A stretch of 49,931 nt of DNA, from positions 1-49,931 of IMG/VR virus record IMGVR_UViG_3300048577_000498. One strand, written 5' to 3'. The DNA is from a virus. Taxonomy: Duplodnaviria; Caudoviricetes. How positions within the stretch are numbered: position 1 is the first letter of the stretch; each line of letters opens with the position of its first letter. Positions 1-49,931 of the stretch are shown here, one piece after another. The translations under genes were made by a program, and so were the position numbers. A model generated the notes under the pieces. The model had not been told where the DNA came from. It saw nothing but the letters and a program-made list of their open reading frames with translations, and ran no database searches.

Positions 1-252
1 ATGCCGCCTCTGGAGCCCGAAGATCTACCGTTCGTGGTCGAGGTTTGGGACCGCGACGATCTCCATGTGGAGCGCGTCTTGGCGCGAGCCACCAACGCTC
101 TCGTCGCCAGGGGTGCCTATCAAGTAGCGGCCAGACTGTACGGGCATCGCCAGCACGTGACACTCCGCGACTGTACTCGCCTGATCGCCTCGACCCGGAG
201 AGACGGCGACGGCGAGCTTCCGGCAAACGTGGCGCGGCTACCGGTTCCGTGA
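1..252 (+). CDS. hypothetical protein (83 aa)
   Basis: ATG-TGA ORF with protein-like composition; no recognised motif. Confidence 0.6.
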   Translation: MPPLEPEDLPFVVEVWDRDDLHVERVLARATNALVARGAYQVAARLYGHRQHVTLRDCTRLIASTRRDGDGELPANVARLPVP

Positions 253-427
253 GACGCCTGCACGATCGACCGCCGCCCTGACAGGCTACAACCGGCCTCG
301 GTCCGCAGTCATTATTGCCACCATTTATGGCTGAGTCCGTTTTGTTATCAATAGCTTACTGATATTGGTTGTATTAATTCTCGCCACAACTGTTAACTTA
401 CACCCCTCACTCCAGGGAGGTTTCATA

Positions 428-703
428 ATGCGCACGACCCCCGACACAGCCGCCGCCGTCACGCCCACCGAGGTCGCCGCCTATGTGGCGGACATGCTGG
501 CCGAGCTCAGAGAGATGGTCGCGGTGCCGCGTCTGGTCGCCCTCCACTATCTGATCTCGCTCGCCTACACGGAAGCGCGCATCCAGCAAGCCGGCGGCGA
601 CTCCGACTGGCGGCCAGCGCCGTTCTTCCTAGCCATGATCCAGGACAACACCCTGGTGGAAGCAGCCCCGGCCGAACTACTGGACAGGGTCAGGCGAGCT
701 TAG
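428..703 (+). CDS. hypothetical protein (91 aa)
   Basis: ATG 428 preceded by GGGAGG; AT-rich upstream region about 310-400. Confidence 0.6.
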   Translation: MRTTPDTAAAVTPTEVAAYVADMLAELREMVAVPRLVALHYLISLAYTEARIQQAGGDSDWRPAPFFLAMIQDNTLVEAAPAELLDRVRRA

Positions 704-881
704 CCCGCGGTCGGATATCGGCTACGATCACGCCGATGGGCTATTGGGAGCAAATCGCCGAGGACAATCGCCGACATCCGCCGGCCGATCGGGTGCGCCG
801 CATCGTCGTCGGCGTCGCCATAGCGGCCGCATCTGCCGCGCTCTGGTGGGTCGCCCTGGCCCCATTCGTTCGCGGTTAAAT

Positions 882-922
882 TCCACATTTGTGTTGACTT
901 CCACACTTCTGTGGACTAGCCT
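882..922 (+). promoter_or_regulatory. hicAB promoter with two tandem palindromic operators
   Basis: TTGACT (894-899), 17 bp, TAGCCT (917-922); TCCACA-N4-TGTGGA at 900-915 and a 1-mismatch copy at 882-897. Confidence 0.7.
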
Positions 923-928
923 ATATTC

Positions 929-1117
929 ATGAACGCGAAAGAACTCCAGAAGCTCCTTGCCTCCCACGGGTGCAAATTCGAAACGCATCGCGGCGGCTCC
1001 GGCCACCTCACCGTTCGCCGCGGCGACCGCAAGTCGCAAATCCCGATGCACGGTCAGGGCAAGGAGCTTGGCAAGGGGCTGGTGAACCGGATTTTGAAGG
1101 ACTTGGGCTTAAAATGA
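929..1117 (+). CDS. hicA: HicA family mRNA interferase toxin
   Basis: 62 aa basic protein with GGSGH and IPMHG..KELGKGLV..ILKDLGL motifs; ATGA overlap with the downstream gene. Confidence 0.9.
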   Translation: MNAKELQKLLASHGCKFETHRGGSGHLTVRRGDRKSQIPMHGQGKELGKGLVNRILKDLGLK

Positions 1118-1566
1118 TCTATCTGATCGACGTCGAAAAAGACACGGATGGCTCGCTCCTGGCCACGTGCAGGGCGTTCCCCGAGCTCGTCACCTTCGGC
1201 GAGGACCGCAAAGACGTGCAAATACACGCCGTCGGCGCCCTTGAGGAAGCGCTCGCCGCCCGTATCGCCGATGGCGAGCCGATCCCCGATCCCGCGACAC
1301 CCGCTCAACTCAAGCGGAGCAAGGATGCGGTCTGGGTCAAGCTGCCGCTGATGACGACGCTCAAGGTGGGGCTTTACGAGACGTTGCGTCGGTCCGGCAT
1401 CACCCGCGCCGAATTGGCGCGCCGGCTTGGCTGGAAACGAGAGTCCGTCGACCGCCTGTTCCGCCTCGATCACGCCTCGCGGACCGAGCAGATCGAAGCC
1501 GCCTTGCGCGCCCTGAACCGCGAAGTCGATGTCACGATCTCCGGCCGCGCCGAGGCGGCCGCATGA
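1114..1566 (+). CDS. hicB: HicB family antitoxin with C-terminal HTH
   Basis: FPELVTFGED...ALEEAL...GEPIPDP N-domain plus ITRAELARRLGW HTH; coupled to hicA. Confidence 0.9.
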   Translation: MIYLIDVEKDTDGSLLATCRAFPELVTFGEDRKDVQIHAVGALEEALAARIADGEPIPDPATPAQLKRSKDAVWVKLPLMTTLKVGLYETLRRSGITRAELARRLGWKRESVDRLFRLDHASRTEQIEAALRALNREVDVTISGRAEAAA

Positions 1567-1716
1567 CAGGTGTTCGCCATGGATGAACCGGCCGCCGGCG
1601 AGACTATTCCGGCCGCCGTCGCCATGCTGCTGCGGCTCATGGTGGCCCAGGGCCTCAAGCCAGCGGACGTCGTGAAGATCCCGCCGGCCGGCTGAACACC
1701 GCCGGGACATATACCG

Positions 1717-2562
1717 TCACAACGGCAGTTCGCCAGCCCGCAATGCCCACACGGAATCGTCGGCACGCGGCCCCATGACGATCAACTCGCCGGCATCGGC
1801 CCAGGTCCCGCCAGCGATCGTGTAGCGGGTCGTGACCGACTCGAGTCGAAAGGCACCAAAAGCCTCGCGGATCTCGGGCACGTCGTTGATCGACAGGATG
1901 AAGTGACCCTCGATTCGCGCCAGCGCCGCCGCCATGACGGCGAAGTCGGCCCGCGTGAACGCCTCGCCGTAGTCATCTTCCGAGCCGTGGTAAGGAGGGT
2001 CGAGGTAAAATAGCGTTCCGGCATTGTCGTAGCGCTGCAGGAAATCGGCCCACGGCAGGCATTCGATGACGACGCCGGCGAGACGCTCGTGGATTTCGGC
2101 AAGTAGCGGCCCGAGCTTGGTGACGTCGAAGCGCGACGCCGATCCGGTCGACGTGCCGAAATTTCGCCCCGCCACCTTGCCGCCGAAGGCGAGGCGCTGG
2201 AGGTAGAGGAACCGCGCCGCCCGCTCCAGATCCGTCAGCGTCGTCGGGTCGATCGCGATCAGCCGCTCGAATTCAGATCGAGACGTGATCTGGAACTTCA
2301 GCGTCTCCATGAATTGTGGGTAGTGCCGCTGGAGGATGCGGAAAAGTGTCGCGACGTCACGTGAGATGTCGTTGACGACCTCGCACGACGGCGCCCAGGC
2401 ACGACGGAAGAAGACCCCGCCCATGCCGACGAAGGGCTCGGCGTAGGTCATATGCGGCACGGATTCGATCCGCCGCGCCAGCTCGGCCGCCAGGCGCTTC
2501 TTGCCACCGATATAGGCGGCCGCCGGCCGCACGGGCGCGACCGGCCTGAGGACATTCGTCAT
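1717..2562 (-). CDS. Dam/D12-class DNA adenine methyltransferase
   Basis: YIGGK, EPFVGMGGV (SAM-binding), VNDI and LFYLDPPY (catalytic) motifs. Confidence 0.92.
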   Translation of the reverse strand: MTNVLRPVAPVRPAAAYIGGKKRLAAELARRIESVPHMTYAEPFVGMGGVFFRRAWAPSCEVVNDISRDVATLFRILQRHYPQFMETLKFQITSRSEFERLIAIDPTTLTDLERAARFLYLQRLAFGGKVAGRNFGTSTGSASRFDVTKLGPLLAEIHERLAGVVIECLPWADFLQRYDNAGTLFYLDPPYHGSEDDYGEAFTRADFAVMAAALARIEGHFILSINDVPEIREAFGAFRLESVTTRYTIAGGTWADAGELIVMGPRADDSVWALRAGELPL

Positions 2563-2722
2563 GGCTCAACACTTTCTTGAGGGATCGCCCCTAGCGTCGA
2601 TGCCGGCGGGGCGGTGTCGAGCTTCTCTGCACCGGGCGGGACGAGTGCAACGTTGCCCCGCAGTCGGCGGCGCGCCAACGCCGCCAGCCCCCGCCACTAA
2701 CTGACGCGGGCGCTGAAACGCG

Positions 2723-2760
2723 AAAAAGCCCCGCACCCGGCCGGGACCGAGATGCGGGGC
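2723..2760 (-). terminator. intrinsic terminator closing the late/lysis operon
   Basis: GCCCCGCA...TGCGGGGC stem followed by TTTTT on the minus strand. Confidence 0.6.
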
Positions 2761-2854
2761 CGAGTCACCGAGTCGTTCAACAGAGTGGACAGGAGCCACT
2801 CGGTGTCCATCGACATGGACCTCGGAGGCCGGCGGGAAGCGCCGGCGAAACCGT

Positions 2855-3082
2855 CTAGCCGGCGCCGAGCGCGGTAAGATCGTTCTCGTCACCCGGATTG
2901 GCGCGCAGCATCACGCCGGTGTTGATGGCGCCGAAGGTCTCCCGGGCGCCGTCCGGCCGGCGGCCGAGCACCGACACCGCCGAGACGTTGCAGTAATCAT
3001 CGGTCGGATAGAGGTTTTCGATCGTCGCGGGGATGAGGACCATATCGCCCGCTTTCAGTTCGCGGCCCTTGGCGTCGTGCAT
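2855..3082 (-). CDS. small hypothetical protein (75 aa)
   Basis: MHDAKGRELKAGD start with GAGGAG/GGAG upstream. Confidence 0.65.
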   Translation of the reverse strand: MHDAKGRELKAGDMVLIPATIENLYPTDDYCNVSAVSVLGRRPDGARETFGAINTGVMLRANPGDENDLTALGAG

Positions 3083-3164
3083 CTCCGTCTCCTCGTTTGG
3101 GTTGTTGCCCGGTACCGCCGGGCGCGGATCTCCGCCGCCGCCGCTTCCGCGGCGAATCAAGAAC

Positions 3165-3839
3165 TCACCCCGGCACCCGAAACCCGATCGGCCGCGTTCG
3201 ATACGGGCCCACCTGCCAGGCCTGCCGGCGCGACGACGGGTTGAGGTAGATCACCGTCCCATCCGGCTCGACCGAATGCACGATGGCGACATGGCCGCCG
3301 CCGCGGCGGTGGAACACGGCGACCGCGCCCGGCACGGCGCCCAAACTCCGGCCCCAGGCGAGAAAATCCTTGGCCCGGTCCGAACCGGTGCTGGCGATGC
3401 CGCGGGCGGCCAGCGCCGCATTGACATTGCGGGCGCACATCAGGGCGCCGCGGATGAACCGGGCCGGCGCCGCGATCGCGTCCACAAGCCCGCCCAGAGG
3501 CGCCCAGGAGGCCGGCCATGGCCGCGCGGACGAATGTGCCCGACCGGCGGCGGGCGCAGCGGCGGGCTCCGCGGGCCCGGCGAACACGATCCTGCCGTCA
3601 TTGTCGGTCGACGGCCCGCTCGCCACGCCAGGGCGACGAGATACCAGGCCGCGACGAGCTTTGTGGTGTTGGCGAAAGTGCCGGCGGTCGCGGCGGACCA
3701 CCCTCCCCTCAACCGGGCATGGCACCTCGACGACGATGCCGCGGGAGCGTTCGAGACGGCCGCATGGGCGAGCCTCGGCCGCGGCGGCGATCAACAACAT
3801 CGCGAGCGCGAACGCGCCCGCGCCGAGAAGGCGCGTCAT
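3165..3839 (-). CDS. exported CHAP/NlpC-like Cys-His peptidoglycan hydrolase candidate
   Basis: Signal peptide; MCARNVN Cys and RRGGGHVAIV His motifs; lies in the lysis cluster. Confidence 0.6.
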   Translation of the reverse strand: MTRLLGAGAFALAMLLIAAAAEARPCGRLERSRGIVVEVPCPVEGRVVRRDRRHFRQHHKARRGLVSRRPGVASGPSTDNDGRIVFAGPAEPAAAPAAGRAHSSARPWPASWAPLGGLVDAIAAPARFIRGALMCARNVNAALAARGIASTGSDRAKDFLAWGRSLGAVPGAVAVFHRRGGGHVAIVHSVEPDGTVIYLNPSSRRQAWQVGPYRTRPIGFRVPG

Positions 3840-3868
3840 GGGGAACCTCGTCGTTGATTGGGGGTCGA

Positions 3869-4204
3869 TCAGTGGCCGCGGACCATGATCTGTTGCAGGC
3901 CAAGCCACAGGGCGCCGAGCGCCGCGGTGACGATCAGGCCGACGGCGGCGCGCACGCCGGTCTTGCGCATCGCCGTCGTGCCAAGCCGCCATTCGCGCAC
4001 GAATTCGAGATCCTTGCGGAAGTCGGAATCGAGCGCCAGGCGGGCGAGTTCGTGGATGACGACGAAATCTCGCTGCGCCTCGCGGATCGCCTGCGGTCCG
4101 GACACGTCGATACCGATGGCGATCAACACCTCCTGCACGGCCTCCTTGGCCGCTACCGCCGCGATCTCCTTGACCTCGTCGCGGGCGAGTTCGGGCGTCG
4201 CCAT
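3869..4204 (-). CDS. lysis-cluster membrane protein with C-terminal TM helix
   Basis: 111 aa, C-terminal AAVGLIVTAALGALWLGL; coupled to the holin. Confidence 0.65.
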   Translation of the reverse strand: MATPELARDEVKEIAAVAAKEAVQEVLIAIGIDVSGPQAIREAQRDFVVIHELARLALDSDFRKDLEFVREWRLGTTAMRKTGVRAAVGLIVTAALGALWLGLQQIMVRGH

Positions 4205-4905
4205 CACGACACCGGGTCGGGCCGGAAGACTGTCGGCGCAGCGTACGCCGGCGGCGGCTTGGCCGACGTCACGGGCTTGACCCCCACGGCAGGTTTCGGC
4301 GCCGGCTGTGCGGCGGTCGTCGGCGCGGCAACCGCCCCGGCCCGTTTCTCCATCGACCGCGACGGAATATAGACGCCGACCATCAGGCCGAGCACACCGA
4401 AATAAGCCAGCCAGATCGGCCATGCATCGGTGAGGATCTGCAGCGGCCTCTCCTTGCCGGCGAAAGCAGCGCCGCTGGCGGCGACCGTCAACATGGCCCC
4501 GAAGGCGAGCGCTGCGAGCACGAAGACCCAGCCGATCGCCGGCCGCCAGCCGGTGTAGTACCAGTGCCGCTGCGCGACCTCGGCGCGCATGGTGGTGGCG
4601 GTCTCGTGCAGCCCGGCCTCGATTGCCCGCAGGTGCGCCAGCTCGACGGCGACGAAGCCCTCGATCTCGATGCGCGCTTGCTCGGTCGCGGCCTGGATTT
4701 TCGCCCGCGCGGTCTCCTCGCCGGCAACGGCGATCGCCTCGCTCACCGCCTGCGGGGTCGGCGCCACCCCGAAGGCTCCGGCGATCAGCTGGCCGAATTT
4801 CTCGCCGATCAGCGAGCCGCCTGGAATCGGCAGCAAGCCGCCGACGATCGAGCCGGCGACAGGGGCGAGCGGTGCGATCAGTTTGCCGACGTCCTTCCAA
4901 TCCAT
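4204..4905 (-). CDS. 3TM-type holin
   Basis: GWRPAIGW motif and hydrophobic segments; near the endolysin. Confidence 0.75.
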   Translation of the reverse strand: MDWKDVGKLIAPLAPVAGSIVGGLLPIPGGSLIGEKFGQLIAGAFGVAPTPQAVSEAIAVAGEETARAKIQAATEQARIEIEGFVAVELAHLRAIEAGLHETATTMRAEVAQRHWYYTGWRPAIGWVFVLAALAFGAMLTVAASGAAFAGKERPLQILTDAWPIWLAYFGVLGLMVGVYIPSRSMEKRAGAVAAPTTAAQPAPKPAVGVKPVTSAKPPPAYAAPTVFRPDPVS

Positions 4906-4911
4906 CGCCCC

Positions 4912-5298
4912 TCACTCCTTGTCGGCGAGCGGCTCGCTCGTCACCTTGCGCAGGTGGTTGAAGAGGAAGCCGGTCACCGAGACGAAGCCGGCGACGGCGA
5001 GGCTCATGACCAGCGGGCGTATGTCGTCGGGGACGCCGGCGAGCGCCCGCGCGACAAGCGGCGTCCAGTCGAGCGCCAGCGAGCCTAGGGTGTCGTGCAG
5101 GGTCAACAGAAGCCCGCCGAGCCAGTAGAGCCGGCCGACCAGGATAGTGCGGGACTTCGCCCACAGAACACGCTCGTAGGGTTCGATCCAGTCGAAGAAG
5201 GGATCGAAGGCCGGCATCTCGCGGATGGCCGGGCGGACGAGGAATACGTAGACGAGCAGCAGCACGAGCAGGCACGCGAAGACGAGCAGCCACGACAT
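4912..5298 (-). CDS. multi-TM membrane protein (holin-like)
   Basis: Three hydrophobic segments; between endolysin and holin. Confidence 0.65.
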   Translation of the reverse strand: MSWLLVFACLLVLLLVYVFLVRPAIREMPAFDPFFDWIEPYERVLWAKSRTILVGRLYWLGGLLLTLHDTLGSLALDWTPLVARALAGVPDDIRPLVMSLAVAGFVSVTGFLFNHLRKVTSEPLADKE

Positions 5299-5350
5299 GG
5301 CCTGTCCTTTCGTTCGAGGTTGGCCTTGAGGGGAAGTGGCCGGCGCGGCC

Positions 5351-6331
5351 CTAGAACCAGTTGGCCTTGAGGACCGCCTTTTTCCTGGCGATCAGGATCG
5401 CGGCGACGATGACGACGGCGACGCCGGCGCCGATCAGCGACCAGGTGACGAGCGGCGAGAGAAGTGCCGGCGGCGCAGCGGGCTGCTCGGTCGTCGTAGT
5501 CGTTTTCTTGGCGGCTTCGCCGGCGCCGCCCACGACCGTGCCGCCGGTTCCGACCTTGACGGCGGCGCGCTCCTTCTTCGTCGCCGCGTCGACGACGTCC
5601 TTGGGCGGCGCCGGCGTCGGCGGTGCTCCCGGCAAAGCCTTGGCGACCGGCTTGATACGCTCCACATTGGCGAACCGCGCGATCACCGGATCGTTGCCGG
5701 CGAGCCGCGCCTCGCGGTCCGCCATGCCGATATGGCCGCCGTTCCAGGCTTTGACGTAGCCCTTCCAGTCGCCGACATCGGCCTTGGCGTTGAGTCCCTT
5801 CCAGTCGATGAAGCCGGCGAGGATCGCGGCCTGGTGCTCGGCCGCACAGGCGAGCACCGGCGCCGCGACGAGGTCGCGGCCGCAGCGCTGGCCGACGTTC
5901 CTGTAGCCGTCGCGGCCGGTGATCTGGGGCGCGCCGCGGCCGATGAACGTAGATCCGTCGCTCGTACCCGGCCGGTTGCCCATGCGGCTGCCATAGACGT
6001 CGTCGAACATCTTGAGCTGCCATCCGGGCGCGGTGCCGTATTTCGCCCGCACCACCGCCGCCGACGGTTTGCCGTTCGCGTCCTTGAAGCGCGACGGCCA
6101 GATCTGCGCCGCCCGCTCGGCCGTGTAGGCGATGCTCTCGGTCAGGTTCTTGATCGTGAAGCCGCCGGTCTCGTGTTCGGCGTTGGCGAGCGCATAGGCG
6201 AGCCGCTGGCGGGTGTGGTTGACGCCCGCTTTGGTCAGTTCGTCCTGGCGGGCGAGGAGCGCGTCGAGGATCGGCTGCGGCGCCTTGGGGAAGATCGCCC
6301 GCAGTCCGTCGGCCGTGAGTTCGATCGGCAT
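5351..6331 (-). CDS. GH19 (chitinase-like) endolysin with C-terminal TM anchor
   Basis: HETGG, FIGRGAPQITGRDGY and WNGG motifs; hydrophobic C-terminus followed by RKK. Confidence 0.85.
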   Translation of the reverse strand: MPIELTADGLRAIFPKAPQPILDALLARQDELTKAGVNHTRQRLAYALANAEHETGGFTIKNLTESIAYTAERAAQIWPSRFKDANGKPSAAVVRAKYGTAPGWQLKMFDDVYGSRMGNRPGTSDGSTFIGRGAPQITGRDGYRNVGQRCGRDLVAAPVLACAAEHQAAILAGFIDWKGLNAKADVGDWKGYVKAWNGGHIGMADREARLAGNDPVIARFANVERIKPVAKALPGAPPTPAPPKDVVDAATKKERAAVKVGTGGTVVGGAGEAAKKTTTTTEQPAAPPALLSPLVTWSLIGAGVAVVIVAAILIARKKAVLKANWF

Positions 6332-6372
6332 GGTGGTCTCCTGGTGGTGATCGGTGAAACAGAGGCGGCCGA

Positions 6373-7437
6373 TCAATCGTCGTCGCCGGTCTCGCCGCCT
6401 TCGGGTTCGTCGCCGCCGGTCTTGGCGGCGCTGCCGCCGCCCTCGCCGTCGTCGCCGAGCTTGGCCTCAACCTGGGTGGTGTAACCGGACTTGTTGAGCG
6501 TGTGGGTCGCCGTCTCGATGATGAACGGGATGCCATCGAGCTCCGGCCGCACGCCGGCATAGACGAGCGGCGCACCGGCGCGGATCGAAGGATCGCCGAA
6601 CAGCGTCACCGAGGTCCGGATCGTCTCGGCCTTGAGGTCCTTCGCCTTGGCCTTGGCGGCCTTCTTGGCCTCGTCTTCGTCCACATAGGCTTCCGGAAGC
6701 GTGTAGTCCGCCTCGCCGTCGTCGTCGCTGTCCTCCTCGACGTCGACGCGCGCGGCCGTCTTGCGGTCCTGGGCGTGCGCCTTGACCTTTTTGAACGAGT
6801 TGCGGTGCTGAAACGTGGCCTGGCAGGTGCCTTCGACGATGTTGTCCGGCGTCGCCGTCACCGCCGTCAGCGCCGCACCGCTGGCCGCCTTCCCGCTGCC
6901 CTTGGCGGCGAAGATCAACATCCCGTTCTTGACCGTGAACAGGGCGCCGTGACGGCGCGCGAGGCGTTCGATGACGTGGATGCCGCTCTCGTCCTCCTGG
7001 CCGAACCACTCGTATTTGTAGCCCGCGACCTTGCCGTCGACCTTGGCGGTCCAGCCGTGATCCTTGGCGATGTCGGTGACGATGTCCTTGACGGTCTTCT
7101 TGTCCCAGTAGCGCGCGCCGTGCTGCTTCGGCGTCTTGCGCATATCGGTGCCCTTGCCGTTGACCGACAGCTTGTAGGGCAGGCAATGCACCTGCGGGTC
7201 GTCGGCCGTGTAGGCGCCGAAAAAGAGCACGCCGGTCTCGCGATAGCCGAGCCGGGCGGTGATGATGTCGCCCTTGCGCGGGATCGCGGCGAACGGATTG
7301 CCGTCGTTGAGTTCGCACGCGATGGTATCGGACGTCACACCTTCCTTGTCGGTGATCGTCACCGAGATCAACCGTTCGTTGAACAGCGAGGCGACCGGGA
7401 CGCCGTTCACCGATATTTCAGCGACGGGGGTTTTCAT
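6373..7437 (-). CDS. P2 gpD-like tail/baseplate hub protein
   Basis: RLISVTITDKEG..SD and Q..ES....RLARRHGA...VKNG.LIF motifs; follows X/U genes; start could be 7458. Confidence 0.85.
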   Translation of the reverse strand: MKTPVAEISVNGVPVASLFNERLISVTITDKEGVTSDTIACELNDGNPFAAIPRKGDIITARLGYRETGVLFFGAYTADDPQVHCLPYKLSVNGKGTDMRKTPKQHGARYWDKKTVKDIVTDIAKDHGWTAKVDGKVAGYKYEWFGQEDESGIHVIERLARRHGALFTVKNGMLIFAAKGSGKAASGAALTAVTATPDNIVEGTCQATFQHRNSFKKVKAHAQDRKTAARVDVEEDSDDDGEADYTLPEAYVDEDEAKKAAKAKAKDLKAETIRTSVTLFGDPSIRAGAPLVYAGVRPELDGIPFIIETATHTLNKSGYTTQVEAKLGDDGEGGGSAAKTGGDEPEGGETGDDD

Positions 7438-7475
7438 GCTAGGCAGCCGGCCGGACATGCGATGGAGGGGCGGAC

Positions 7476-7808
7476 ATGCGATTTCTTCTCGTCACTGCGG
7501 TCTCGTTGATCGTGACCTCGGCCTCGGCGAACGACTTGCCGCGCTACGATCCGGATGGGTGGTGCAAGCGCGTCGCGGAAATCGGCGGCGGAAAATCGGA
7601 GATGATCCGTCGCGGTTGCTTCGAGCAGGAGCAAAGCGCTTACGACAAGCTGAAGCCTTTGTGGGCCGGCATTCCCGCCAAGACCCGACGCTGGTGCGAC
7701 CAGGTCGCCAGGGCCGGCGGCCGCGGCTCCTACGCCGCCCTCGAACAATGCCTCGACATGGAGCATTTCTCGAAGACGAAGAACGACAACTCCAAGTTTC
7801 GCTTCTGA
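7476..7808 (+). CDS. small secreted Cys-containing moron protein
   Basis: Signal peptide (..SASA/ND), four Cys; opposite strand to the tail operon. Confidence 0.7.
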   Translation: MRFLLVTAVSLIVTSASANDLPRYDPDGWCKRVAEIGGGKSEMIRRGCFEQEQSAYDKLKPLWAGIPAKTRRWCDQVARAGGRGSYAALEQCLDMEHFSKTKNDNSKFRF

Positions 7809-7811
7809 CCG

Positions 7812-8024
7812 CTAATCCCACAGGCTGACGATCTTCTTTTCCGGCGCGGCGCGCGGCAGGTCCGGCAGGACGACTCTCGTCATGATCGGCAGCACCAGGC
7901 CGCGGCCGGCGAGGCCCGGATTGGCGTCGAGCACCTTCTCGACATAGCCGCTCTCGTCCCCATAGGCGCGCCGGCAGATCATGTCGACCATCTCGCCCTG
8001 CTTGGTGATGTAGATCGTCGGCAT
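7812..8024 (-). CDS. P2 gpX-like tail protein (LysM-like)
   Basis: QGEMVDMIC.RAYG...VLDANPGLA...VSLWD signature. Confidence 0.88.
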   Translation of the reverse strand: MPTIYITKQGEMVDMICRRAYGDESGYVEKVLDANPGLAGRGLVLPIMTRVVLPDLPRAAPEKKIVSLWD

Positions 8025-8029
8025 CAGGT

Positions 8030-8455
8030 TCACCCGAACAGCGACTGGATGATCGAGATCGGCGAGAACGAGTTGCCGACATAGCGCTTGAGGTCGATCG
8101 TATAGACGTCCTTGCGCGGCCGGCCGGCGGCGTCGTGGTAGGATTGCTCCTCGGTGACGCCCTCGATGACGTAGAGGCCGAACACGTTGCCGCCCAGCGT
8201 CACCAGCGGCAGCACGGTGCCGGCGCGCGCCGCCGAGCGCACGCCTTCCAGGCTGTCGAGCCCGCCGAACTCTTCGGGAAACACGACGCCGGCGATCGAC
8301 ACTTTGTCGCTCTCGCCGCCGGTCCATTGCAGCCGGTCGAGCCCGCCGACGGTTGCGATCGACGCCCACGGCGTCGCCAGCCCGCGGCCGATGCCGTGGA
8401 AGCCGAAGGAGAGGGATTCGAAGCCGAACGGCCCCAGTGCCATCGGGGTCGGCAT
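8030..8455 (-). CDS. P2 gpU-like tail protein
   Basis: MALGPFGF...LQWTG...G.P pattern; follows the tape measure gene. Confidence 0.85.
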   Translation of the reverse strand: MPTPMALGPFGFESLSFGFHGIGRGLATPWASIATVGGLDRLQWTGGESDKVSIAGVVFPEEFGGLDSLEGVRSAARAGTVLPLVTLGGNVFGLYVIEGVTEEQSYHDAAGRPRKDVYTIDLKRYVGNSFSPISIIQSLFG

Positions 8456-8456
8456 C

Positions 8457-10523
8457 TCAGTTCGCCCCGTCCGAATAGGCGCCGCGTGACAAAGCCGCGA
8501 ACTTCTCGGAAAACTTGCGCTCGACCGCGGCGGCGATCGCCTCGGTGGATTGCCCCGGCGCGGCCTGGACGTGGATGGTCACGGTGTTGGTCATCGTCCC
8601 GCCTCCCCCGCCCTGCCGCGCCGCGCCGGCCAGGGCCCGCTCCTTCAGAAGCCGCACCGTCTCGGCCGTCGAGGAGATCGCTCCGCTCGCCGGTGCCCTG
8701 AAGAGTTCCGGACCGCGCTCGCCGACCAGGTAGGACGCACCCTTGCGCACCGGCCCGCCGGCGGCCCGCGCGCCCGCCTTCGCAGTGCCGCCGGGCCCGG
8801 ACGGCTTGCCGGCGCCGCTCTCCTGGCCGCCGCCGAACACGCCCTTGATGGCGCCCGGGATCGCCTTGACCCATCCCAGCATGGCGCTGAAGGTCGCCTT
8901 CATGCCGTTCCACAACGACTCCAGGATGGCCTTGCCGGCAGCGAAGAGATCGACGCCGGTGAGTTCGGTCAGGGCGTCGTTGACCTTCGCCAATACCGCC
9001 TTGATCTCGTCCCAGTAGAGATAGATCGCGGCGCCGGCGGCAGCGACCGCCCCGGCAATCAGACCGATCGGCCCGAGGAACGCCAGGATCGCCGCCCCGG
9101 CGACCTTCAGCGCCCCGCCGACGCCGATGATCGAGGCCGCCGCCACGAACCCGATCATGGCGGTGCGTGCCGCGCGCAGCGCGGCGCCGAACGGAAACAG
9201 CGCGGCCTGGACCACCCAGATCGCACCCGCGAGGCCGACCAGCGCGCCCTTTGCCACCGCCAGCGCGCCGCCCCACATCCACAGGCAGCCGTACTTGGCC
9301 GCGACTCCCGCCGCCCGCAACCCGATCAGCGCCGCTGCTGTCGCCACGACGGCGCTCGTCAGCGCCGGGTTCTTCTCTGCGAACTCCGACATACGTCGCG
9401 TGATCGGCTCGATGATGTTGGCGAGCTTGGTGAGCCCAGGCAGCAACGCCGTCCCGACCGCCACCTTGATGCTCTCCAGAGCGATGCGAAACCGCATGGT
9501 GGCGGCGGCGCCAGTCTGCAGGCGGCGCTTGTAGTCCTCCTCGACCACGCCCTGCGCCTCCAGCGCCTCCTTCCTGATCTTGCGGTACTCCTTGATGTTC
9601 TGCATCAGCGGCCGCAGACCTTTCTGGACCTGGGCGTCCTCGAACAGATCACCGAGGCGGCCGAGATTGCCCTTCAGCGTCTTCTTGGTCAGCACTGCGA
9701 TCGCCTCGATCGGTGTCATGCCGGCCTTGGTCAGCTTGGCCATCTCCTTTTCCAGGTCGACGCCCATCTTCTTGAATTTGGTGCGCGTCGCCGGCGCGTT
9801 GATCTTCTGCAGGATGTTGCTGAGATTGGTCGCCGCTTCGGCGCTGTCGCCGGCGCCCTTCCTGACGATCTGCAGCGCGGCCGCGAGATCGGCCACCGCC
9901 GGCACGCCGGTCTGCTTGAGCGCCTGGTAGCCGGCGCCGAGGGAGGGGAAATACTGCGCCATGTCGCGCAGTTCGAACGCGCCCGCCTTGCCGGCCTGCG
10001 ACATTGCGTCAAGCGCCCGCGCGAACTGGTCGGCGGGCACTTTCAGATTGTCGAGCGCTGCATAGCCGGCTTGCGCCAGATCCTTGACCTCGGCCCGATA
10101 GGCCGTCGCGGCGCGGCCGATCGCCGGCAGCATCCCCATCGCGTCCGCACGGCTGGCCCCCATGCCGGCCAGAACATCCATGCCCTCGGCCATCTTGGCG
10201 GCCGTCTGCGTCACGTCGCGCGCGACGGCGCGGAGTTCGGCGCCGAGCCGCGGCAGCGCCTCGACCGGGATTTCGATCTTCTGGCCGATGTCTTCGAGCT
10301 GAGTCTCGAAATCGGTCGCCGCCGTCAGCGGCGCCCCGATCGCCTTGGCGAGGGTGTAGACCGCGGCCGCCGCCCCGAGCAGCTGCGTCTGCGTCGCCGC
10401 CAGCGCGGCGGTGTTGCGCTTCTGCGCCGCGCCGATCGCCGCAACGCCGCGCGCAACGGCGCGCGCCGGCGACGAGGCGCGATCGACCAGTTCGACGATC
10501 AGCTTGGAGATCAGGGTGCCCAT
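8457..10523 (-). CDS. tail tape measure protein
   Basis: 688 aa Ala-rich helical protein with AGKAGAFELRDMA core and C-terminal YLVGERGPELF. Confidence 0.9.
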   Translation of the reverse strand: MGTLISKLIVELVDRASSPARAVARGVAAIGAAQKRNTAALAATQTQLLGAAAAVYTLAKAIGAPLTAATDFETQLEDIGQKIEIPVEALPRLGAELRAVARDVTQTAAKMAEGMDVLAGMGASRADAMGMLPAIGRAATAYRAEVKDLAQAGYAALDNLKVPADQFARALDAMSQAGKAGAFELRDMAQYFPSLGAGYQALKQTGVPAVADLAAALQIVRKGAGDSAEAATNLSNILQKINAPATRTKFKKMGVDLEKEMAKLTKAGMTPIEAIAVLTKKTLKGNLGRLGDLFEDAQVQKGLRPLMQNIKEYRKIRKEALEAQGVVEEDYKRRLQTGAAATMRFRIALESIKVAVGTALLPGLTKLANIIEPITRRMSEFAEKNPALTSAVVATAAALIGLRAAGVAAKYGCLWMWGGALAVAKGALVGLAGAIWVVQAALFPFGAALRAARTAMIGFVAAASIIGVGGALKVAGAAILAFLGPIGLIAGAVAAAGAAIYLYWDEIKAVLAKVNDALTELTGVDLFAAGKAILESLWNGMKATFSAMLGWVKAIPGAIKGVFGGGQESGAGKPSGPGGTAKAGARAAGGPVRKGASYLVGERGPELFRAPASGAISSTAETVRLLKERALAGAARQGGGGGTMTNTVTIHVQAAPGQSTEAIAAAVERKFSEKFAALSRGAYSDGAN

Positions 10524-10527
10524 ATGA

Positions 10528-10737
10528 TCATCGCTTCTCGGTTTCGGCGCGCAGGATCACGGCGAGCGCGGCCGCATAGGCGTCGAACCGATCCCAGTCC
10601 AGATCTTCGATCTCGCCGATCGGCGTGTGCAGATGGCGGGCGAGAGTGGCGACCGCCACTATGGCGCCGGCGCCGTCTTGAGCGTTCCGGCCGCCGGCGC
10701 CCTGGCCGCGGCGATCGCGGCCATCGCCGACTTTCCC
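10528..10737 (-). CDS. gpE'/GT-like frameshift extension of the tail assembly chaperone
   Basis: -1 frame open from the GGGAAAG slippery site to the stop just before the tape measure gene; LARHLHTPIGEIEDLDW motif. Confidence 0.65.
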   Translation of the reverse strand, partial: GKVGDGRDRRGQGAGGRNAQDGAGAIVAVATLARHLHTPIGEIEDLDWDRFDAYAAALAVILRAETEKR

Positions 10738-10976
10738 ATCAGCGGCGCGGCGACCTCGCTCAATCGCTCGAAATCGTCGATGTCGAGCTCTTCGATGACA
10801 CCGATCGGAACGCCGGCCATGGATGCCAGGATCGCCATGGCGACGCGGGTCTCGCCGGTGACCAGGTCGCCGGCCACCAGGTCCTTGGCCTTCATTTTTC
10901 GCAGCGTCAGCACCGGATAGGGCTTTTCGTTGTAGGTGACCGGTACTTGCGGAGTGAAGGTGACGGGGCTGCTCAT
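10659..10976 (-). CDS. tail assembly chaperone (gpE/gp41-like)
   Basis: LTLRKMKAKDL...IEELDIDDF motif; between tube and tape measure genes. Confidence 0.85.
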   Translation of the reverse strand: MSSPVTFTPQVPVTYNEKPYPVLTLRKMKAKDLVAGDLVTGETRVAMAILASMAGVPIGVIEELDIDDFERLSEVAAPLMGKSAMAAIAAARAPAAGTLKTAPAP

Positions 10977-10990
10977 GTCGTCTACTCCCC

Positions 10991-11506
10991 TCACGCCAGC
11001 AGCGCAGCACGGATGCCGCTGGTCTGCGACACGCCGCCGACCGAGACCTCGAACGGCGTCATCTCGATCAGCGTTTCGCCGCCGACCTCGAGCTTGTAGT
11101 AGCGGAACGCGATGCCGTAGTCGTTCTCGGCCATGTCGCCGGGCTTCCACGAACCCGGATCGTGCTTCATCAGGCGACCGCGGATATAGGCCGTCGCGTT
11201 GAGGACGGTTCCGTCCTCGTGCGCCAGCGCGCCCGTCGCCATGAACTCCTTCTCGGCGCCGACCGCGAGCCCGAACAGCTTGATCACCTGCGGGTCGAGG
11301 CCGGGCATCTTGAACGACATTTCGGGCTTCTCGTAGCCCATTGGCACGTCGATTGGCATCACCATGCCGGCGTTGCGAAGCTCCTCCATCTTCTCGGTCG
11401 GGACCGGCAGCGTGATCTCGCTCGCCTGCCCGATCTTGGATACGCGATCGACGAAGATGGTGCTGTTGCGCAGGATGTAGCGCGGCATGTCGGAATTGGT
11501 CGCCAT
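10991..11506 (-). CDS. major tail tube protein (P2 FII family)
   Basis: ITLP...EELRNAGM and WKPGD...YYKLEV motifs. Confidence 0.9.
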   Translation of the reverse strand: MATNSDMPRYILRNSTIFVDRVSKIGQASEITLPVPTEKMEELRNAGMVMPIDVPMGYEKPEMSFKMPGLDPQVIKLFGLAVGAEKEFMATGALAHEDGTVLNATAYIRGRLMKHDPGSWKPGDMAENDYGIAFRYYKLEVGGETLIEMTPFEVSVGGVSQTSGIRAALLA

Positions 11507-11564
11507 GGCGGCGGGCTCCTTTGATGAATTGTCTGGACGAAGACTTGGTAAGGTCGGCCGCGCT

Positions 11565-13004
11565 TTAGGCGGCCAGCACGCCGCCGGTCGCGCTGATCTC
11601 CTGCGCGACCTGGTTGAGCAGCAACGTGTAGCTCGCGATGTTGCGATAGGAGGTGATGCGGATGTCCACCATCGGCGCCGGCGGCTCGAACTTGACGCCG
11701 AGCTTGACGATGCCCTGCGCCATCTCCTCGTCGGTGTTGGTGTCGAGCAGCCAGCAGTCGTGTCCCGGCAGGATGGCGCCTTCGAGTTCCATCAGGCGCA
11801 GGAAGGCACGGCCGCCCTCGATCATGAACTTGAGATTGGCCTTGCTGAACGGCTTGTCGACGAACTCCAGATAGGCCTTTTCCAGCGCCTCGTTGATCGC
11901 GTCCGCCGTACGGCGCACCGACACGAACTGCCAGATCGTCTCGCTGTCGCAGGTCCACACCCCCCAGGTCCGGAACCCGGTGTTGTCGATGTTGATGATG
12001 GTGTTGACGCGGTGCTCGTTGAGGTAGTTCGACTGCAGCCCGTATTCGATCGGGCGGTTGGTGCCGGTGATGCCGGCGATCTCGGTATTCGAGCCGGCCC
12101 ACCAGAATCCCTGTTCGAGATCCATCTTGGCCTGGCGGGCCGCCCAGATCGGCGACGACGGCTGCGGCACGTTGACGGCCGATTCGGTGTCGAATTTCAA
12201 CACCTTCGGATCGGCGATGAAAACGCGGCCGGAATTGATCAAGCCGCGATACTGCACCGCGGCCTGATCGGTGGTGTCCGGCCCGTCCACATAGGCGATT
12301 GCCTTCAGGCTCTCGGCGACGCCCATCAGTTCGGCGACGACCGGATTGATCACCGAGCCCTTGTTGGCCGTGGCGGCGCCGCCGGTGCCGCCGCCCCCCG
12401 TGATCGTCACCGTCAGGGTGCCGGCGTAGCCATAGCCGGGCTTCACCACCACGATCGAGGAGATCGCGCCTTCGACCACCACGGCCTTGAGCTCGGCGCC
12501 GGCGCCGCCGGTGCTGCCCGCAACCGTCACGTCCGGCGCCGACGTATAGCCGGTGCCCGCCGTGGTGACATTGACGGATGCGATGCCGTCCGCCGGCGAG
12601 GTCTGGGTGAAGCCGGGCGCGAGCAGCATCTTGGGCTTGTAGAGCCCGTCCGGCTTGGCGCGGCGGAACGCATGCACGCCGGTGAAGCTCGTCTGGCTGC
12701 CGACCAGGTTGGCCCAGGTCTCGGCCGTCGTCTCGCCCTCTTCGACGCGCACCACGATGACCGGGCAGCCAACCTGATCCCAGATCGAATCCAACGCTTC
12801 CATCAGCGTGCCGTCGGCGCCGAGGCCATCGGCGTCCATGGTGCGCAGGAGCTGGATCGGCTTGTCGAGCGGGAACTTGGTCACGTCCGCATCCGGCGCC
12901 GTGCCGATCAGGCCGATGACGGCCGTCTGCGCCGTCTTGACCAGCAGCGGGACTTCGCCGCTCTGAAAGACGCGCGTGCCATGGTGGAAGGACACAGAAG
13001 CCAT
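11565..13004 (-). CDS. tail sheath protein (P2 FI family)
   Basis: FHHG start, VIGLIGTAPDAD, LLAPGF, GFRTWG and FVSVRRT motifs. Confidence 0.93.
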   Translation of the reverse strand: MASVSFHHGTRVFQSGEVPLLVKTAQTAVIGLIGTAPDADVTKFPLDKPIQLLRTMDADGLGADGTLMEALDSIWDQVGCPVIVVRVEEGETTAETWANLVGSQTSFTGVHAFRRAKPDGLYKPKMLLAPGFTQTSPADGIASVNVTTAGTGYTSAPDVTVAGSTGGAGAELKAVVVEGAISSIVVVKPGYGYAGTLTVTITGGGGTGGAATANKGSVINPVVAELMGVAESLKAIAYVDGPDTTDQAAVQYRGLINSGRVFIADPKVLKFDTESAVNVPQPSSPIWAARQAKMDLEQGFWWAGSNTEIAGITGTNRPIEYGLQSNYLNEHRVNTIINIDNTGFRTWGVWTCDSETIWQFVSVRRTADAINEALEKAYLEFVDKPFSKANLKFMIEGGRAFLRLMELEGAILPGHDCWLLDTNTDEEMAQGIVKLGVKFEPPAPMVDIRITSYRNIASYTLLLNQVAQEISATGGVLAA

Positions 13005-13049
13005 TGCGGCTCTCCTTGGGTTCGAGGCTGGATGTCGGACGCGTTGAGG

Positions 13050-13661
13050 TCAGTACGCCGTGGCGATCGCCGCGAAGGCGGCGTCGATCTCGGCGGTGGT
13101 GGTGATGGTCGGCGGATCGGCGACCAGGCCGGCCTTGACGGACGCGTAGGCGACGAAGCAGGCGTTGACGTGCGCCTGCACGGCAGCCGAGATGGCAATC
13201 ATGGCGGCGGCATCGATCGGATAGCTCTCGCCATCGGCGCCGTCCCACACTGTCGTCCATGCGGCATCGGCCTCGGCCGCGACCCGGCCGCCGGCGATCA
13301 TGACTTTCGAACGATCATTGGTCGCGACCGGAACGCCAGCGACCGTGATGCCGGCGTTTTCGATCTCCCATCGCTTCGCCCTGGCATAGGCGAGGAGGTC
13401 GATAGGACCGGGCGGTTTGGCCTTCGGGGTCACTTGCCCATTGATGTAAGCCAGCGTGTGCGCGGGTGCAGCGCGTAGCTCGATCCAATCCGCCTCGGTG
13501 ATCTCGACGGCATCCATCGGGATCGACGGGTTGCGCTGTTCGGCCTGACCTGGCTCTCCGGTTTCGTCGTTGGCCGGAACCGCGGCGATCGGCTGGAAGA
13601 CATCCTCTGGATAGAACCCTGTCGGCCAACCTTCACCATCGAAGCGGGCGTATACCTTCAT
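13050..13661 (-). CDS. tail fibre assembly/chaperone-like protein (DUF4376-like C-terminus)
   Basis: GFY..D N-terminus and LLAYARAKRWEIENAGI..TNDRS...HVNACF C-terminus; follows the fibre gene. Confidence 0.7.
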   Translation of the reverse strand: MKVYARFDGEGWPTGFYPEDVFQPIAAVPANDETGEPGQAEQRNPSIPMDAVEITEADWIELRAAPAHTLAYINGQVTPKAKPPGPIDLLAYARAKRWEIENAGITVAGVPVATNDRSKVMIAGGRVAAEADAAWTTVWDGADGESYPIDAAAMIAISAAVQAHVNACFVAYASVKAGLVADPPTITTTAEIDAAFAAIATAY

Positions 13662-13665
13662 GTTG

Positions 13666-14763
13666 TCACCATCCGATCGCGACGTAGTGGAACGCGCTGC
13701 TCTCGCTACCGATTGCTCCGCTTGATGTGTAGCGGGGGTAAGCCGAGAACCCAGCGGCCGACTTGTTACCGACGCTGATCGAGAGCAGTGTTGTCGCCGC
13801 ATGGCCGGCTCCCATGGTCGCGACGACTGCGATGCAGGTGGCGGGGAACGTGGCCGGAAATGTCACCCACTGCTCGCCGCCAGATTTTGTGCCCCACTGC
13901 AGAATGAGTCCGTTTGGCAGCTTGAGATAGCCGTCGGTCGCAGTCAGGAGTGCGCTGTCTCCTCCGTGCCAGACCGCAGCACCATTGACGGTGGGCGTGG
14001 TGGTGAATTGGTAGCCGGAGTAGCCGCCCTCGACGGCAAACAAGAGGTACATACCGGCTTTGAAGCCAATGTAGCCGGCGCGCGAGCCATCCGGTTTGAA
14101 GAACGACAGGTAGCCCGGCGCTGAGCCATCGCCCGAGTTCATTGAAACGCTTCCGAGGCCCTCGCTACTGCGGACGGTGACTGTCCCGGCGAACGTGTCC
14201 CCCGCTTTGTCGGCCGGCTGGAAGCCCAGCTTGTCTTGCTTCGCGGCGATCGCCGAGATCATGGCTGCCTCGGCGCTCTCGTCGTTGGCCATCCATGCGG
14301 CAATTTCCTGAAGCGTGTCATAGGCGGCAGGCGCCGAGCCCTTGAGGGCATTGATCGCCGCCGTGATGTCGGCCGGCGTCGCCTTGCCGGCGACCAGCAG
14401 GACGATCTTGGCCAGCGTGTCGTAGTCGCCGGCGACGCCGCCGCGCAGGTCGGTCAGGATCGCCGTCCGCCGCGCGGGCGTGAGGAACTGGCGTCCGTCG
14501 GCCTCCTCGGCGACGAGCGCAGCAGGAACACCCGCACGGTAGTCTGCCAACAGCGCCGCGATCTCGGCGGCGCGCGGCGAGATCTCGGTTTCGATCGCCC
14601 GCACTACGCGGGCGACCAGGACGCTCGCGTCCGAGCCGAGATCGGCCAGGCCTCGCTCGAGCGCGTCGAAACGGAGGTCGACCGACAGCCTGAATTTGTT
14701 CTCGCTACGGAGAACCTCGTCCGTCCTGGCGGCGCGATATTCCGTCTCGAACTTGCGTGCCAT
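13666..14763 (-). CDS. tail fibre with C-terminal gp53-like receptor-binding domain
   Basis: YDTL.EIA repeats, DKAGDTFAG, GYLKLPNGLILQWG...TFP..FP...YVAIGW. Confidence 0.8.
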   Translation of the reverse strand: MARKFETEYRAARTDEVLRSENKFRLSVDLRFDALERGLADLGSDASVLVARVVRAIETEISPRAAEIAALLADYRAGVPAALVAEEADGRQFLTPARRTAILTDLRGGVAGDYDTLAKIVLLVAGKATPADITAAINALKGSAPAAYDTLQEIAAWMANDESAEAAMISAIAAKQDKLGFQPADKAGDTFAGTVTVRSSEGLGSVSMNSGDGSAPGYLSFFKPDGSRAGYIGFKAGMYLLFAVEGGYSGYQFTTTPTVNGAAVWHGGDSALLTATDGYLKLPNGLILQWGTKSGGEQWVTFPATFPATCIAVVATMGAGHAATTLLSISVGNKSAAGFSAYPRYTSSGAIGSESSAFHYVAIGW

Positions 14764-14773
14764 GGCGTCGACC

Positions 14774-14983
14774 TCAGAGGGCGATCCAGCTGTCGATTTT
14801 GTCGGCGTGCTCGCTGGAAAGAATCTTCGCCAGGAGCGCGCCGCTCACTTCCGTCGTCGACAAGCCGCCGAAGCCGACGCCGAAGGCCTTGAACCTGGCG
14901 CGCGCGACGACGCGATAATGGGAGGCCGGATCGATCGAGGACACATCCCTGGTCTCGGCGGTGGAAGTCGACTTTTTGGCCAT
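14774..14983 (-). CDS. small hypothetical tail-region protein
   Basis: 69 aa ORF filling the gap between co-oriented tail genes. Confidence 0.55.
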   Translation of the reverse strand: MAKKSTSTAETRDVSSIDPASHYRVVARARFKAFGVGFGGLSTTEVSGALLAKILSSEHADKIDSWIAL

Positions 14984-14989
14984 GGTGGT

Positions 14990-17311
14990 TCACTCCGTCG
15001 TGTGGGTACGGCGCTCGACGTGATAAGTCTTTCGGGCGTTGTTGGTGTTGCCGTCGAACCTGATCTTGCAGCCGGTGATGCCGGGGGGGGCGAAGGTGAA
15101 GGTCCAGATCATCTCGACGGCGTCGGCGCGCACGAGGCCGTCGGGCCCGATCACCGGCTTCACCTCAACCGCATCATGGGTCTTGACGGTCGCATACCCG
15201 GCCCCGCACAGGAGCTTGGCGACGAGCGTATGCCGCGCCGCGTCCCACGCACCGACGGTCGCCTTGACGTAGACGGTCTCCAGCGACGAACCGAACGCGA
15301 TTTCGGAAGAGATGTGCAGGAAGTCGTCGTCGGCGCGGAACACCTCGACTTCCGAGGCGCCCGTGTCGAGGATCGGCATGGCCCACTGGTTGCCGGTCAG
15401 GACCACGCGGAAATCGTAGTAGGGCGTCACGCCGGCGCCGAACAGCGTATCGTCGCCCTCCGGCGCCTGGATCGTCTGCCACGTCCCGCCGACCTGGAGC
15501 TGGAAGGTGCGGCTGGCATTCTCGGGCACCACTTCGGCGTTGCGGATGCGGATGTTGTGGATGCCACCATCGAGATTGACGCCCCGCAGCAAGACGGTCA
15601 GCGACGTCAACGGGAACTGACAGTACTCGGTGACGTGGCAGATGTCCCTGGTCAAGTCACCGACGAAGAAGGCACCGTCGGTGGACTCGAAATAATTGCC
15701 CGAAAGGAACTTCTGCCCTTCGGCGCTGGCGACCGTGACGTCGCCGGTGGTGGCGAACAGATAGGCATAGCGCTTGCCGGACTGGAGAAACTGCGGAATC
15801 GGCCACGGGAAGCGCGTCATCTCCGGCCACGCCTTGAATTGCGCCGCCGCCAGCGTGGTCCTGGTCAGCATGCGGCCGGGCCGCGGCGTGCCGTCATCAC
15901 CGCATTCGACCAGGGCGACCGTCACCTCGGCGCCGGCCGACCACGTCACGATGCCGAGCTGCATGCCGGGCGCGAAGCGGTCCTGGCTCTGCAGCCAGGA
16001 TTGCGCCTTGAGGACCCCCTGGATGGTGTGATGAATGGGTGCATAGACACTGTAGGGCTCCTGCACCGTCGTTGACCAGTACTTGCGCACGCGCATCATG
16101 CCGTGGGTCAGGCCGTACTGCACATAGTCCTGGTAGAAGCTCGCAACCTCGTAGGTTTCGTCGCCGATCCGGAAAATCCCCTTGGCGGGATCGTATTGTC
16201 CCGAGGCCCACCATGACGCGTTCGTGCACACCTCGAAGTAGTCCCCGTAAGCCGTCTCCTGCCGACTCATGAGCATTTGTGTCAGCTCCATGGTCTGGTA
16301 GACGGTGCCACCGAGCGGCACGGTGGCGGAACGTTCGGTGAGCTTGATGCCCTCGACGACGTTGTAGCGCGGGCAGATGAGCCCCTGCGCGGTATGCATC
16401 AGGTTGCCGTCATTCGCGTTGTAGAGCGCCAGCGGGTCCTTGTCCTGATTGGCCGCCGGGAAGCGCAAGCCTTCTATGATGCGGGCCTTGTAGTCGGCGT
16501 TGTCGCTGTCGCTCTCGTCTTCGTCGAGGAAGTTGTCGGCGCCGTAAGGCGAGCCGGTGTCGGGGATGTCGAGCCGGTCCTTCATCGAGGCGATGTCGCC
16601 CTGCACCGCCTGGAAGGCAATGCGGCTGACACCCTGCTTGAGCTGGCGGGCGAGCGCGGCGAGGTCGTTGCGCAGGCCGGCGATCTCCTGGTCGACCAGA
16701 CCGAGGCGGATCGCCAGGCCGGAATAGGCGACCGCGAGCGTATCGAGTTCCGGCGCCTCGTTCGCCGTCCGCATGGTGATCGTTTCGATGCCGCCGGTGC
16801 CGACCAGGAGGTCGCAGATGGCCACCGTGCCGAGCGGAATCGCCGGCTTGACCGGGATCACGCTCGGCGCGCCGGGATAAAGCTGCAGGATCGCATTGCG
16901 GGTCTTGGCGCGGGCGCCGGTCGCCGGCACCTGCTGGATGGCGGTGCCGCCGCCGGATTGCGCGATCTCACGTTCGTAGTTGCGCGCTTCAACGAAGCCG
17001 TCGTCCTCTCGGCCCTGTCCGATCAGCGTCACGTAGCACTTCTGGCCGGCGGTGATCGGCACGAACTCGGCGACCGACAGCGTCAGCGTCGATTGCAGCG
17101 CGTACATCACGCCGGCGTCGTAGATCCGGCCGGCGGCGATCTCGACCGCGGTCAGGCCGGAGGCCACCGTGGTGAAGCCCTTGTAGAGCCTGCCCGACAC
17201 CAGGAGGTCGTCGGTCAGCCGAGTGACGCCGTCTTGCGGGAAGCTGCCCAGGCGGTCGAGATCTTCGGCCGTGACTTCCTGGTCGATGTCGAAAATGGCG
17301 CGGTTGTACAT
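14990..17311 (-). CDS. large baseplate/tail-associated structural protein
   Basis: 773 aa with a coiled-coil then a beta-rich region (ADNFLD, EGLRFP, AQSW); follows gpI. Confidence 0.7.
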   Translation of the reverse strand: MYNRAIFDIDQEVTAEDLDRLGSFPQDGVTRLTDDLLVSGRLYKGFTTVASGLTAVEIAAGRIYDAGVMYALQSTLTLSVAEFVPITAGQKCYVTLIGQGREDDGFVEARNYEREIAQSGGGTAIQQVPATGARAKTRNAILQLYPGAPSVIPVKPAIPLGTVAICDLLVGTGGIETITMRTANEAPELDTLAVAYSGLAIRLGLVDQEIAGLRNDLAALARQLKQGVSRIAFQAVQGDIASMKDRLDIPDTGSPYGADNFLDEDESDSDNADYKARIIEGLRFPAANQDKDPLALYNANDGNLMHTAQGLICPRYNVVEGIKLTERSATVPLGGTVYQTMELTQMLMSRQETAYGDYFEVCTNASWWASGQYDPAKGIFRIGDETYEVASFYQDYVQYGLTHGMMRVRKYWSTTVQEPYSVYAPIHHTIQGVLKAQSWLQSQDRFAPGMQLGIVTWSAGAEVTVALVECGDDGTPRPGRMLTRTTLAAAQFKAWPEMTRFPWPIPQFLQSGKRYAYLFATTGDVTVASAEGQKFLSGNYFESTDGAFFVGDLTRDICHVTEYCQFPLTSLTVLLRGVNLDGGIHNIRIRNAEVVPENASRTFQLQVGGTWQTIQAPEGDDTLFGAGVTPYYDFRVVLTGNQWAMPILDTGASEVEVFRADDDFLHISSEIAFGSSLETVYVKATVGAWDAARHTLVAKLLCGAGYATVKTHDAVEVKPVIGPDGLVRADAVEMIWTFTFAPPGITGCKIRFDGNTNNARKTYHVERRTHTTE

Positions 17312-17326
17312 CGTTCGAGGCTCCTG

Positions 17327-18538
17327 TCAGCGACTGACCGTGAGGCCGTAGGTGGCGGTGTCGTCGAGCTTGGCGAGGTCGCCGTACACCAGCGGGCGAA
17401 TCGCATTGATGTCGAGAAACAGCGTGTCGCGCGCCGCCTGCGTCACGCCGAGGGTGCGCGCGAGTTCGGCGACGCGGACCTCCGGGCCGGCGCGCAGATA
17501 GCGCCCGGTCGGCGGGAACGCGCGCACCTTGGGCCCTGGCGCGTGCACGAGAATGGAGGCGGTGAACGCCGGCCGGCGCAGCCGGGTGCGGCCGAGCCGG
17601 TTGCGCATCCGCCCGAGCTGTGCCGAGCTGCCGTCGGCGAGCCGCAGGGACAGATAGGCCTGTTCGTCGGCGCGGTTCGGCCGCACGCCGCGGCGGCGCC
17701 AGGCGCCGTTCGCAAACAGCCCTTGCCCGCCCGGCAGCGGCTCCCACAGCCGGCGCGGGGTGACGTCGATCGGCGACAGGCCGGTCGCCGCGGCGTTCGG
17801 AATATAGGCGTCGCCGCCCGCCGTGAAGGACAGCAGCACCATGCGCTCGCTCGCCAGCCGGCCGTCTGGGACGCGGCGGGCGCGGATGCTCTTGCCGACC
17901 TGCAGCGTGGCCCGCCGCGGCCCGGGGATCACTAGCCGCTCCGGATCAGTCAGCAACCGGCCAGAGGCGTCGAGCCGGACGCCGGCAAACACCAGCGGCT
18001 GGATCGTGCCGTCGCGGCGCAGCTCGGCGCGCCGGCGACCGAGCACGATACGCGCGGCCGAGCCGGCGAACAGCCGGCCGACGAATTGCCCGGCGCGGGT
18101 CCGCTTGATCGCATAGTCCGCAAGATAGATGCGGATCTCCGGCAGTGCCGCCAGCCACGCCGCGTGACTGGCCTCGGTCGGCGCGGCGCCGGCGAAATAC
18201 GCATCGCGCGGCAGCCGGGCGCGGACCAGTTGCGCATCCACATAGCCGAGCGCCATGCGATAGCCGGCGACCGTGGTCTTGCGCTGGTGATAGATGCGCG
18301 CCTCGGCCACGACCTGGCGCTTGCGGTCGAGCGTCCAGGCCTCGTTCCAGATGTCGACCGACCACGCCCAGGCGAGCAGCGGCAATTGGGCGGCGGGACA
18401 CGTCCACGGGTCCCAGAGGGTGCAGATCGCGGCGACCCGGTCGAATTGCGCCGGCAACCGCGCAGCGGTGACGCCGCTGTTCGCCCGGTCGAACGCCGCC
18501 GCGTTCGGCGGCAGAAGCGACGTGACCGCGATACTCAC
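17327..18538 (-). CDS. P2 gpI-like baseplate/tail protein
   Basis: SLLPPNA, LWDPWTCPAAQLPLLAWAWSVDIW; GTG start overlaps the gpJ stop. Confidence 0.85.
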   Translation of the reverse strand: MSIAVTSLLPPNAAAFDRANSGVTAARLPAQFDRVAAICTLWDPWTCPAAQLPLLAWAWSVDIWNEAWTLDRKRQVVAEARIYHQRKTTVAGYRMALGYVDAQLVRARLPRDAYFAGAAPTEASHAAWLAALPEIRIYLADYAIKRTRAGQFVGRLFAGSAARIVLGRRRAELRRDGTIQPLVFAGVRLDASGRLLTDPERLVIPGPRRATLQVGKSIRARRVPDGRLASERMVLLSFTAGGDAYIPNAAATGLSPIDVTPRRLWEPLPGGQGLFANGAWRRRGVRPNRADEQAYLSLRLADGSSAQLGRMRNRLGRTRLRRPAFTASILVHAPGPKVRAFPPTGRYLRAGPEVRVAELARTLGVTQAARDTLFLDINAIRPLVYGDLAKLDDTATYGLTVSR

Positions 18539-19479
18539 GTCTCGACCTCGGTTGCGACTGAAATCGACGTCACATGGGGGGCGCCATCGGCGCCGCCGAC
18601 CACATCCGCCGCCGGCGCGACGACGCGGACATGGCGCGCCGCCCCGACCTTGGCGACGGCGCCGACCGCCTGGGCGTGCAACGTCTCGCCGATCTTGTGG
18701 CGCTCGGCCGCGAGCGCGGCGAGCGCGGCATTGGCCGCCGTGACCACGACGCCGGCATCCGGCCCGGCCGGGATCGCCACGGCCACGCTGATCGTCGTCG
18801 AGACGATCCGGGCCGGCAGCACCGTGACGATATCGGTCGATTGCGAACCGTCCTCGCCCTCGAACACCGCCTGGATGTCGCCAAGCAATGTCTCCGCCGG
18901 GGTGCCATCGCCGGCACGGCCGAGGACGATCAGGTCGATATGGCCGCCGGGCCGGCGCAGTGCGCGGACATCCTTGACCCGGTCGCCGAACAGCGAGCGC
19001 ACCCGCCAGATATAGCCGCCGGGGGTGAGGCCATAGAGCGGCATCGCCTCGTCGGACAATTGCGCCCGGGCGCGATACTCGGCGTCCGGCTCGTACACCG
19101 CGGCGGTATCGGCGGTCGCCGGCACCAGCACGAGCCGCGGCGTGTTCTTGTAGGTCTGCGCCAGATGGTCGAGGTCGGCACTGACCGCAGTCGCGAGCCG
19201 CAACGCGTCGGAGTGGTCGTTGAGCGCCTGCAGCACGTTGATTTCGCCATAGGCGAATCCCTCGGCGAGGATGATCGCGGGATCGGTCTCGACCAGCGGC
19301 GAGCCGTCGGACGCGATGAGGTCGAACACCGGCAGCGTCGGATCCTTCGCCCGGGCGGCGTCCCACAGCGTCTTGAACGCCAGAAGCCGCGCCTTCAGCG
19401 TCGCCTCGAAGTCGATCGCGGTGAAGCTCGGCGCGCCGAGCCGCGACAGGTCGAGGGTTTCGGCCGTGTAGATGGTCAT
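18535..19479 (-). CDS. baseplate J-like protein
   Basis: LDLSRLGAP..IDFE, ETDP, DLDHLA and E.D..YR.R motifs. Confidence 0.85.
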   Translation of the reverse strand: MTIYTAETLDLSRLGAPSFTAIDFEATLKARLLAFKTLWDAARAKDPTLPVFDLIASDGSPLVETDPAIILAEGFAYGEINVLQALNDHSDALRLATAVSADLDHLAQTYKNTPRLVLVPATADTAAVYEPDAEYRARAQLSDEAMPLYGLTPGGYIWRVRSLFGDRVKDVRALRRPGGHIDLIVLGRAGDGTPAETLLGDIQAVFEGEDGSQSTDIVTVLPARIVSTTISVAVAIPAGPDAGVVVTAANAALAALAAERHKIGETLHAQAVGAVAKVGAARHVRVVAPAADVVGGADGAPHVTSISVATEVET

Positions 19480-19862
19480 TACTGGGCGGTGCCGCGGATC
19501 GGGATGATGATGCGCAGGTTCTCGGCCGCCGGCGTGAAATCGCCGAGATGACCGTTCGGATAGTAGGTGCCGTTGAACTCGATCGACAGCGCGCCGCCAG
19601 CATCAGCCGCGAGCAGGCGAATGCCGGTCACCGCGTATCGCGGCTCCCAGCGGGCGATCGCCAGCACGGCGGCGGCATAGACGGCGAGAATGACACGGGC
19701 GGTCATCGGGCGGTCGACCAGGTCGAACAGTTCGGAGCCGAACTCTCGGCGCATCACGCGGCTGCCGATCGGCGTCGTCAGAATGACGCCGATCGACTGG
19801 ATCACGTGATCGAAGTCGCGCAGCGGCTTGCCGGTGACGTTGTTGACGCCGGTCGAGGACAC
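19479..19862 (-). CDS. baseplate gpW/gp25 family protein
   Basis: QSI..ILTTPIGSRVMRREFGS...WEPR. Confidence 0.92.
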   Translation of the reverse strand: MSSTGVNNVTGKPLRDFDHVIQSIGVILTTPIGSRVMRREFGSELFDLVDRPMTARVILAVYAAAVLAIARWEPRYAVTGIRLLAADAGGALSIEFNGTYYPNGHLGDFTPAAENLRIIIPIRGTAQ

Positions 19863-19863
19863 G

Positions 19864-20049
19864 TCAGACGGCCTTGCTCTCGGTCTTCATCGCCGCGATC
19901 GCGGCCGGCGCCGCGACCGGCAGGGCCAGCTGGGCGCCGTAGGGCGGCAGAAACGGCCTGGCGACCTTCTCGTGCATCTCGACCGCGGCCGGGCCGGCAT
20001 CGTACCAGGTGCCGCCGTAGAAGCCGGATTCCTTGACGACGACCTTCAT
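19864..20049 (-). CDS. small hypothetical protein
   Basis: Short ORF between gpV and gpW with upstream GGAG; start could be 20055. Confidence 0.55.
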   Translation of the reverse strand: MKVVVKESGFYGGTWYDAGPAAVEMHEKVARPFLPPYGAQLALPVAAPAAIAAMKTESKAV

Positions 20050-20072
20050 GTTCACGCTCCTTGTGTTGCGGT

Positions 20073-20666
20073 TCAGTCTTCGACGGGTGCCACGATCGGG
20101 AGGCCGGCGGGACCGACTTCCTTCTCAGAAAAGATGCCGCCCTCCTTGCCTTCGTCGTAGATGCCGCCGACCGTATGAAGCCGACCGGCGATCTTGACGT
20201 TCTTCGTCGCCTTCAGCAGCGGCGTGTCGATCGTCACGCTGTTGGTCGCCTTGATCAGCGCCTCCGGCGTCGTGACCGTCACCTTGTCGTCGGCAATCTC
20301 GATGCGGACATTGCCGTGCTTGATGACCGCTTCCGGTCCGTCGTGCGGGCGCGGGTTCTTGTCCGAATGCGTCGAGAAGTCGATCACGGCGTCGGTCAGA
20401 TCGCCGCTTTCCGACACGACGTCGACCTGTTCGCCGACGATGGGCGGAATATGCGTCGAAGTGCCGCCGGCGGCGATCTCCAGCCAGGGAAGCCATCCGG
20501 TCTTGTAGATCCGCGGCTTGTCGGAGAGCTTGACCCGCGCCAGGCCCTTTTTCAGGTCGACCTCAGTGACGACGCCGGTGCGGCGGCGATTGCGGTTGCG
20601 CCGCTCCTGCTCGGCGACCTTGCGTTCGAGCTCGACGAGCCGCTGGAAGAGATTCGCGACCATCAC
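20073..20666 (-). CDS. baseplate assembly/spike protein V
   Basis: TGWLPW...PPIVGEQV...SGDL OB-fold motif. Confidence 0.88.
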   Translation of the reverse strand: MMVANLFQRLVELERKVAEQERRNRNRRRTGVVTEVDLKKGLARVKLSDKPRIYKTGWLPWLEIAAGGTSTHIPPIVGEQVDVVSESGDLTDAVIDFSTHSDKNPRPHDGPEAVIKHGNVRIEIADDKVTVTTPEALIKATNSVTIDTPLLKATKNVKIAGRLHTVGGIYDEGKEGGIFSEKEVGPAGLPIVAPVED

Positions 20667-21472
20667 GGCACCCGCTCGACGCCGACCGAAGCGATCGGCG
20701 GCTCGGTCGCCTCGCCCGCCTCGACCGCGATGTCGAACATCGCCCGCACTTCGTCGAGCGTCATTCCGAAGCGCTGCCGCTGTGCTTCGCTTTCGAGCGT
20801 CGCCTCCGGATCGCCGACGAGGGCGAGCAGCGCGGCGCGCTTTTTGGCGCCGACCTCGCTGGTGTCCGCCGCCAGCATGGCGAAGAACTTGGCCCAGATC
20901 GACGTCGGCCGGATCGGCTCGCCATAGACCGGGTCGGGCAGGAGATCGACGGTGATCACCAGCTGGTGGGCGGCGATGCGCGCGCCGTTCGTCGCATTGG
21001 AGGTGCGCTTGCGCTCGATCTTGACGACGCTCGCCGACAGCCCGCGCCAGAGCTCGGCCCAGGCGTTGCGCGGATCGGTGAGCGCGTTGACGACCTGGCG
21101 GCCGGTGCAGTCGAGGAAGAACTCGAAGGCCTGATCGGTCGCCGGGATCTGCAGGCCGACCACTTCCGATGCCCCTGTCGTCTCGTTCGTCGTCGTCATC
21201 GCCGCCGTGATGCCGATCTCGATGATGAGGTCGGTCGGGCCCGACCGGTGAAGGGCGCGCAGATCGGCGCCGCCACCCGGCTTGTCGCCCTCCAGTTTCG
21301 CGGCCTCCACATAGACCGAGATGAACGGCTTCTCCTGGTCGGTTGAGAGATTGCCGTCGCCGTCGGCGTCGAGCGCACCGATCTCGCTGTCGAGCACATT
21401 GGCGCCGACCATGGTGTCGGCGGACTTGATCGCCTCGACGGCGGCCATGCGCAATGCGATCCGTCCGATCAT
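20663..21472 (-). CDS. putative tail completion/neck protein
   Basis: 269 aa coupled ORF between head-tail joining and gpV genes; function inferred from position. Confidence 0.6.
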   Translation of the reverse strand: MIGRIALRMAAVEAIKSADTMVGANVLDSEIGALDADGDGNLSTDQEKPFISVYVEAAKLEGDKPGGGADLRALHRSGPTDLIIEIGITAAMTTTNETTGASEVVGLQIPATDQAFEFFLDCTGRQVVNALTDPRNAWAELWRGLSASVVKIERKRTSNATNGARIAAHQLVITVDLLPDPVYGEPIRPTSIWAKFFAMLAADTSEVGAKKRAALLALVGDPEATLESEAQRQRFGMTLDEVRAMFDIAVEAGEATEPPIASVGVERVP

Positions 21473-21852
21473 CAGGCTTCCCCGAGCTGAACGACGAGAC
21501 GCGCCGCGCCGCGGTCGTCGACGGCGAGAACCTCGAACCAGGGCTCTCCGGGGCGCGCCAGCGCCTTGACCTTGTCGCCCTTGATCAGCTTCACGTCCGG
21601 ATATTTCGTCCGGTCCATATGCAGCTCGGCGCGCTGGGCCACGATCCGCGTCCGCCAGGTGTGCAGCATGGTGCCGGCGACGCCGGTTTCCTTGCCGCCG
21701 CCGACGCGTAGCGGCGCCTCGATCTCCACCATCGGCCGGTCCGGGTCGGGCGTGCCGTTCCTCATGAACGACAGCCGCACCGGTTCGGCGAAGGTGCGAT
21801 CGACCTGGGCCATGACGCGATCGCGCAGGGCGTGGAAGCGGGCGGGACGCAT
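21472..21852 (-). CDS. putative head-tail joining protein
   Basis: Position after the capsid genes; beta-rich GD.V...FEV..V pattern. Confidence 0.6.
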   Translation of the reverse strand: MRPARFHALRDRVMAQVDRTFAEPVRLSFMRNGTPDPDRPMVEIEAPLRVGGGKETGVAGTMLHTWRTRIVAQRAELHMDRTKYPDVKLIKGDKVKALARPGEPWFEVLAVDDRGAARLVVQLGEA

Positions 21853-21855
21853 CGA

Positions 21856-22194
21856 TCAGTCCTTGAGATCGGCCAGCTGCGCTTCGGCGCCGGCAATCTG
21901 CTCGGCGAGCTTGGCTTTGTGATCAGGATGCGTGGCGGTTCCGCCCTGCTCGCGCAGGCTCGCGAGTTGAGCCTCCAGCCTCATGCGCGCCGTAACCACC
22001 GGGGACTCCGACTTGTTCTTGCGTGGCGGCCTGGCCTTGTAGGCGAAGCGGTCGTTGATCAGGTGTTGGCCATAGGCAAGCGGAACCTCGACCGGCTGGT
22101 GCGCGCCGATCGGCTTTTCTGCCCCGCCGGTAACGCTGCTCGGCAGGATGCCGCCGTTCGGAAACGCAATCGTGATCGTGTCGGGCTTGGCCAT
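21856..22194 (-). CDS. hypothetical protein downstream of capsid
   Basis: ATG with GAGGAGG; VP..YG.HLI.DRFA motif and coiled-coil end. Confidence 0.6.
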   Translation of the reverse strand: MAKPDTITIAFPNGGILPSSVTGGAEKPIGAHQPVEVPLAYGQHLINDRFAYKARPPRKNKSESPVVTARMRLEAQLASLREQGGTATHPDHKAKLAEQIAGAEAQLADLKD

Positions 22195-22289
22195 GGCTGC
22201 CTCCTCGTTTGCCTTGCCTCTTCGGGCAGGAAGGATGCCCGGCACTTGCGCGCCGGGCTTCTCGAACGCGTCGAGTTCGGTGACGACGA

Positions 22290-23303
22290 TCAGGTCAGCG
22301 TCAGCTTGCGCAGCACGCCGGGCCGCGTGCACAGCGAGATCGCGTTCATCTGCACTTCGAGATTGCGGCCCTTGCCGTTCGGCTTCGGGTACTGCTTGGC
22401 ATAGAACGGCAGCCCGATGGTGTTGACGGTCTCCTCGTAGTCCGCCGGCGCGAAGCGGGTGATGAAGAGGTCCGGAACACCCTTTATCACCACCCGGGCT
22501 TCGTCGGCGGCGATGTAGGGAGCGCCGAGGTCGGCCGTCGCCTTGGCGCCGGTCTTGTAGCGCTCCCAGGTCGCGCCGGCGAACTGGAAGGTATCCGGCA
22601 CGTCGTTGCGCAGCACCGCGGCGCCGCCGTTGTAGAGGAACGTGTCGCGCACCGACTTGTGCGTCCACAGCGACTTGTGGAAGCTGCGGCCGGTGAAGAC
22701 GTGGATGCCGCTGTAGGGCTCGTCGAGTGCGTCCTCGATGGCATAGATCACGTCCTGGAACACGGCGGCGACGTTGGTGGCGTCGACGTCGAGTTCAAGC
22801 GACACGGCGTCCGGCACCGCGAGCCCGAAGCGGTTGTAGAGGTCGTGCAGAGTCGCGCCGGACTTGGAGGTGATGATGCCCTTGATGGCGCCGACCCGTT
22901 GATGCTCCAGCGTCATCGTCAGATCCTGCGCGTGGCGCATCGCCTTGCGCTCCACCCGGCTCTGCACCGTCTCCAGCTGGTCAGTGGAACCGAATGCCCG
23001 CACGCCCTGGACCTCGTCGGCGAGCACGTCGTCGTCGCGCTGGTAGTGCTGGATGTCGAACGGCACCAGCTTGCGGTCGTCGTCACCGGTGGTCTCGCCG
23101 GGGCCGCCGCGCTTGCTCGGCTCGACCAGGGCCAGCTTGCCGCTGCGCTCCTCGATCGAGATGCGCGTGGTGGTGACGCCGTCCTCGGCGAACAGGCCGC
23201 TGGCCGAGACCTGGCCGGGCCGATAGGGCTCCTTGTTGATCGCTGCGGTGAGCGACTCGATGGTGAAGCCGTCACCATCCCAGATGTCCACGACTTGAGG
23301 CAT
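22290..23303 (-). CDS. major capsid protein (lambda gpE family)
   Basis: SLTAAIN, EVQGVRAFG, TLEH.R.GA.KG, FAPADY.ETVNT.GLP.YAK, CTRP motifs. Confidence 0.92.
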   Translation of the reverse strand: MPQVVDIWDGDGFTIESLTAAINKEPYRPGQVSASGLFAEDGVTTTRISIEERSGKLALVEPSKRGGPGETTGDDDRKLVPFDIQHYQRDDDVLADEVQGVRAFGSTDQLETVQSRVERKAMRHAQDLTMTLEHQRVGAIKGIITSKSGATLHDLYNRFGLAVPDAVSLELDVDATNVAAVFQDVIYAIEDALDEPYSGIHVFTGRSFHKSLWTHKSVRDTFLYNGGAAVLRNDVPDTFQFAGATWERYKTGAKATADLGAPYIAADEARVVIKGVPDLFITRFAPADYEETVNTIGLPFYAKQYPKPNGKGRNLEVQMNAISLCTRPGVLRKLTLT

Positions 23304-23313
23304 TCGACCCTCC

Positions 23314-23991
23314 TTACCGGGCGATGATGTTGTGCGCGGCGAGCTGGCCGAGCTTGGTGGCGATCTTGGCGGCGTCGTCGACCGAGGCGTCGAACACCAG
23401 CAGCGGTTTTTTCACCGCCGCGACGCGGCGGATGATGACGGCCTGGACGTCGACGCTGGTGGCATCGACCCCGTAGGCCAGGACCGCCTTGGCGGCTTCG
23501 GCGCCGTCGGTCCCGGTCAGCGGCGACTTCTTCCAGGTGCCGACGCCGGTCGGGTCGGCCTTGGTCACCGTGATCGGGAAGTACGAGCCGGCCGAAAAGT
23601 CGGTCGAACCGTCCGCGATGGTGAACTTGACCAGGCCGGTGAACGCGGTTCCGACCACGGCGCGACCGATGATGATGCCGTCCGGGTCCTCGACCGCGAA
23701 GGTGCCGCCGTCGGTCGCCGGCTCGATGCACACCACCTTGTAGTCACCGGCCTTGACGCCGGCGCCGACGGCCGGATCCGCCATGGTGATGGCGCCGTTG
23801 CCGGTGCCGACGAGCGCGCCCGCTTCCGCCGCGGCGGCGCCGAGGCCGGCGCCGATCTCGCCCAGCACGGTGCCGGGCAGAAGCACGCCGACGCCGGCCC
23901 TGATGGTGACCACCTCGCGCGAGAGGTGGTCGATTTCGTTCAACAGGAAGGCAAGATCGCGCGGGCCTTCCGTCTTGGCGGTCAACGACAT
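23314..23991 (-). CDS. head decoration protein (lambda gpD-like) with inserted domain
   Basis: SREVVTI..G..L.PGTVLG and DGAE.A.AVL motifs; immediately upstream of the capsid gene. Confidence 0.75.
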   Translation of the reverse strand: MSLTAKTEGPRDLAFLLNEIDHLSREVVTIRAGVGVLLPGTVLGEIGAGLGAAAAEAGALVGTGNGAITMADPAVGAGVKAGDYKVVCIEPATDGGTFAVEDPDGIIIGRAVVGTAFTGLVKFTIADGSTDFSAGSYFPITVTKADPTGVGTWKKSPLTGTDGAEAAKAVLAYGVDATSVDVQAVIIRRVAAVKKPLLVFDASVDDAAKIATKLGQLAAHNIIAR

Positions 23992-23994
23992 GGC

Positions 23995-24519
23995 TTACGC
24001 CTCCTGCTGCTTGCGACGGGCGGCGTAGATGCCGCCGGTATCGATGCTGGCCTTCTTCGACGCCGCGCCCTGCGGCTGGGCGAGGCCGGCGGCTTCGACG
24101 CGCTTCTGCGCGTAATCGGCGCCGTCGGCGCCGGCCTTGGTGGCCGCCACATTGGCGACGACGAACGCCGCGACGTCGGCGCCGGACATGCCGGGCGACT
24201 TCACGGCGAGGTCGAGCGCGGCGGCCATGCGGCCGGAGTCGCCCTTGACGCCCTCGGCGCCGAGCGCGGCGGTGAGCCGCTCGGTCGCCGCCTTATCGCC
24301 TTCGGCCTTGCCGTCGGCGCGCGCCGCGGTCACCGCGGCGTCGTGTTCGGCTTTCGAGATGCCGGGATTGGGATCGCCCCCGGCGGGCTGGCTGTCTTTC
24401 GCCATCTTCACGTCCTTGGTTGCAGTGAGCGCCGGGGCGCCGGTTTCGGGCTCGTCGAGCCCGTCGTCGACCGAGCCGGCCACAGCGTTGTGGACGGCGG
24501 CCAAGAGGCTTTTCGCCAT
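23995..24519 (-). CDS. putative scaffolding protein (Nu3-like)
   Basis: Ala-rich, ends GIYAARRK; between protease and decoration genes. Confidence 0.6.
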   Translation of the reverse strand: MAKSLLAAVHNAVAGSVDDGLDEPETGAPALTATKDVKMAKDSQPAGGDPNPGISKAEHDAAVTAARADGKAEGDKAATERLTAALGAEGVKGDSGRMAAALDLAVKSPGMSGADVAAFVVANVAATKAGADGADYAQKRVEAAGLAQPQGAASKKASIDTGGIYAARRKQQEA

Positions 24520-24521
24520 GG

Positions 24522-25442
24522 TCAGGATCTCCGGTTGACTTCCTTGATGAAGGCGTCGAACGCCTCCTGGCCGTCGCCGACCGCATCGACGAGGCCCAGG
24601 TCGAGCGCGTCGGCCGCCCCGTAGAACTTCGCTTCCGTCTTGATCGCCTGCGCCTTCGTCATGCGCTTGCCGCGGCCACGGCCGACGGCGGCGGCAAACT
24701 GATCGCGGACCGCATCCACATGCGCCTGCCAGCGCTCGCGCAGGCCCTCCGGCAACGGCAGGTGCGGAAAGCCGTCGGTCTTATTGGCGCCGGCCTGGAT
24801 GAAGGTGACCTTGATGCCCTCCTTCTCCAGGTTGGCGCTGAAGTCGGCGTGCAGGATCACGGCGCCGATCGAGCCGACGCCGCCGAACTGCGGCATGACG
24901 ATCTGCCGGCACTGGCTGGCAAGCAGATAGGCCGCCGAATAGGCGAAGTCGGTCAGGATGGCGATGGTCGGCTTCGCCTTCGACAGCGCCGCCAGCGCGG
25001 CCGCGCACTCGAAGGCGCCGTTGACCATGCCGCCGAAGGAATCGACCTCGACCACGGCGCCCTTGATGTCCGGGCGCGCCGCGCGGGCGATCTGCACCTG
25101 CAGGCCCTGATAGGAGGTCTCGCCCGAATACGAGCCGATCCAGCCGCCCTTCTGCACCAGTGAGCCTTCGGCGCAGATGACCGCCACGCCCTCGATCACA
25201 TCGAAGGGGGCGACGCCTGCGCGGTCATAGGCGCGGCCGAGACGGTCGCCGATCACACCCGCCGAAGGCCGGCCGTTGGCGAAGGCGACGTGGTCGACGC
25301 CGCCGGGCCCGTTGACGATGGTCAGTTGATGGCCGGTGAGCTGCGGCCCGAGCGCGCGTAGCACCACCTCGGCCTTTCGAGCGTCGTACATCAGCGGGGT
25401 GTCGAACAGCTGGCCGCAGAGATGCGGATAGGCGAACGTCAT
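24522..25442 (-). CDS. S49 prohead protease (lambda gpC-like)
   Basis: VDSFGG, AYSAAYLLAS, GSIGA and AG.NK motifs. Confidence 0.9.
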   Translation of the reverse strand: MTFAYPHLCGQLFDTPLMYDARKAEVVLRALGPQLTGHQLTIVNGPGGVDHVAFANGRPSAGVIGDRLGRAYDRAGVAPFDVIEGVAVICAEGSLVQKGGWIGSYSGETSYQGLQVQIARAARPDIKGAVVEVDSFGGMVNGAFECAAALAALSKAKPTIAILTDFAYSAAYLLASQCRQIVMPQFGGVGSIGAVILHADFSANLEKEGIKVTFIQAGANKTDGFPHLPLPEGLRERWQAHVDAVRDQFAAAVGRGRGKRMTKAQAIKTEAKFYGAADALDLGLVDAVGDGQEAFDAFIKEVNRRS

Positions 25443-25451
25443 GGTCGAGCC

Positions 25452-25712
25452 CTACCTCACAAAGCGCAATCGCTTGGCGTAGCGCGTGCGGCCGCCGGTC
25501 TGGGCGGCGCAGCGGCGCTCGTAGTCCGCGATCAGGTCGCGCAGACCGGACAGGTTGGTGGCGCTCCAGCGCACCTCGTCGTCGCCGAACCGCGTCATCA
25601 CCACGCCGCCGCCGGTCGCCACCTTCAGTTCGACCTTGCGCAGCGCGCTGGCGACCGCGCAGGGATTTTCGAGATCGATCTCGGTGCCGTCGATGGTGAC
25701 GAAGTCGGCCAT
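25452..25712 (-). CDS. gpW-like head-tail adaptor
   Basis: 86 aa next to the portal; G..V...EVRW...L..LI pattern. Confidence 0.6.
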   Translation of the reverse strand: MADFVTIDGTEIDLENPCAVASALRKVELKVATGGGVVMTRFGDDEVRWSATNLSGLRDLIADYERRCAAQTGGRTRYAKRLRFVR

Positions 25713-27379
25713 CACGCGTTCTCGCGTTTCTTGGACGATCCCAGCTCCTCCGCCGTGTCGTCCTTGCTGCTGCCACCACCCGTGACGCGTATGAAGGGCG
25801 ACGGCATGCCGGCATCAACGTAGCGCCGGTGCTCTCGCAGTCGGCGCTCGAAGTTCTCGTCCTCGTCGACGCCGATCTCGGCACACTCGAACGCCAGTGA
25901 CGAGGTGCCGTTGTAGATCCGCTCGGAGGCCGCCTTGGCGCTCTTGAGATCGTCGGCAGACGGCTTCGCCGGCCCCTGCCACAGCGCCCAGGTGAAGCGA
26001 TCGCGGTGGGTCTGAAAGAGGTCGTAGCCGCCCTTGACCTCGATCCGCCGCTCGCCGACCTCCTCGTCGAACCAGCTTTCGTAGATCGCCTGGCAGATCG
26101 GCGCCGCGGTGCGTTCGCGCCGGCGCATCACCACCGGCCAGATCGACGAGTTCTCCATGCGCACCGACGAATAGGTGGCATTCTCGTGGTTCATGGTCAG
26201 GCCGCCGAAGGTGATGCCGATGGCGCGCGCCATGCCGCGCGAGAGTTCGTTGTTGACCGGCAGGAACTGCGGTCCCGGCGTCTGGGCCGCGTGCAGTTTC
26301 AGCTCCTCGTCCGGCGCCAGGTGCGAGACCTGCGGATCGCTGCCGATGGCGATCTCGCTTTCGGCGGCGCGGTCGAGCGACGCCAGGAAATAGTCGCGAT
26401 ACTCCTCGGCGAAGGACAGCGAGCGATCCGAGCCCGGCGACGCCGGCATGTCGTCGGCGAGTTGCGAGATCGCCTCGAAGGCTTCCTTGGAGGGCGACTT
26501 CGAGGTCAGCGTCGCGGCGAACACGGTCTGCAGGATCGCGGTCTGGATCGTGGTGTCGACCAGGACTTCCTGCTGGATGTGCTCGCGGAAAGCGGCGGCG
26601 AGGCGGCTGATGCCGCGCACGTCGGCGGCGTCCAGGGGATCGAAGACATGCACCACCAGGTCGCGGCCGTCGGCATCGAACGCGCGGTAGTCGCGCTTGC
26701 GGATGATGCCGGCTTCCTTCTCCTCGATCCGATAGGCGATCGGGCGGCCGTTCGGATCGTGGATGACGCCCTGGAACATGCCCTCGATCTCGCTGGTGTC
26801 CTGCACCAGCTTGGTCGGCGTCACCATGCACATCTTGGTGCCGGCGACGATGCCGTATTGCCGGCGTTGCGCCGGCCGCATGTAGCTCAACACGCCGAGC
26901 GCCTCGCCATAGGCCATGTCCCAGCGTAGCGCGATGTCGACCATCTGCGGCACCGTCAGCTTGCCGCGCAAGTCGCATTCGCGTTTCGACCAGGCATAGC
27001 GCTTCCAGCGCCGCTTGATGGTGCGCACCAGGGCGGCGGTCTGTTCGGCGCTGTAGCCGAGGCCTTCGAGGTCCGGCTGCGGATTGAGCACGAGCTCGAC
27101 CCCGACCGTGTCGGCGATCACCTGGTCGGCGGCACCGCGCAGCCGGCCTGAATTCTGGATCAGGTCCATCGCCAGCGCCGCGGCGCGGCGCCAGGCGATG
27201 CGGACATCGTCGCGGTGGTCGCGCAGGCTCGCTCCGCGCGTCGAAAGAATCTTCGAGCGCGTATCGCGCAGATAGCCGGCGCGCGCCCGCGGTGGCGCCG
27301 TGTCGGCGGCCGGCTTACGCATGGGCGCCCCGTCGGGACCGAGAATAGCGACCGCGGCCGTCACTTGCGCTTCTTCCAC
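25712..27379 (-). CDS. portal protein (lambda family)
   Basis: GRPIAY, VVHVF...RGIS, ATYSSVR and D.LK.A.A motifs. Confidence 0.9.
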   Translation of the reverse strand: MEEAQVTAAVAILGPDGAPMRKPAADTAPPRARAGYLRDTRSKILSTRGASLRDHRDDVRIAWRRAAALAMDLIQNSGRLRGAADQVIADTVGVELVLNPQPDLEGLGYSAEQTAALVRTIKRRWKRYAWSKRECDLRGKLTVPQMVDIALRWDMAYGEALGVLSYMRPAQRRQYGIVAGTKMCMVTPTKLVQDTSEIEGMFQGVIHDPNGRPIAYRIEEKEAGIIRKRDYRAFDADGRDLVVHVFDPLDAADVRGISRLAAAFREHIQQEVLVDTTIQTAILQTVFAATLTSKSPSKEAFEAISQLADDMPASPGSDRSLSFAEEYRDYFLASLDRAAESEIAIGSDPQVSHLAPDEELKLHAAQTPGPQFLPVNNELSRGMARAIGITFGGLTMNHENATYSSVRMENSSIWPVVMRRRERTAAPICQAIYESWFDEEVGERRIEVKGGYDLFQTHRDRFTWALWQGPAKPSADDLKSAKAASERIYNGTSSLAFECAEIGVDEDENFERRLREHRRYVDAGMPSPFIRVTGGGSSKDDTAEELGSSKKRENA

Positions 27380-29475
27380 TTTTCGCGTCGCGCCGCGCTG
27401 GCCTGGGCGCGATCGGCGGCCGAGACCTTCGGCGCCTTACGCTCGAACGGGCTCGCCGCAGCTTCGAACAGATCAGGCGCCGCCGGCTGGCCGTGCACCG
27501 TCAGGAGGAGATCGGCCCAGCGCGCTTCGTTCAGCCGGCGCTTGTGCTCGAGGTGCCAGGCGAGCGCGGTGGCGTAGACCGTTGCGTCGAACCAGTCGTT
27601 GGCGCGGCCGATGATGCGCTTCCATTCCCGCGGCGCATTCGGCCGGATCAGGTTCCGGGCGCGGCGGTTGACGGTCGCGCGGGCTTCCTCGTCGGGATCA
27701 ACCAGGCGCTCGGCCGTGATCTCCTTGGCGAACTCCTCGTCGCACAGGTCCGGCGTCAGGTGCAGCGTGTTGCGCGGCCAGCGGCCGGCCTTGTCCGGTC
27801 CGGCGACCAGGTTGGCGAGACCTGCCACTACTTCGGTTTTGACGTCGTAGTTGCCGACCGGATAGAGCAGCACCTTGGCGATGATGCGCTTGTTCCGGTC
27901 CTTGATGTCCTTCTTCACCGGCGTGCCAAGCCACGGCAGGCCCGGCGCATGACGACCGTCGAGCGCGTAGACATTCGGGCGGCTGGCGCAGAACCGATAG
28001 ACGCGGTCGGTCGCAAAGCCGGAGTCGACGCCGGAGAGGTCGATCCCGATCTCGCCGCCGCCGGCGGTCGGATACTTGCGGCCGAAGGCGTCGGACAGCG
28101 CGATCCAGGGCTCGTCGTCCTGGTCCGGTTTGCCCGCAAACACCTCGCGGTCGATCAACCAGCGCTGGCCGCGGGGTCCGATCGCGTAGACCACCCACTT
28201 GATCCCGTAGCCCTGCACGTCGGCGGCCGACACGATCAATCCCGCCTCGGCAGGGACCCTGCCGCGCGGATAGGGCACGACGCGCACCGCTTCGACGATC
28301 TTCTCCCACTCGATCGCTACGCCGCCGGCATCGTAGGGCTCGGCAAGATCCTGCTGGCAGAACGTCTTGAGCTTGGTGGTGTCGCCCTGCGCGCCTTCCC
28401 AGCGGTCCCAGATGTCGCCGAACCGCTCCTTGGGCGCATAGGCGGCCCACAGGTGGTAGCTCGGCTGCCAGTCGGCACAGCGACCCTCGCAGGGATCGCA
28501 GCGCCAGCGGGCGAGCTCGTCGGGCCTGACGACGTCCGGCACCGGGTCGGCGCCCTCCTTCACCCGGCGAGGAATCCAGACGCCGCCGGCGAGCAGCTCG
28601 TGCTTGTGGCCGTCGAGGATGGCGCCGTCGCACGCGAGGCAGCGGAAATGCGCCGGCAGCTTTTCTGTCTCGTCGGCGCCGCGCATTTGTTCGAACTGCA
28701 GTACCTGGTAGGCCCGGCAGTGCGGACACTGCACGTAGAAGTAACGCTGATCACCGTCCTCGAAGTCGGCGGTGATCACGCATTCGCCGGTCAGACCCGG
28801 CGTCGAACCTTCCCACTCCTTGGCGAGGTCGCCGTACATCTTCTGCCGGGCGCGCGCCTGGTCGCGCGGGCTGCCGCGACCGTCGACATCGCGCGGATAG
28901 CCGGTGACCTCGTCCATGGCCAGATACTTGATCGACACCATCTGCAGGCCCTTCGAGGAGCCCGCGTTGACGATGACGCAGAAGCCGCCGGCATAGCGTT
29001 TGAAGGCGGTGGTCGATGCCTTCTCGTCGCGACTGTTGACCGGCGCCACCTTGTGCCGCCACTTCGTCGAGGCCTCGATCGTCGGGTCGAGCTTGACCCG
29101 GTTGAATTTGGTCGCCTCTTCCAGCGTCGGCAGGAGGATCATCATCGTGCCGGGGGCGCGGTCGACGATGAAGCCGAACCAGTTCTCGATCGCCGTCGAT
29201 TTGCCGAGCTGCGCCGCCCAGCGCGCCGTCACTCGACGCGCCGGATGATCCGGATGCAGGCAGTCCTGGGGTTCGCGCAGATACGGCACCCGATGGGTGC
29301 GGAACTCGCCGGGCCATGGCGAGCCGGACTCGGCCGACACCACGCGGTTGCGATCCGCCCATTCGCTGATCGTCAGATCTTCCGTCGGCCGCGTGGCGGT
29401 CGCCAGGCCGCCGAACAGCACCTTGGCGCCGAGCGGCAACAGCGGGAAACGCAGACGCGGATCGTGGAAGCTCAT
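27361..29475 (-). CDS. terminase large subunit (lambda gpA family)
   Basis: AAQLGKS Walker A, MDEV Walker B, STP, CPHC..Q, ADVQ, DSG, NDWFD. Confidence 0.93.
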   Translation of the reverse strand: MSFHDPRLRFPLLPLGAKVLFGGLATATRPTEDLTISEWADRNRVVSAESGSPWPGEFRTHRVPYLREPQDCLHPDHPARRVTARWAAQLGKSTAIENWFGFIVDRAPGTMMILLPTLEEATKFNRVKLDPTIEASTKWRHKVAPVNSRDEKASTTAFKRYAGGFCVIVNAGSSKGLQMVSIKYLAMDEVTGYPRDVDGRGSPRDQARARQKMYGDLAKEWEGSTPGLTGECVITADFEDGDQRYFYVQCPHCRAYQVLQFEQMRGADETEKLPAHFRCLACDGAILDGHKHELLAGGVWIPRRVKEGADPVPDVVRPDELARWRCDPCEGRCADWQPSYHLWAAYAPKERFGDIWDRWEGAQGDTTKLKTFCQQDLAEPYDAGGVAIEWEKIVEAVRVVPYPRGRVPAEAGLIVSAADVQGYGIKWVVYAIGPRGQRWLIDREVFAGKPDQDDEPWIALSDAFGRKYPTAGGGEIGIDLSGVDSGFATDRVYRFCASRPNVYALDGRHAPGLPWLGTPVKKDIKDRNKRIIAKVLLYPVGNYDVKTEVVAGLANLVAGPDKAGRWPRNTLHLTPDLCDEEFAKEITAERLVDPDEEARATVNRRARNLIRPNAPREWKRIIGRANDWFDATVYATALAWHLEHKRRLNEARWADLLLTVHGQPAAPDLFEAAASPFERKAPKVSAADRAQASAARREKWKKRK

Positions 29476-30089
29476 TGCAGCGGCGCCTCGACCGCGAGGG
29501 TGCCGCCGTGCTCGGCCGCCATGTCGCCGCGCTCGAAGCTGTCGAGCTGCTTGAGAATCTCGCGGTGGAACACGTCCGTGCCGCGCCGGGCGAATGACTT
29601 CAGCACCAGGCGCGTCACCCGCTCGTCCCAGCCGTACTTGACCGACGCCGTCGCTGCCTCTGTGTCGATCGCGCGGTCGAAGGCGGAGAGCATCAAGGCG
29701 ACCGCGTCGCGCGCAGCCTTGTCGACCTCGGCGACGATCGTCAGCTCGCCGCGACGCTCGGCGAGATCCATCTCGCGCATCTCGGCTTCGGCCTGCGCTT
29801 TGCGCGCCGTGGCGTTGGACTGAGAGCCGGCGAAACGAGGCGCCTGGTCCGGCGCGGCCTCCGGCGCCGCCACCACGGCCGGCGCTGGCTTGCGCAGCCG
29901 CACGTTCTCGGCGCGGTGCGCGGCGAGCGCGGCGTAGTCGACCAGGTTGGCCTTGCCGGCCCGCCGTGTCGGCAGCGCCTCGCCGTGCTGGCTGATGTAG
30001 CGCGACAGCGACGAGCGATCGACGGCGTCGCCGGCCGCGGTGAGCCGCGCCGCCGCTTCCGTGATCGAGATCCACTCGCCGTCGTTCAT
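29472..30089 (-). CDS. terminase small subunit (Nu1-like)
   Basis: N-terminal HTH, coiled coil ending RRGEL; ATGA overlap with TerL. Confidence 0.75.
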   Translation of the reverse strand: MNDGEWISITEAAARLTAAGDAVDRSSLSRYISQHGEALPTRRAGKANLVDYAALAAHRAENVRLRKPAPAVVAAPEAAPDQAPRFAGSQSNATARKAQAEAEMREMDLAERRGELTIVAEVDKAARDAVALMLSAFDRAIDTEAATASVKYGWDERVTRLVLKSFARRGTDVFHREILKQLDSFERGDMAAEHGGTLAVEAPLQ

Positions 30090-30232
30090 TTACGTGTGCG
30101 TCCCGTGCAGTTTCACGTGTGAAAACACGCGTGAACGTGTACCGATTTCCAATTGACCTACTGCCCAAATCCCGCAGTCGCGCGCGCCCGTGGGTGGTCT
30201 GGGGCGGGGAAACGGTCCCTAAATGGGGGGGG
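30090..30232. other. putative cos/packaging initiation region
   Basis: Intergenic stretch upstream of terS with repeated CACG/CGTG elements, near-palindrome TTTCACGTGTGAAA and a G7 run; position matches lambda cos. Confidence 0.45.
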
Positions 30233-30802
30233 TTAGCCGATCAGCTTCTTGATCGCGGCCTCGACGCGCTCTTGCAGGAGCAGGGCGGCGATGCGTTCGA
30301 ACGCCGCCTTAGTGGCGCCCGTTGTCATTTCGGTCGGGATGAACATTCCCGACCGCGCTTGGGTGATCTGGGTGCCCGAGGTGTTCAGGCGCCGATAGAC
30401 ATGGCCGTCGAACTTCGGCACCGGCTTGCGATTCGGAAAGCGCCCGCCCTTCATGAAGGTGCCGGCGAACAGCTGCCGTCTTCCCCAGGGCTGCGCCGTG
30501 ACGCCCGCCCTCGTCTCCCGCGGCGCGAGATATTTGAGGCGGATGTTTCCGCCGCGCGTCACCATCTCGTACGACAGCCGCGCCGGACCGGCGCGTCGTG
30601 GGTCACCGACAGCCTTGACGATCGTGGCGCGCGGCAGGCCCGTCTGTTTCGTCAGGTTTCGGATGACCTGCGTCTTGGCACGGTCACCCACCTGATTGAC
30701 GATACGCGGCAGCACGACGGGGAAGCGGGTCTTGAGTTCGACCAGCTTCTTTCCGAAGCGCTTGACGTTCTGGTCTGCCCAACGGGCGCGCAGCTCTGCC
30801 AT
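30233..30802 (-). CDS. lambda gpZ-like minor tail/neck protein
   Basis: Basic 189 aa protein with G.F..G and V.RR motifs; assignment by recognition only. Confidence 0.55.
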   Translation of the reverse strand: MAELRARWADQNVKRFGKKLVELKTRFPVVLPRIVNQVGDRAKTQVIRNLTKQTGLPRATIVKAVGDPRRAGPARLSYEMVTRGGNIRLKYLAPRETRAGVTAQPWGRRQLFAGTFMKGGRFPNRKPVPKFDGHVYRRLNTSGTQITQARSGMFIPTEMTTGATKAAFERIAALLLQERVEAAIKKLIG

Positions 30803-30816
30803 GCTACCCTATGCCC

Positions 30817-30852
30817 AAAAAGCAAAAGCCCCGGCGCGAGAGCGTCCGGGGC
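30817..30852 (-). terminator. intrinsic terminator between the nusG-like gene and the late operon
   Basis: GCCCCGG/CCGGGGC stem followed by TTTTGCTTTT on the minus strand. Confidence 0.65.
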
Positions 30853-30887
30853 TGGGCACGAGCCGACAAAAGCGTGACTCGGGGTGG

Positions 30888-31514
30888 TCACCGCTTGGCG
30901 ATCTGGTCGAGGTCGAGTTCGACGGGGGTCGGACGGCCGAAGATCGCTGCTTCAAGAATCACCCGTCTTTTCGATTCGTCAAGGTCCTGGATCACGCCGT
31001 CGAACGAAGCAAAGGGCCCGTCGGCAATGCGGACGGTTTCGCCGAGCGCGTAAGCGACCCGTTCGATTGGCGTCTCCAGCGGGATGGCGCCGCCCTCCTC
31101 GAGATTGAGAAGTGCCTGCACCATGCTGTCGGCGACGACATGCGGCAGGTTGTCGTTGAACACCAGGCCGCGAAGCCGGCTCAGTTCGAAGATCTCATGC
31201 CAGCGTTTCACCAGCGGATTGAAGCGCACGAACAAATATCCTGGGAAAAGCGCCGATGTCACCGGATAGGCGTAGCGTTGAATGTGCTTGCGCTGCTTCA
31301 CCGACAGCGTACGGGCCGGCGGCAGCTTCATCTCGCGCATGAGCGGATAGTAGGTCTCGTAGCCGTCGCGCTTAAGAATGTCGCGCGCCGTCGAAATATG
31401 GCGCGCCGACCCGATAGTGAGAAACCACGCCGGCTTGTTCTCGTTCGCGGCCGGACCCATGCCGGCCGGAGCGCCGCGCAACACGCTCTTCATTGCACCC
31501 ACGTTCGCCGCCAT
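30888..31514 (-). CDS. NusG-family antitermination factor (NGN + KOW)
   Basis: LFPGYLFV and GETVRIADGPFASFDG...IFGRPTPVEL. Confidence 0.9.
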   Translation of the reverse strand: MAANVGAMKSVLRGAPAGMGPAANENKPAWFLTIGSARHISTARDILKRDGYETYYPLMREMKLPPARTLSVKQRKHIQRYAYPVTSALFPGYLFVRFNPLVKRWHEIFELSRLRGLVFNDNLPHVVADSMVQALLNLEEGGAIPLETPIERVAYALGETVRIADGPFASFDGVIQDLDESKRRVILEAAIFGRPTPVELDLDQIAKR

Positions 31515-31596
31515 CGCCTCATCTCCTATGCCGCCGCACCCGAACGCTCCGGGAAAATTTCCCCCAGCGTTCCGTTTCCACCTTCCGCAAGTCCAC

Positions 31597-31854
31597 GGGA
31601 GGATCGAAAAATCCTCCCATCGCCAGTCAGCCCAACAAAACACTCAACAGTTCAAAGCCTTAACTCCCTCTCATGGGAGGAACGGGAGGAACGGGAGGAT
31701 TATTCGTCTCTCAACGCACATGCCCGCCTCGCGCCCGCGCGCAGTGAGTCCGCATCCGAAAAATCCTCCCGTGCCGACGCAATCCTCCCGTTACCCATGA
31801 AATCAATGACTTGCAGCGGCCGGCATCCTCCCGCGAACGGGAGGAACGGGAGGA
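31597..31854. repeat. GGGAGGA iteron cluster (putative replication origin)
   Basis: Ten copies: direct at 31597, 31675, 31684, 31693, 31839, 31848; inverted at 31612, 31764, 31783, 31826; A-rich tract about 31634-31663. Confidence 0.75.
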
Positions 31855-33819
31855 TCAGAACAGGAGATCGTCATCGTCGCTGCCCCGCCGGTGATCGTTG
31901 TCGGGCGCTGCTTTTGCGTTGTCGCGCAAAGGCTTGCCCTCGTAATCGACGAAATCATTGACCGACTTGACGAGCTTGACGCCGATCCAGAACATCGACG
32001 AGATTTTGCGACTTTCGAAGCCGCGATCGGTGAGCGCCACGGAGAGCGACTTCACCGAGTAGGCCGGCCCGCCATTGACCCGGGCCCAGGCGATGTAGGT
32101 CGCGTGCATCTCGGTGACCGCGGTCTTGGTGTCCGTATCGGCCATCACCACGCAGTCTTCGAGGAAGCGGCCGACGTCGTCGCTGTCGCGGCGATAGGCG
32201 GCGGTCGCCGCTTCGATCTCTTCGCCGAGCACTAGGCCGTGTTCGAGCCAGTCGCGCAGGCCATCGAGCAGCCGGTTCAAGATGCCGCTCGCCTCGTCGC
32301 GCAGCTTGGCGCCGAGCTGGCGGTCGCGCTGTTCGGGTGGAATGAAAGCAAGCCATGGCACCAGCGTCATGCGACCCCAGATGCCTTCGTCGCTGCCGCC
32401 GATCTTGGGCTTGTAGTTGCACGCGATCGTCAGCTTGAACTGGGGGAAGAAGGTGAAGAAGCCTTTGTTGAGGTCGCGGGCATCGATCGGGTCGCCGCCG
32501 GTGACGCGCTTGATCAGCGCCTCACCGAGCTTCGAGCCCTTCTCGGGCTCGCCCGTGCGCAAGTAGCGCACACCCGGCAGCTTGGCGAGGTCGGGCGTGG
32601 CGGCGCTGCCGCTCTTCTGGATCGGGTTGGCCAGGAAGGTTTCGACCGGCACCGAGTCGGCATAGTCGCCGGCCACGTAGGCGCAGGTCTCCATGAGGAC
32701 GCCCTTGCCGTTGCGGCCCCGTCCCCAATAGACGACCATTCGTTGCTCGGACACGTCGCCAGTCAGCGAAAGTCCGTGCCACTGCATGATGAAGCGGCGC
32801 TGGCGCTCGTTGGGCTGTACCTGCAGGAGATAGCCGTCAAATTTCGGGCAGGTCGCACTCGGATCGTAGGTGACCGGCGAAATCTTGGTGATCATGTCGG
32901 CCGCGTCATGGGCCTTGAGCACGATCAAGGGTTCGTCGGGCGGACATGCTTCCGGCCGGCGCACCACCAAGGTGCCGTTCGCCACGTTGATCATCAGCGG
33001 GTCGGCGTCGAAGGCCTTCATGGGCACTTCGAGCATGCCCTTGGCGCGCTTGTTCATGGGCGAGAGGCGCGCCGACATCTCGGAGTCCCGGCCCCATTTG
33101 CGCAGCTTGCCGGCAAGCGCGATCAGTTCCTCGCGGTGTTTCTTGCGCTCCGTCGCCACCTTCTTCTTGGCCCGCTTGGCGTCGGGGTCGACGACGTTGC
33201 CGCCGCGCTTATCCTCGATCATGGGCGCGAATTCGTCCGCCTGGGCGAGGACGGCCTTGGCCTCCTCCTGGACCATGCGCACGGTTTCGTGTTCGGCGCG
33301 CAGCACGTAGCCCTCGGCGCCGTCGCGCGACCAGCGCTTGCCGTCGAAATACAGCCATCCCAGGCCCTGGCACCATTTCAGGCGATCACCGAAGCGGGCG
33401 ACGAAGCGCTCCACATTGCCGAGGTCCGTCTGCGGCAGCCAGGCCAGCCGCCGGTTCAATTCGTCGCCGCCGCGCCCGCTCCCCTGCCCGCTAACTTTTT
33501 CGCCCAACTCTCCCGTTCGGGAGCTTTTTTTCACGCCCGCCGACGAGGAAGCGGCGACGCGCAAAGGCGCAGGCGCGGCGGCGCCGGACGGCGCGGGAGG
33601 ATCGGTGTCAGCGGGAGGAGCGGGAGCGCCTGCGGCGACGGGAGGGTCGGCGGGCGCAGCGCCATGCGCAGGGGAAGGATCGATCGGCGCGGCCGCCTGG
33701 CGGCGGCCGCCGGTCTGGTTTGCTTTGGGACGCGCGCGTGGGCGCGCGTCCGGCTGCTGCGGCGCCTCGACCGGTACGGCGGCGTCGATGATCGCGGCGA
33801 TGATTTCGAAGGAATTCAC
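31855..33819 (-). CDS. P4-family/D5-like SF3 helicase
   Basis: TDLGN..RF, INVANG, GRGRNGKG Walker A, IKRVTGGD, CNYKP, GIWGR. Confidence 0.92.
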   Translation of the reverse strand: MNSFEIIAAIIDAAVPVEAPQQPDARPRARPKANQTGGRRQAAAPIDPSPAHGAAPADPPVAAGAPAPPADTDPPAPSGAAAPAPLRVAASSSAGVKKSSRTGELGEKVSGQGSGRGGDELNRRLAWLPQTDLGNVERFVARFGDRLKWCQGLGWLYFDGKRWSRDGAEGYVLRAEHETVRMVQEEAKAVLAQADEFAPMIEDKRGGNVVDPDAKRAKKKVATERKKHREELIALAGKLRKWGRDSEMSARLSPMNKRAKGMLEVPMKAFDADPLMINVANGTLVVRRPEACPPDEPLIVLKAHDAADMITKISPVTYDPSATCPKFDGYLLQVQPNERQRRFIMQWHGLSLTGDVSEQRMVVYWGRGRNGKGVLMETCAYVAGDYADSVPVETFLANPIQKSGSAATPDLAKLPGVRYLRTGEPEKGSKLGEALIKRVTGGDPIDARDLNKGFFTFFPQFKLTIACNYKPKIGGSDEGIWGRMTLVPWLAFIPPEQRDRQLGAKLRDEASGILNRLLDGLRDWLEHGLVLGEEIEAATAAYRRDSDDVGRFLEDCVVMADTDTKTAVTEMHATYIAWARVNGGPAYSVKSLSVALTDRGFESRKISSMFWIGVKLVKSVNDFVDYEGKPLRDNAKAAPDNDHRRGSDDDDLLF

Positions 33820-34070
33820 CGCTCGTTCCTACCCTCATAGGCCCGCACCAGCGTCAGAATGCCGTCCGCAACTTCGATGGCGCGGACGCAGGTACGCGGT
33901 TCGCCAAGCTCCTGGCGGCGCTCACGCGCTCGCTTTGCGCGTTCCTCGCAATCGCATTCTCCACCATAGGCGAAGGCGCAGATCCGGTAGGCGATCGCCG
34001 TGCGGGCGTCGACGTGGTCGAGCTCGGCGACGCACGGCAGGAGGCCGGTATGGCGATCGAAGGCAACCAT
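33816..34070 (-). CDS. small Cys-rich hypothetical protein
   Basis: 84 aa, five Cys; overlaps the helicase start. Confidence 0.5.
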   Translation of the reverse strand: MVAFDRHTGLLPCVAELDHVDARTAIAYRICAFAYGGECDCEERAKRARERRQELGEPRTCVRAIEVADGILTLVRAYEGRNER

Positions 34071-34079
34071 CGGCGTGGC

Positions 34080-34310
34080 CTACTTTCCGATATTGCGCAG
34101 CGCCGCGGCGATGGCAACCGCGGTGTGCGGCGGCAGCGATACGTAGGGTGGCGACACGTTCGTCAAGAGGAGATCGCCGTCGCGGGGCTTCCAGGGGTCG
34201 AACGGGCACCATCCGTCACGTATCCGGCGCGCTCCGTAGGCGCGAGCAAGCTCGTCCTTGTAGCGGGTCTTTCCCGTCGCAGGTCCGCCGTAGATCACCG
34301 TGATGCTCAT
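34080..34310 (-). CDS. small protein with P-loop-like motif
   Basis: VIYGGPATGKT in a 76 aa ORF. Confidence 0.55.
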   Translation of the reverse strand: MSITVIYGGPATGKTRYKDELARAYGARRIRDGWCPFDPWKPRDGDLLLTNVSPPYVSLPPHTAVAIAAALRNIGK

Positions 34311-35482
34311 GCCGCCTCCTTCACCATCTCGTCGAAGTCCTTATCCGCCGGCGCCCATGCGGTGCGCACCTTGCGGCCGTCCCGCGCGTAGCGAGCGGTG
34401 GCGCGAGCGAGCGCGCATTGCGTCGTGAAGCGGTCGGAGGTCGAGTCGCCCAGGAGCACCAGGTCGGTGACGCTGTCCGGGATCTCGATCGCGGGCGCGG
34501 CGAGATCGGGCACCGGCCCGGGTACGCGTTGCGGTCGGCCCTTGTCGCTCTTGAGCGAGGGGTGAGCCCAGGTCGCCGCCGACTTGCCGCCGAGATTGCC
34601 AAGGTCGACGGAGGTCCAGAACGCCGTCGATGTAAGATCGCGGCCGACCCTCTCGAGCGCCAGACCGACCGCCCGCACCTTTTCGATGCCCTCGCCGAGG
34701 ATGAGCGTCGTCGGCGCTTCGACCTTGATCAGCTCGATCCAGTAGCCTTCTTTCGAGCCCCTCACCTTCTTGGCCGGCAGAGGCTCGCCGGCGGCGTCCA
34801 GGAGGTGGAGCTTGCCGTTCGGCCGGGAGAGGTCGAGATAGGTGAAGTGTAGCCCGCGGAATCGGCCATCGGCGCCGACGATCGGCGCCACCATGGCGGG
34901 GGCGCGGGCGAGGATGTCGCCGCGATCGGCGCCCTGGCTATAGTAGGGCATTTCCCGCACTAGTCGCAGCCGTGAAGGCACGGCGACGTCGACGCCGAGG
35001 CGCAGGCGCAAATAGGCCTTGAGTATGTCGGCGTCGGGGATGGCGCGGTGCCAGATGTCGTAGAGCCGGCCGCGCTCGCGCTCCCGATAGGCGGCCTCGT
35101 CGGCCTGGCGCTTGGCCGCTGCGGCGGTGCGCGCGGCCGCCTCCTCGGCAAGCCGCGTCTGGTCGTCGTCCGAAAGCTTGGCCTCGCGATCGGGCGGCGG
35201 CTCGCCGTTGATGAACTCGCATGCGGTGACGAAGTCGAGCGAGCGCGCCATCATGACGAGCCCGATGCCGTCCCCGCCGCCGCACTTCCGGCAATTGTAG
35301 ACATTCTTGGTCAGGTTGATGGCGAAGCGGTCGTCGCCGCCGCAGCCCGGGCGCGGACACGGGCCGGCGAGCTCGCGCGGTGCGATCTTCTTCAAGCTGA
35401 GCTGCAGCATGCGGGCGACGTCGTCGATCGGCCGCAGCGCCGCGCGCTCCTTCCAGGCGTCGAAGGCCAGGTCGGAGATCAT
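34307..35482 (-). CDS. P4-alpha-type zinc-finger/Toprim primase
   Basis: GPCP..CGG.DRF...CRKC..GDGI zinc domain, LGEGIE and LGD.. Toprim motifs. Confidence 0.85.
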   Translation of the reverse strand: MISDLAFDAWKERAALRPIDDVARMLQLSLKKIAPRELAGPCPRPGCGGDDRFAINLTKNVYNCRKCGGGDGIGLVMMARSLDFVTACEFINGEPPPDREAKLSDDDQTRLAEEAAARTAAAAKRQADEAAYRERERGRLYDIWHRAIPDADILKAYLRLRLGVDVAVPSRLRLVREMPYYSQGADRGDILARAPAMVAPIVGADGRFRGLHFTYLDLSRPNGKLHLLDAAGEPLPAKKVRGSKEGYWIELIKVEAPTTLILGEGIEKVRAVGLALERVGRDLTSTAFWTSVDLGNLGGKSAATWAHPSLKSDKGRPQRVPGPVPDLAAPAIEIPDSVTDLVLLGDSTSDRFTTQCALARATARYARDGRKVRTAWAPADKDFDEMVKEAA

Positions 35483-35697
35483 GACGGCTGGCCTAAAAGG
35501 TGATTCAGAGCGCGGGCGAGCAGTTCGGAGTCGTGCTTGGCGTCGCTATTGTCGTCTTCGTCGACAGAACAGATGCGATGGTAGGTGTCCGGGTTCGTGT
35601 CCCAGAGCTCGTAGCTGATGTAACCGTCGTCGCGATCCTGCCGCTGGACGTCGACCGGTCCGACCGTCACCGGCCGCCTGAAGTGCTTGCCGCTCAT
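35479..35697 (-). CDS. hypothetical protein
   Basis: ATGA-coupled ORF in the early operon. Confidence 0.55.
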   Translation of the reverse strand: MSGKHFRRPVTVGPVDVQRQDRDDGYISYELWDTNPDTYHRICSVDEDDNSDAKHDSELLARALNHLLGQPS

Positions 35698-35732
35698 ATT
35701 CCCCAACCCCCTTCAGTTGATTCAGGCGCGAC

Positions 35733-36017
35733 CTATTCCCCGTCGTGGTCGATGCGCTGCTGGGTCGGATCATCGTCGGGGCCGACGAGGAACATCCACG
35801 GATGTTCGTTCACGGCCTCGCGCACCACCTCATCGGCGACGTCGAAGGCGATCGCCGCCTCGCGCACCGTGCACGGCTCGTCGCCGGGCCGCATCCACGT
35901 CCACACCTGCAGGGCGGTGAGGAAGTTGCCCCACGGGACGCCCGCCTCCTCGCCGTCGGTGAAGAAGTCGCGTCCGTAGCGCTCTCGTCTCGGGTCGCTC
36001 GTGTCCACCATCGTCAT
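35733..36017 (-). CDS. hypothetical protein, possible HTH
   Basis: TVREAAIAFDV...VREAV; coupled to the upstream gene. Confidence 0.6.
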   Translation of the reverse strand: MTMVDTSDPRRERYGRDFFTDGEEAGVPWGNFLTALQVWTWMRPGDEPCTVREAAIAFDVADEVVREAVNEHPWMFLVGPDDDPTQQRIDHDGE

Positions 36018-36430
36018 CGCCCTCCGCCCTTGAGCCGATCCATGATCCCCTTGTCGGCCATCACCCGGTCGACGAGCCGCGCCAGGCTGCGCAGCGCCAC
36101 GGCGCGGCGCAGGAGCCCCATGTGCGGCTCGGCCGGCGTCACGGCGCCGCCGGCGACCATGCGGCCCGCCATCGCCACGGCGGCGTCGACGGAGTCCTCG
36201 ATGCGCGAGGCCTCGGCGAGCGCCGCTTCGCGCATCACCGCGAGGGTGACGCCGCATTCCGCCGGCGTCTTGCAGGCGGGCTCGGCGGCGCCGGCGAGGC
36301 CGCAGCGGCCGCACCAGTGGCGCCCGTCGTAGTGTCGCGCCTCGCACCGGAAAGGATCGGCCGGATTGATTGGACCGCCGGTCGGGATGGCGCGTCCCCG
36401 TGGCGCACGCTCCGGAAAATCGCCGCTCAT
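36014..36430 (-). CDS. hypothetical protein with CxxC motif
   Basis: WCGRCG; ATGA overlaps on both sides. Confidence 0.55.
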   Translation of the reverse strand: MSGDFPERAPRGRAIPTGGPINPADPFRCEARHYDGRHWCGRCGLAGAAEPACKTPAECGVTLAVMREAALAEASRIEDSVDAAVAMAGRMVAGGAVTPAEPHMGLLRRAVALRSLARLVDRVMADKGIMDRLKGGGR

Positions 36431-36744
36431 GCGCGCACCCTTTCAGCTTCTGCCGACTCGAGACGGCCTTCGACGCGCAACTCGATCACGTCGCCGACGT
36501 CGATGATGCCGGCGGCGGTAAGCCACTCCTCGACCACCTGGCGGACCTGGTCGCGCGCCTGCCGGGCCGAGCCGGCCGGGCCGGTACGGCGCGGCCAGTC
36601 CGACAGCGCGACCGTCCACGAATAGCGAGGCCGGCCGGCGGCGGCGCCCTCGTGCACATAGCCGACGCACACCGTGCCGAGCCGCAGGGCCTCGACCCCG
36701 AGGCGCTGCGCCGTCACGGCGAGCACGGGTGCGCGGGCGGTCAT
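36427..36744 (-). CDS. hypothetical protein
   Basis: ATGA overlap with the RT stop. Confidence 0.55.
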   Translation of the reverse strand: MTARAPVLAVTAQRLGVEALRLGTVCVGYVHEGAAAGRPRYSWTVALSDWPRRTGPAGSARQARDQVRQVVEEWLTAAGIIDVGDVIELRVEGRLESAEAERVRA

Positions 36745-37739
36745 GGGTGGCCCCGCGGGATGTCCACGCCCAGGCTGCGGATCAGGTTGCGGCTGTCGGC
36801 GAAGCGGGCGTGGCCGAACCAGCCGGCGAGGAAGCGGCCGAGCGCGGCGGTGTCGCCGGCGGTGGTGAGCGCAGCGATGCGCCGGCGTGCCTTGACGACG
36901 CTGTCGCGGCGCAGGAGCTTGTGGCTCGCCCAGATCCGGTAGCCGAGGAAATTGATGCCCCGCGAGGCCGGCGCTACCTGCCAGTGCGAGAAGCGCAGGC
37001 CGAGCTCGGTGCGGGAGAAGCGCTCGATTTCGTTTTTGAGGCGGCGCAGATGGGCGGCGTCATGGCCGAGCACCACCAGATCGTCCATGTAGCGGTACCA
37101 AAAATCTTCGCCGAGCGCCTGCTGCAGGTGGCGGTCAAGGGTGGCGCCGGTATAGAGATTGGCGAACAGTTGCGACGTCAGGCTGCCGATCGGCAGGCCG
37201 ATGCCGAGGCGCGGCACCATGGCCTCGATCAGGCGCAGCGTCGCCCGGCAGGAGATCTTGGCCTCGATCAGCCGCCACAGCCGCGGCCGCTCGATCGACG
37301 CGAAGTAGCCGGAAAAATCCGTCTTGAGGAACTGCACCGGGGCGCGCCGCGCCAGCCGGCGCAGATCGCTCTGCAGCGCGACGGCGCCGGCATGCGTGCC
37401 TTTGCCGGGCCTGCAGGCGAAGCTCCGCGGCAGCAGCGTGCGCTCGAAGATCGGCCCGATGACGAGGCAGAGCGCCTGCTGGGCGACGCGGTCGCGGAAC
37501 GGCATCGCCGAGATCAGCCGGCGCTTGGGATCGAACACGTAGAACTCGCTCGGCGTGCCGGGCACATAGGTACCGTCGGCCATCTCCTCGCCGAGACGCG
37601 CCAGGTTGAGGGCGTCGTATTCCTTGAAGGCGAGATAGCCGGCCGACAGGCGTTTGCCGCGGGCCGTGAGCCCATAGGCGCGCCGCATCGTCTCCATGTC
37701 GGTGATACGGCCGATCAGGTTGCGAAAATGCTTGGCCAT
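36741..37739 (-). CDS. brt: DGR reverse transcriptase (332 aa from MAKHFRNL)
   Basis: KRRLISA.PFRDRVAQ, GKGTH, LKTDFS.YF.SI, GLPIGSLTSQLFAN (DGR-type SQ), RYMDD, FLGYRI. Confidence 0.95.
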   Translation of the reverse strand: MAKHFRNLIGRITDMETMRRAYGLTARGKRLSAGYLAFKEYDALNLARLGEEMADGTYVPGTPSEFYVFDPKRRLISAMPFRDRVAQQALCLVIGPIFERTLLPRSFACRPGKGTHAGAVALQSDLRRLARRAPVQFLKTDFSGYFASIERPRLWRLIEAKISCRATLRLIEAMVPRLGIGLPIGSLTSQLFANLYTGATLDRHLQQALGEDFWYRYMDDLVVLGHDAAHLRRLKNEIERFSRTELGLRFSHWQVAPASRGINFLGYRIWASHKLLRRDSVVKARRRIAALTTAGDTAALGRFLAGWFGHARFADSRNLIRSLGVDIPRGHP

Positions 37740-38090
37740 CGAAGGGCCCCGCCAATGTGCTGTGAAGATGCCGGCCGCGGGTCTCGAAGAGCACCGCTCC
37801 CTACGCCCCGCTCTGCCGGACCGCGCAATGTGTTCGCCGAAGCGGGACCGGCGGGCTGACCACCTGGTGCGGACGATGCCGCATGTGGCCGGCCGGCGGG
37901 GCCGTGGCCGCCGCCGAGCCGAAGGCGCGCCCACGGGGCCGCGCGCCTTGAAAGGATGGTCACCGCGGCCGCGGGCGCCGATGTCGTCGTTCGAGTTGTC
38001 CGGCCAGTGGTAGCCGACGTTCGCGCGCCGCGACCCGGCGTCGTCGTCGTTCCACCAGCTGCCGCCGAAGATCGACGCCTGCGGCTTCAT
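37740..38090 (-). ncRNA. DGR RNA (TR plus structured 3' spacer)
   Basis: TR followed by a 217-nt spacer with hairpin AAGGCGCGC/GCGCGCCTT (37922-37949); boundaries approximate. Confidence 0.65.
37957..38084 (-). repeat. DGR template repeat (TR)
   Basis: 128 nt, 121 identical to 38565-38692; every mismatch is an A in TR on the minus strand. Confidence 0.96.
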
Positions 38091-38512
38091 TGCCCCGCCT
38101 GCCCTTCCGTCCGCCCGCGGGCGGACGAACCGTGCCGGGCCGCGTCACCGCGGCCGAGCTTCTTGAGCCAGGCGCCGAGCATCCGGCCCGGCTCCGAGAG
38201 GAGTGCCAGCGCGGTGGCGTGCTGGCGCGGGGTGAGGATGCGGATGGTGTCCGCCGCCATGAAGCGCATCAGTGCGCGGAGCGTCGCGAACTCGGCGTCG
38301 ACAGCATGGAGCCGCGACACCTGGCGCGAGCGCGCCGCGTGGTAGAGGCCGCCGATCGGCAGGAACAGCGCCGCCAGCACGGTGTCGCGCAGGACGCTGT
38401 GCTGGCGCGGTGCCGTCCGGACGATCGGGTAGAGGTAGCGCACGAAGGCCTCGTATTTCTCGACGATCGCCAGTGCTTCGACGGATTGCGCCTGGTCGTT
38501 GACGATCGTCAT
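38087..38512 (-). CDS. avd: DGR accessory variability determinant
   Basis: IVEKYE....YLYP....PR.H...RD, L...DAE.A.LR..., E.GRMLGAW four-helix pattern; lies between target and TR. Confidence 0.92.
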   Translation of the reverse strand: MTIVNDQAQSVEALAIVEKYEAFVRYLYPIVRTAPRQHSVLRDTVLAALFLPIGGLYHAARSRQVSRLHAVDAEFATLRALMRFMAADTIRILTPRQHATALALLSEPGRMLGAWLKKLGRGDAARHGSSARGRTEGQAGQ

Positions 38513-38529
38513 TCCGCCGTCCTCACACG

Positions 38530-38549
38530 GCCGCCGCTGTCGCGGCGGC
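38530..38549 (-). other. DGR target-recognition hairpin/cruciform
   Basis: GCCGCCGC-GACA-GCGGCGGC: 8-bp GC stem with a GRNA loop, starting at the target stop codon. Confidence 0.85.
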
Positions 38550-39463
38550 TAGCCAAGCTGCAGGTGGTCACCGCGGCCGCGGGCGCCGAAGTCGACGTCC
38601 GAGCTGTCCGGCCAGGGGTAGCCGACGATCGCGCGCCGCGACCCGGCGTCGTCGTCGTTCCACCAGCTGCCGCCGAAGATCGACGCCCGCGGGATGTCGG
38701 GATCGCCGTCGTGCCCCCAGACCCACAGATTGCCGGTCGCCTGCATGATGCCGCTCGCCGAGGTACGCGGCGCGTCGAGGCCGGTGCGCTCGGGATCGCC
38801 ATCGGCGCTGGTGCACTCGGTGACCCCGTAGGCGGCGGCGACGAACTCGTCATAGGACAGCAGCGCCTTGCCGTGGTGGGCCATCACAACACAGGCGGCC
38901 GCATAGTCGAAGCGCCTGAAGCGGCCACCGGCTGGATCCTGCGGCTCGCTGTCGCCGTCGGCGATCTCGGCGCCGTAGACGCTGGTGCCGGCATCCATGT
39001 GGTCGACGCCGGTCAGATAGATGTCGCACCAGAACAGACCGTCACGGCCGGCGATCAGTACCATGCCGCGCGGGTCCGGACATGCGGGCCGGAAATTCAT
39101 GTCCCAGATCGAATAGGGATTGATCTCCGGCGTCACCCCGCCGCCGGCGCGGCCGATGGCGTTGCCGCCGGGCGCGTAATGGAAGCCGCCGAGGATCTCC
39201 TCGCCATAGGGCGGGCGGCCGAGTCTCACGATCTCGATCGCGTCGGCGGTGACTGCGACGCCGTAGTCGGCGCCGGGCTCGAACTGCGGCCCGTTGAGTT
39301 GGCGGGACGGCGCCGGCACCGGGGTGAGCTCGGAAAACTCACGGCCGCGGAAGACGACGCCGGCCGCGATGGCGATCGATGCCGGGCCGGTGACGACCAG
39401 CGCCGGGATATCGACATTGAGCTTGCGCAGGGCCGTGGCCGGCGGGCTGACATGCTGGTTCAT
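38549..39463 (-). CDS. DGR target: Mtd-like C-type-lectin/FGE-fold protein
   Basis: GGFHYAPG, INPYSIWD..FRP...DPRGM, FWCDIYL, QATGNLWVWG, FGGSW, GSR, GARG..DHL motifs match my recollection of BPP-1 Mtd; VR at the 3' end. Confidence 0.9.
   Translation of the reverse strand: MNQHVSPPATALRKLNVDIPALVVTGPASIAIAAGVVFRGREFSELTPVPAPSRQLNGPQFEPGADYGVAVTADAIEIVRLGRPPYGEEILGGFHYAPGGNAIGRAGGGVTPEINPYSIWDMNFRPACPDPRGMVLIAGRDGLFWCDIYLTGVDHMDAGTSVYGAEIADGDSEPQDPAGGRFRRFDYAAACVVMAHHGKALLSYDEFVAAAYGVTECTSADGDPERTGLDAPRTSASGIMQATGNLWVWGHDGDPDIPRASIFGGSWWNDDDAGSRRAIVGYPWPDSSDVDFGARGRGDHLQLG
38565..38692 (-). repeat. DGR variable repeat (VR) with G/C tract and start of IMH
   Basis: TR copy at the 3' end of the target; substitutions at 38590, 38595, 38599, 38604, 38616, 38628, 38688. 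Confidence 0.96.
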
Positions 39464-39466
39464 GCT

Positions 39467-39988
39467 TCAGGCTCCAGGTTGTGCCGGCGGCGCCGGCGGG
39501 GTGGACGAGGTGAGGTCGACAGACAGGGCGTCGGCGAGGACACGCGCGCAGAAGCGGCAGATGCGATCGGCGGCGACGTCGCGCACGCCGTCCCACTGCG
39601 CCGGATAGTCGGGCCCCTCGCCACGCCTGCCGGAATGAAAGCTGACCTGCCCGGTGGGCAGATCGACATAGAGAACGAAGCAGTGCACCGGTTGCGCCGC
39701 GTCGACGCCCCAGCCCCATGGCAAGCCGAGCACGCCGTTGTATTGCGCCAGCGCGGCGCAAAGATTGTCGAGCGCCCAGCCCTTGCGGTCATAGGCAGCA
39801 CCGCGGTAGCCGCGGCCGCGATACACCTTGGCGCGCTCGCTCGCCTTGCAAGCGCGGAACAGGTTGACTGCGATGGCGCCGATCGGCCCGCAATGCTCCA
39901 GCCGCGCGTACAGCGCCTTGGTGGCGTCGCCGTCCGAGCCGGTGTAGACGGCAATGACGTCAGGCAGGAAATCGCCGGGGCCCGTCAC
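39467..39988 (-). CDS. hypothetical phage protein
   Basis: GTG start overlapping the upstream stop; LYVDLPTGQVSFH...WDG motif. Confidence 0.65.
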   Translation of the reverse strand: MTGPGDFLPDVIAVYTGSDGDATKALYARLEHCGPIGAIAVNLFRACKASERAKVYRGRGYRGAAYDRKGWALDNLCAALAQYNGVLGLPWGWGVDAAQPVHCFVLYVDLPTGQVSFHSGRRGEGPDYPAQWDGVRDVAADRICRFCARVLADALSVDLTSSTPPAPPAQPGA

Positions 39989-40548
39989 AAATCGCCTCCC
40001 CTCGTCCGCCTGCGGCCGCGCTCGCGTCTCTCGCCGGCGGCGATGCCGAGCGCGCAGCCGCGCACGATATCTCGCCCGCGATCGTCCACATCGGGCTTCC
40101 ACCATTCCCAGGACCACGGCCAGAGGCTGCGGATCACGGGATTGCTTTCAGGGTCGCGCAGTGCCTGTCGATCGCCGCGATCGACGACGGAGGCGGCGTA
40201 GAGGTAGGCGGCGGCAGCGGCTTCGAGCTCGCCGGTGGTGTGGCTGTCGTCGTGCTCCTCGGACCAGCCTTCCTCATCGATCTGGCGGGCGCGCTCGGCG
40301 AGCGCCTTCCAGGCGAAGGGCGAGATGCGGATGTGCACGCGCAGCCGCTCCATCAGCCGCCGCCAGGCGAAGCTGCGCAGGAGCGACACCACGGTCATGA
40401 ACAGCGCGAATTCGAGGTTGTCCGAATGGCTCATCGGCAACCCCTTCCACCACACCAGGAAACCGAACTGGCAAGCGAGCGAGATAACGAAGCCGCTCGC
40501 GGTGTTGCCGCAGCTCTCCAGGAAGGATGCAAGCCGGGACTGGTTCAC
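39985..40548 (-). CDS. two-domain hypothetical protein (2-TM N-terminus plus ER.RQ..EGW..EHDD...WPW domain)
   Basis: Hydrophobic N-terminal part and Trp-rich C-terminal part. Confidence 0.65.
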   Translation of the reverse strand: MNQSRLASFLESCGNTASGFVISLACQFGFLVWWKGLPMSHSDNLEFALFMTVVSLLRSFAWRRLMERLRVHIRISPFAWKALAERARQIDEEGWSEEHDDSHTTGELEAAAAAYLYAASVVDRGDRQALRDPESNPVIRSLWPWSWEWWKPDVDDRGRDIVRGCALGIAAGERRERGRRRTRGGDL

Positions 40549-40715
40549 GCCGCCCTCTCCTCTTCTTGGGCCGCCGGCCTCTGTAGGAACAGCCGGCCGC
40601 CGATCGGCTGCTCGTCCGGAACTAGCCGCCAGCCGCAGGCGAGGTGCGGCTGGACTTCGTCGATCGGCACCATGGCGCCGGCGATGCGATTGTCGTGATC
40701 ACGCGGCGTCGTCAT
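40545..40715 (-). CDS. small hypothetical protein
   Basis: 56 aa ORF overlapping both neighbours. Confidence 0.4.
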   Translation of the reverse strand: MTTPRDHDNRIAGAMVPIDEVQPHLACGWRLVPDEQPIGGRLFLQRPAAQEEERAA

Positions 40716-43482
40716 GGCGGCCCTCGCCGGTGTCGCGTGTGTCTTCGTCATTGTCGGCGGGCGGCGGGTCGCGATGCCGGCGCAGGCCTTCCGGCAGAAC
40801 CGGGAAGTCGTCGTCGACGGACGGCGGTGCCGTCCGTGCGTAGCCGATGATCTTCGGGCCTTCCGACGCCGTCTCGCCCAGCGCCGCACGCCAGTGGTCG
40901 ACGATCGCCGCGTCCATGGCGGCGGCGCGGGCGAGGTCGGGATCAGGCCCGGCGGCGACGCGATGCTCGAAGGCGCCACAGGCACAGGTGGCGACCAGCT
41001 CGCTGGCGCCGTTGTCGCGAGTCCTGCGGATCAGGTGGCCGGCGGCGACGGCGCGATCGGCCAAGGCCTCGCCCTCTCCCGGAGCGAGGTTCGCGAGGCG
41101 CTCGACCGCCAGGGCCTGCTCGCGGGCGAGTTCCTCGCGGTGGGCGCCGGCGCGATCGTAGTCTGCGATGGCCTCCTCGATATCGACCTGGGCTGGCTTG
41201 CGGCCGCGCTTCTTGCGGGAGGTGGGAGGTGCGATCGACGGTTGATCCCGCTCGACCACGATCGGAGATGGGAATCCATGCAGCCCGCGCCCGGCCCAGG
41301 CCGAATACGCCTCATCCCAGGACGCCGGCATGCGATAGATGCTGTCACTCTCGCCGCCAGCCGCCGGCCACGCCATTGCCTCATCGAGATCCGATCGCGC
41401 CTGGTCGTCAACGGTGACGCAAAACGCTGGTCCATCGGCGCCGAGGCGACCGTAACCGTTGATGTAGCTCATCGGGGACTCGACGGCGGAGTGAAGTTCG
41501 ATTTGCATTTCTTCGTCGTGAGTGACGATTGCGCTCGTATCTCCGATCGCGACTTCAAACATGCCGCGCTGCCCCCACATCGGCACTTGGCCTATGGGGG
41601 CAGCGGTCTCTCGGCGCAGGCGCTCGGCCGGCGACTCCTCGGTTGACATCCCGAAATTCGTGCCGCCGTTCGCCTTGACCTGCAGACGTTCCAGCCGCTT
41701 AGTCTCGCGGGCGACGATCTCCTCGCGCTTGCCGGAGATCGCCGTGCCCTCGATATGCTGGAATTCCGGGCCAAGGATCGCGTCGTGCCGGCGCTGTAGC
41801 GTCACCCGATAGTCGGCGATCATCCCGTCGATGTCGTCAGGCAGGCCGGCGAGGATCCTAGCCTCGAGTTTTTTCTCGCGCAGAACGGCCAGACGCTTCG
41901 CACCGGCCTTGGTGAGGGTCGCGCGGTCGCCCGCCCCCTTGACGAGCTTTTGTTCGCGCAGTTCCTCGCGCTCGTCGATGGTCAGGCCGGCAGCCCGGCC
42001 GTCCGCGATCATTTCGAGCCGATCGAGGTCTGTGCGGACAGCGGGCGTTTCGACCGGCGCCGCCGCGTGCTTGTCCACCTGGTCGCCGTGGCCGTCCCAC
42101 AGCTCGCCCTCCCCGCCGGTCGAGAAGATCGACGCGTAGCGCGGCGCCGGGAAAGTGCGCTCCCACAGCCGATAGAATTCGTCGGGCTTCTGGGAATTGT
42201 CCCGGCGCTGGGCATTGAGCAGGGTCGACGGCGGGTCCTGGCCGAGCACGTTGGTGACCGGCTTGCCGCGCAGCAGGACGATGCAGTGCTCGGTCTTGTC
42301 GCGCAGCACCTGGCCGCGACCAAGTCTGTCCTTGGCCCAGGTCAGCATGGTCGAGGCGCGCCAGTCCGGCCCCAGGGCGGCGATCAGGCGATGGGCGGCG
42401 CCGTTGACCAGGTGATGGTTCGTGACCCAGAAGCCGAGCGAAGCGTCGGGGCCGAACAGCGGCGCCACCTGTTCGCGCATGAAGGCCTCTCCCTCCTCGA
42501 TCGCCATGGCGGGATAGGGACGCAGCGACCGCCCGCGCTCGTCGATCGAGGCTTGGTCGTCGTCGCTCTCGTGCGGCCACGGATAGTCCATCGAGCCAGA
42601 GACGTAAGGGCCGTTGCCCGGCAGCGGCGGCGGCGCCGCGCGCAGGCGGTCGGTCGCCTCCATGATCTTGAGCCGTTTGTGGGCGCCGTCGACCTTGCCG
42701 GTCCGGTTCATGTCATCGGCGAGTTTTCCGAACCGCTCCGGATCGCGTTCGGCTGCCTCGGCGACCGCTTCAGCCTTCTGCAGCGTGCGGCCGGAGATGC
42801 CGCCGATCTCGCCGACTTTGTCGGCGGTGCGACCCTTGCCGGCGACGTCGCCGGACTTCTTGCGCCCCGGCGCCGTCAGGCCGTGGCCTTTGCGCCCGTG
42901 CGCCTCGCCGGCGAGCTTGGCCTCGATCGCCCGCTTGATGGCGACCAGTTCGAGCGGCTTGAAGGGCTCGCGCTGCTCGTTCGCGTCATACTCGCCGGCG
43001 ATGATCGAATCGATGTCGACGATCGAAACCGGGATCGGCGCCTTGCCGTAGTCGCCGACCTTGGACTTTGCCCAGGCGAGCATGCGGCGCTCGCCGTCCA
43101 CCAGCGTGCCGTCGGGCGTGATGACGATCGGTTCGAGCAGCGCGCCGCGGGCATCGATCGACGCCGCGAGCGCGGCGATGTCGCCCTTGTCCTGGCGGAA
43201 GCGGTTGGCGACCTTGATGTCGGAAAGATAGCGCCGCGGGCTTTCCGTCTGCGTCAACACCGGCTGCCATACGGCTTTTCCCGCCGGCCCGGCGAGCGGC
43301 GCCAGGGCGTCGGCGAGCGACACCGGCTTTGCGGCCTTCGGTTTCGCGGGTGGCGCCTTCACGGCCGCCTTCGCGGCCTTGCGGGCCTTCGGCATCTTCG
43401 CCGCCGGCGCGCGCTTCGGCGCCTTGGCGGCCTTGCCGGGCTTCGCCTTCGTCTTCGCCGTCTTCGTCGTCTTCGCCATCAC
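40699..43482 (-). CDS. ParB-like / MT-A70 methyltransferase multidomain protein
   Basis: LLEPIVI...LVDGERR (ParB-N), DYPW, FWVTN, TWAK...G.G..LR..TEH, SQKPDEFY (MT-A70). Confidence 0.82.
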   Translation of the reverse strand: MMAKTTKTAKTKAKPGKAAKAPKRAPAAKMPKARKAAKAAVKAPPAKPKAAKPVSLADALAPLAGPAGKAVWQPVLTQTESPRRYLSDIKVANRFRQDKGDIAALAASIDARGALLEPIVITPDGTLVDGERRMLAWAKSKVGDYGKAPIPVSIVDIDSIIAGEYDANEQREPFKPLELVAIKRAIEAKLAGEAHGRKGHGLTAPGRKKSGDVAGKGRTADKVGEIGGISGRTLQKAEAVAEAAERDPERFGKLADDMNRTGKVDGAHKRLKIMEATDRLRAAPPPLPGNGPYVSGSMDYPWPHESDDDQASIDERGRSLRPYPAMAIEEGEAFMREQVAPLFGPDASLGFWVTNHHLVNGAAHRLIAALGPDWRASTMLTWAKDRLGRGQVLRDKTEHCIVLLRGKPVTNVLGQDPPSTLLNAQRRDNSQKPDEFYRLWERTFPAPRYASIFSTGGEGELWDGHGDQVDKHAAAPVETPAVRTDLDRLEMIADGRAAGLTIDEREELREQKLVKGAGDRATLTKAGAKRLAVLREKKLEARILAGLPDDIDGMIADYRVTLQRRHDAILGPEFQHIEGTAISGKREEIVARETKRLERLQVKANGGTNFGMSTEESPAERLRRETAAPIGQVPMWGQRGMFEVAIGDTSAIVTHDEEMQIELHSAVESPMSYINGYGRLGADGPAFCVTVDDQARSDLDEAMAWPAAGGESDSIYRMPASWDEAYSAWAGRGLHGFPSPIVVERDQPSIAPPTSRKKRGRKPAQVDIEEAIADYDRAGAHREELAREQALAVERLANLAPGEGEALADRAVAAGHLIRRTRDNGASELVATCACGAFEHRVAAGPDPDLARAAAMDAAIVDHWRAALGETASEGPKIIGYARTAPPSVDDDFPVLPEGLRRHRDPPPADNDEDTRDTGEGRHDDAA

Positions 43483-43492
43483 CCCCTCCTCG

Positions 43493-44722
43493 TCACTCTT
43501 GGATCTGCAGGGCGATGCCGACGCCCTTGATGACGCGGGCGCGCAGGCCGATCGCCGGCAGTTTGTGCGCCAGTACGTCTACGAATTCGGCCAGCAGCTC
43601 GTCGGCATCCGCCGGAATCCGGTTCGCCCATAGCTGCTGCTTGAGAAAGCCGTGGCCGATCGGCAGCGGCATGCCGCGCGCAAGCAGGCCGGCGAGGCGC
43701 GCCGGCATGTTGCCGACCACGACGTCGCGCGCCTGATAGGTCACCGTGTCGCGATCGAAGCGGACGGTGACGCCCTTCACCATCACAGGATCGGGGACAC
43801 GGCCGTCGACCTTGCGGGCCGGCGCCGCTTGGCGGGCTGGCGCTGCCTGGCGCCGGCCCGATACTGTCACGGAAGGCTTGGCTTTCACCGGCGACCCGGC
43901 GGTGGCGCCTTCCAGGGCGACCGCCAGCGCGGCGCGGAATGCAGTCGCGAAGGCGGCGGCCATGGACAGGCCGTGCGCCTGGGCGACCGCGCCGGCGGCG
44001 CCGACCAGCATGCCGGCGACATCCATCGCCTCGACAGCCGCATTGAGGGTCTCGCCGCGCCAGTCGGGATGTTGCGCGAGAACGTCGGTCGCGCCCATGA
44101 TGGTCGGCGCCTTGAGCTGCCCCACATGCGGGCGCAACGCCGTGAGCGCCGCCGCGAGCGCATCTTCGCCGAAGCGATCGAGGGCGCGGTGGAGCGTCTG
44201 CACCGCCATCGTCTCACCGGCGCGGATCTCGTTCCACGGTTTGGGATAGCGCAGGACCGTCACGCCGGCGCCCGCGCAGAGCTCGGTCAGCCTGCAGGCC
44301 TTGGCGTCGCCCGCCACGACAGCGGCGTGGTGAATCTGCATCGGCGAGAGCTTGGTGACGGTGCCGTTGATCGCCATGAAGGCGGCGGCCTGGTCGGCGC
44401 GAACGGCGTCGATCACCGCGCAAGGCACCTTGTCGACCTTGCACAGCGCCGCGGCGGTGATGCGATGCTGGCCATCCACGATCGCGAACGTATTGCTGCC
44501 AGCCGGCGCCACGATCGCGATATTGAACTTCGACCAGTCGAAGCCGGCGGCGATGCGGCGGACGTTGAGGCGTCCCTGCCTGGTGACCTCGCGCTGATAG
44601 GCCGGATCGATGCGCAGGTCCGCGATCGCGATCCAGCGCAGGTCCGGCGGACGGCCGAAGCTCGCGGGCGGATCGAGCGGCGCGTAGCCGGCGACATCGA
44701 TACGCTTGAGCTGCGCCGTCAT
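43493..44722 (-). CDS. ParB-like N-terminal domain protein with probable C-terminal winged HTH
   Basis: IDPAYQR, IVDGQHR, A.AF..IN; C-terminal LW...V.VL..KL...VIKGVG. Confidence 0.75.
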   Translation of the reverse strand: MTAQLKRIDVAGYAPLDPPASFGRPPDLRWIAIADLRIDPAYQREVTRQGRLNVRRIAAGFDWSKFNIAIVAPAGSNTFAIVDGQHRITAAALCKVDKVPCAVIDAVRADQAAAFMAINGTVTKLSPMQIHHAAVVAGDAKACRLTELCAGAGVTVLRYPKPWNEIRAGETMAVQTLHRALDRFGEDALAAALTALRPHVGQLKAPTIMGATDVLAQHPDWRGETLNAAVEAMDVAGMLVGAAGAVAQAHGLSMAAAFATAFRAALAVALEGATAGSPVKAKPSVTVSGRRQAAPARQAAPARKVDGRVPDPVMVKGVTVRFDRDTVTYQARDVVVGNMPARLAGLLARGMPLPIGHGFLKQQLWANRIPADADELLAEFVDVLAHKLPAIGLRARVIKGVGIALQIQE

Positions 44723-45063
44723 GGCAGACACCTCTCGGCCGCGAAGGCGCGGGCGGCGGCGGCGTAAACGTCTGGGAGGAGCACGCCGGCGATTTTTGCC
44801 CAGCGCACATAGTCCGGCCCGTCCACGCCCCCCGTGATGTCGACGAGCTTGGCAAGCGCCTGCAGAAGGAGAGCTGTCTCGGCGGCGATGAAGCGCTCGT
44901 CGGCCATCGGCCGCTCGATCGCCGCGGCGACTTCCGCGGCGAGGCGCTTGCAGTCCTCGATGCGGCCGCGGCGGGATGCCGGCCGCGCCATGATGTCGAG
45001 GGTGAGCGCGACCACCTCGTCGAGGACCTGGTGCTGGCGGCGCGGCAACACGATGTTGTTCAT
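44719..45063 (-). CDS. hypothetical protein
   Basis: ATGA-coupled ORF. Confidence 0.55.
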   Translation of the reverse strand: MNNIVLPRRQHQVLDEVVALTLDIMARPASRRGRIEDCKRLAAEVAAAIERPMADERFIAAETALLLQALAKLVDITGGVDGPDYVRWAKIAGVLLPDVYAAAARAFAAERCLP

Positions 45064-45569
45064 GGCGTCTCTCCCTCGTCGCACGGCGGCGGCTGCCGCG
45101 GCGCCGGCACGTCACCGATGATGTCGTCGAGGGGATCGCCGTCGGGCCGCATGGCGACCGCGGCGGCGCCAGCGAAAGCGGCGAAGAAGAAGATCGCGAC
45201 GGCGGCGCTCATCACCATGACGCCGATCCGGCGGGCGTCACCGTCGGCGCAACCGGTGAGCAGAAGCGCCAGCCCCGTGACCGCGATCAGGGTCACGAGC
45301 GGGCGGCGGCAAGAACCCGGGGTAACTGAAGCCGGGACCGGCCGCCGCCCTGCCGCCGCCGGGAGGGCTTCTTTCGGCGGCGGCAACGGAGCGAAGAAGG
45401 CGCGGCACCACGCCGCGTCGGCGCGGCGCCGCCTCGCCGGCCGGGCGAACGCGCGACCCTGGTCCATCTCGGCGAAAGCGAGGATGAAGAGCGCGATTCC
45501 GAGCGCGATCGCCATCATGGCGATCATCACCGCGGACTGCGCCGGCGAAAGATCGGCGTCGGGGATCAT
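45060..45569 (-). CDS. membrane protein
   Basis: Three hydrophobic segments; coupled overlaps. Confidence 0.5.
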   Translation of the reverse strand: MIPDADLSPAQSAVMIAMMAIALGIALFILAFAEMDQGRAFARPARRRRADAAWCRAFFAPLPPPKEALPAAAGRRPVPASVTPGSCRRPLVTLIAVTGLALLLTGCADGDARRIGVMVMSAAVAIFFFAAFAGAAAVAMRPDGDPLDDIIGDVPAPRQPPPCDEGETP

Positions 45570-45811
45570 CGGTCAGGCTCCACGTCGCAGGGGGGAAGAA
45601 CGGGCGCAGGCGCATGCACGGCGCCGAAAATGCCGTCGCCGAGCCGGTGCAGGCGCAGCGTGCGGGCGCCGGCGAACACGCCCGGCTCTCGCGCGATCGG
45701 CACGCCGATGAGGACGCCGAGGCCGGTGTCGACAATCGCCATCTCGCCGGCCGCGATGGCGGCGCGGACGTCCTGGAAGCCGGCGAAGTCGAAGGGGCGG
45801 CGCACGGTCAT
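45566..45811 (-). CDS. hypothetical protein
   Basis: ATGA-coupled ORF. Confidence 0.5.
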   Translation of the reverse strand: MTVRRPFDFAGFQDVRAAIAAGEMAIVDTGLGVLIGVPIAREPGVFAGARTLRLHRLGDGIFGAVHAPAPVLPPCDVEPDR

Positions 45812-46248
45812 GAGCGGCCTCCCCGTCCGGGCGCGGACCGGCGGCGCTTGAGTTCTTCGGCCTCGCGATGAAGTTCTTCCGAGCGCCGCTCGATCTCGCC
45901 GACATCATGGTCGTCGAGCATGGTCAGCCAGAAATTCGCCGTGCAGCCGTCCATCCATAGCCGCAGGAACACCTCGCCGTCGGGGCAGCGGCACAGCCGC
46001 TGATAGACCGCGCGCGAAAATCCCTGTTTACCGCCGAGCAGTCGCTCTGCCTGGCGCACGGTGACATCACCGTAGATGGACAGGTTTTGCGCCGCCTTCG
46101 GCTTCCAGAGCTTTTTGCATAGCTGGCGCACTTGGTGATCGAAGGCGGCCACCTGGTCGGAAAAACCGACCACCTGGTCGCAATTACCGACTACCTGGTC
46201 GCGGCGCGAATTTGCGTAATCGAGGAGATCGCGGGCATGCTTCGTCAT
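45808..46248 (-). CDS. putative CII-like regulator
   Basis: Position downstream of cro; HTH-like VTVRQAERLL segment; N-terminal DQV repeats. Confidence 0.5.
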   Translation of the reverse strand: MTKHARDLLDYANSRRDQVVGNCDQVVGFSDQVAAFDHQVRQLCKKLWKPKAAQNLSIYGDVTVRQAERLLGGKQGFSRAVYQRLCRCPDGEVFLRLWMDGCTANFWLTMLDDHDVGEIERRSEELHREAEELKRRRSAPGRGGRS

Positions 46249-46328
46249 GCTGCGGCTCGGGTCTGACGCGTTTCGTCGATGTGAAGGCGGATGTCGGCGC
46301 GGGCCGCGGCACAACGAGGACCCACGGG

Positions 46329-46490
46329 ATGCGGATCGAGTTTCAGATCTCGATCAGCCTGTCCGACCGGGCCCGCGAGCACGACAAGGTCAGGGCCGCC
46401 CAGCAGGTGTTGCTGATGATGGCGGCCGAGATCGTGCGGGCGAGCGCGGCCTGGGACGGACGGGCGAAGGACACCGACCCGAAGGCCTGA
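46329..46490 (+). CDS. small hypothetical protein
   Basis: 53 aa ORF with upstream GAGGA; antisense to the early operon. Confidence 0.4.
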   Translation: MRIEFQISISLSDRAREHDKVRAAQQVLLMMAAEIVRASAAWDGRAKDTDPKA

Positions 46491-46897
46491 CGGGGTGCAA
46501 TTCGCACCTTGCGGCCCAAAGTCACCGCTTGGCCCGCCATACAACCCAGGATTAGGGGTCGCCCGATAGGCAGGTTTCGGCAACCATAGACACGCATCGG
46601 GGGGCGATTTTGATGGCGCATATACGCGCAAACGGGTATGTGACGCGACCTCGCGGGCGACCGGCGCAACCCGCAATGGGTGCCGTTGACGGTCCGCGAC
46701 CGCGCCGACGGCCGTCCCGACAATCGCTGAAATTTCCGTTAGGATACAGCCACTTAGCCTCGCTATTCCGGTGCGGCCGACAGCCGCGCCCGTGGTCGCT
46801 TGGCTGCCTGTTCGGCGCCGGTAGCATGCTCCGCGCACCCCGAAACAAAGGGGACCGACATGGGGCTTGTGATCAATCTGCGGGTGTGGAGCCGTCG

Positions 46898-47146
46898 TCA
46901 TGACGCGGGCTCCGGCGCTGAAGTGCCGCTCTCAACCTTGTCCCCACCGAAGCCAGCCAGGGCCTCGAATGTGACGGCGGAAATTCCCCGTGCACGTGCC
47001 TCGGCGACCAAGGCGCCCCAATATGCGGATGGGATGCCGCCACGGGCGCGCCAACTGCTCACCGTGGAGGCCGCCACGCCGAGAAGCCCGGCAACCTTGC
47101 CTGTGCCACCCAGCGCGTCGATGACCGAATCAGCGTTTGCGTCCAT
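46898..47146 (-). CDS. Cro-like repressor
   Basis: IDALGG...VA..LGV..STVSSWR.RG.IP; divergent from the cI-like gene. Confidence 0.8.
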   Translation of the reverse strand: MDANADSVIDALGGTGKVAGLLGVAASTVSSWRARGGIPSAYWGALVAEARARGISAVTFEALAGFGGDKVESGTSAPEPAS

Positions 47147-47160
47147 AGATGCCGAACTAC

Positions 47161-47201
47161 TTCGCAAATTGCGAAGCGGTCAAGAGTTCGCAGAATGCGA
47201 A
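47161..47201. promoter_or_regulatory. operator pair between cro and cI
   Basis: TTCGCA-AAT-TGCGAA (47161-47175) and TTCGCA-GAA-TGCGAA (47187-47201) flanking a minus-strand TTGACC. Confidence 0.8.
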
Positions 47202-47237
47202 AAGACAATTTCCACATCGCATGCTGGAATCTGCAGC

Positions 47238-47564
47238 ATGCGAAGCGACCCCACCGAGATGGCGATCAGACTCGCCGCGACACGGAAAGCGCTCGGCTAT
47301 GAGGGCCAGACAGAGTTTTGCGAGGAGATCGAGGTCGGACTGAACACCTACAATCCGTTTGAAAAGGCAAAGCGCCTCATATCGTTAGGCGTTGCCATCA
47401 AGATCAAGGCCAGGTTCGGCGTTCCGCTTGATTGGACGATCCTGGGCGACATGGCTTTCCTGCCGACATCCATCTCCAAGAGCTATCGCGAAGCCCGGCC
47501 GATCGCCGAAAAGGAATTCTTCGCACGCACACGGAAGAAATCAGGCAAACGCAAAGTCGCATGA
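47238..47564 (+). CDS. CI-like XRE-family HTH repressor (no peptidase domain)
   Basis: RLAATRKALG...QTEF...YNPFEK..R...FGVPLDW.ILG. Confidence 0.8.
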   Translation: MRSDPTEMAIRLAATRKALGYEGQTEFCEEIEVGLNTYNPFEKAKRLISLGVAIKIKARFGVPLDWTILGDMAFLPTSISKSYREARPIAEKEFFARTRKKSGKRKVA

Positions 47565-47609
47565 TGCGAAGTCTATGACTTGACGATTTCGCAATATGCG
47601 AAGTAGGTT
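47556..47609 (+). promoter_or_regulatory. operator pair and rightward promoter for the xis/int operon
   Basis: GTCGCA-TGA-TGCGAA (47556-47570), TTCGCA-ATA-TGCGAA (47588-47602); TTGACG at 47580 and TAGGTT at 47604. Confidence 0.75.
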
Positions 47610-47644
47610 TGGCTCACGCAAAGCCGTGAGACCGAACCCGCGCC

Positions 47645-48064
47645 ATGCCCGACCGCATCACCGCCCGCGTCATCCTGATCACCGGCCGCAACGTCGCGCT
47701 GCGGCTCGAGCGATTGTACTGGCGCGATCTCCAGGCCCGCGCCAAGCGCGGCCACATGAAGCTCACCGATCTCCTCGCCGCCGCGATCGCCGGCGGCGAC
47801 ACCCGCACCGCCTCGGCACTGGTGCGACGAAAGCTGTTCGCCTGGCGGGGCGCCGAGATCGCTGCCCAGGCTGACCGCATCGCGCATCTCCAACGCCAGC
47901 TCGCCGAGGCGCGAGCCGAACTCAAGCTCTTCCACTCGACCCGCGGCCGGCCCTCCCCCATCGCCGCGGTTCTGCCTGCCGCTCCGGAGGCGCCGCCCGC
48001 GCCGGGACGGCAGGGCTTTGCCCTACCGTCCGTCTTGGGCCACTCACCCGCCTTGGAGGCTTGA
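47645..48064 (+). CDS. hypothetical protein, possible ribbon-helix-helix-like regulator
   Basis: LRLERLYW..L...A and ASALVR pattern; first gene after the promoter. Confidence 0.5.
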   Translation: MPDRITARVILITGRNVALRLERLYWRDLQARAKRGHMKLTDLLAAAIAGGDTRTASALVRRKLFAWRGAEIAAQADRIAHLQRQLAEARAELKLFHSTRGRPSPIAAVLPAAPEAPPAPGRQGFALPSVLGHSPALEA

Positions 48065-48065
48065 A

Positions 48066-48470
48066 GTGAGCAAGCGCTTGACGATCGCGCTCCGCGTCGA
48101 AGCGGCCTACGAGATTTCCCGGCTCTGCCGCCAATTGGCCGAACTCCGCATCGACGGCGGCGAGGGTGACGCCATCTACCGCGCCCTCGACATTCTCAAC
48201 GAGCTGAAGGAGCCGCGGCCGGACCTCAGCCGAATCTCCGCGCTGCTCGCCACAATCGCCGACCGGCCAAAGCTCGACAGCGCCGATAGGTCGACTGTCG
48301 GCAGGATGCTGGTCATCTGCGCCGATATCGCGAACAAGCTCGGCGTCCGCGCGCCCGCGGCAGCCCTGGAAGCCCAGCAGGCGGACGCCTCATGGGAGAG
48401 TTGGAACAGATACATCGGCCGCAATCCCGCCACAGGCGCGGTCCCGGTCGGCTCTGAGGCCTCCGCATGA
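48066..48470 (+). CDS. hypothetical protein
   Basis: GTG start after GGAGG; coupled to the next ORF. Confidence 0.55.
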   Translation: MSKRLTIALRVEAAYEISRLCRQLAELRIDGGEGDAIYRALDILNELKEPRPDLSRISALLATIADRPKLDSADRSTVGRMLVICADIANKLGVRAPAAALEAQQADASWESWNRYIGRNPATGAVPVGSEASA

Positions 48471-48550
48471 ACCTCGGCCTCGCCCTTTCCGCCCTCACCG
48501 CCGCCCTGGTGGCGATCCCCGTCCTCGTCGCTTTGTTCGGACCACGCTGA
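48467..48550 (+). CDS. 27-aa single-TM peptide
   Basis: MNLGLALSALTAALVAIPVLVALFGPR; ATGA overlap upstream, TGATG overlap with xis. Confidence 0.55.
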   Translation: MNLGLALSALTAALVAIPVLVALFGPR

Positions 48551-48867
48551 TGAAAGACGGCCTGTTCAGCCCGGCGGACGCCGCCGAATACCTGACTATC
48601 ACGGTCAAGACCTTGCGCGCGCACGTTCGAGACGGCAGCATCAGCTACATCCAGACCGGCCGCGGCAAGAAGCGCCCTCACTACGCCTTCGCCCGCGCCG
48701 ATCTCGACGCCTTCGCGGAGGCCCGCCGCCGTCGTCAGACCGTGAGCGTCCCATGTCCGTCTATCGACCGAAAGGCTCCACCGGATACGTCTTCGACTTC
48801 TGGCTCGACCGTCATCGGTTTTGTGGAGCGACGGGCGCAACTGAACGCCGCGCGGCCGAGCAAATAG
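48550..48867 (+). CDS. xis: excisionase-like HTH protein
   Basis: SPADAAEYL.I...TLR..V..G.I...DLDAF; directly upstream of the integrase. Confidence 0.8.
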   Translation: MKDGLFSPADAAEYLTITVKTLRAHVRDGSISYIQTGRGKKRPHYAFARADLDAFAEARRRRQTVSVPCPSIDRKAPPDTSSTSGSTVIGFVERRAQLNAARPSK

Positions 48868-49931
48868 AGGCCGACGAGCGCAGGAAGGCGCGCGAGAAGC
48901 TCGACCGCGAAGCGGCCTGCGCCGGAGCGCCTCTCACCATCAACCTCGCCTGCGATCGCTATTGGATCGAGGACGGGCAGCACAAGAGCAACAGCAGAGA
49001 CCTATTCCGGGATCTCGGCCGCCTGGTCGACTTCTTCGGCAAGGATAAGCTGCTCGCCGACATCCGCGACGACGATGTCGCCAAGCTGGTGGCATGGCGG
49101 CGCGGCCATCGCATCCAACGCCGCGGCAAACGGCCCAAGGATGCGCCGCCTTTGCCGCTGATCGCGCCTGCGACCGTCAACCGCTCGACCACGGAAGTCC
49201 TGCAGCGCGTGTTCGTGCGCGCCGTCAGGATCTGGAAGCTGCATCTTCCCGACGCCCCGCACTTCACCCAGCACATGCTGCTCGAGCCGGTCGAGCGCAT
49301 CCGCGAGCTGCGCGCCGACGAGGACGAGGCGCTCGCCGCCGCGCTCGATCCCGACTACGAAATCGTGCGCGAGTTCTCGCTCGCGTCGGGCCTTCGCATG
49401 CGCGAGACCTTGTTGACCTGGTCGCAGGTCGATCTCGATGCCGGGGTCATCATTCGTGCCGGCAAGGGCGGCCGTCCCATTCGTCTGCCGATCTCCTCGG
49501 AGATGCGCGAGATCCTGCTGACGCGGCGCGGCCACCACCCCGAATGGGTCTTCACCTACACGGCCAAGCGAACGCGCAAGGATGCGCCGCAAAAGCCCGG
49601 GCGCGGCCCACCCAAGCGCGTGCGCGGCGAGCGGCGACCGATCACCTATCAGGGCCTCAAGACACACTGGCGGCGCCGGCGTGCGGCTGCAGGGGTCGAA
49701 AACTACCGATGGCACGACAACCGCCACAGCTTCGCCACCAACCTCCTGCGGGCGACCGGCGGCAACTTCAAGTTGGTGCAGCGCGCCCTCAACCACGCCC
49801 GAATCGAGACGACGGCGAAATACGCCCACGTCCTCGACGACGAGGTGCGCGCCGGGCTCGAAGCGGCGTCGCAGACTCGTCGCAGGAAGTCCCGCGAAAA
49901 GTCCCGGGACGGCACTGGCGGAGCCGCCTAA
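48753..49931 (+). CDS. int: tyrosine recombinase/integrase
   Basis: SGLR..E, HDNRHSFAT, LNH and TAKYAH catalytic residues. Confidence 0.95.
   Translation: MSVYRPKGSTGYVFDFWLDRHRFCGATGATERRAAEQIEADERRKAREKLDREAACAGAPLTINLACDRYWIEDGQHKSNSRDLFRDLGRLVDFFGKDKLLADIRDDDVAKLVAWRRGHRIQRRGKRPKDAPPLPLIAPATVNRSTTEVLQRVFVRAVRIWKLHLPDAPHFTQHMLLEPVERIRELRADEDEALAAALDPDYEIVREFSLASGLRMRETLLTWSQVDLDAGVIIRAGKGGRPIRLPISSEMREILLTRRGHHPEWVFTYTAKRTRKDAPQKPGRGPPKRVRGERRPITYQGLKTHWRRRRAAAGVENYRWHDNRHSFATNLLRATGGNFKLVQRALNHARIETTAKYAHVLDDEVRAGLEAASQTRRRKSREKSRDGTGGAA

What the first reader, a model, noticed from the sequence alone, without database searches (positions are those of the whole stretch)
36741..39463. Complete, apparently active DGR with adenine-only TR/VR mismatches
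Seen by manual alignment (offset 608): TR 37957-38084 and VR 38565-38692 match at 121 of 128 positions. All 7 mismatches fall on TR adenines of the coding strand and all change the amino acid (Q>R, N>I, H>P, N>S, N>D, D>V, I>F). An intact DGR-type RT (SQ and YMDD motifs), avd, a G/C tract, divergent IMH/IMH* ends (GACCA-CCTG vs GACCA-TCCT) and a GACA-loop hairpin are all present. Known: this is the BPP-1 mutagenic retrohoming layout. Inferred: the element has acted at least once.
Basis: partly seen in the sequence, partly recalled or inferred. Interest (0 to 1): 0.9.

Follow-up and report, generated by a model that had tools for sequence, protein, structure and literature searches.

The report
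Phage retroelement diversifying a non-tail binder
This temperate phage carries a complete targeted-mutation cassette (a diversity-generating retroelement) that has rewritten the binding end of a protein related to a known tail-tip receptor binder, but the protein lacks the parts that help that binder form trimers and is encoded among early replication genes, so it likely acts inside the host cell rather than on the tail.

Summary
TR and VR match at 121 of 128 positions, and all 7 mismatches sit on TR adenines (P about 2e-6). A bRT-like RT (53% identical to BPP-1), Avd, G/C tract, IMH/IMH*, GRNA-loop hairpin and Rfam Phage_DGR spacer are all present. It is a genuine BPP-1-type DGR that has acted; present activity of this copy is not shown. 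It differs from BPP-1 in three clade-wide ways. (1) The 304-aa Mtd homologue lacks Mtd residues 4-52 and the inter-protomer loop 317-333. (2) The cassette lies in the early operon, 24 kb from the tail fibre; 0 of 53 related cassettes had a virion marker nearby, and carriers have unrelated tails. (3) TR plus spacer form an open frame that starts at the avd stop and runs into or onto the RT start in 51 of 53 cassettes, without peptide conservation: likely ribosome coupling. Best reading: a hypervariable binder acting inside the cell. The scan earlier noted the early location and short Mtd on other DNA, and TR read-through in another clade; one clade member was catalogued in 2018 as a tail-protein DGR.

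The parts
38549..39463 (-). Target gene, 304 aa: Mtd beta-sandwich plus C-type lectin domain, lacking Mtd residues 4-52 and 317-333
   Evidence: phmmer E 2e-48 to Mtd 55-380; AF2 pLDDT 92, Foldseek 1e-29, TM 0.85 to Mtd; alignment
38565..38692 (-). Variable repeat (VR), codons about 258-300 of the target; 7 substitutions opposite TR adenines
38571..38588 (-). 18-nt G/C-only tract at the 3' end of VR
   Evidence: sequence
38550..38570 (-). IMH-like segment; diverges from the TR copy after GACCA; boundaries set by analogy to BPP-1
38530..38549 (-). DNA hairpin/cruciform, 8-bp GC stem, GACA loop (GRNA consensus)
   Evidence: consensus from PMC3240598 passages
38087..38512 (-). avd accessory gene, 141 aa
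   Evidence: Pfam bAvd E 4e-24; 38% identical to BPP-1 Avd
37957..38084 (-). Template repeat (TR), 22 adenines, none at third codon positions
37942..37962 (-). IMH*-like segment at the TR 3' end; boundaries by offset from IMH
37770..37884 (-). Structured spacer RNA, Rfam RF03022 Phage_DGR
   Evidence: 64.5 bits, gathering score 50; aligns with the BPP-1 spacer
37740..38090 (-). Open frame through TR and spacer: ATG overlaps the avd stop by 4 nt and the frame continues without a stop into the RT (449 codons in all)
36741..37739 (-). DGR reverse transcriptase, 332 aa, intact catalytic Asp, SQ and YMDD motifs
   Evidence: E 2e-105 to bRT 8ub7; 171 of 320 identical to BPP-1 bRT
31855..46248 (-). 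Context: tightly coupled early operon (ParB-like, ParB-methylase, DGR, primase, D5-type primase/helicase) that contains the cassette
   Evidence: 13 of 19 junctions are -4 overlaps, largest gap 36 nt
13666..14763 (-). Context: the phage's own tail fibre gene, about 24 kb from the target, with no VR
   Evidence: PHROGs tail fibre hits; no second VR in the window

Best explanation
This is an intact BPP-1-type diversity-generating retroelement in the early operon of a temperate phage; it has rewritten adenine positions in the C-terminal lectin-fold binding site of a shortened Mtd homologue that likely works as a soluble, non-virion binder inside the host cell. SHOWN: all cassette parts, adenine-only TR/VR differences, the Mtd fold, loss of Mtd residues 4-52 and 317-333, the early-operon position, and an open frame from the avd stop through TR and spacer into RT. 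FROM ESTABLISHED DGR BIOLOGY: RT and Avd bind the avd-TR-spacer RNA, prime from the spacer, miscopy adenines, and the cDNA replaces VR at the IMH and hairpin (about 1e12-1e13 possible variants). INFERRED: the target is made early after infection or induction, is probably not an Mtd-style trimer, and binds a variable host protein, most plausibly for counter-defence or host takeover. INFERRED: the TR-spacer frame keeps ribosomes on an otherwise 347-nt untranslated gap, so that RT and the downstream primase and helicase escape polarity; its peptide is likely not functional. The DGR identity alone is about 0.97; the confidence given is for the whole reading.
For: DGR. Clade activity: 585 of 628 TR/VR mismatches at TR A in 53 cassettes, where A is 1214 of 6415 positions; L022, L038, L041 and L052 have identical TRs and VRs differing at 11-18 sites, all but at most one per pair at TR A. 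Truncation. The loop is short (10-12 residues between motifs) in 115 of 115 measurable near homologues (120 examined, 5 not measurable) and 24 or more in 31 of 32 measurable long homologues (64 examined). PMC2408619 says this loop, with Y322 and Y333, braces the neighbouring protomer; PMC6328139 says the beta-prism and beta-sandwich promote the obligatory trimer. Location: 41 of 41 short-clade loci of 10 kb or more have early, lysogeny or replication markers within 10 kb, and 0 of 53 have a virion marker. None of 55 recurring neighbour families has a virion gene as best PHROGs match. Long Mtd homologues sit by tail or head genes. Carriers have different tails: sheath family phrog_23 in the window and G009, phrog_165 in G001 and G006, no sheath found in G003, G005 and G008. 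Open frame: spacer stop-free in the TR frame in 52 of 53 (28 expected; other same-strand frames 23 and 6); 44 fused to RT over 19 different spacer lengths, 6 ending on the RT start and 1 ending 10 nt before it; ATG within 12 nt of the avd stop in 52 of 53; the conserved spacer is read in two different frames.
Against: No ligand, localisation or expression data. The target keeps the beta-sandwich, which also contributes to trimerisation, and PHROGs files it as a tail protein. PMC5758913 read Mtd-type targets, including one member of this clade, as tail proteins. An early gene can still encode a virion accessory. Apparent fusions to intracellular domains are weak: the ParB fusion (L011/P0122) looks like a frameshift, and the ribbon-helix-helix-like extension of L072 scored only 0.79 with no Pfam match. 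This copy has fewer mismatches (7 of 22 A) than the clade average (585 of 1214). The early markers were drawn from the same loci, and the 23 virion markers cannot detect every structural gene. The cassettes are related by descent, so counts are not independent. Translation of the TR frame is untested.
Confidence: 0.55

Rival explanations
1. The short Mtd is still a virion-displayed adhesin (tail or head accessory), made early and docked later through its beta-sandwich, so the DGR does tropism switching or surface attachment as in BPP-1.
For: Same fold as Mtd, and 12 of the 18 TR-adenine codons align with BPP-1 TR-adenine codons. PHROGs class 'tail protein'. Viral DGR targets are mostly predicted tail proteins (PMC8144416 passages).
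Against: It lacks the N-terminal domain and the inter-protomer loop that the structural-module homologues keep. It is never found near virion genes (0 of 53). It occurs in phages with unrelated tails, and the window's tail fibre has no tblastn hit in the fetched regions of five of them.
Confidence: 0.25
2. The target is a soluble decoy released at lysis that masks cell-surface receptors, protecting progeny from cell debris or blocking competing phages.
For: It keeps a binding site of the type that in Mtd recognises an outer-surface protein. The N-terminus aligns to Mtd beta-strands, so release would need lysis rather than secretion (no signal-peptide predictor was run).
Against: A lysis-time function would more naturally be encoded late. 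Loss of the trimer contacts would lower avidity, which PMC2408619 describes as important.
Confidence: 0.1
3. This copy is a frozen or slowly decaying element that last acted long ago.
For: Only 7 of 22 adenines differ. No population data for this VR. Decayed clade members exist, for example L013 with partial avd and no RT.
Against: 0 of 106 non-adenine positions differ between TR and VR. RT, Avd, hairpin and spacer are intact, and the bRT residues named in the cryo-EM preprint (K29, F66, R74, I76, D138, I181, G182, Q187, YMDD) are kept.
Confidence: 0.08
4. The RT is made mainly as a 449-aa TR-spacer-RT fusion whose N-terminal part has a function of its own.
For: Fused in 44 of 53 cassettes. 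The window's RT ATG has no strong Shine-Dalgarno sequence.
Against: The RT start codon (ATG, TTG or GTG) is kept in 53 of 53. The spacer is read in two different frames and lacks codon-position GC bias (0.65/0.82/0.78 against 0.67/0.49/0.90 for RT). Seven cassettes stop at or beside the RT start instead of fusing.
Confidence: 0.15

Closest known systems
Bordetella phage BPP-1 DGR (mtd-avd-TR-brt; NC_005357; PDB 1yu0, 8ub7)
   Same: Gene order, RT 53% identical, Avd 38%, Mtd fold (TM 0.85), G/C tract with IMH/IMH*, 8-bp GRNA hairpin, conserved spacer RNA, similar number of TR adenines.
   Different: BPP-1 mtd is 381 aa and lies directly behind the tail fibre gene bbp9 in the structural block. 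Here the target lacks Mtd 4-52 and 317-333 and lies in the early operon. BPP-1 has no ATG at the avd stop and its TR frame is not in frame with brt.
Bradyrhizobium sp. YR681 DGR (PMC5758913 supplementary table ST1, row 222; architecture B1, target category a1)
   Same: Apparently the same clade: 297-aa Mtd homologue, 57% identical to this target (P0093). The row's identifier range begins 4 nt inside the avd end, which matches the TR-fused frame.
   Different: The paper groups Mtd-type targets as similar in size to Mtd and as tail proteins, trims the RT range to exclude TR, and states that TR is not translated in vivo. Truncation, early location and the open frame were not discussed in the passages seen.
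DiGReF structural group 3 (PMC3521204): TR overlapping the annotated RT ORF
   Same: TR lies inside an ORF continuous with RT.
   Different: Recorded there only as a layout. Here it is shown to be conserved across a clade, tied to the avd stop, and independent of peptide sequence.
Monomeric DGR variable proteins (TaqVP, TvpA, AvpA) and cyanobacterial intracellular DGR targets
   Same: They show that the CLec scaffold can work as a monomer (PMC6328139 passages). PMC7517822 concerns DGRs in regulatory pathways (search listing only).
   Different: The three monomers are described as single-domain, distant from Mtd (TaqVP about 21% to its CLec domain). This target is a close, two-domain Mtd relative encoded in a phage early operon.

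Membership tests
DGR (BPP-1 type, CLec1, TG-avd-TR-RT) | DGR-class RT with intact catalytic residues | tested here: met
   E 2e-105 to bRT against 1e-9 or weaker for group II intron and other RT structures; motifs kept. The tree held no intron or retron RT, so class rests on these scores.
DGR (BPP-1 type, CLec1, TG-avd-TR-RT) | TR/VR pair differing at TR adenines | tested here: met
   7 of 7 at A, P 1.8e-6
DGR (BPP-1 type, CLec1, TG-avd-TR-RT) | Avd accessory gene | tested here: met
DGR (BPP-1 type, CLec1, TG-avd-TR-RT) | G/C tract, IMH/IMH* and GC-stem GRNA-loop hairpin after VR | tested here: met
   criteria from PMC3240598
DGR (BPP-1 type, CLec1, TG-avd-TR-RT) | Structured spacer RNA between TR and RT | tested here: met
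   Rfam RF03022 above gathering score; alignment with the BPP-1 spacer
DGR (BPP-1 type, CLec1, TG-avd-TR-RT) | VR at the C-terminus of a C-type lectin fold target | tested here: met
DGR (BPP-1 type, CLec1, TG-avd-TR-RT) | Ongoing RT-dependent VR variation in this element's population | tested here: inconclusive
   No run or contig covers this VR at near identity; shown only between relatives
Mtd tail-tip receptor-binding protein | N-terminal domain before the beta-sandwich (the beta-prism; its residue range is recalled, not from a call) | tested here: not met
   Mtd 4-52 has no partner
Mtd tail-tip receptor-binding protein | beta2-beta3 loop with Y322 and Y333 bracing the neighbouring protomer | tested here: not met
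   Mtd 317-333 has no partner (role)
Mtd tail-tip receptor-binding protein | Gene in the structural module beside tail or head genes | tested here: not met
   contrast
Mtd tail-tip receptor-binding protein | Homotrimer | not tested
Mtd tail-tip receptor-binding protein | Present on the virion and determines adsorption | not testable with these tools
   Needs virion proteomics and genetics
Group II intron or retron | RT closest to intron maturases or retron RTs; intron or msr-msd RNA nearby | tested here: not met
   the only Rfam match in 30000-49931 is Phage_DGR

The most novel reading that the evidence does not exclude
A widespread clade of alphaproteobacterial temperate phages has converted the Mtd tail-tip adhesin into a monomeric, cytoplasmic, antibody-like binder. 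It is diversified by a DGR built into the early operon through ribosome coupling across its own template RNA, and is used to neutralise fast-evolving host defence proteins during infection or induction.
Probability: 0.3. Interest if true: 0.85.

Novelty: new variant of a known kind. Interest (0 to 1): 0.52.

Why it matters
Phage DGR targets are generally read as tail receptor binders. A large clade whose target has lost two trimer-related parts of Mtd, sits with early genes and occurs across unrelated tail types would give phage DGRs a second job inside the cell, possibly adaptive counter-defence. It is testable in cultured rhizobial lysogens. The conserved open frame through TR and spacer also questions the usual description of this RNA as untranslated, and suggests that ribosome traffic and RT-Avd binding compete for the same transcript, which could set the mutagenesis rate.

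Tried and rejected
Read-level activity: only two small-share DNA holders were listed (0.06 of words), no RNA holder listed. Laid at 80% likeness, the near-identical pieces listed were short 151-nt contigs in the RT gene, none on VR, so the runs say nothing on activity. An exact 24-nt pattern found 0 metagenome matches; the best protein relatives are about 60% identical over most of the length. A remote second VR in the window was rejected: only TR and VR match all 106 non-A positions (next best 59), and no other 40-nt hit reached 80%. Absence of sheath family phrog_23 in 9 of 10 relatives was first read as non-contractile tails; this was wrong for G001 and G006, which carry sheath family phrog_165 (49 of 100 called ORFs scanned). 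The ParB-Mtd fusion (L011/P0122) was set aside as a probable frameshift. The RHH-like extension is a lead only. Spacer folding energy is not unusual (z = 0.48). The avd-spacer duplex test was mixed: 2 of 200 shuffles as good for the window, at a register different from BPP-1, and 39 of 200 for BPP-1 itself, so it was not used. The sigma-70 promoter scan was at chance (1 found, 1.4 expected). My GC-trained gene caller failed on AT-rich loci; these were redone with plain ORFs. Five distant cassettes (L056, L057, L059, L062, L063), BPP-1 and duplicate cassettes were left out of the counts of 53.
Full report
OBSERVATION. The repeat finder's top family in the whole window is 37957-38084 / 38565-38692, offset 608. 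On the coding (minus) strand 121 of 128 positions match and all 7 mismatches lie on TR adenines; with 22 A in TR the chance is 1.8e-6. That all are non-synonymous follows from TR design: no TR adenine is at a third codon position. The RT (36741-37739, 332 aa) matches BPP-1 bRT at E 2e-105 against 1e-9 for the best group II intron RT, is 171 of 320 identical to it, and keeps the residues named as catalytic or template-contacting in passages of the cryo-EM preprint 10.1101/2023.10.23.563531. Avd is 38% identical to BPP-1 Avd. An 18-nt G/C run, IMH/IMH* divergence and an 8-bp GACA-loop hairpin (38530-38549) follow VR, matching the 7-10 bp stem and GRNA loop rule in PMC3240598 (passages). The spacer matches Rfam Phage_DGR at 64.5 bits, gathering score 50. 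There is no second VR in the window.

SETTING. The window is a whole virus record: integrase, excisionase-like and repressor-like genes, an early operon, a NusG-like antiterminator, then terminase, head, contractile tail and lysis genes. The target protein is on record on a 302-kb contig, which fits a prophage. Named relatives are mostly Hyphomicrobiales, so an alphaproteobacterial host is likely but not shown. The cassette lies inside a chain of genes from 46248 to 31855, between a ParB-methylase and the primase; 13 of 19 junctions are 4-nt stop-start overlaps and the largest gap is 36 nt. The phage's own tail fibre gene is 24 kb away. In BPP-1, mtd directly follows the tail fibre gene.

TARGET. 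The 304-aa protein aligns to Mtd 55-380 (E 2e-48); its AF2 model (pLDDT 92) matches Mtd structures at TM 0.85. Twelve of its 18 TR-adenine codons align with BPP-1 TR-adenine codons. Two Mtd segments have no partner: 4-52 and 317-333, the latter with Y322 and Y333. PMC2408619 describes this beta2-beta3 loop as bracing the neighbouring protomer's site (passages), and PMC6328139 says the beta-prism and beta-sandwich promote the obligatory trimer (passages). That residues 4-52 are the beta-prism, and that it anchors Mtd to the fibre, is recalled and comes from no call. The loop is short in 115 of 115 measurable near homologues (120 examined) and long in 31 of 32 measurable longer homologues (64 examined); the exception is P0122, a short-clade protein with a probable frameshift fusion. 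All five structural-module homologues aligned beside BPP-1 Mtd keep the loop.

CLADE. Searches gave 67 viral and 21 genome loci. After removing duplicates, BPP-1 and five distant cassettes, 53 complete cassettes remain, the window included. The 52 with a full-length RT form one clade (FastTree support 0.96, rooted on BPP-1, no intron or retron RT included). Many have two tandem targets. Across the 53, 585 of 628 TR/VR mismatches are at TR adenines, which make up 1214 of 6415 positions; my boundary scoring penalised non-A mismatches more, so this share is slightly inflated. L022, L038, L041 and L052 share an identical TR but differ at 11-18 VR sites, nearly all at adenines: the clade is recently active. 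For context, 41 of 41 loci of 10 kb or more and 6 of 12 shorter ones have early, lysogeny or replication markers within 10 kb, and 0 of 53 have one of 23 virion markers. The early markers came from these same loci, but none of the 55 recurring neighbour families scanned has a virion gene as best PHROGs match. Long Mtd homologues lie beside portal, head, baseplate or fibre genes, and several carry fibre domains. Carriers have at least two sheath families, and three more showed no sheath; the window's fibre has no tblastn hit in the fetched regions of five of them.

OPEN FRAME THROUGH TR. An ATG overlapping the avd stop opens a frame that runs through TR in the VR frame, through the spacer and into RT, 449 codons in all. 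This is conserved. An in-frame ATG lies within 12 nt of the avd stop in 52 of 53 (4-nt overlap in 36). The spacer is stop-free in this frame in 52 of 53, against 28 expected from dinucleotide resampling and 23 and 6 in the other same-strand frames. The frame fuses to RT in 44, over 19 different spacer lengths; it ends overlapping the RT start in 6 and 10 nt before it in 1; it is interrupted in 2. The conserved spacer core is read in a second frame in 11 cassettes at five or more places on the tree, 7 of them still fused. The spacer lacks codon-position GC bias and the RT start codon is kept in all 53. So openness, not the peptide, appears to be what is conserved, with the caveat that related cassettes are not independent. 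BPP-1 lacks the arrangement.

MECHANISM. Shown: anatomy, adenine-specific past mutagenesis, truncation, location, open frame. From established DGR biology: spacer-primed reverse transcription by RT-Avd with adenine miscopying and replacement of VR; 22 adenines allow 1.8e13 DNA and 1.4e13 protein variants, about 16-fold fewer if the two adenines in the IMH region are not copied. Inferred: ribosomes run through TR and spacer so that RT and the downstream replication genes are not cut off by polarity; without this frame the avd-RT gap would be 347 nt, ten times the operon's largest. Inferred: the target is an early, probably non-trimeric, cytoplasmic binder of a variable host protein, most plausibly for counter-defence or host takeover, the kind of function recalled for lambdoid early operons. 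I put this at about 0.55, against 0.25 for a virion accessory, 0.1 for a lysis-released decoy and 0.08 for a frozen relic. No ligand or localisation evidence was obtained, and the apparent fusions to intracellular domains are weak.

COMPARISON. It works like, and is a member of, the BPP-1-type DGRs: every defining sequence feature tested is met, and only present activity of this copy is inconclusive. The target works structurally like Mtd but fails three tests for a tail-tip Mtd. PMC5758913 (outline, passages, supplementary table rows) lists 11 Mtd-homologue DGRs, one apparently from this clade (Bradyrhizobium sp. YR681), reads them as tail proteins, and says TR is not translated in vivo. PMC3521204 (passages and section 13) records TR overlapping the annotated RT ORF as a layout class. 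PMC8144416, PMC6199706 and PMC12875486 were seen as passages only. Nine literature searches listed no paper on this clade's early location, truncation or coupling. The library lacks most subscription papers, and I did not open the supplements of PMC8144416, which probably hold clade members; bioRxiv supplements were closed.

EARLIER SCAN NOTES. After I had found the truncation, location and open frame, look-ups showed three notes on other DNA with the short Mtd in an early operon and one on TR read-through in a marine phage clade. They agree but are not independent support. The missing loop, the tail-type comparison and the frame statistics for this clade did not appear in the notes shown.

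VERDICT. A real, intact DGR; ordinary in mechanism, but a new variant in target design, genomic place and translational layout. Interest 0.52.

Noticed in passing
window 40699-43482 (-): 927-aa protein with a ParB-like domain, an MT-A70 methylase domain and a long unassigned C-terminal half; related ParB-methylases occur in 26 of the loci.
   Followed up: no
window 970-1566 (+) and 1717-2562 (-): HicB-like toxin-antitoxin gene and a DNA methyltransferase at the left end of the record.
   Followed up: no
window 30888-31514 (-): NusG-like antiterminator between the replication and packaging genes, with relatives in L012 and L013.
   Followed up: no
P0087: A target that runs from VR straight into spacer-like sequence, as if VR and TR had recombined and deleted avd; the cluster has 4 member sequences.
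   Followed up: no
L002 and L012 (same contig, G001); L005 5677-10879; L079 10001-12777: Non-adjacent or multiple targets: one about 11 kb from the cassette, two 4.3 kb apart, and three in tandem.
   Followed up: partly
L013 4329-10909: Two short targets, a partial avd and no RT within the locus: probably a decayed cassette.
   Followed up: no
L072 3549-4658 and P0108: Short-clade targets with an N-terminal extension that looks like a ribbon-helix-helix; Atlas score 0.79 for L072, no matching Pfam family.
   Followed up: partly
P0088 and L024 9497-10825: One target whose C-terminus is replaced by an XRE helix-turn-helix, and one fused behind a nucleoside deoxyribosyltransferase-like domain (weak, E 0.2).
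   Followed up: partly
L057, L059, L062, L063: These distant AT-rich cassettes also have an ATG just after the avd stop in the TR frame, but the frame ends about 50-80 codons later, so a translated TR may be wider than this clade.
   Followed up: no

Follow-up and report, generated by a model that had tools for sequence, protein, structure and literature searches.

The 49.9-kb record of a temperate phage analyzed here (the window, 49,931 nt in full) carries within its early genes an intact DGR whose target is a 304-aa homolog of the Mtd protein of Bordetella phage BPP-1, trimmed of two Mtd elements. Based on the placement, the strand, the independence from tail type and the two structural losses observed across a whole clade of such proteins, it can be proposed, with a probability of about one half, that this early-operon Mtd-derived target is an early-made, cytoplasmic, non-virion binder whose ligand would probably be a host protein that varies, for instance a component of a defence system. 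The usual interpretation of phage DGR targets is that they are virion adhesins. A close Mtd homolog encoded in early operons, without anchor and without site-bracing loop, can therefore be set against the best-studied DGR target as a controlled comparison.

The DGR Cassette and Its Genomic Surroundings

The head module of the window is of lambda type, its contractile tail is P2-like, and an integrase gene lies at the right end. Closely spaced minus-strand genes run from a Cro-like HTH gene through a ParB-like gene and a ParB/MT-A70 gene to the DGR, and from there to two primase genes, a NusG-like antiterminator and the virion genes. The relevant features are the following:

47259-47564 (+), HTH_3 gene, divergent from the Cro-like HTH gene (weak match)
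46898-47167 (-), Cro-like HTH (weak match)
38549-39463 (-), DGR target, 304-aa Mtd homolog with beta-sandwich and C-type-lectin fold (Pfam, Mtd alignment, model)
38565-38692 (-), VR, codons about 258-300 of the target, 7 substitutions relative to TR
38530-38549 (-), hairpin just past the target stop, 8-bp GC stem and GACA loop, BPP-1 type (z -2.2)
38087-38512 (-), avd, 141 aa (Pfam bAvd, E 4e-24; phrog_3206)
37957-38084 (-), TR, 22 adenines in 17 codons (VR alignment)
36741-37739 (-), DGR RT, 332 aa, YMDD intact (phrog_1423, E 1e-103; RVT_1)
13666-14763, tail fibre with Gp53-like_C domain, 23.8 kb from the target

A preliminary description of this DNA had placed the cassette between the ParB/MT-A70 and primase genes of a cro-initiated leftward operon, about 24 kb from a tail fibre with a gp53-like tip and without visible TR homology. 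The placement was upheld, with the ParB-like and ParB/MT-A70 genes upstream and the two primase genes downstream, as were the distance, the nature of the tip and the lack of TR homology in the fibre gene (the TR scan scored 106 at the VR and at most 13 elsewhere in the window). As for the start of the operon, a minus-strand Cro-like HTH gene does head the closely spaced genes, but the Cro-like match is weak. The late terminator located downstream of the cassette fared similarly, being no more than a consensus match at 30828-30891 (15 matches vs 9.7 ± 2.9 in shuffles). No sigma70-like site that could serve as an own promoter was detected near the cassette, in a scan that is insensitive in GC-rich DNA, and the upstream ORF gave no usable match in Atlas.

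Other genes of the window deserve mention. A NusG/KOW antiterminator (30888-31643, minus strand) followed by terminator-like hairpins lies at the early-to-late junction, and similar genes occur in two related loci (L012, L013). The ParB/MT-A70 gene (40699-43479, minus strand) encodes a 926-aa protein with a ParB-like domain and an MT-A70 methyltransferase, besides an N-terminus rich in Lys and Ala and a long C-terminus that lacks annotation, and shorter ParB-methyltransferase relatives of it are present in 26 loci. Between the baseplate and tail-fibre genes, 14990-17311 (minus strand) encodes a conserved 773-aa protein of phrog_17470 (E 2e-133), a family without an assigned function. A HicA/HicB-like toxin-antitoxin pair (929-1566, plus strand), on the opposite strand to the late genes, adjoins a D12-class adenine methyltransferase gene (1717-2562).

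Evidence for Adenine-Specific Rewriting

TR and VR differ at 7 of 128 nt and all 7 mismatches fall on the 22 TR adenines (chance 1.8e-6); with this TR about 3e12 protein variants are possible. Besides this A-specific TR/VR pair, the cassette has the RT motif, an avd gene between target and TR and a hairpin 3' of the VR, confirming that it is an intact, canonical BPP-1-type DGR. The signature extends to the family: in 84 TR-VR pairs, 987 of 1951 A sites differ vs 25 of 8302 non-A sites, YxDD is kept in 58 of 59 RTs, and VR-downstream hairpins with GAAA, GGAA, GACA or GCAA loops are found in 54 of 95 clade targets. Adenine-specific TR-to-VR rewriting has thus happened in the window and across the family. 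The underlying process would be mutagenic retrohoming according to the BPP-1 model, with the A-specific signature in its support. Near-identical proteins from Agrobacterium and Rhizobium differ mainly in the VR, which is indirect evidence that retrohoming may be ongoing in this phage.

Fold of the Target and Lost Mtd Elements

The target aligns with Bordetella Mtd from residue 55 of 381 onwards (E 1.9e-48) and Pfam mtd_2nd matches at its residues 23-121. A hidden longer N-terminus was considered and discarded because a stop interrupts the reading frame two codons 5' of the ATG; the protein thus starts at the beta-sandwich and is without the N-terminal beta-prism, as the preliminary description had it. 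With no longer ORF available and Mtd 1-54 absent from the full alignment, no intact fibre-attachment domain is present. Structure prediction against Mtd, which had been recommended, yielded an AlphaFold model (mean pLDDT 84.7) with the Mtd fold (Z 33.9, rmsd 4.0, 279 aligned residues, 42% identity), the next match being at Z 10.5. Since the VR residues 265-288 have pLDDT <50, no claim is made on the shape of the binding site.

Beyond the beta-prism there is a second loss, which the preliminary description had not noticed, that of Mtd 313-330 in the beta2-beta3 loop. In Mtd this loop braces the site of the neighboring protomer, to which it supplies Tyr322 and Tyr333 (PMC2408619). No Tyr stands opposite Mtd Tyr333 in the alignment of the window target, and the place of the loop is taken here by a short conserved DGDPxxPR-like turn. 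The target differs from a tropism determinant of the Mtd type in its N-terminal attachment segment, its beta2-beta3 loop with Tyr322/Tyr333 and its location outside a tail module. Neither lipobox nor Tat motif was found in its sequence and PADLOC gave no match for it. The hydropathy peak of 1.98, a crude measure, exceeds the cut-off of 1.8; nevertheless, no TM helix is predicted, in line with the earlier claim, because no helix of the model exceeds 10 residues.

A Separate Branch of Trimmed Mtd Homologs

Homolog scans returned 67 viral and 21 genome loci, whose named hosts are mostly Rhizobiales. The target tree (FastTree, 110 rows, midpoint root) sets 96 short proteins, including the window target, apart from the other 14 rows, BPP-1 Mtd among them (SH 99), and the RT tree has a matching split of 53 vs 6 (SH 100). 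These trees show that target and RT each form a branch of their own, apart from the Mtd type. The clade is over-sampled because the homolog searches were seeded with the window target. The family is rare: when 400 genomes of the order were sampled, only 2 had it apart from the centre genome. The cassette is present in cultured isolates of Rhizobium, Mesorhizobium and Shinella, and the database label of the clade proteins is "phage major tropism determinant."

At most 30 residues precede the sandwich in 92 of the 96 clade proteins vs 67 in Mtd, and the four proteins with a longer N-terminus may be start-call errors. This leader is unconserved and near-absent in some members. The loop equivalent to Mtd 313-330 is present in none of the 96 clade rows vs all 12 aligned long-branch rows. 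These alignments show a family without a conserved N-terminal attachment segment and without the neighbor-site loop. In a wider profile search (best 150 of 1121 matches, 141 of them measurable) a short N-terminus was found in 17 of 22 short-loop proteins, 3 of which are fragments, vs 12 of 119 long-loop proteins. One tail-module Mtd, L060, has only 30 residues before the sandwich, and since it sits among tail genes, a missing beta-prism does not by itself indicate a non-tail role.

The genomic context separates the two branches as well. At least one early-type marker lies nearby in 89 of the 96 rows of the short branch and none in 7, whereas virion genes are near 12 of the 14 long-branch rows, the other two (L058 and L063) being without context. 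These labels rest on the annotation of 126 of 254 further multi-member neighbor clusters, with singletons largely unscanned, and one neighbor at L014/L066 showed weak tail-fibre matches (E 1e-8). Among 60 non-redundant loci, RT is present in 52 and two or more targets in 36, a CI- or CII-like gene is near 39, a same-strand integrase lies downstream in 29 and same-strand replication genes in 10. Of 93 upstream genes, 92 share the strand of the clade target, and the gap between the two has a median of 49 nt. The position of the cassette varies among loci and both early arms are occupied.

Scaffold dN/dS values range from 0.06 to 0.42 in 11 pairs with dS <0.5, and over 30 pairs they have a median of 0.34 and reach 0.71; saturation of synonymous sites in this GC-rich DNA has probably raised the values of distant pairs. 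These ratios show purifying selection on the target scaffold. Paralogous targets are 46-72% identical and carry different VRs served by one TR. Three tandem targets with one TR were observed in a complete Rhizobium chromosome (L080:9998-12786).

No conserved dedicated partner gene was found among the annotated clade neighborhoods, nor a credible fusion in the annotated loci, leaving no pointer to a ligand from these sources. Two single-sequence clusters were considered as fusions and rejected: P0001 (ParB plus target) is probably a frameshift, because its Arg-rich linker looks off-frame and the family's usual start comes right after it, and in P0072 (target plus XRE HTH) the end of the VR is cut off. 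A DUF5131 gene, in many cases the immediate neighbor of the cassette (e.g., L015:13796-14875), occurs in 27 loci and is absent from the window; further common neighbors are beta-clamp, GapR-like and HD-phosphatase genes.

Placement, Strand and Tail Type in Complete Genomes

Ten relatives that are 90-100% complete were compared together with the window, and 87 selected late ORFs were scanned. These 11 genomes comprise two with a P2-like sheath, three with a Mu-like sheath and six with siphovirus-type tail genes, in which the scanned ORFs included no sheath. In 7 of the 11 the virion genes lie on the strand opposite to the targets. In all 10 genomes that have a TR it matches only early Mtd-like genes, and no TR homology was found in tail genes of the window or of the 9 relatives with a TR (background scores ≤15). 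The survey of relatives for early-operon placement that the preliminary description had recommended revealed an early-type context that is clade-wide and extends to dozens of related phages.

Two genomes show unusual arrangements. In L013/G004, a provirus called complete, the cassette appears frozen, with two intact targets and avd and with no TR or RT found. In G001 (17708-18577 and 6136-7002) a remote second target with a full VR match lies about 11.5 kb from the cassette and is the first gene of the operon after the repressor.

Possible Function of the Early Target

Altogether, where the genes lie, their strand, their occurrence with different tail types and the two clade-wide structural losses suggest that the predicted binder likely has a non-virion, cytoplasmic binding role. 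This evidence supports a non-tail, early-operon target and thereby, in part, the non-virion, early-expressed protein that had been proposed; anti-defence, host takeover and inter-phage competition, which had been listed as its purpose, are indistinguishable. It can be hypothesized that a DGR of the tail tip moved a single time into the early/regulatory arms of alphaproteobacterial temperate phages, where the target would have lost its virion anchor and often been duplicated. The midpoint root and the wider spread of long forms argue for the direction from tail to early operon, the move itself being deduced from the trees. Infection or induction would set off transcription from early promoters under repressor control, and selection would favor those VR variants that bind a polymorphic intracellular target. 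A defence component appears the most plausible target based on the methyltransferase-rich neighborhoods, a weak argument as such genes are common in early regions. In its most specific form, which is advanced tentatively, a receptor-binding DGR might have been converted as a whole to intracellular use: rhizobial and related temperate phages might make one to three hypermutated Mtd-derived binders early in infection that neutralize polymorphic host defence proteins, acting as an antibody-like, programmable anti-defence repertoire.

Against a cytoplasmic binder stands the resemblance to a proven virion adhesin, with which the target shares its fold, about 40% of its residues and the retained beta-sandwich. 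L060 with its short N-terminus among tail genes, the short N-termini of 12 of 119 long-loop proteins, the weak tail-fibre matches at L014/L066 and the failure to find a conserved partner gene or credible fusion also weigh against it. In addition, the affinity of Mtd is micromolar and avidity at the level of the virion is needed (PMC2408619); a free cytoplasmic protein would be without this avidity, which counts against the reading. The same observations, that is, the Mtd fold with its identity, and an avidity requirement that favors multivalent display, speak for a target that is still displayed on the virion as an adhesin or decoration, made early and later assembled via the beta-sandwich, in which case the DGR would adjust a secondary binding to hosts or surfaces. 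L060 shows that a short N-terminus is compatible with a tail module, and in published surveys targets with an Mtd domain are taken to be tail proteins (PMC5758913). This explanation is nonetheless unlikely, as one family is found with three tail architectures and several capsid families, lies antisense to virion genes in most of the 11 genomes and has an unconserved leader and no site-bracing loop. The hypothesis of a soluble lectin that accumulates in the cell and is freed at lysis, masking receptors on debris or on neighboring cells, would agree with an ancestral fold that binds cell-surface receptors and with the lack of a detected export motif. No link to lysis genes was seen in the annotated neighborhoods, and the weak monovalent affinity deduced from PMC2408619 would make a diluted soluble protein ineffective, so that this hypothesis is very improbable.

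A cytoplasmic binder could also be directed against competing phages or mobile elements (superinfection interference) and possibly be expressed in lysogens too. Such a role shares the non-virion anatomy of the preferred early host-directed binder, and divergent paralogs with different VRs from one TR are expected of a repertoire against varied targets. It is decidedly unlikely since the genes are tightly coupled within repressor-controlled arms, which are silent in lysogens by analogy with lambdoid phages, no promoter-like site is near the cassette and PADLOC gave no match. Least probable is a mobile cassette that hitchhikes in early operons with little benefit to the phage: its varied positions in both early arms and its rarity in the sampled genomes would fit, but the scaffold is under purifying selection, long-diverged paralog pairs are retained and two intact targets persist in G004 even where no TR or RT was found.

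The cultured carriers (Rhizobium, Mesorhizobium, Shinella) make the diversification of intracellular binders by phage DGRs directly testable. If phage DGRs do diversify such binders, one could learn from the ligands which defence or regulatory proteins of the host are strongly pressured by phages.

Comparison With Known Systems

No description of the clade was found in the literature searched, including the consulted parts of PMC6199706, PMC6328139 and PMC12724379, most subscription journals being outside the search; none of the DGR terms looked for occurs in PMC12429752 or PMC11080155. The clade was likewise not found in the portion covered of the preprint of Roux et al. (10.1101/2020.04.01.020958), whose supplements, outside the search, may cluster such targets. 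Table S1 of Wu et al. (2018, PMC5758913) lists for Bradyrhizobium sp. YR681 an "Mtd homolog" with an 894-nt target and 22 TR adenines and with no structural homolog entered within 20 kb; judged by this table entry alone, this target is probably a member of the clade. It would belong with category "a" of these authors, which shares with the window a CLec1 VR in an Mtd domain and differs in that its members, in the part of the survey consulted, are Mtd-sized, diversify tail proteins and are not split by length, loop or placement.

The nd4/nd12 target2 proteins (PMC10743442) resemble the window target as short (234-294 aa) CLec targets without beta-prism. They differ in being also without beta-sandwich, as DUF6273 proteins for which the authors suppose an Mtd-like role.

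ORF 80/84 of Quimbyvirus (Benler 2021, PMC8008677) is also a CLec DGR target outside the structural module, located among methyltransferases and with a proposed role in phage-host conflict. There, however, the DGR has one target gene next to the tail fibres and ORF 80/84 is a second, remote one, whereas the early operon of the window contains the complete cassette and no VR was detected among the tail genes. Since a non-structural phage DGR target has already been proposed there, and the DGR machinery of the window is canonical, the term "undescribed system" used in the preliminary description was too strong.

The closest comparison is the DGR of Bordetella phage BPP-1 (mtd-avd-TR-brt), with which the window shares the order target-avd-TR-RT, an A-specific C-terminal VR, the downstream hairpin and the beta-sandwich plus CLec fold. 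In BPP-1, mtd follows the tail genes, whereas the window target is found among early genes and is without Mtd 1-54 and 313-330, and its relatives, unlike BPP-1, often have two or three paralogous targets. What is new here is the target of this canonical DGR, which belongs to an Mtd subfamily that is distinct, structurally trimmed and probably relocated.
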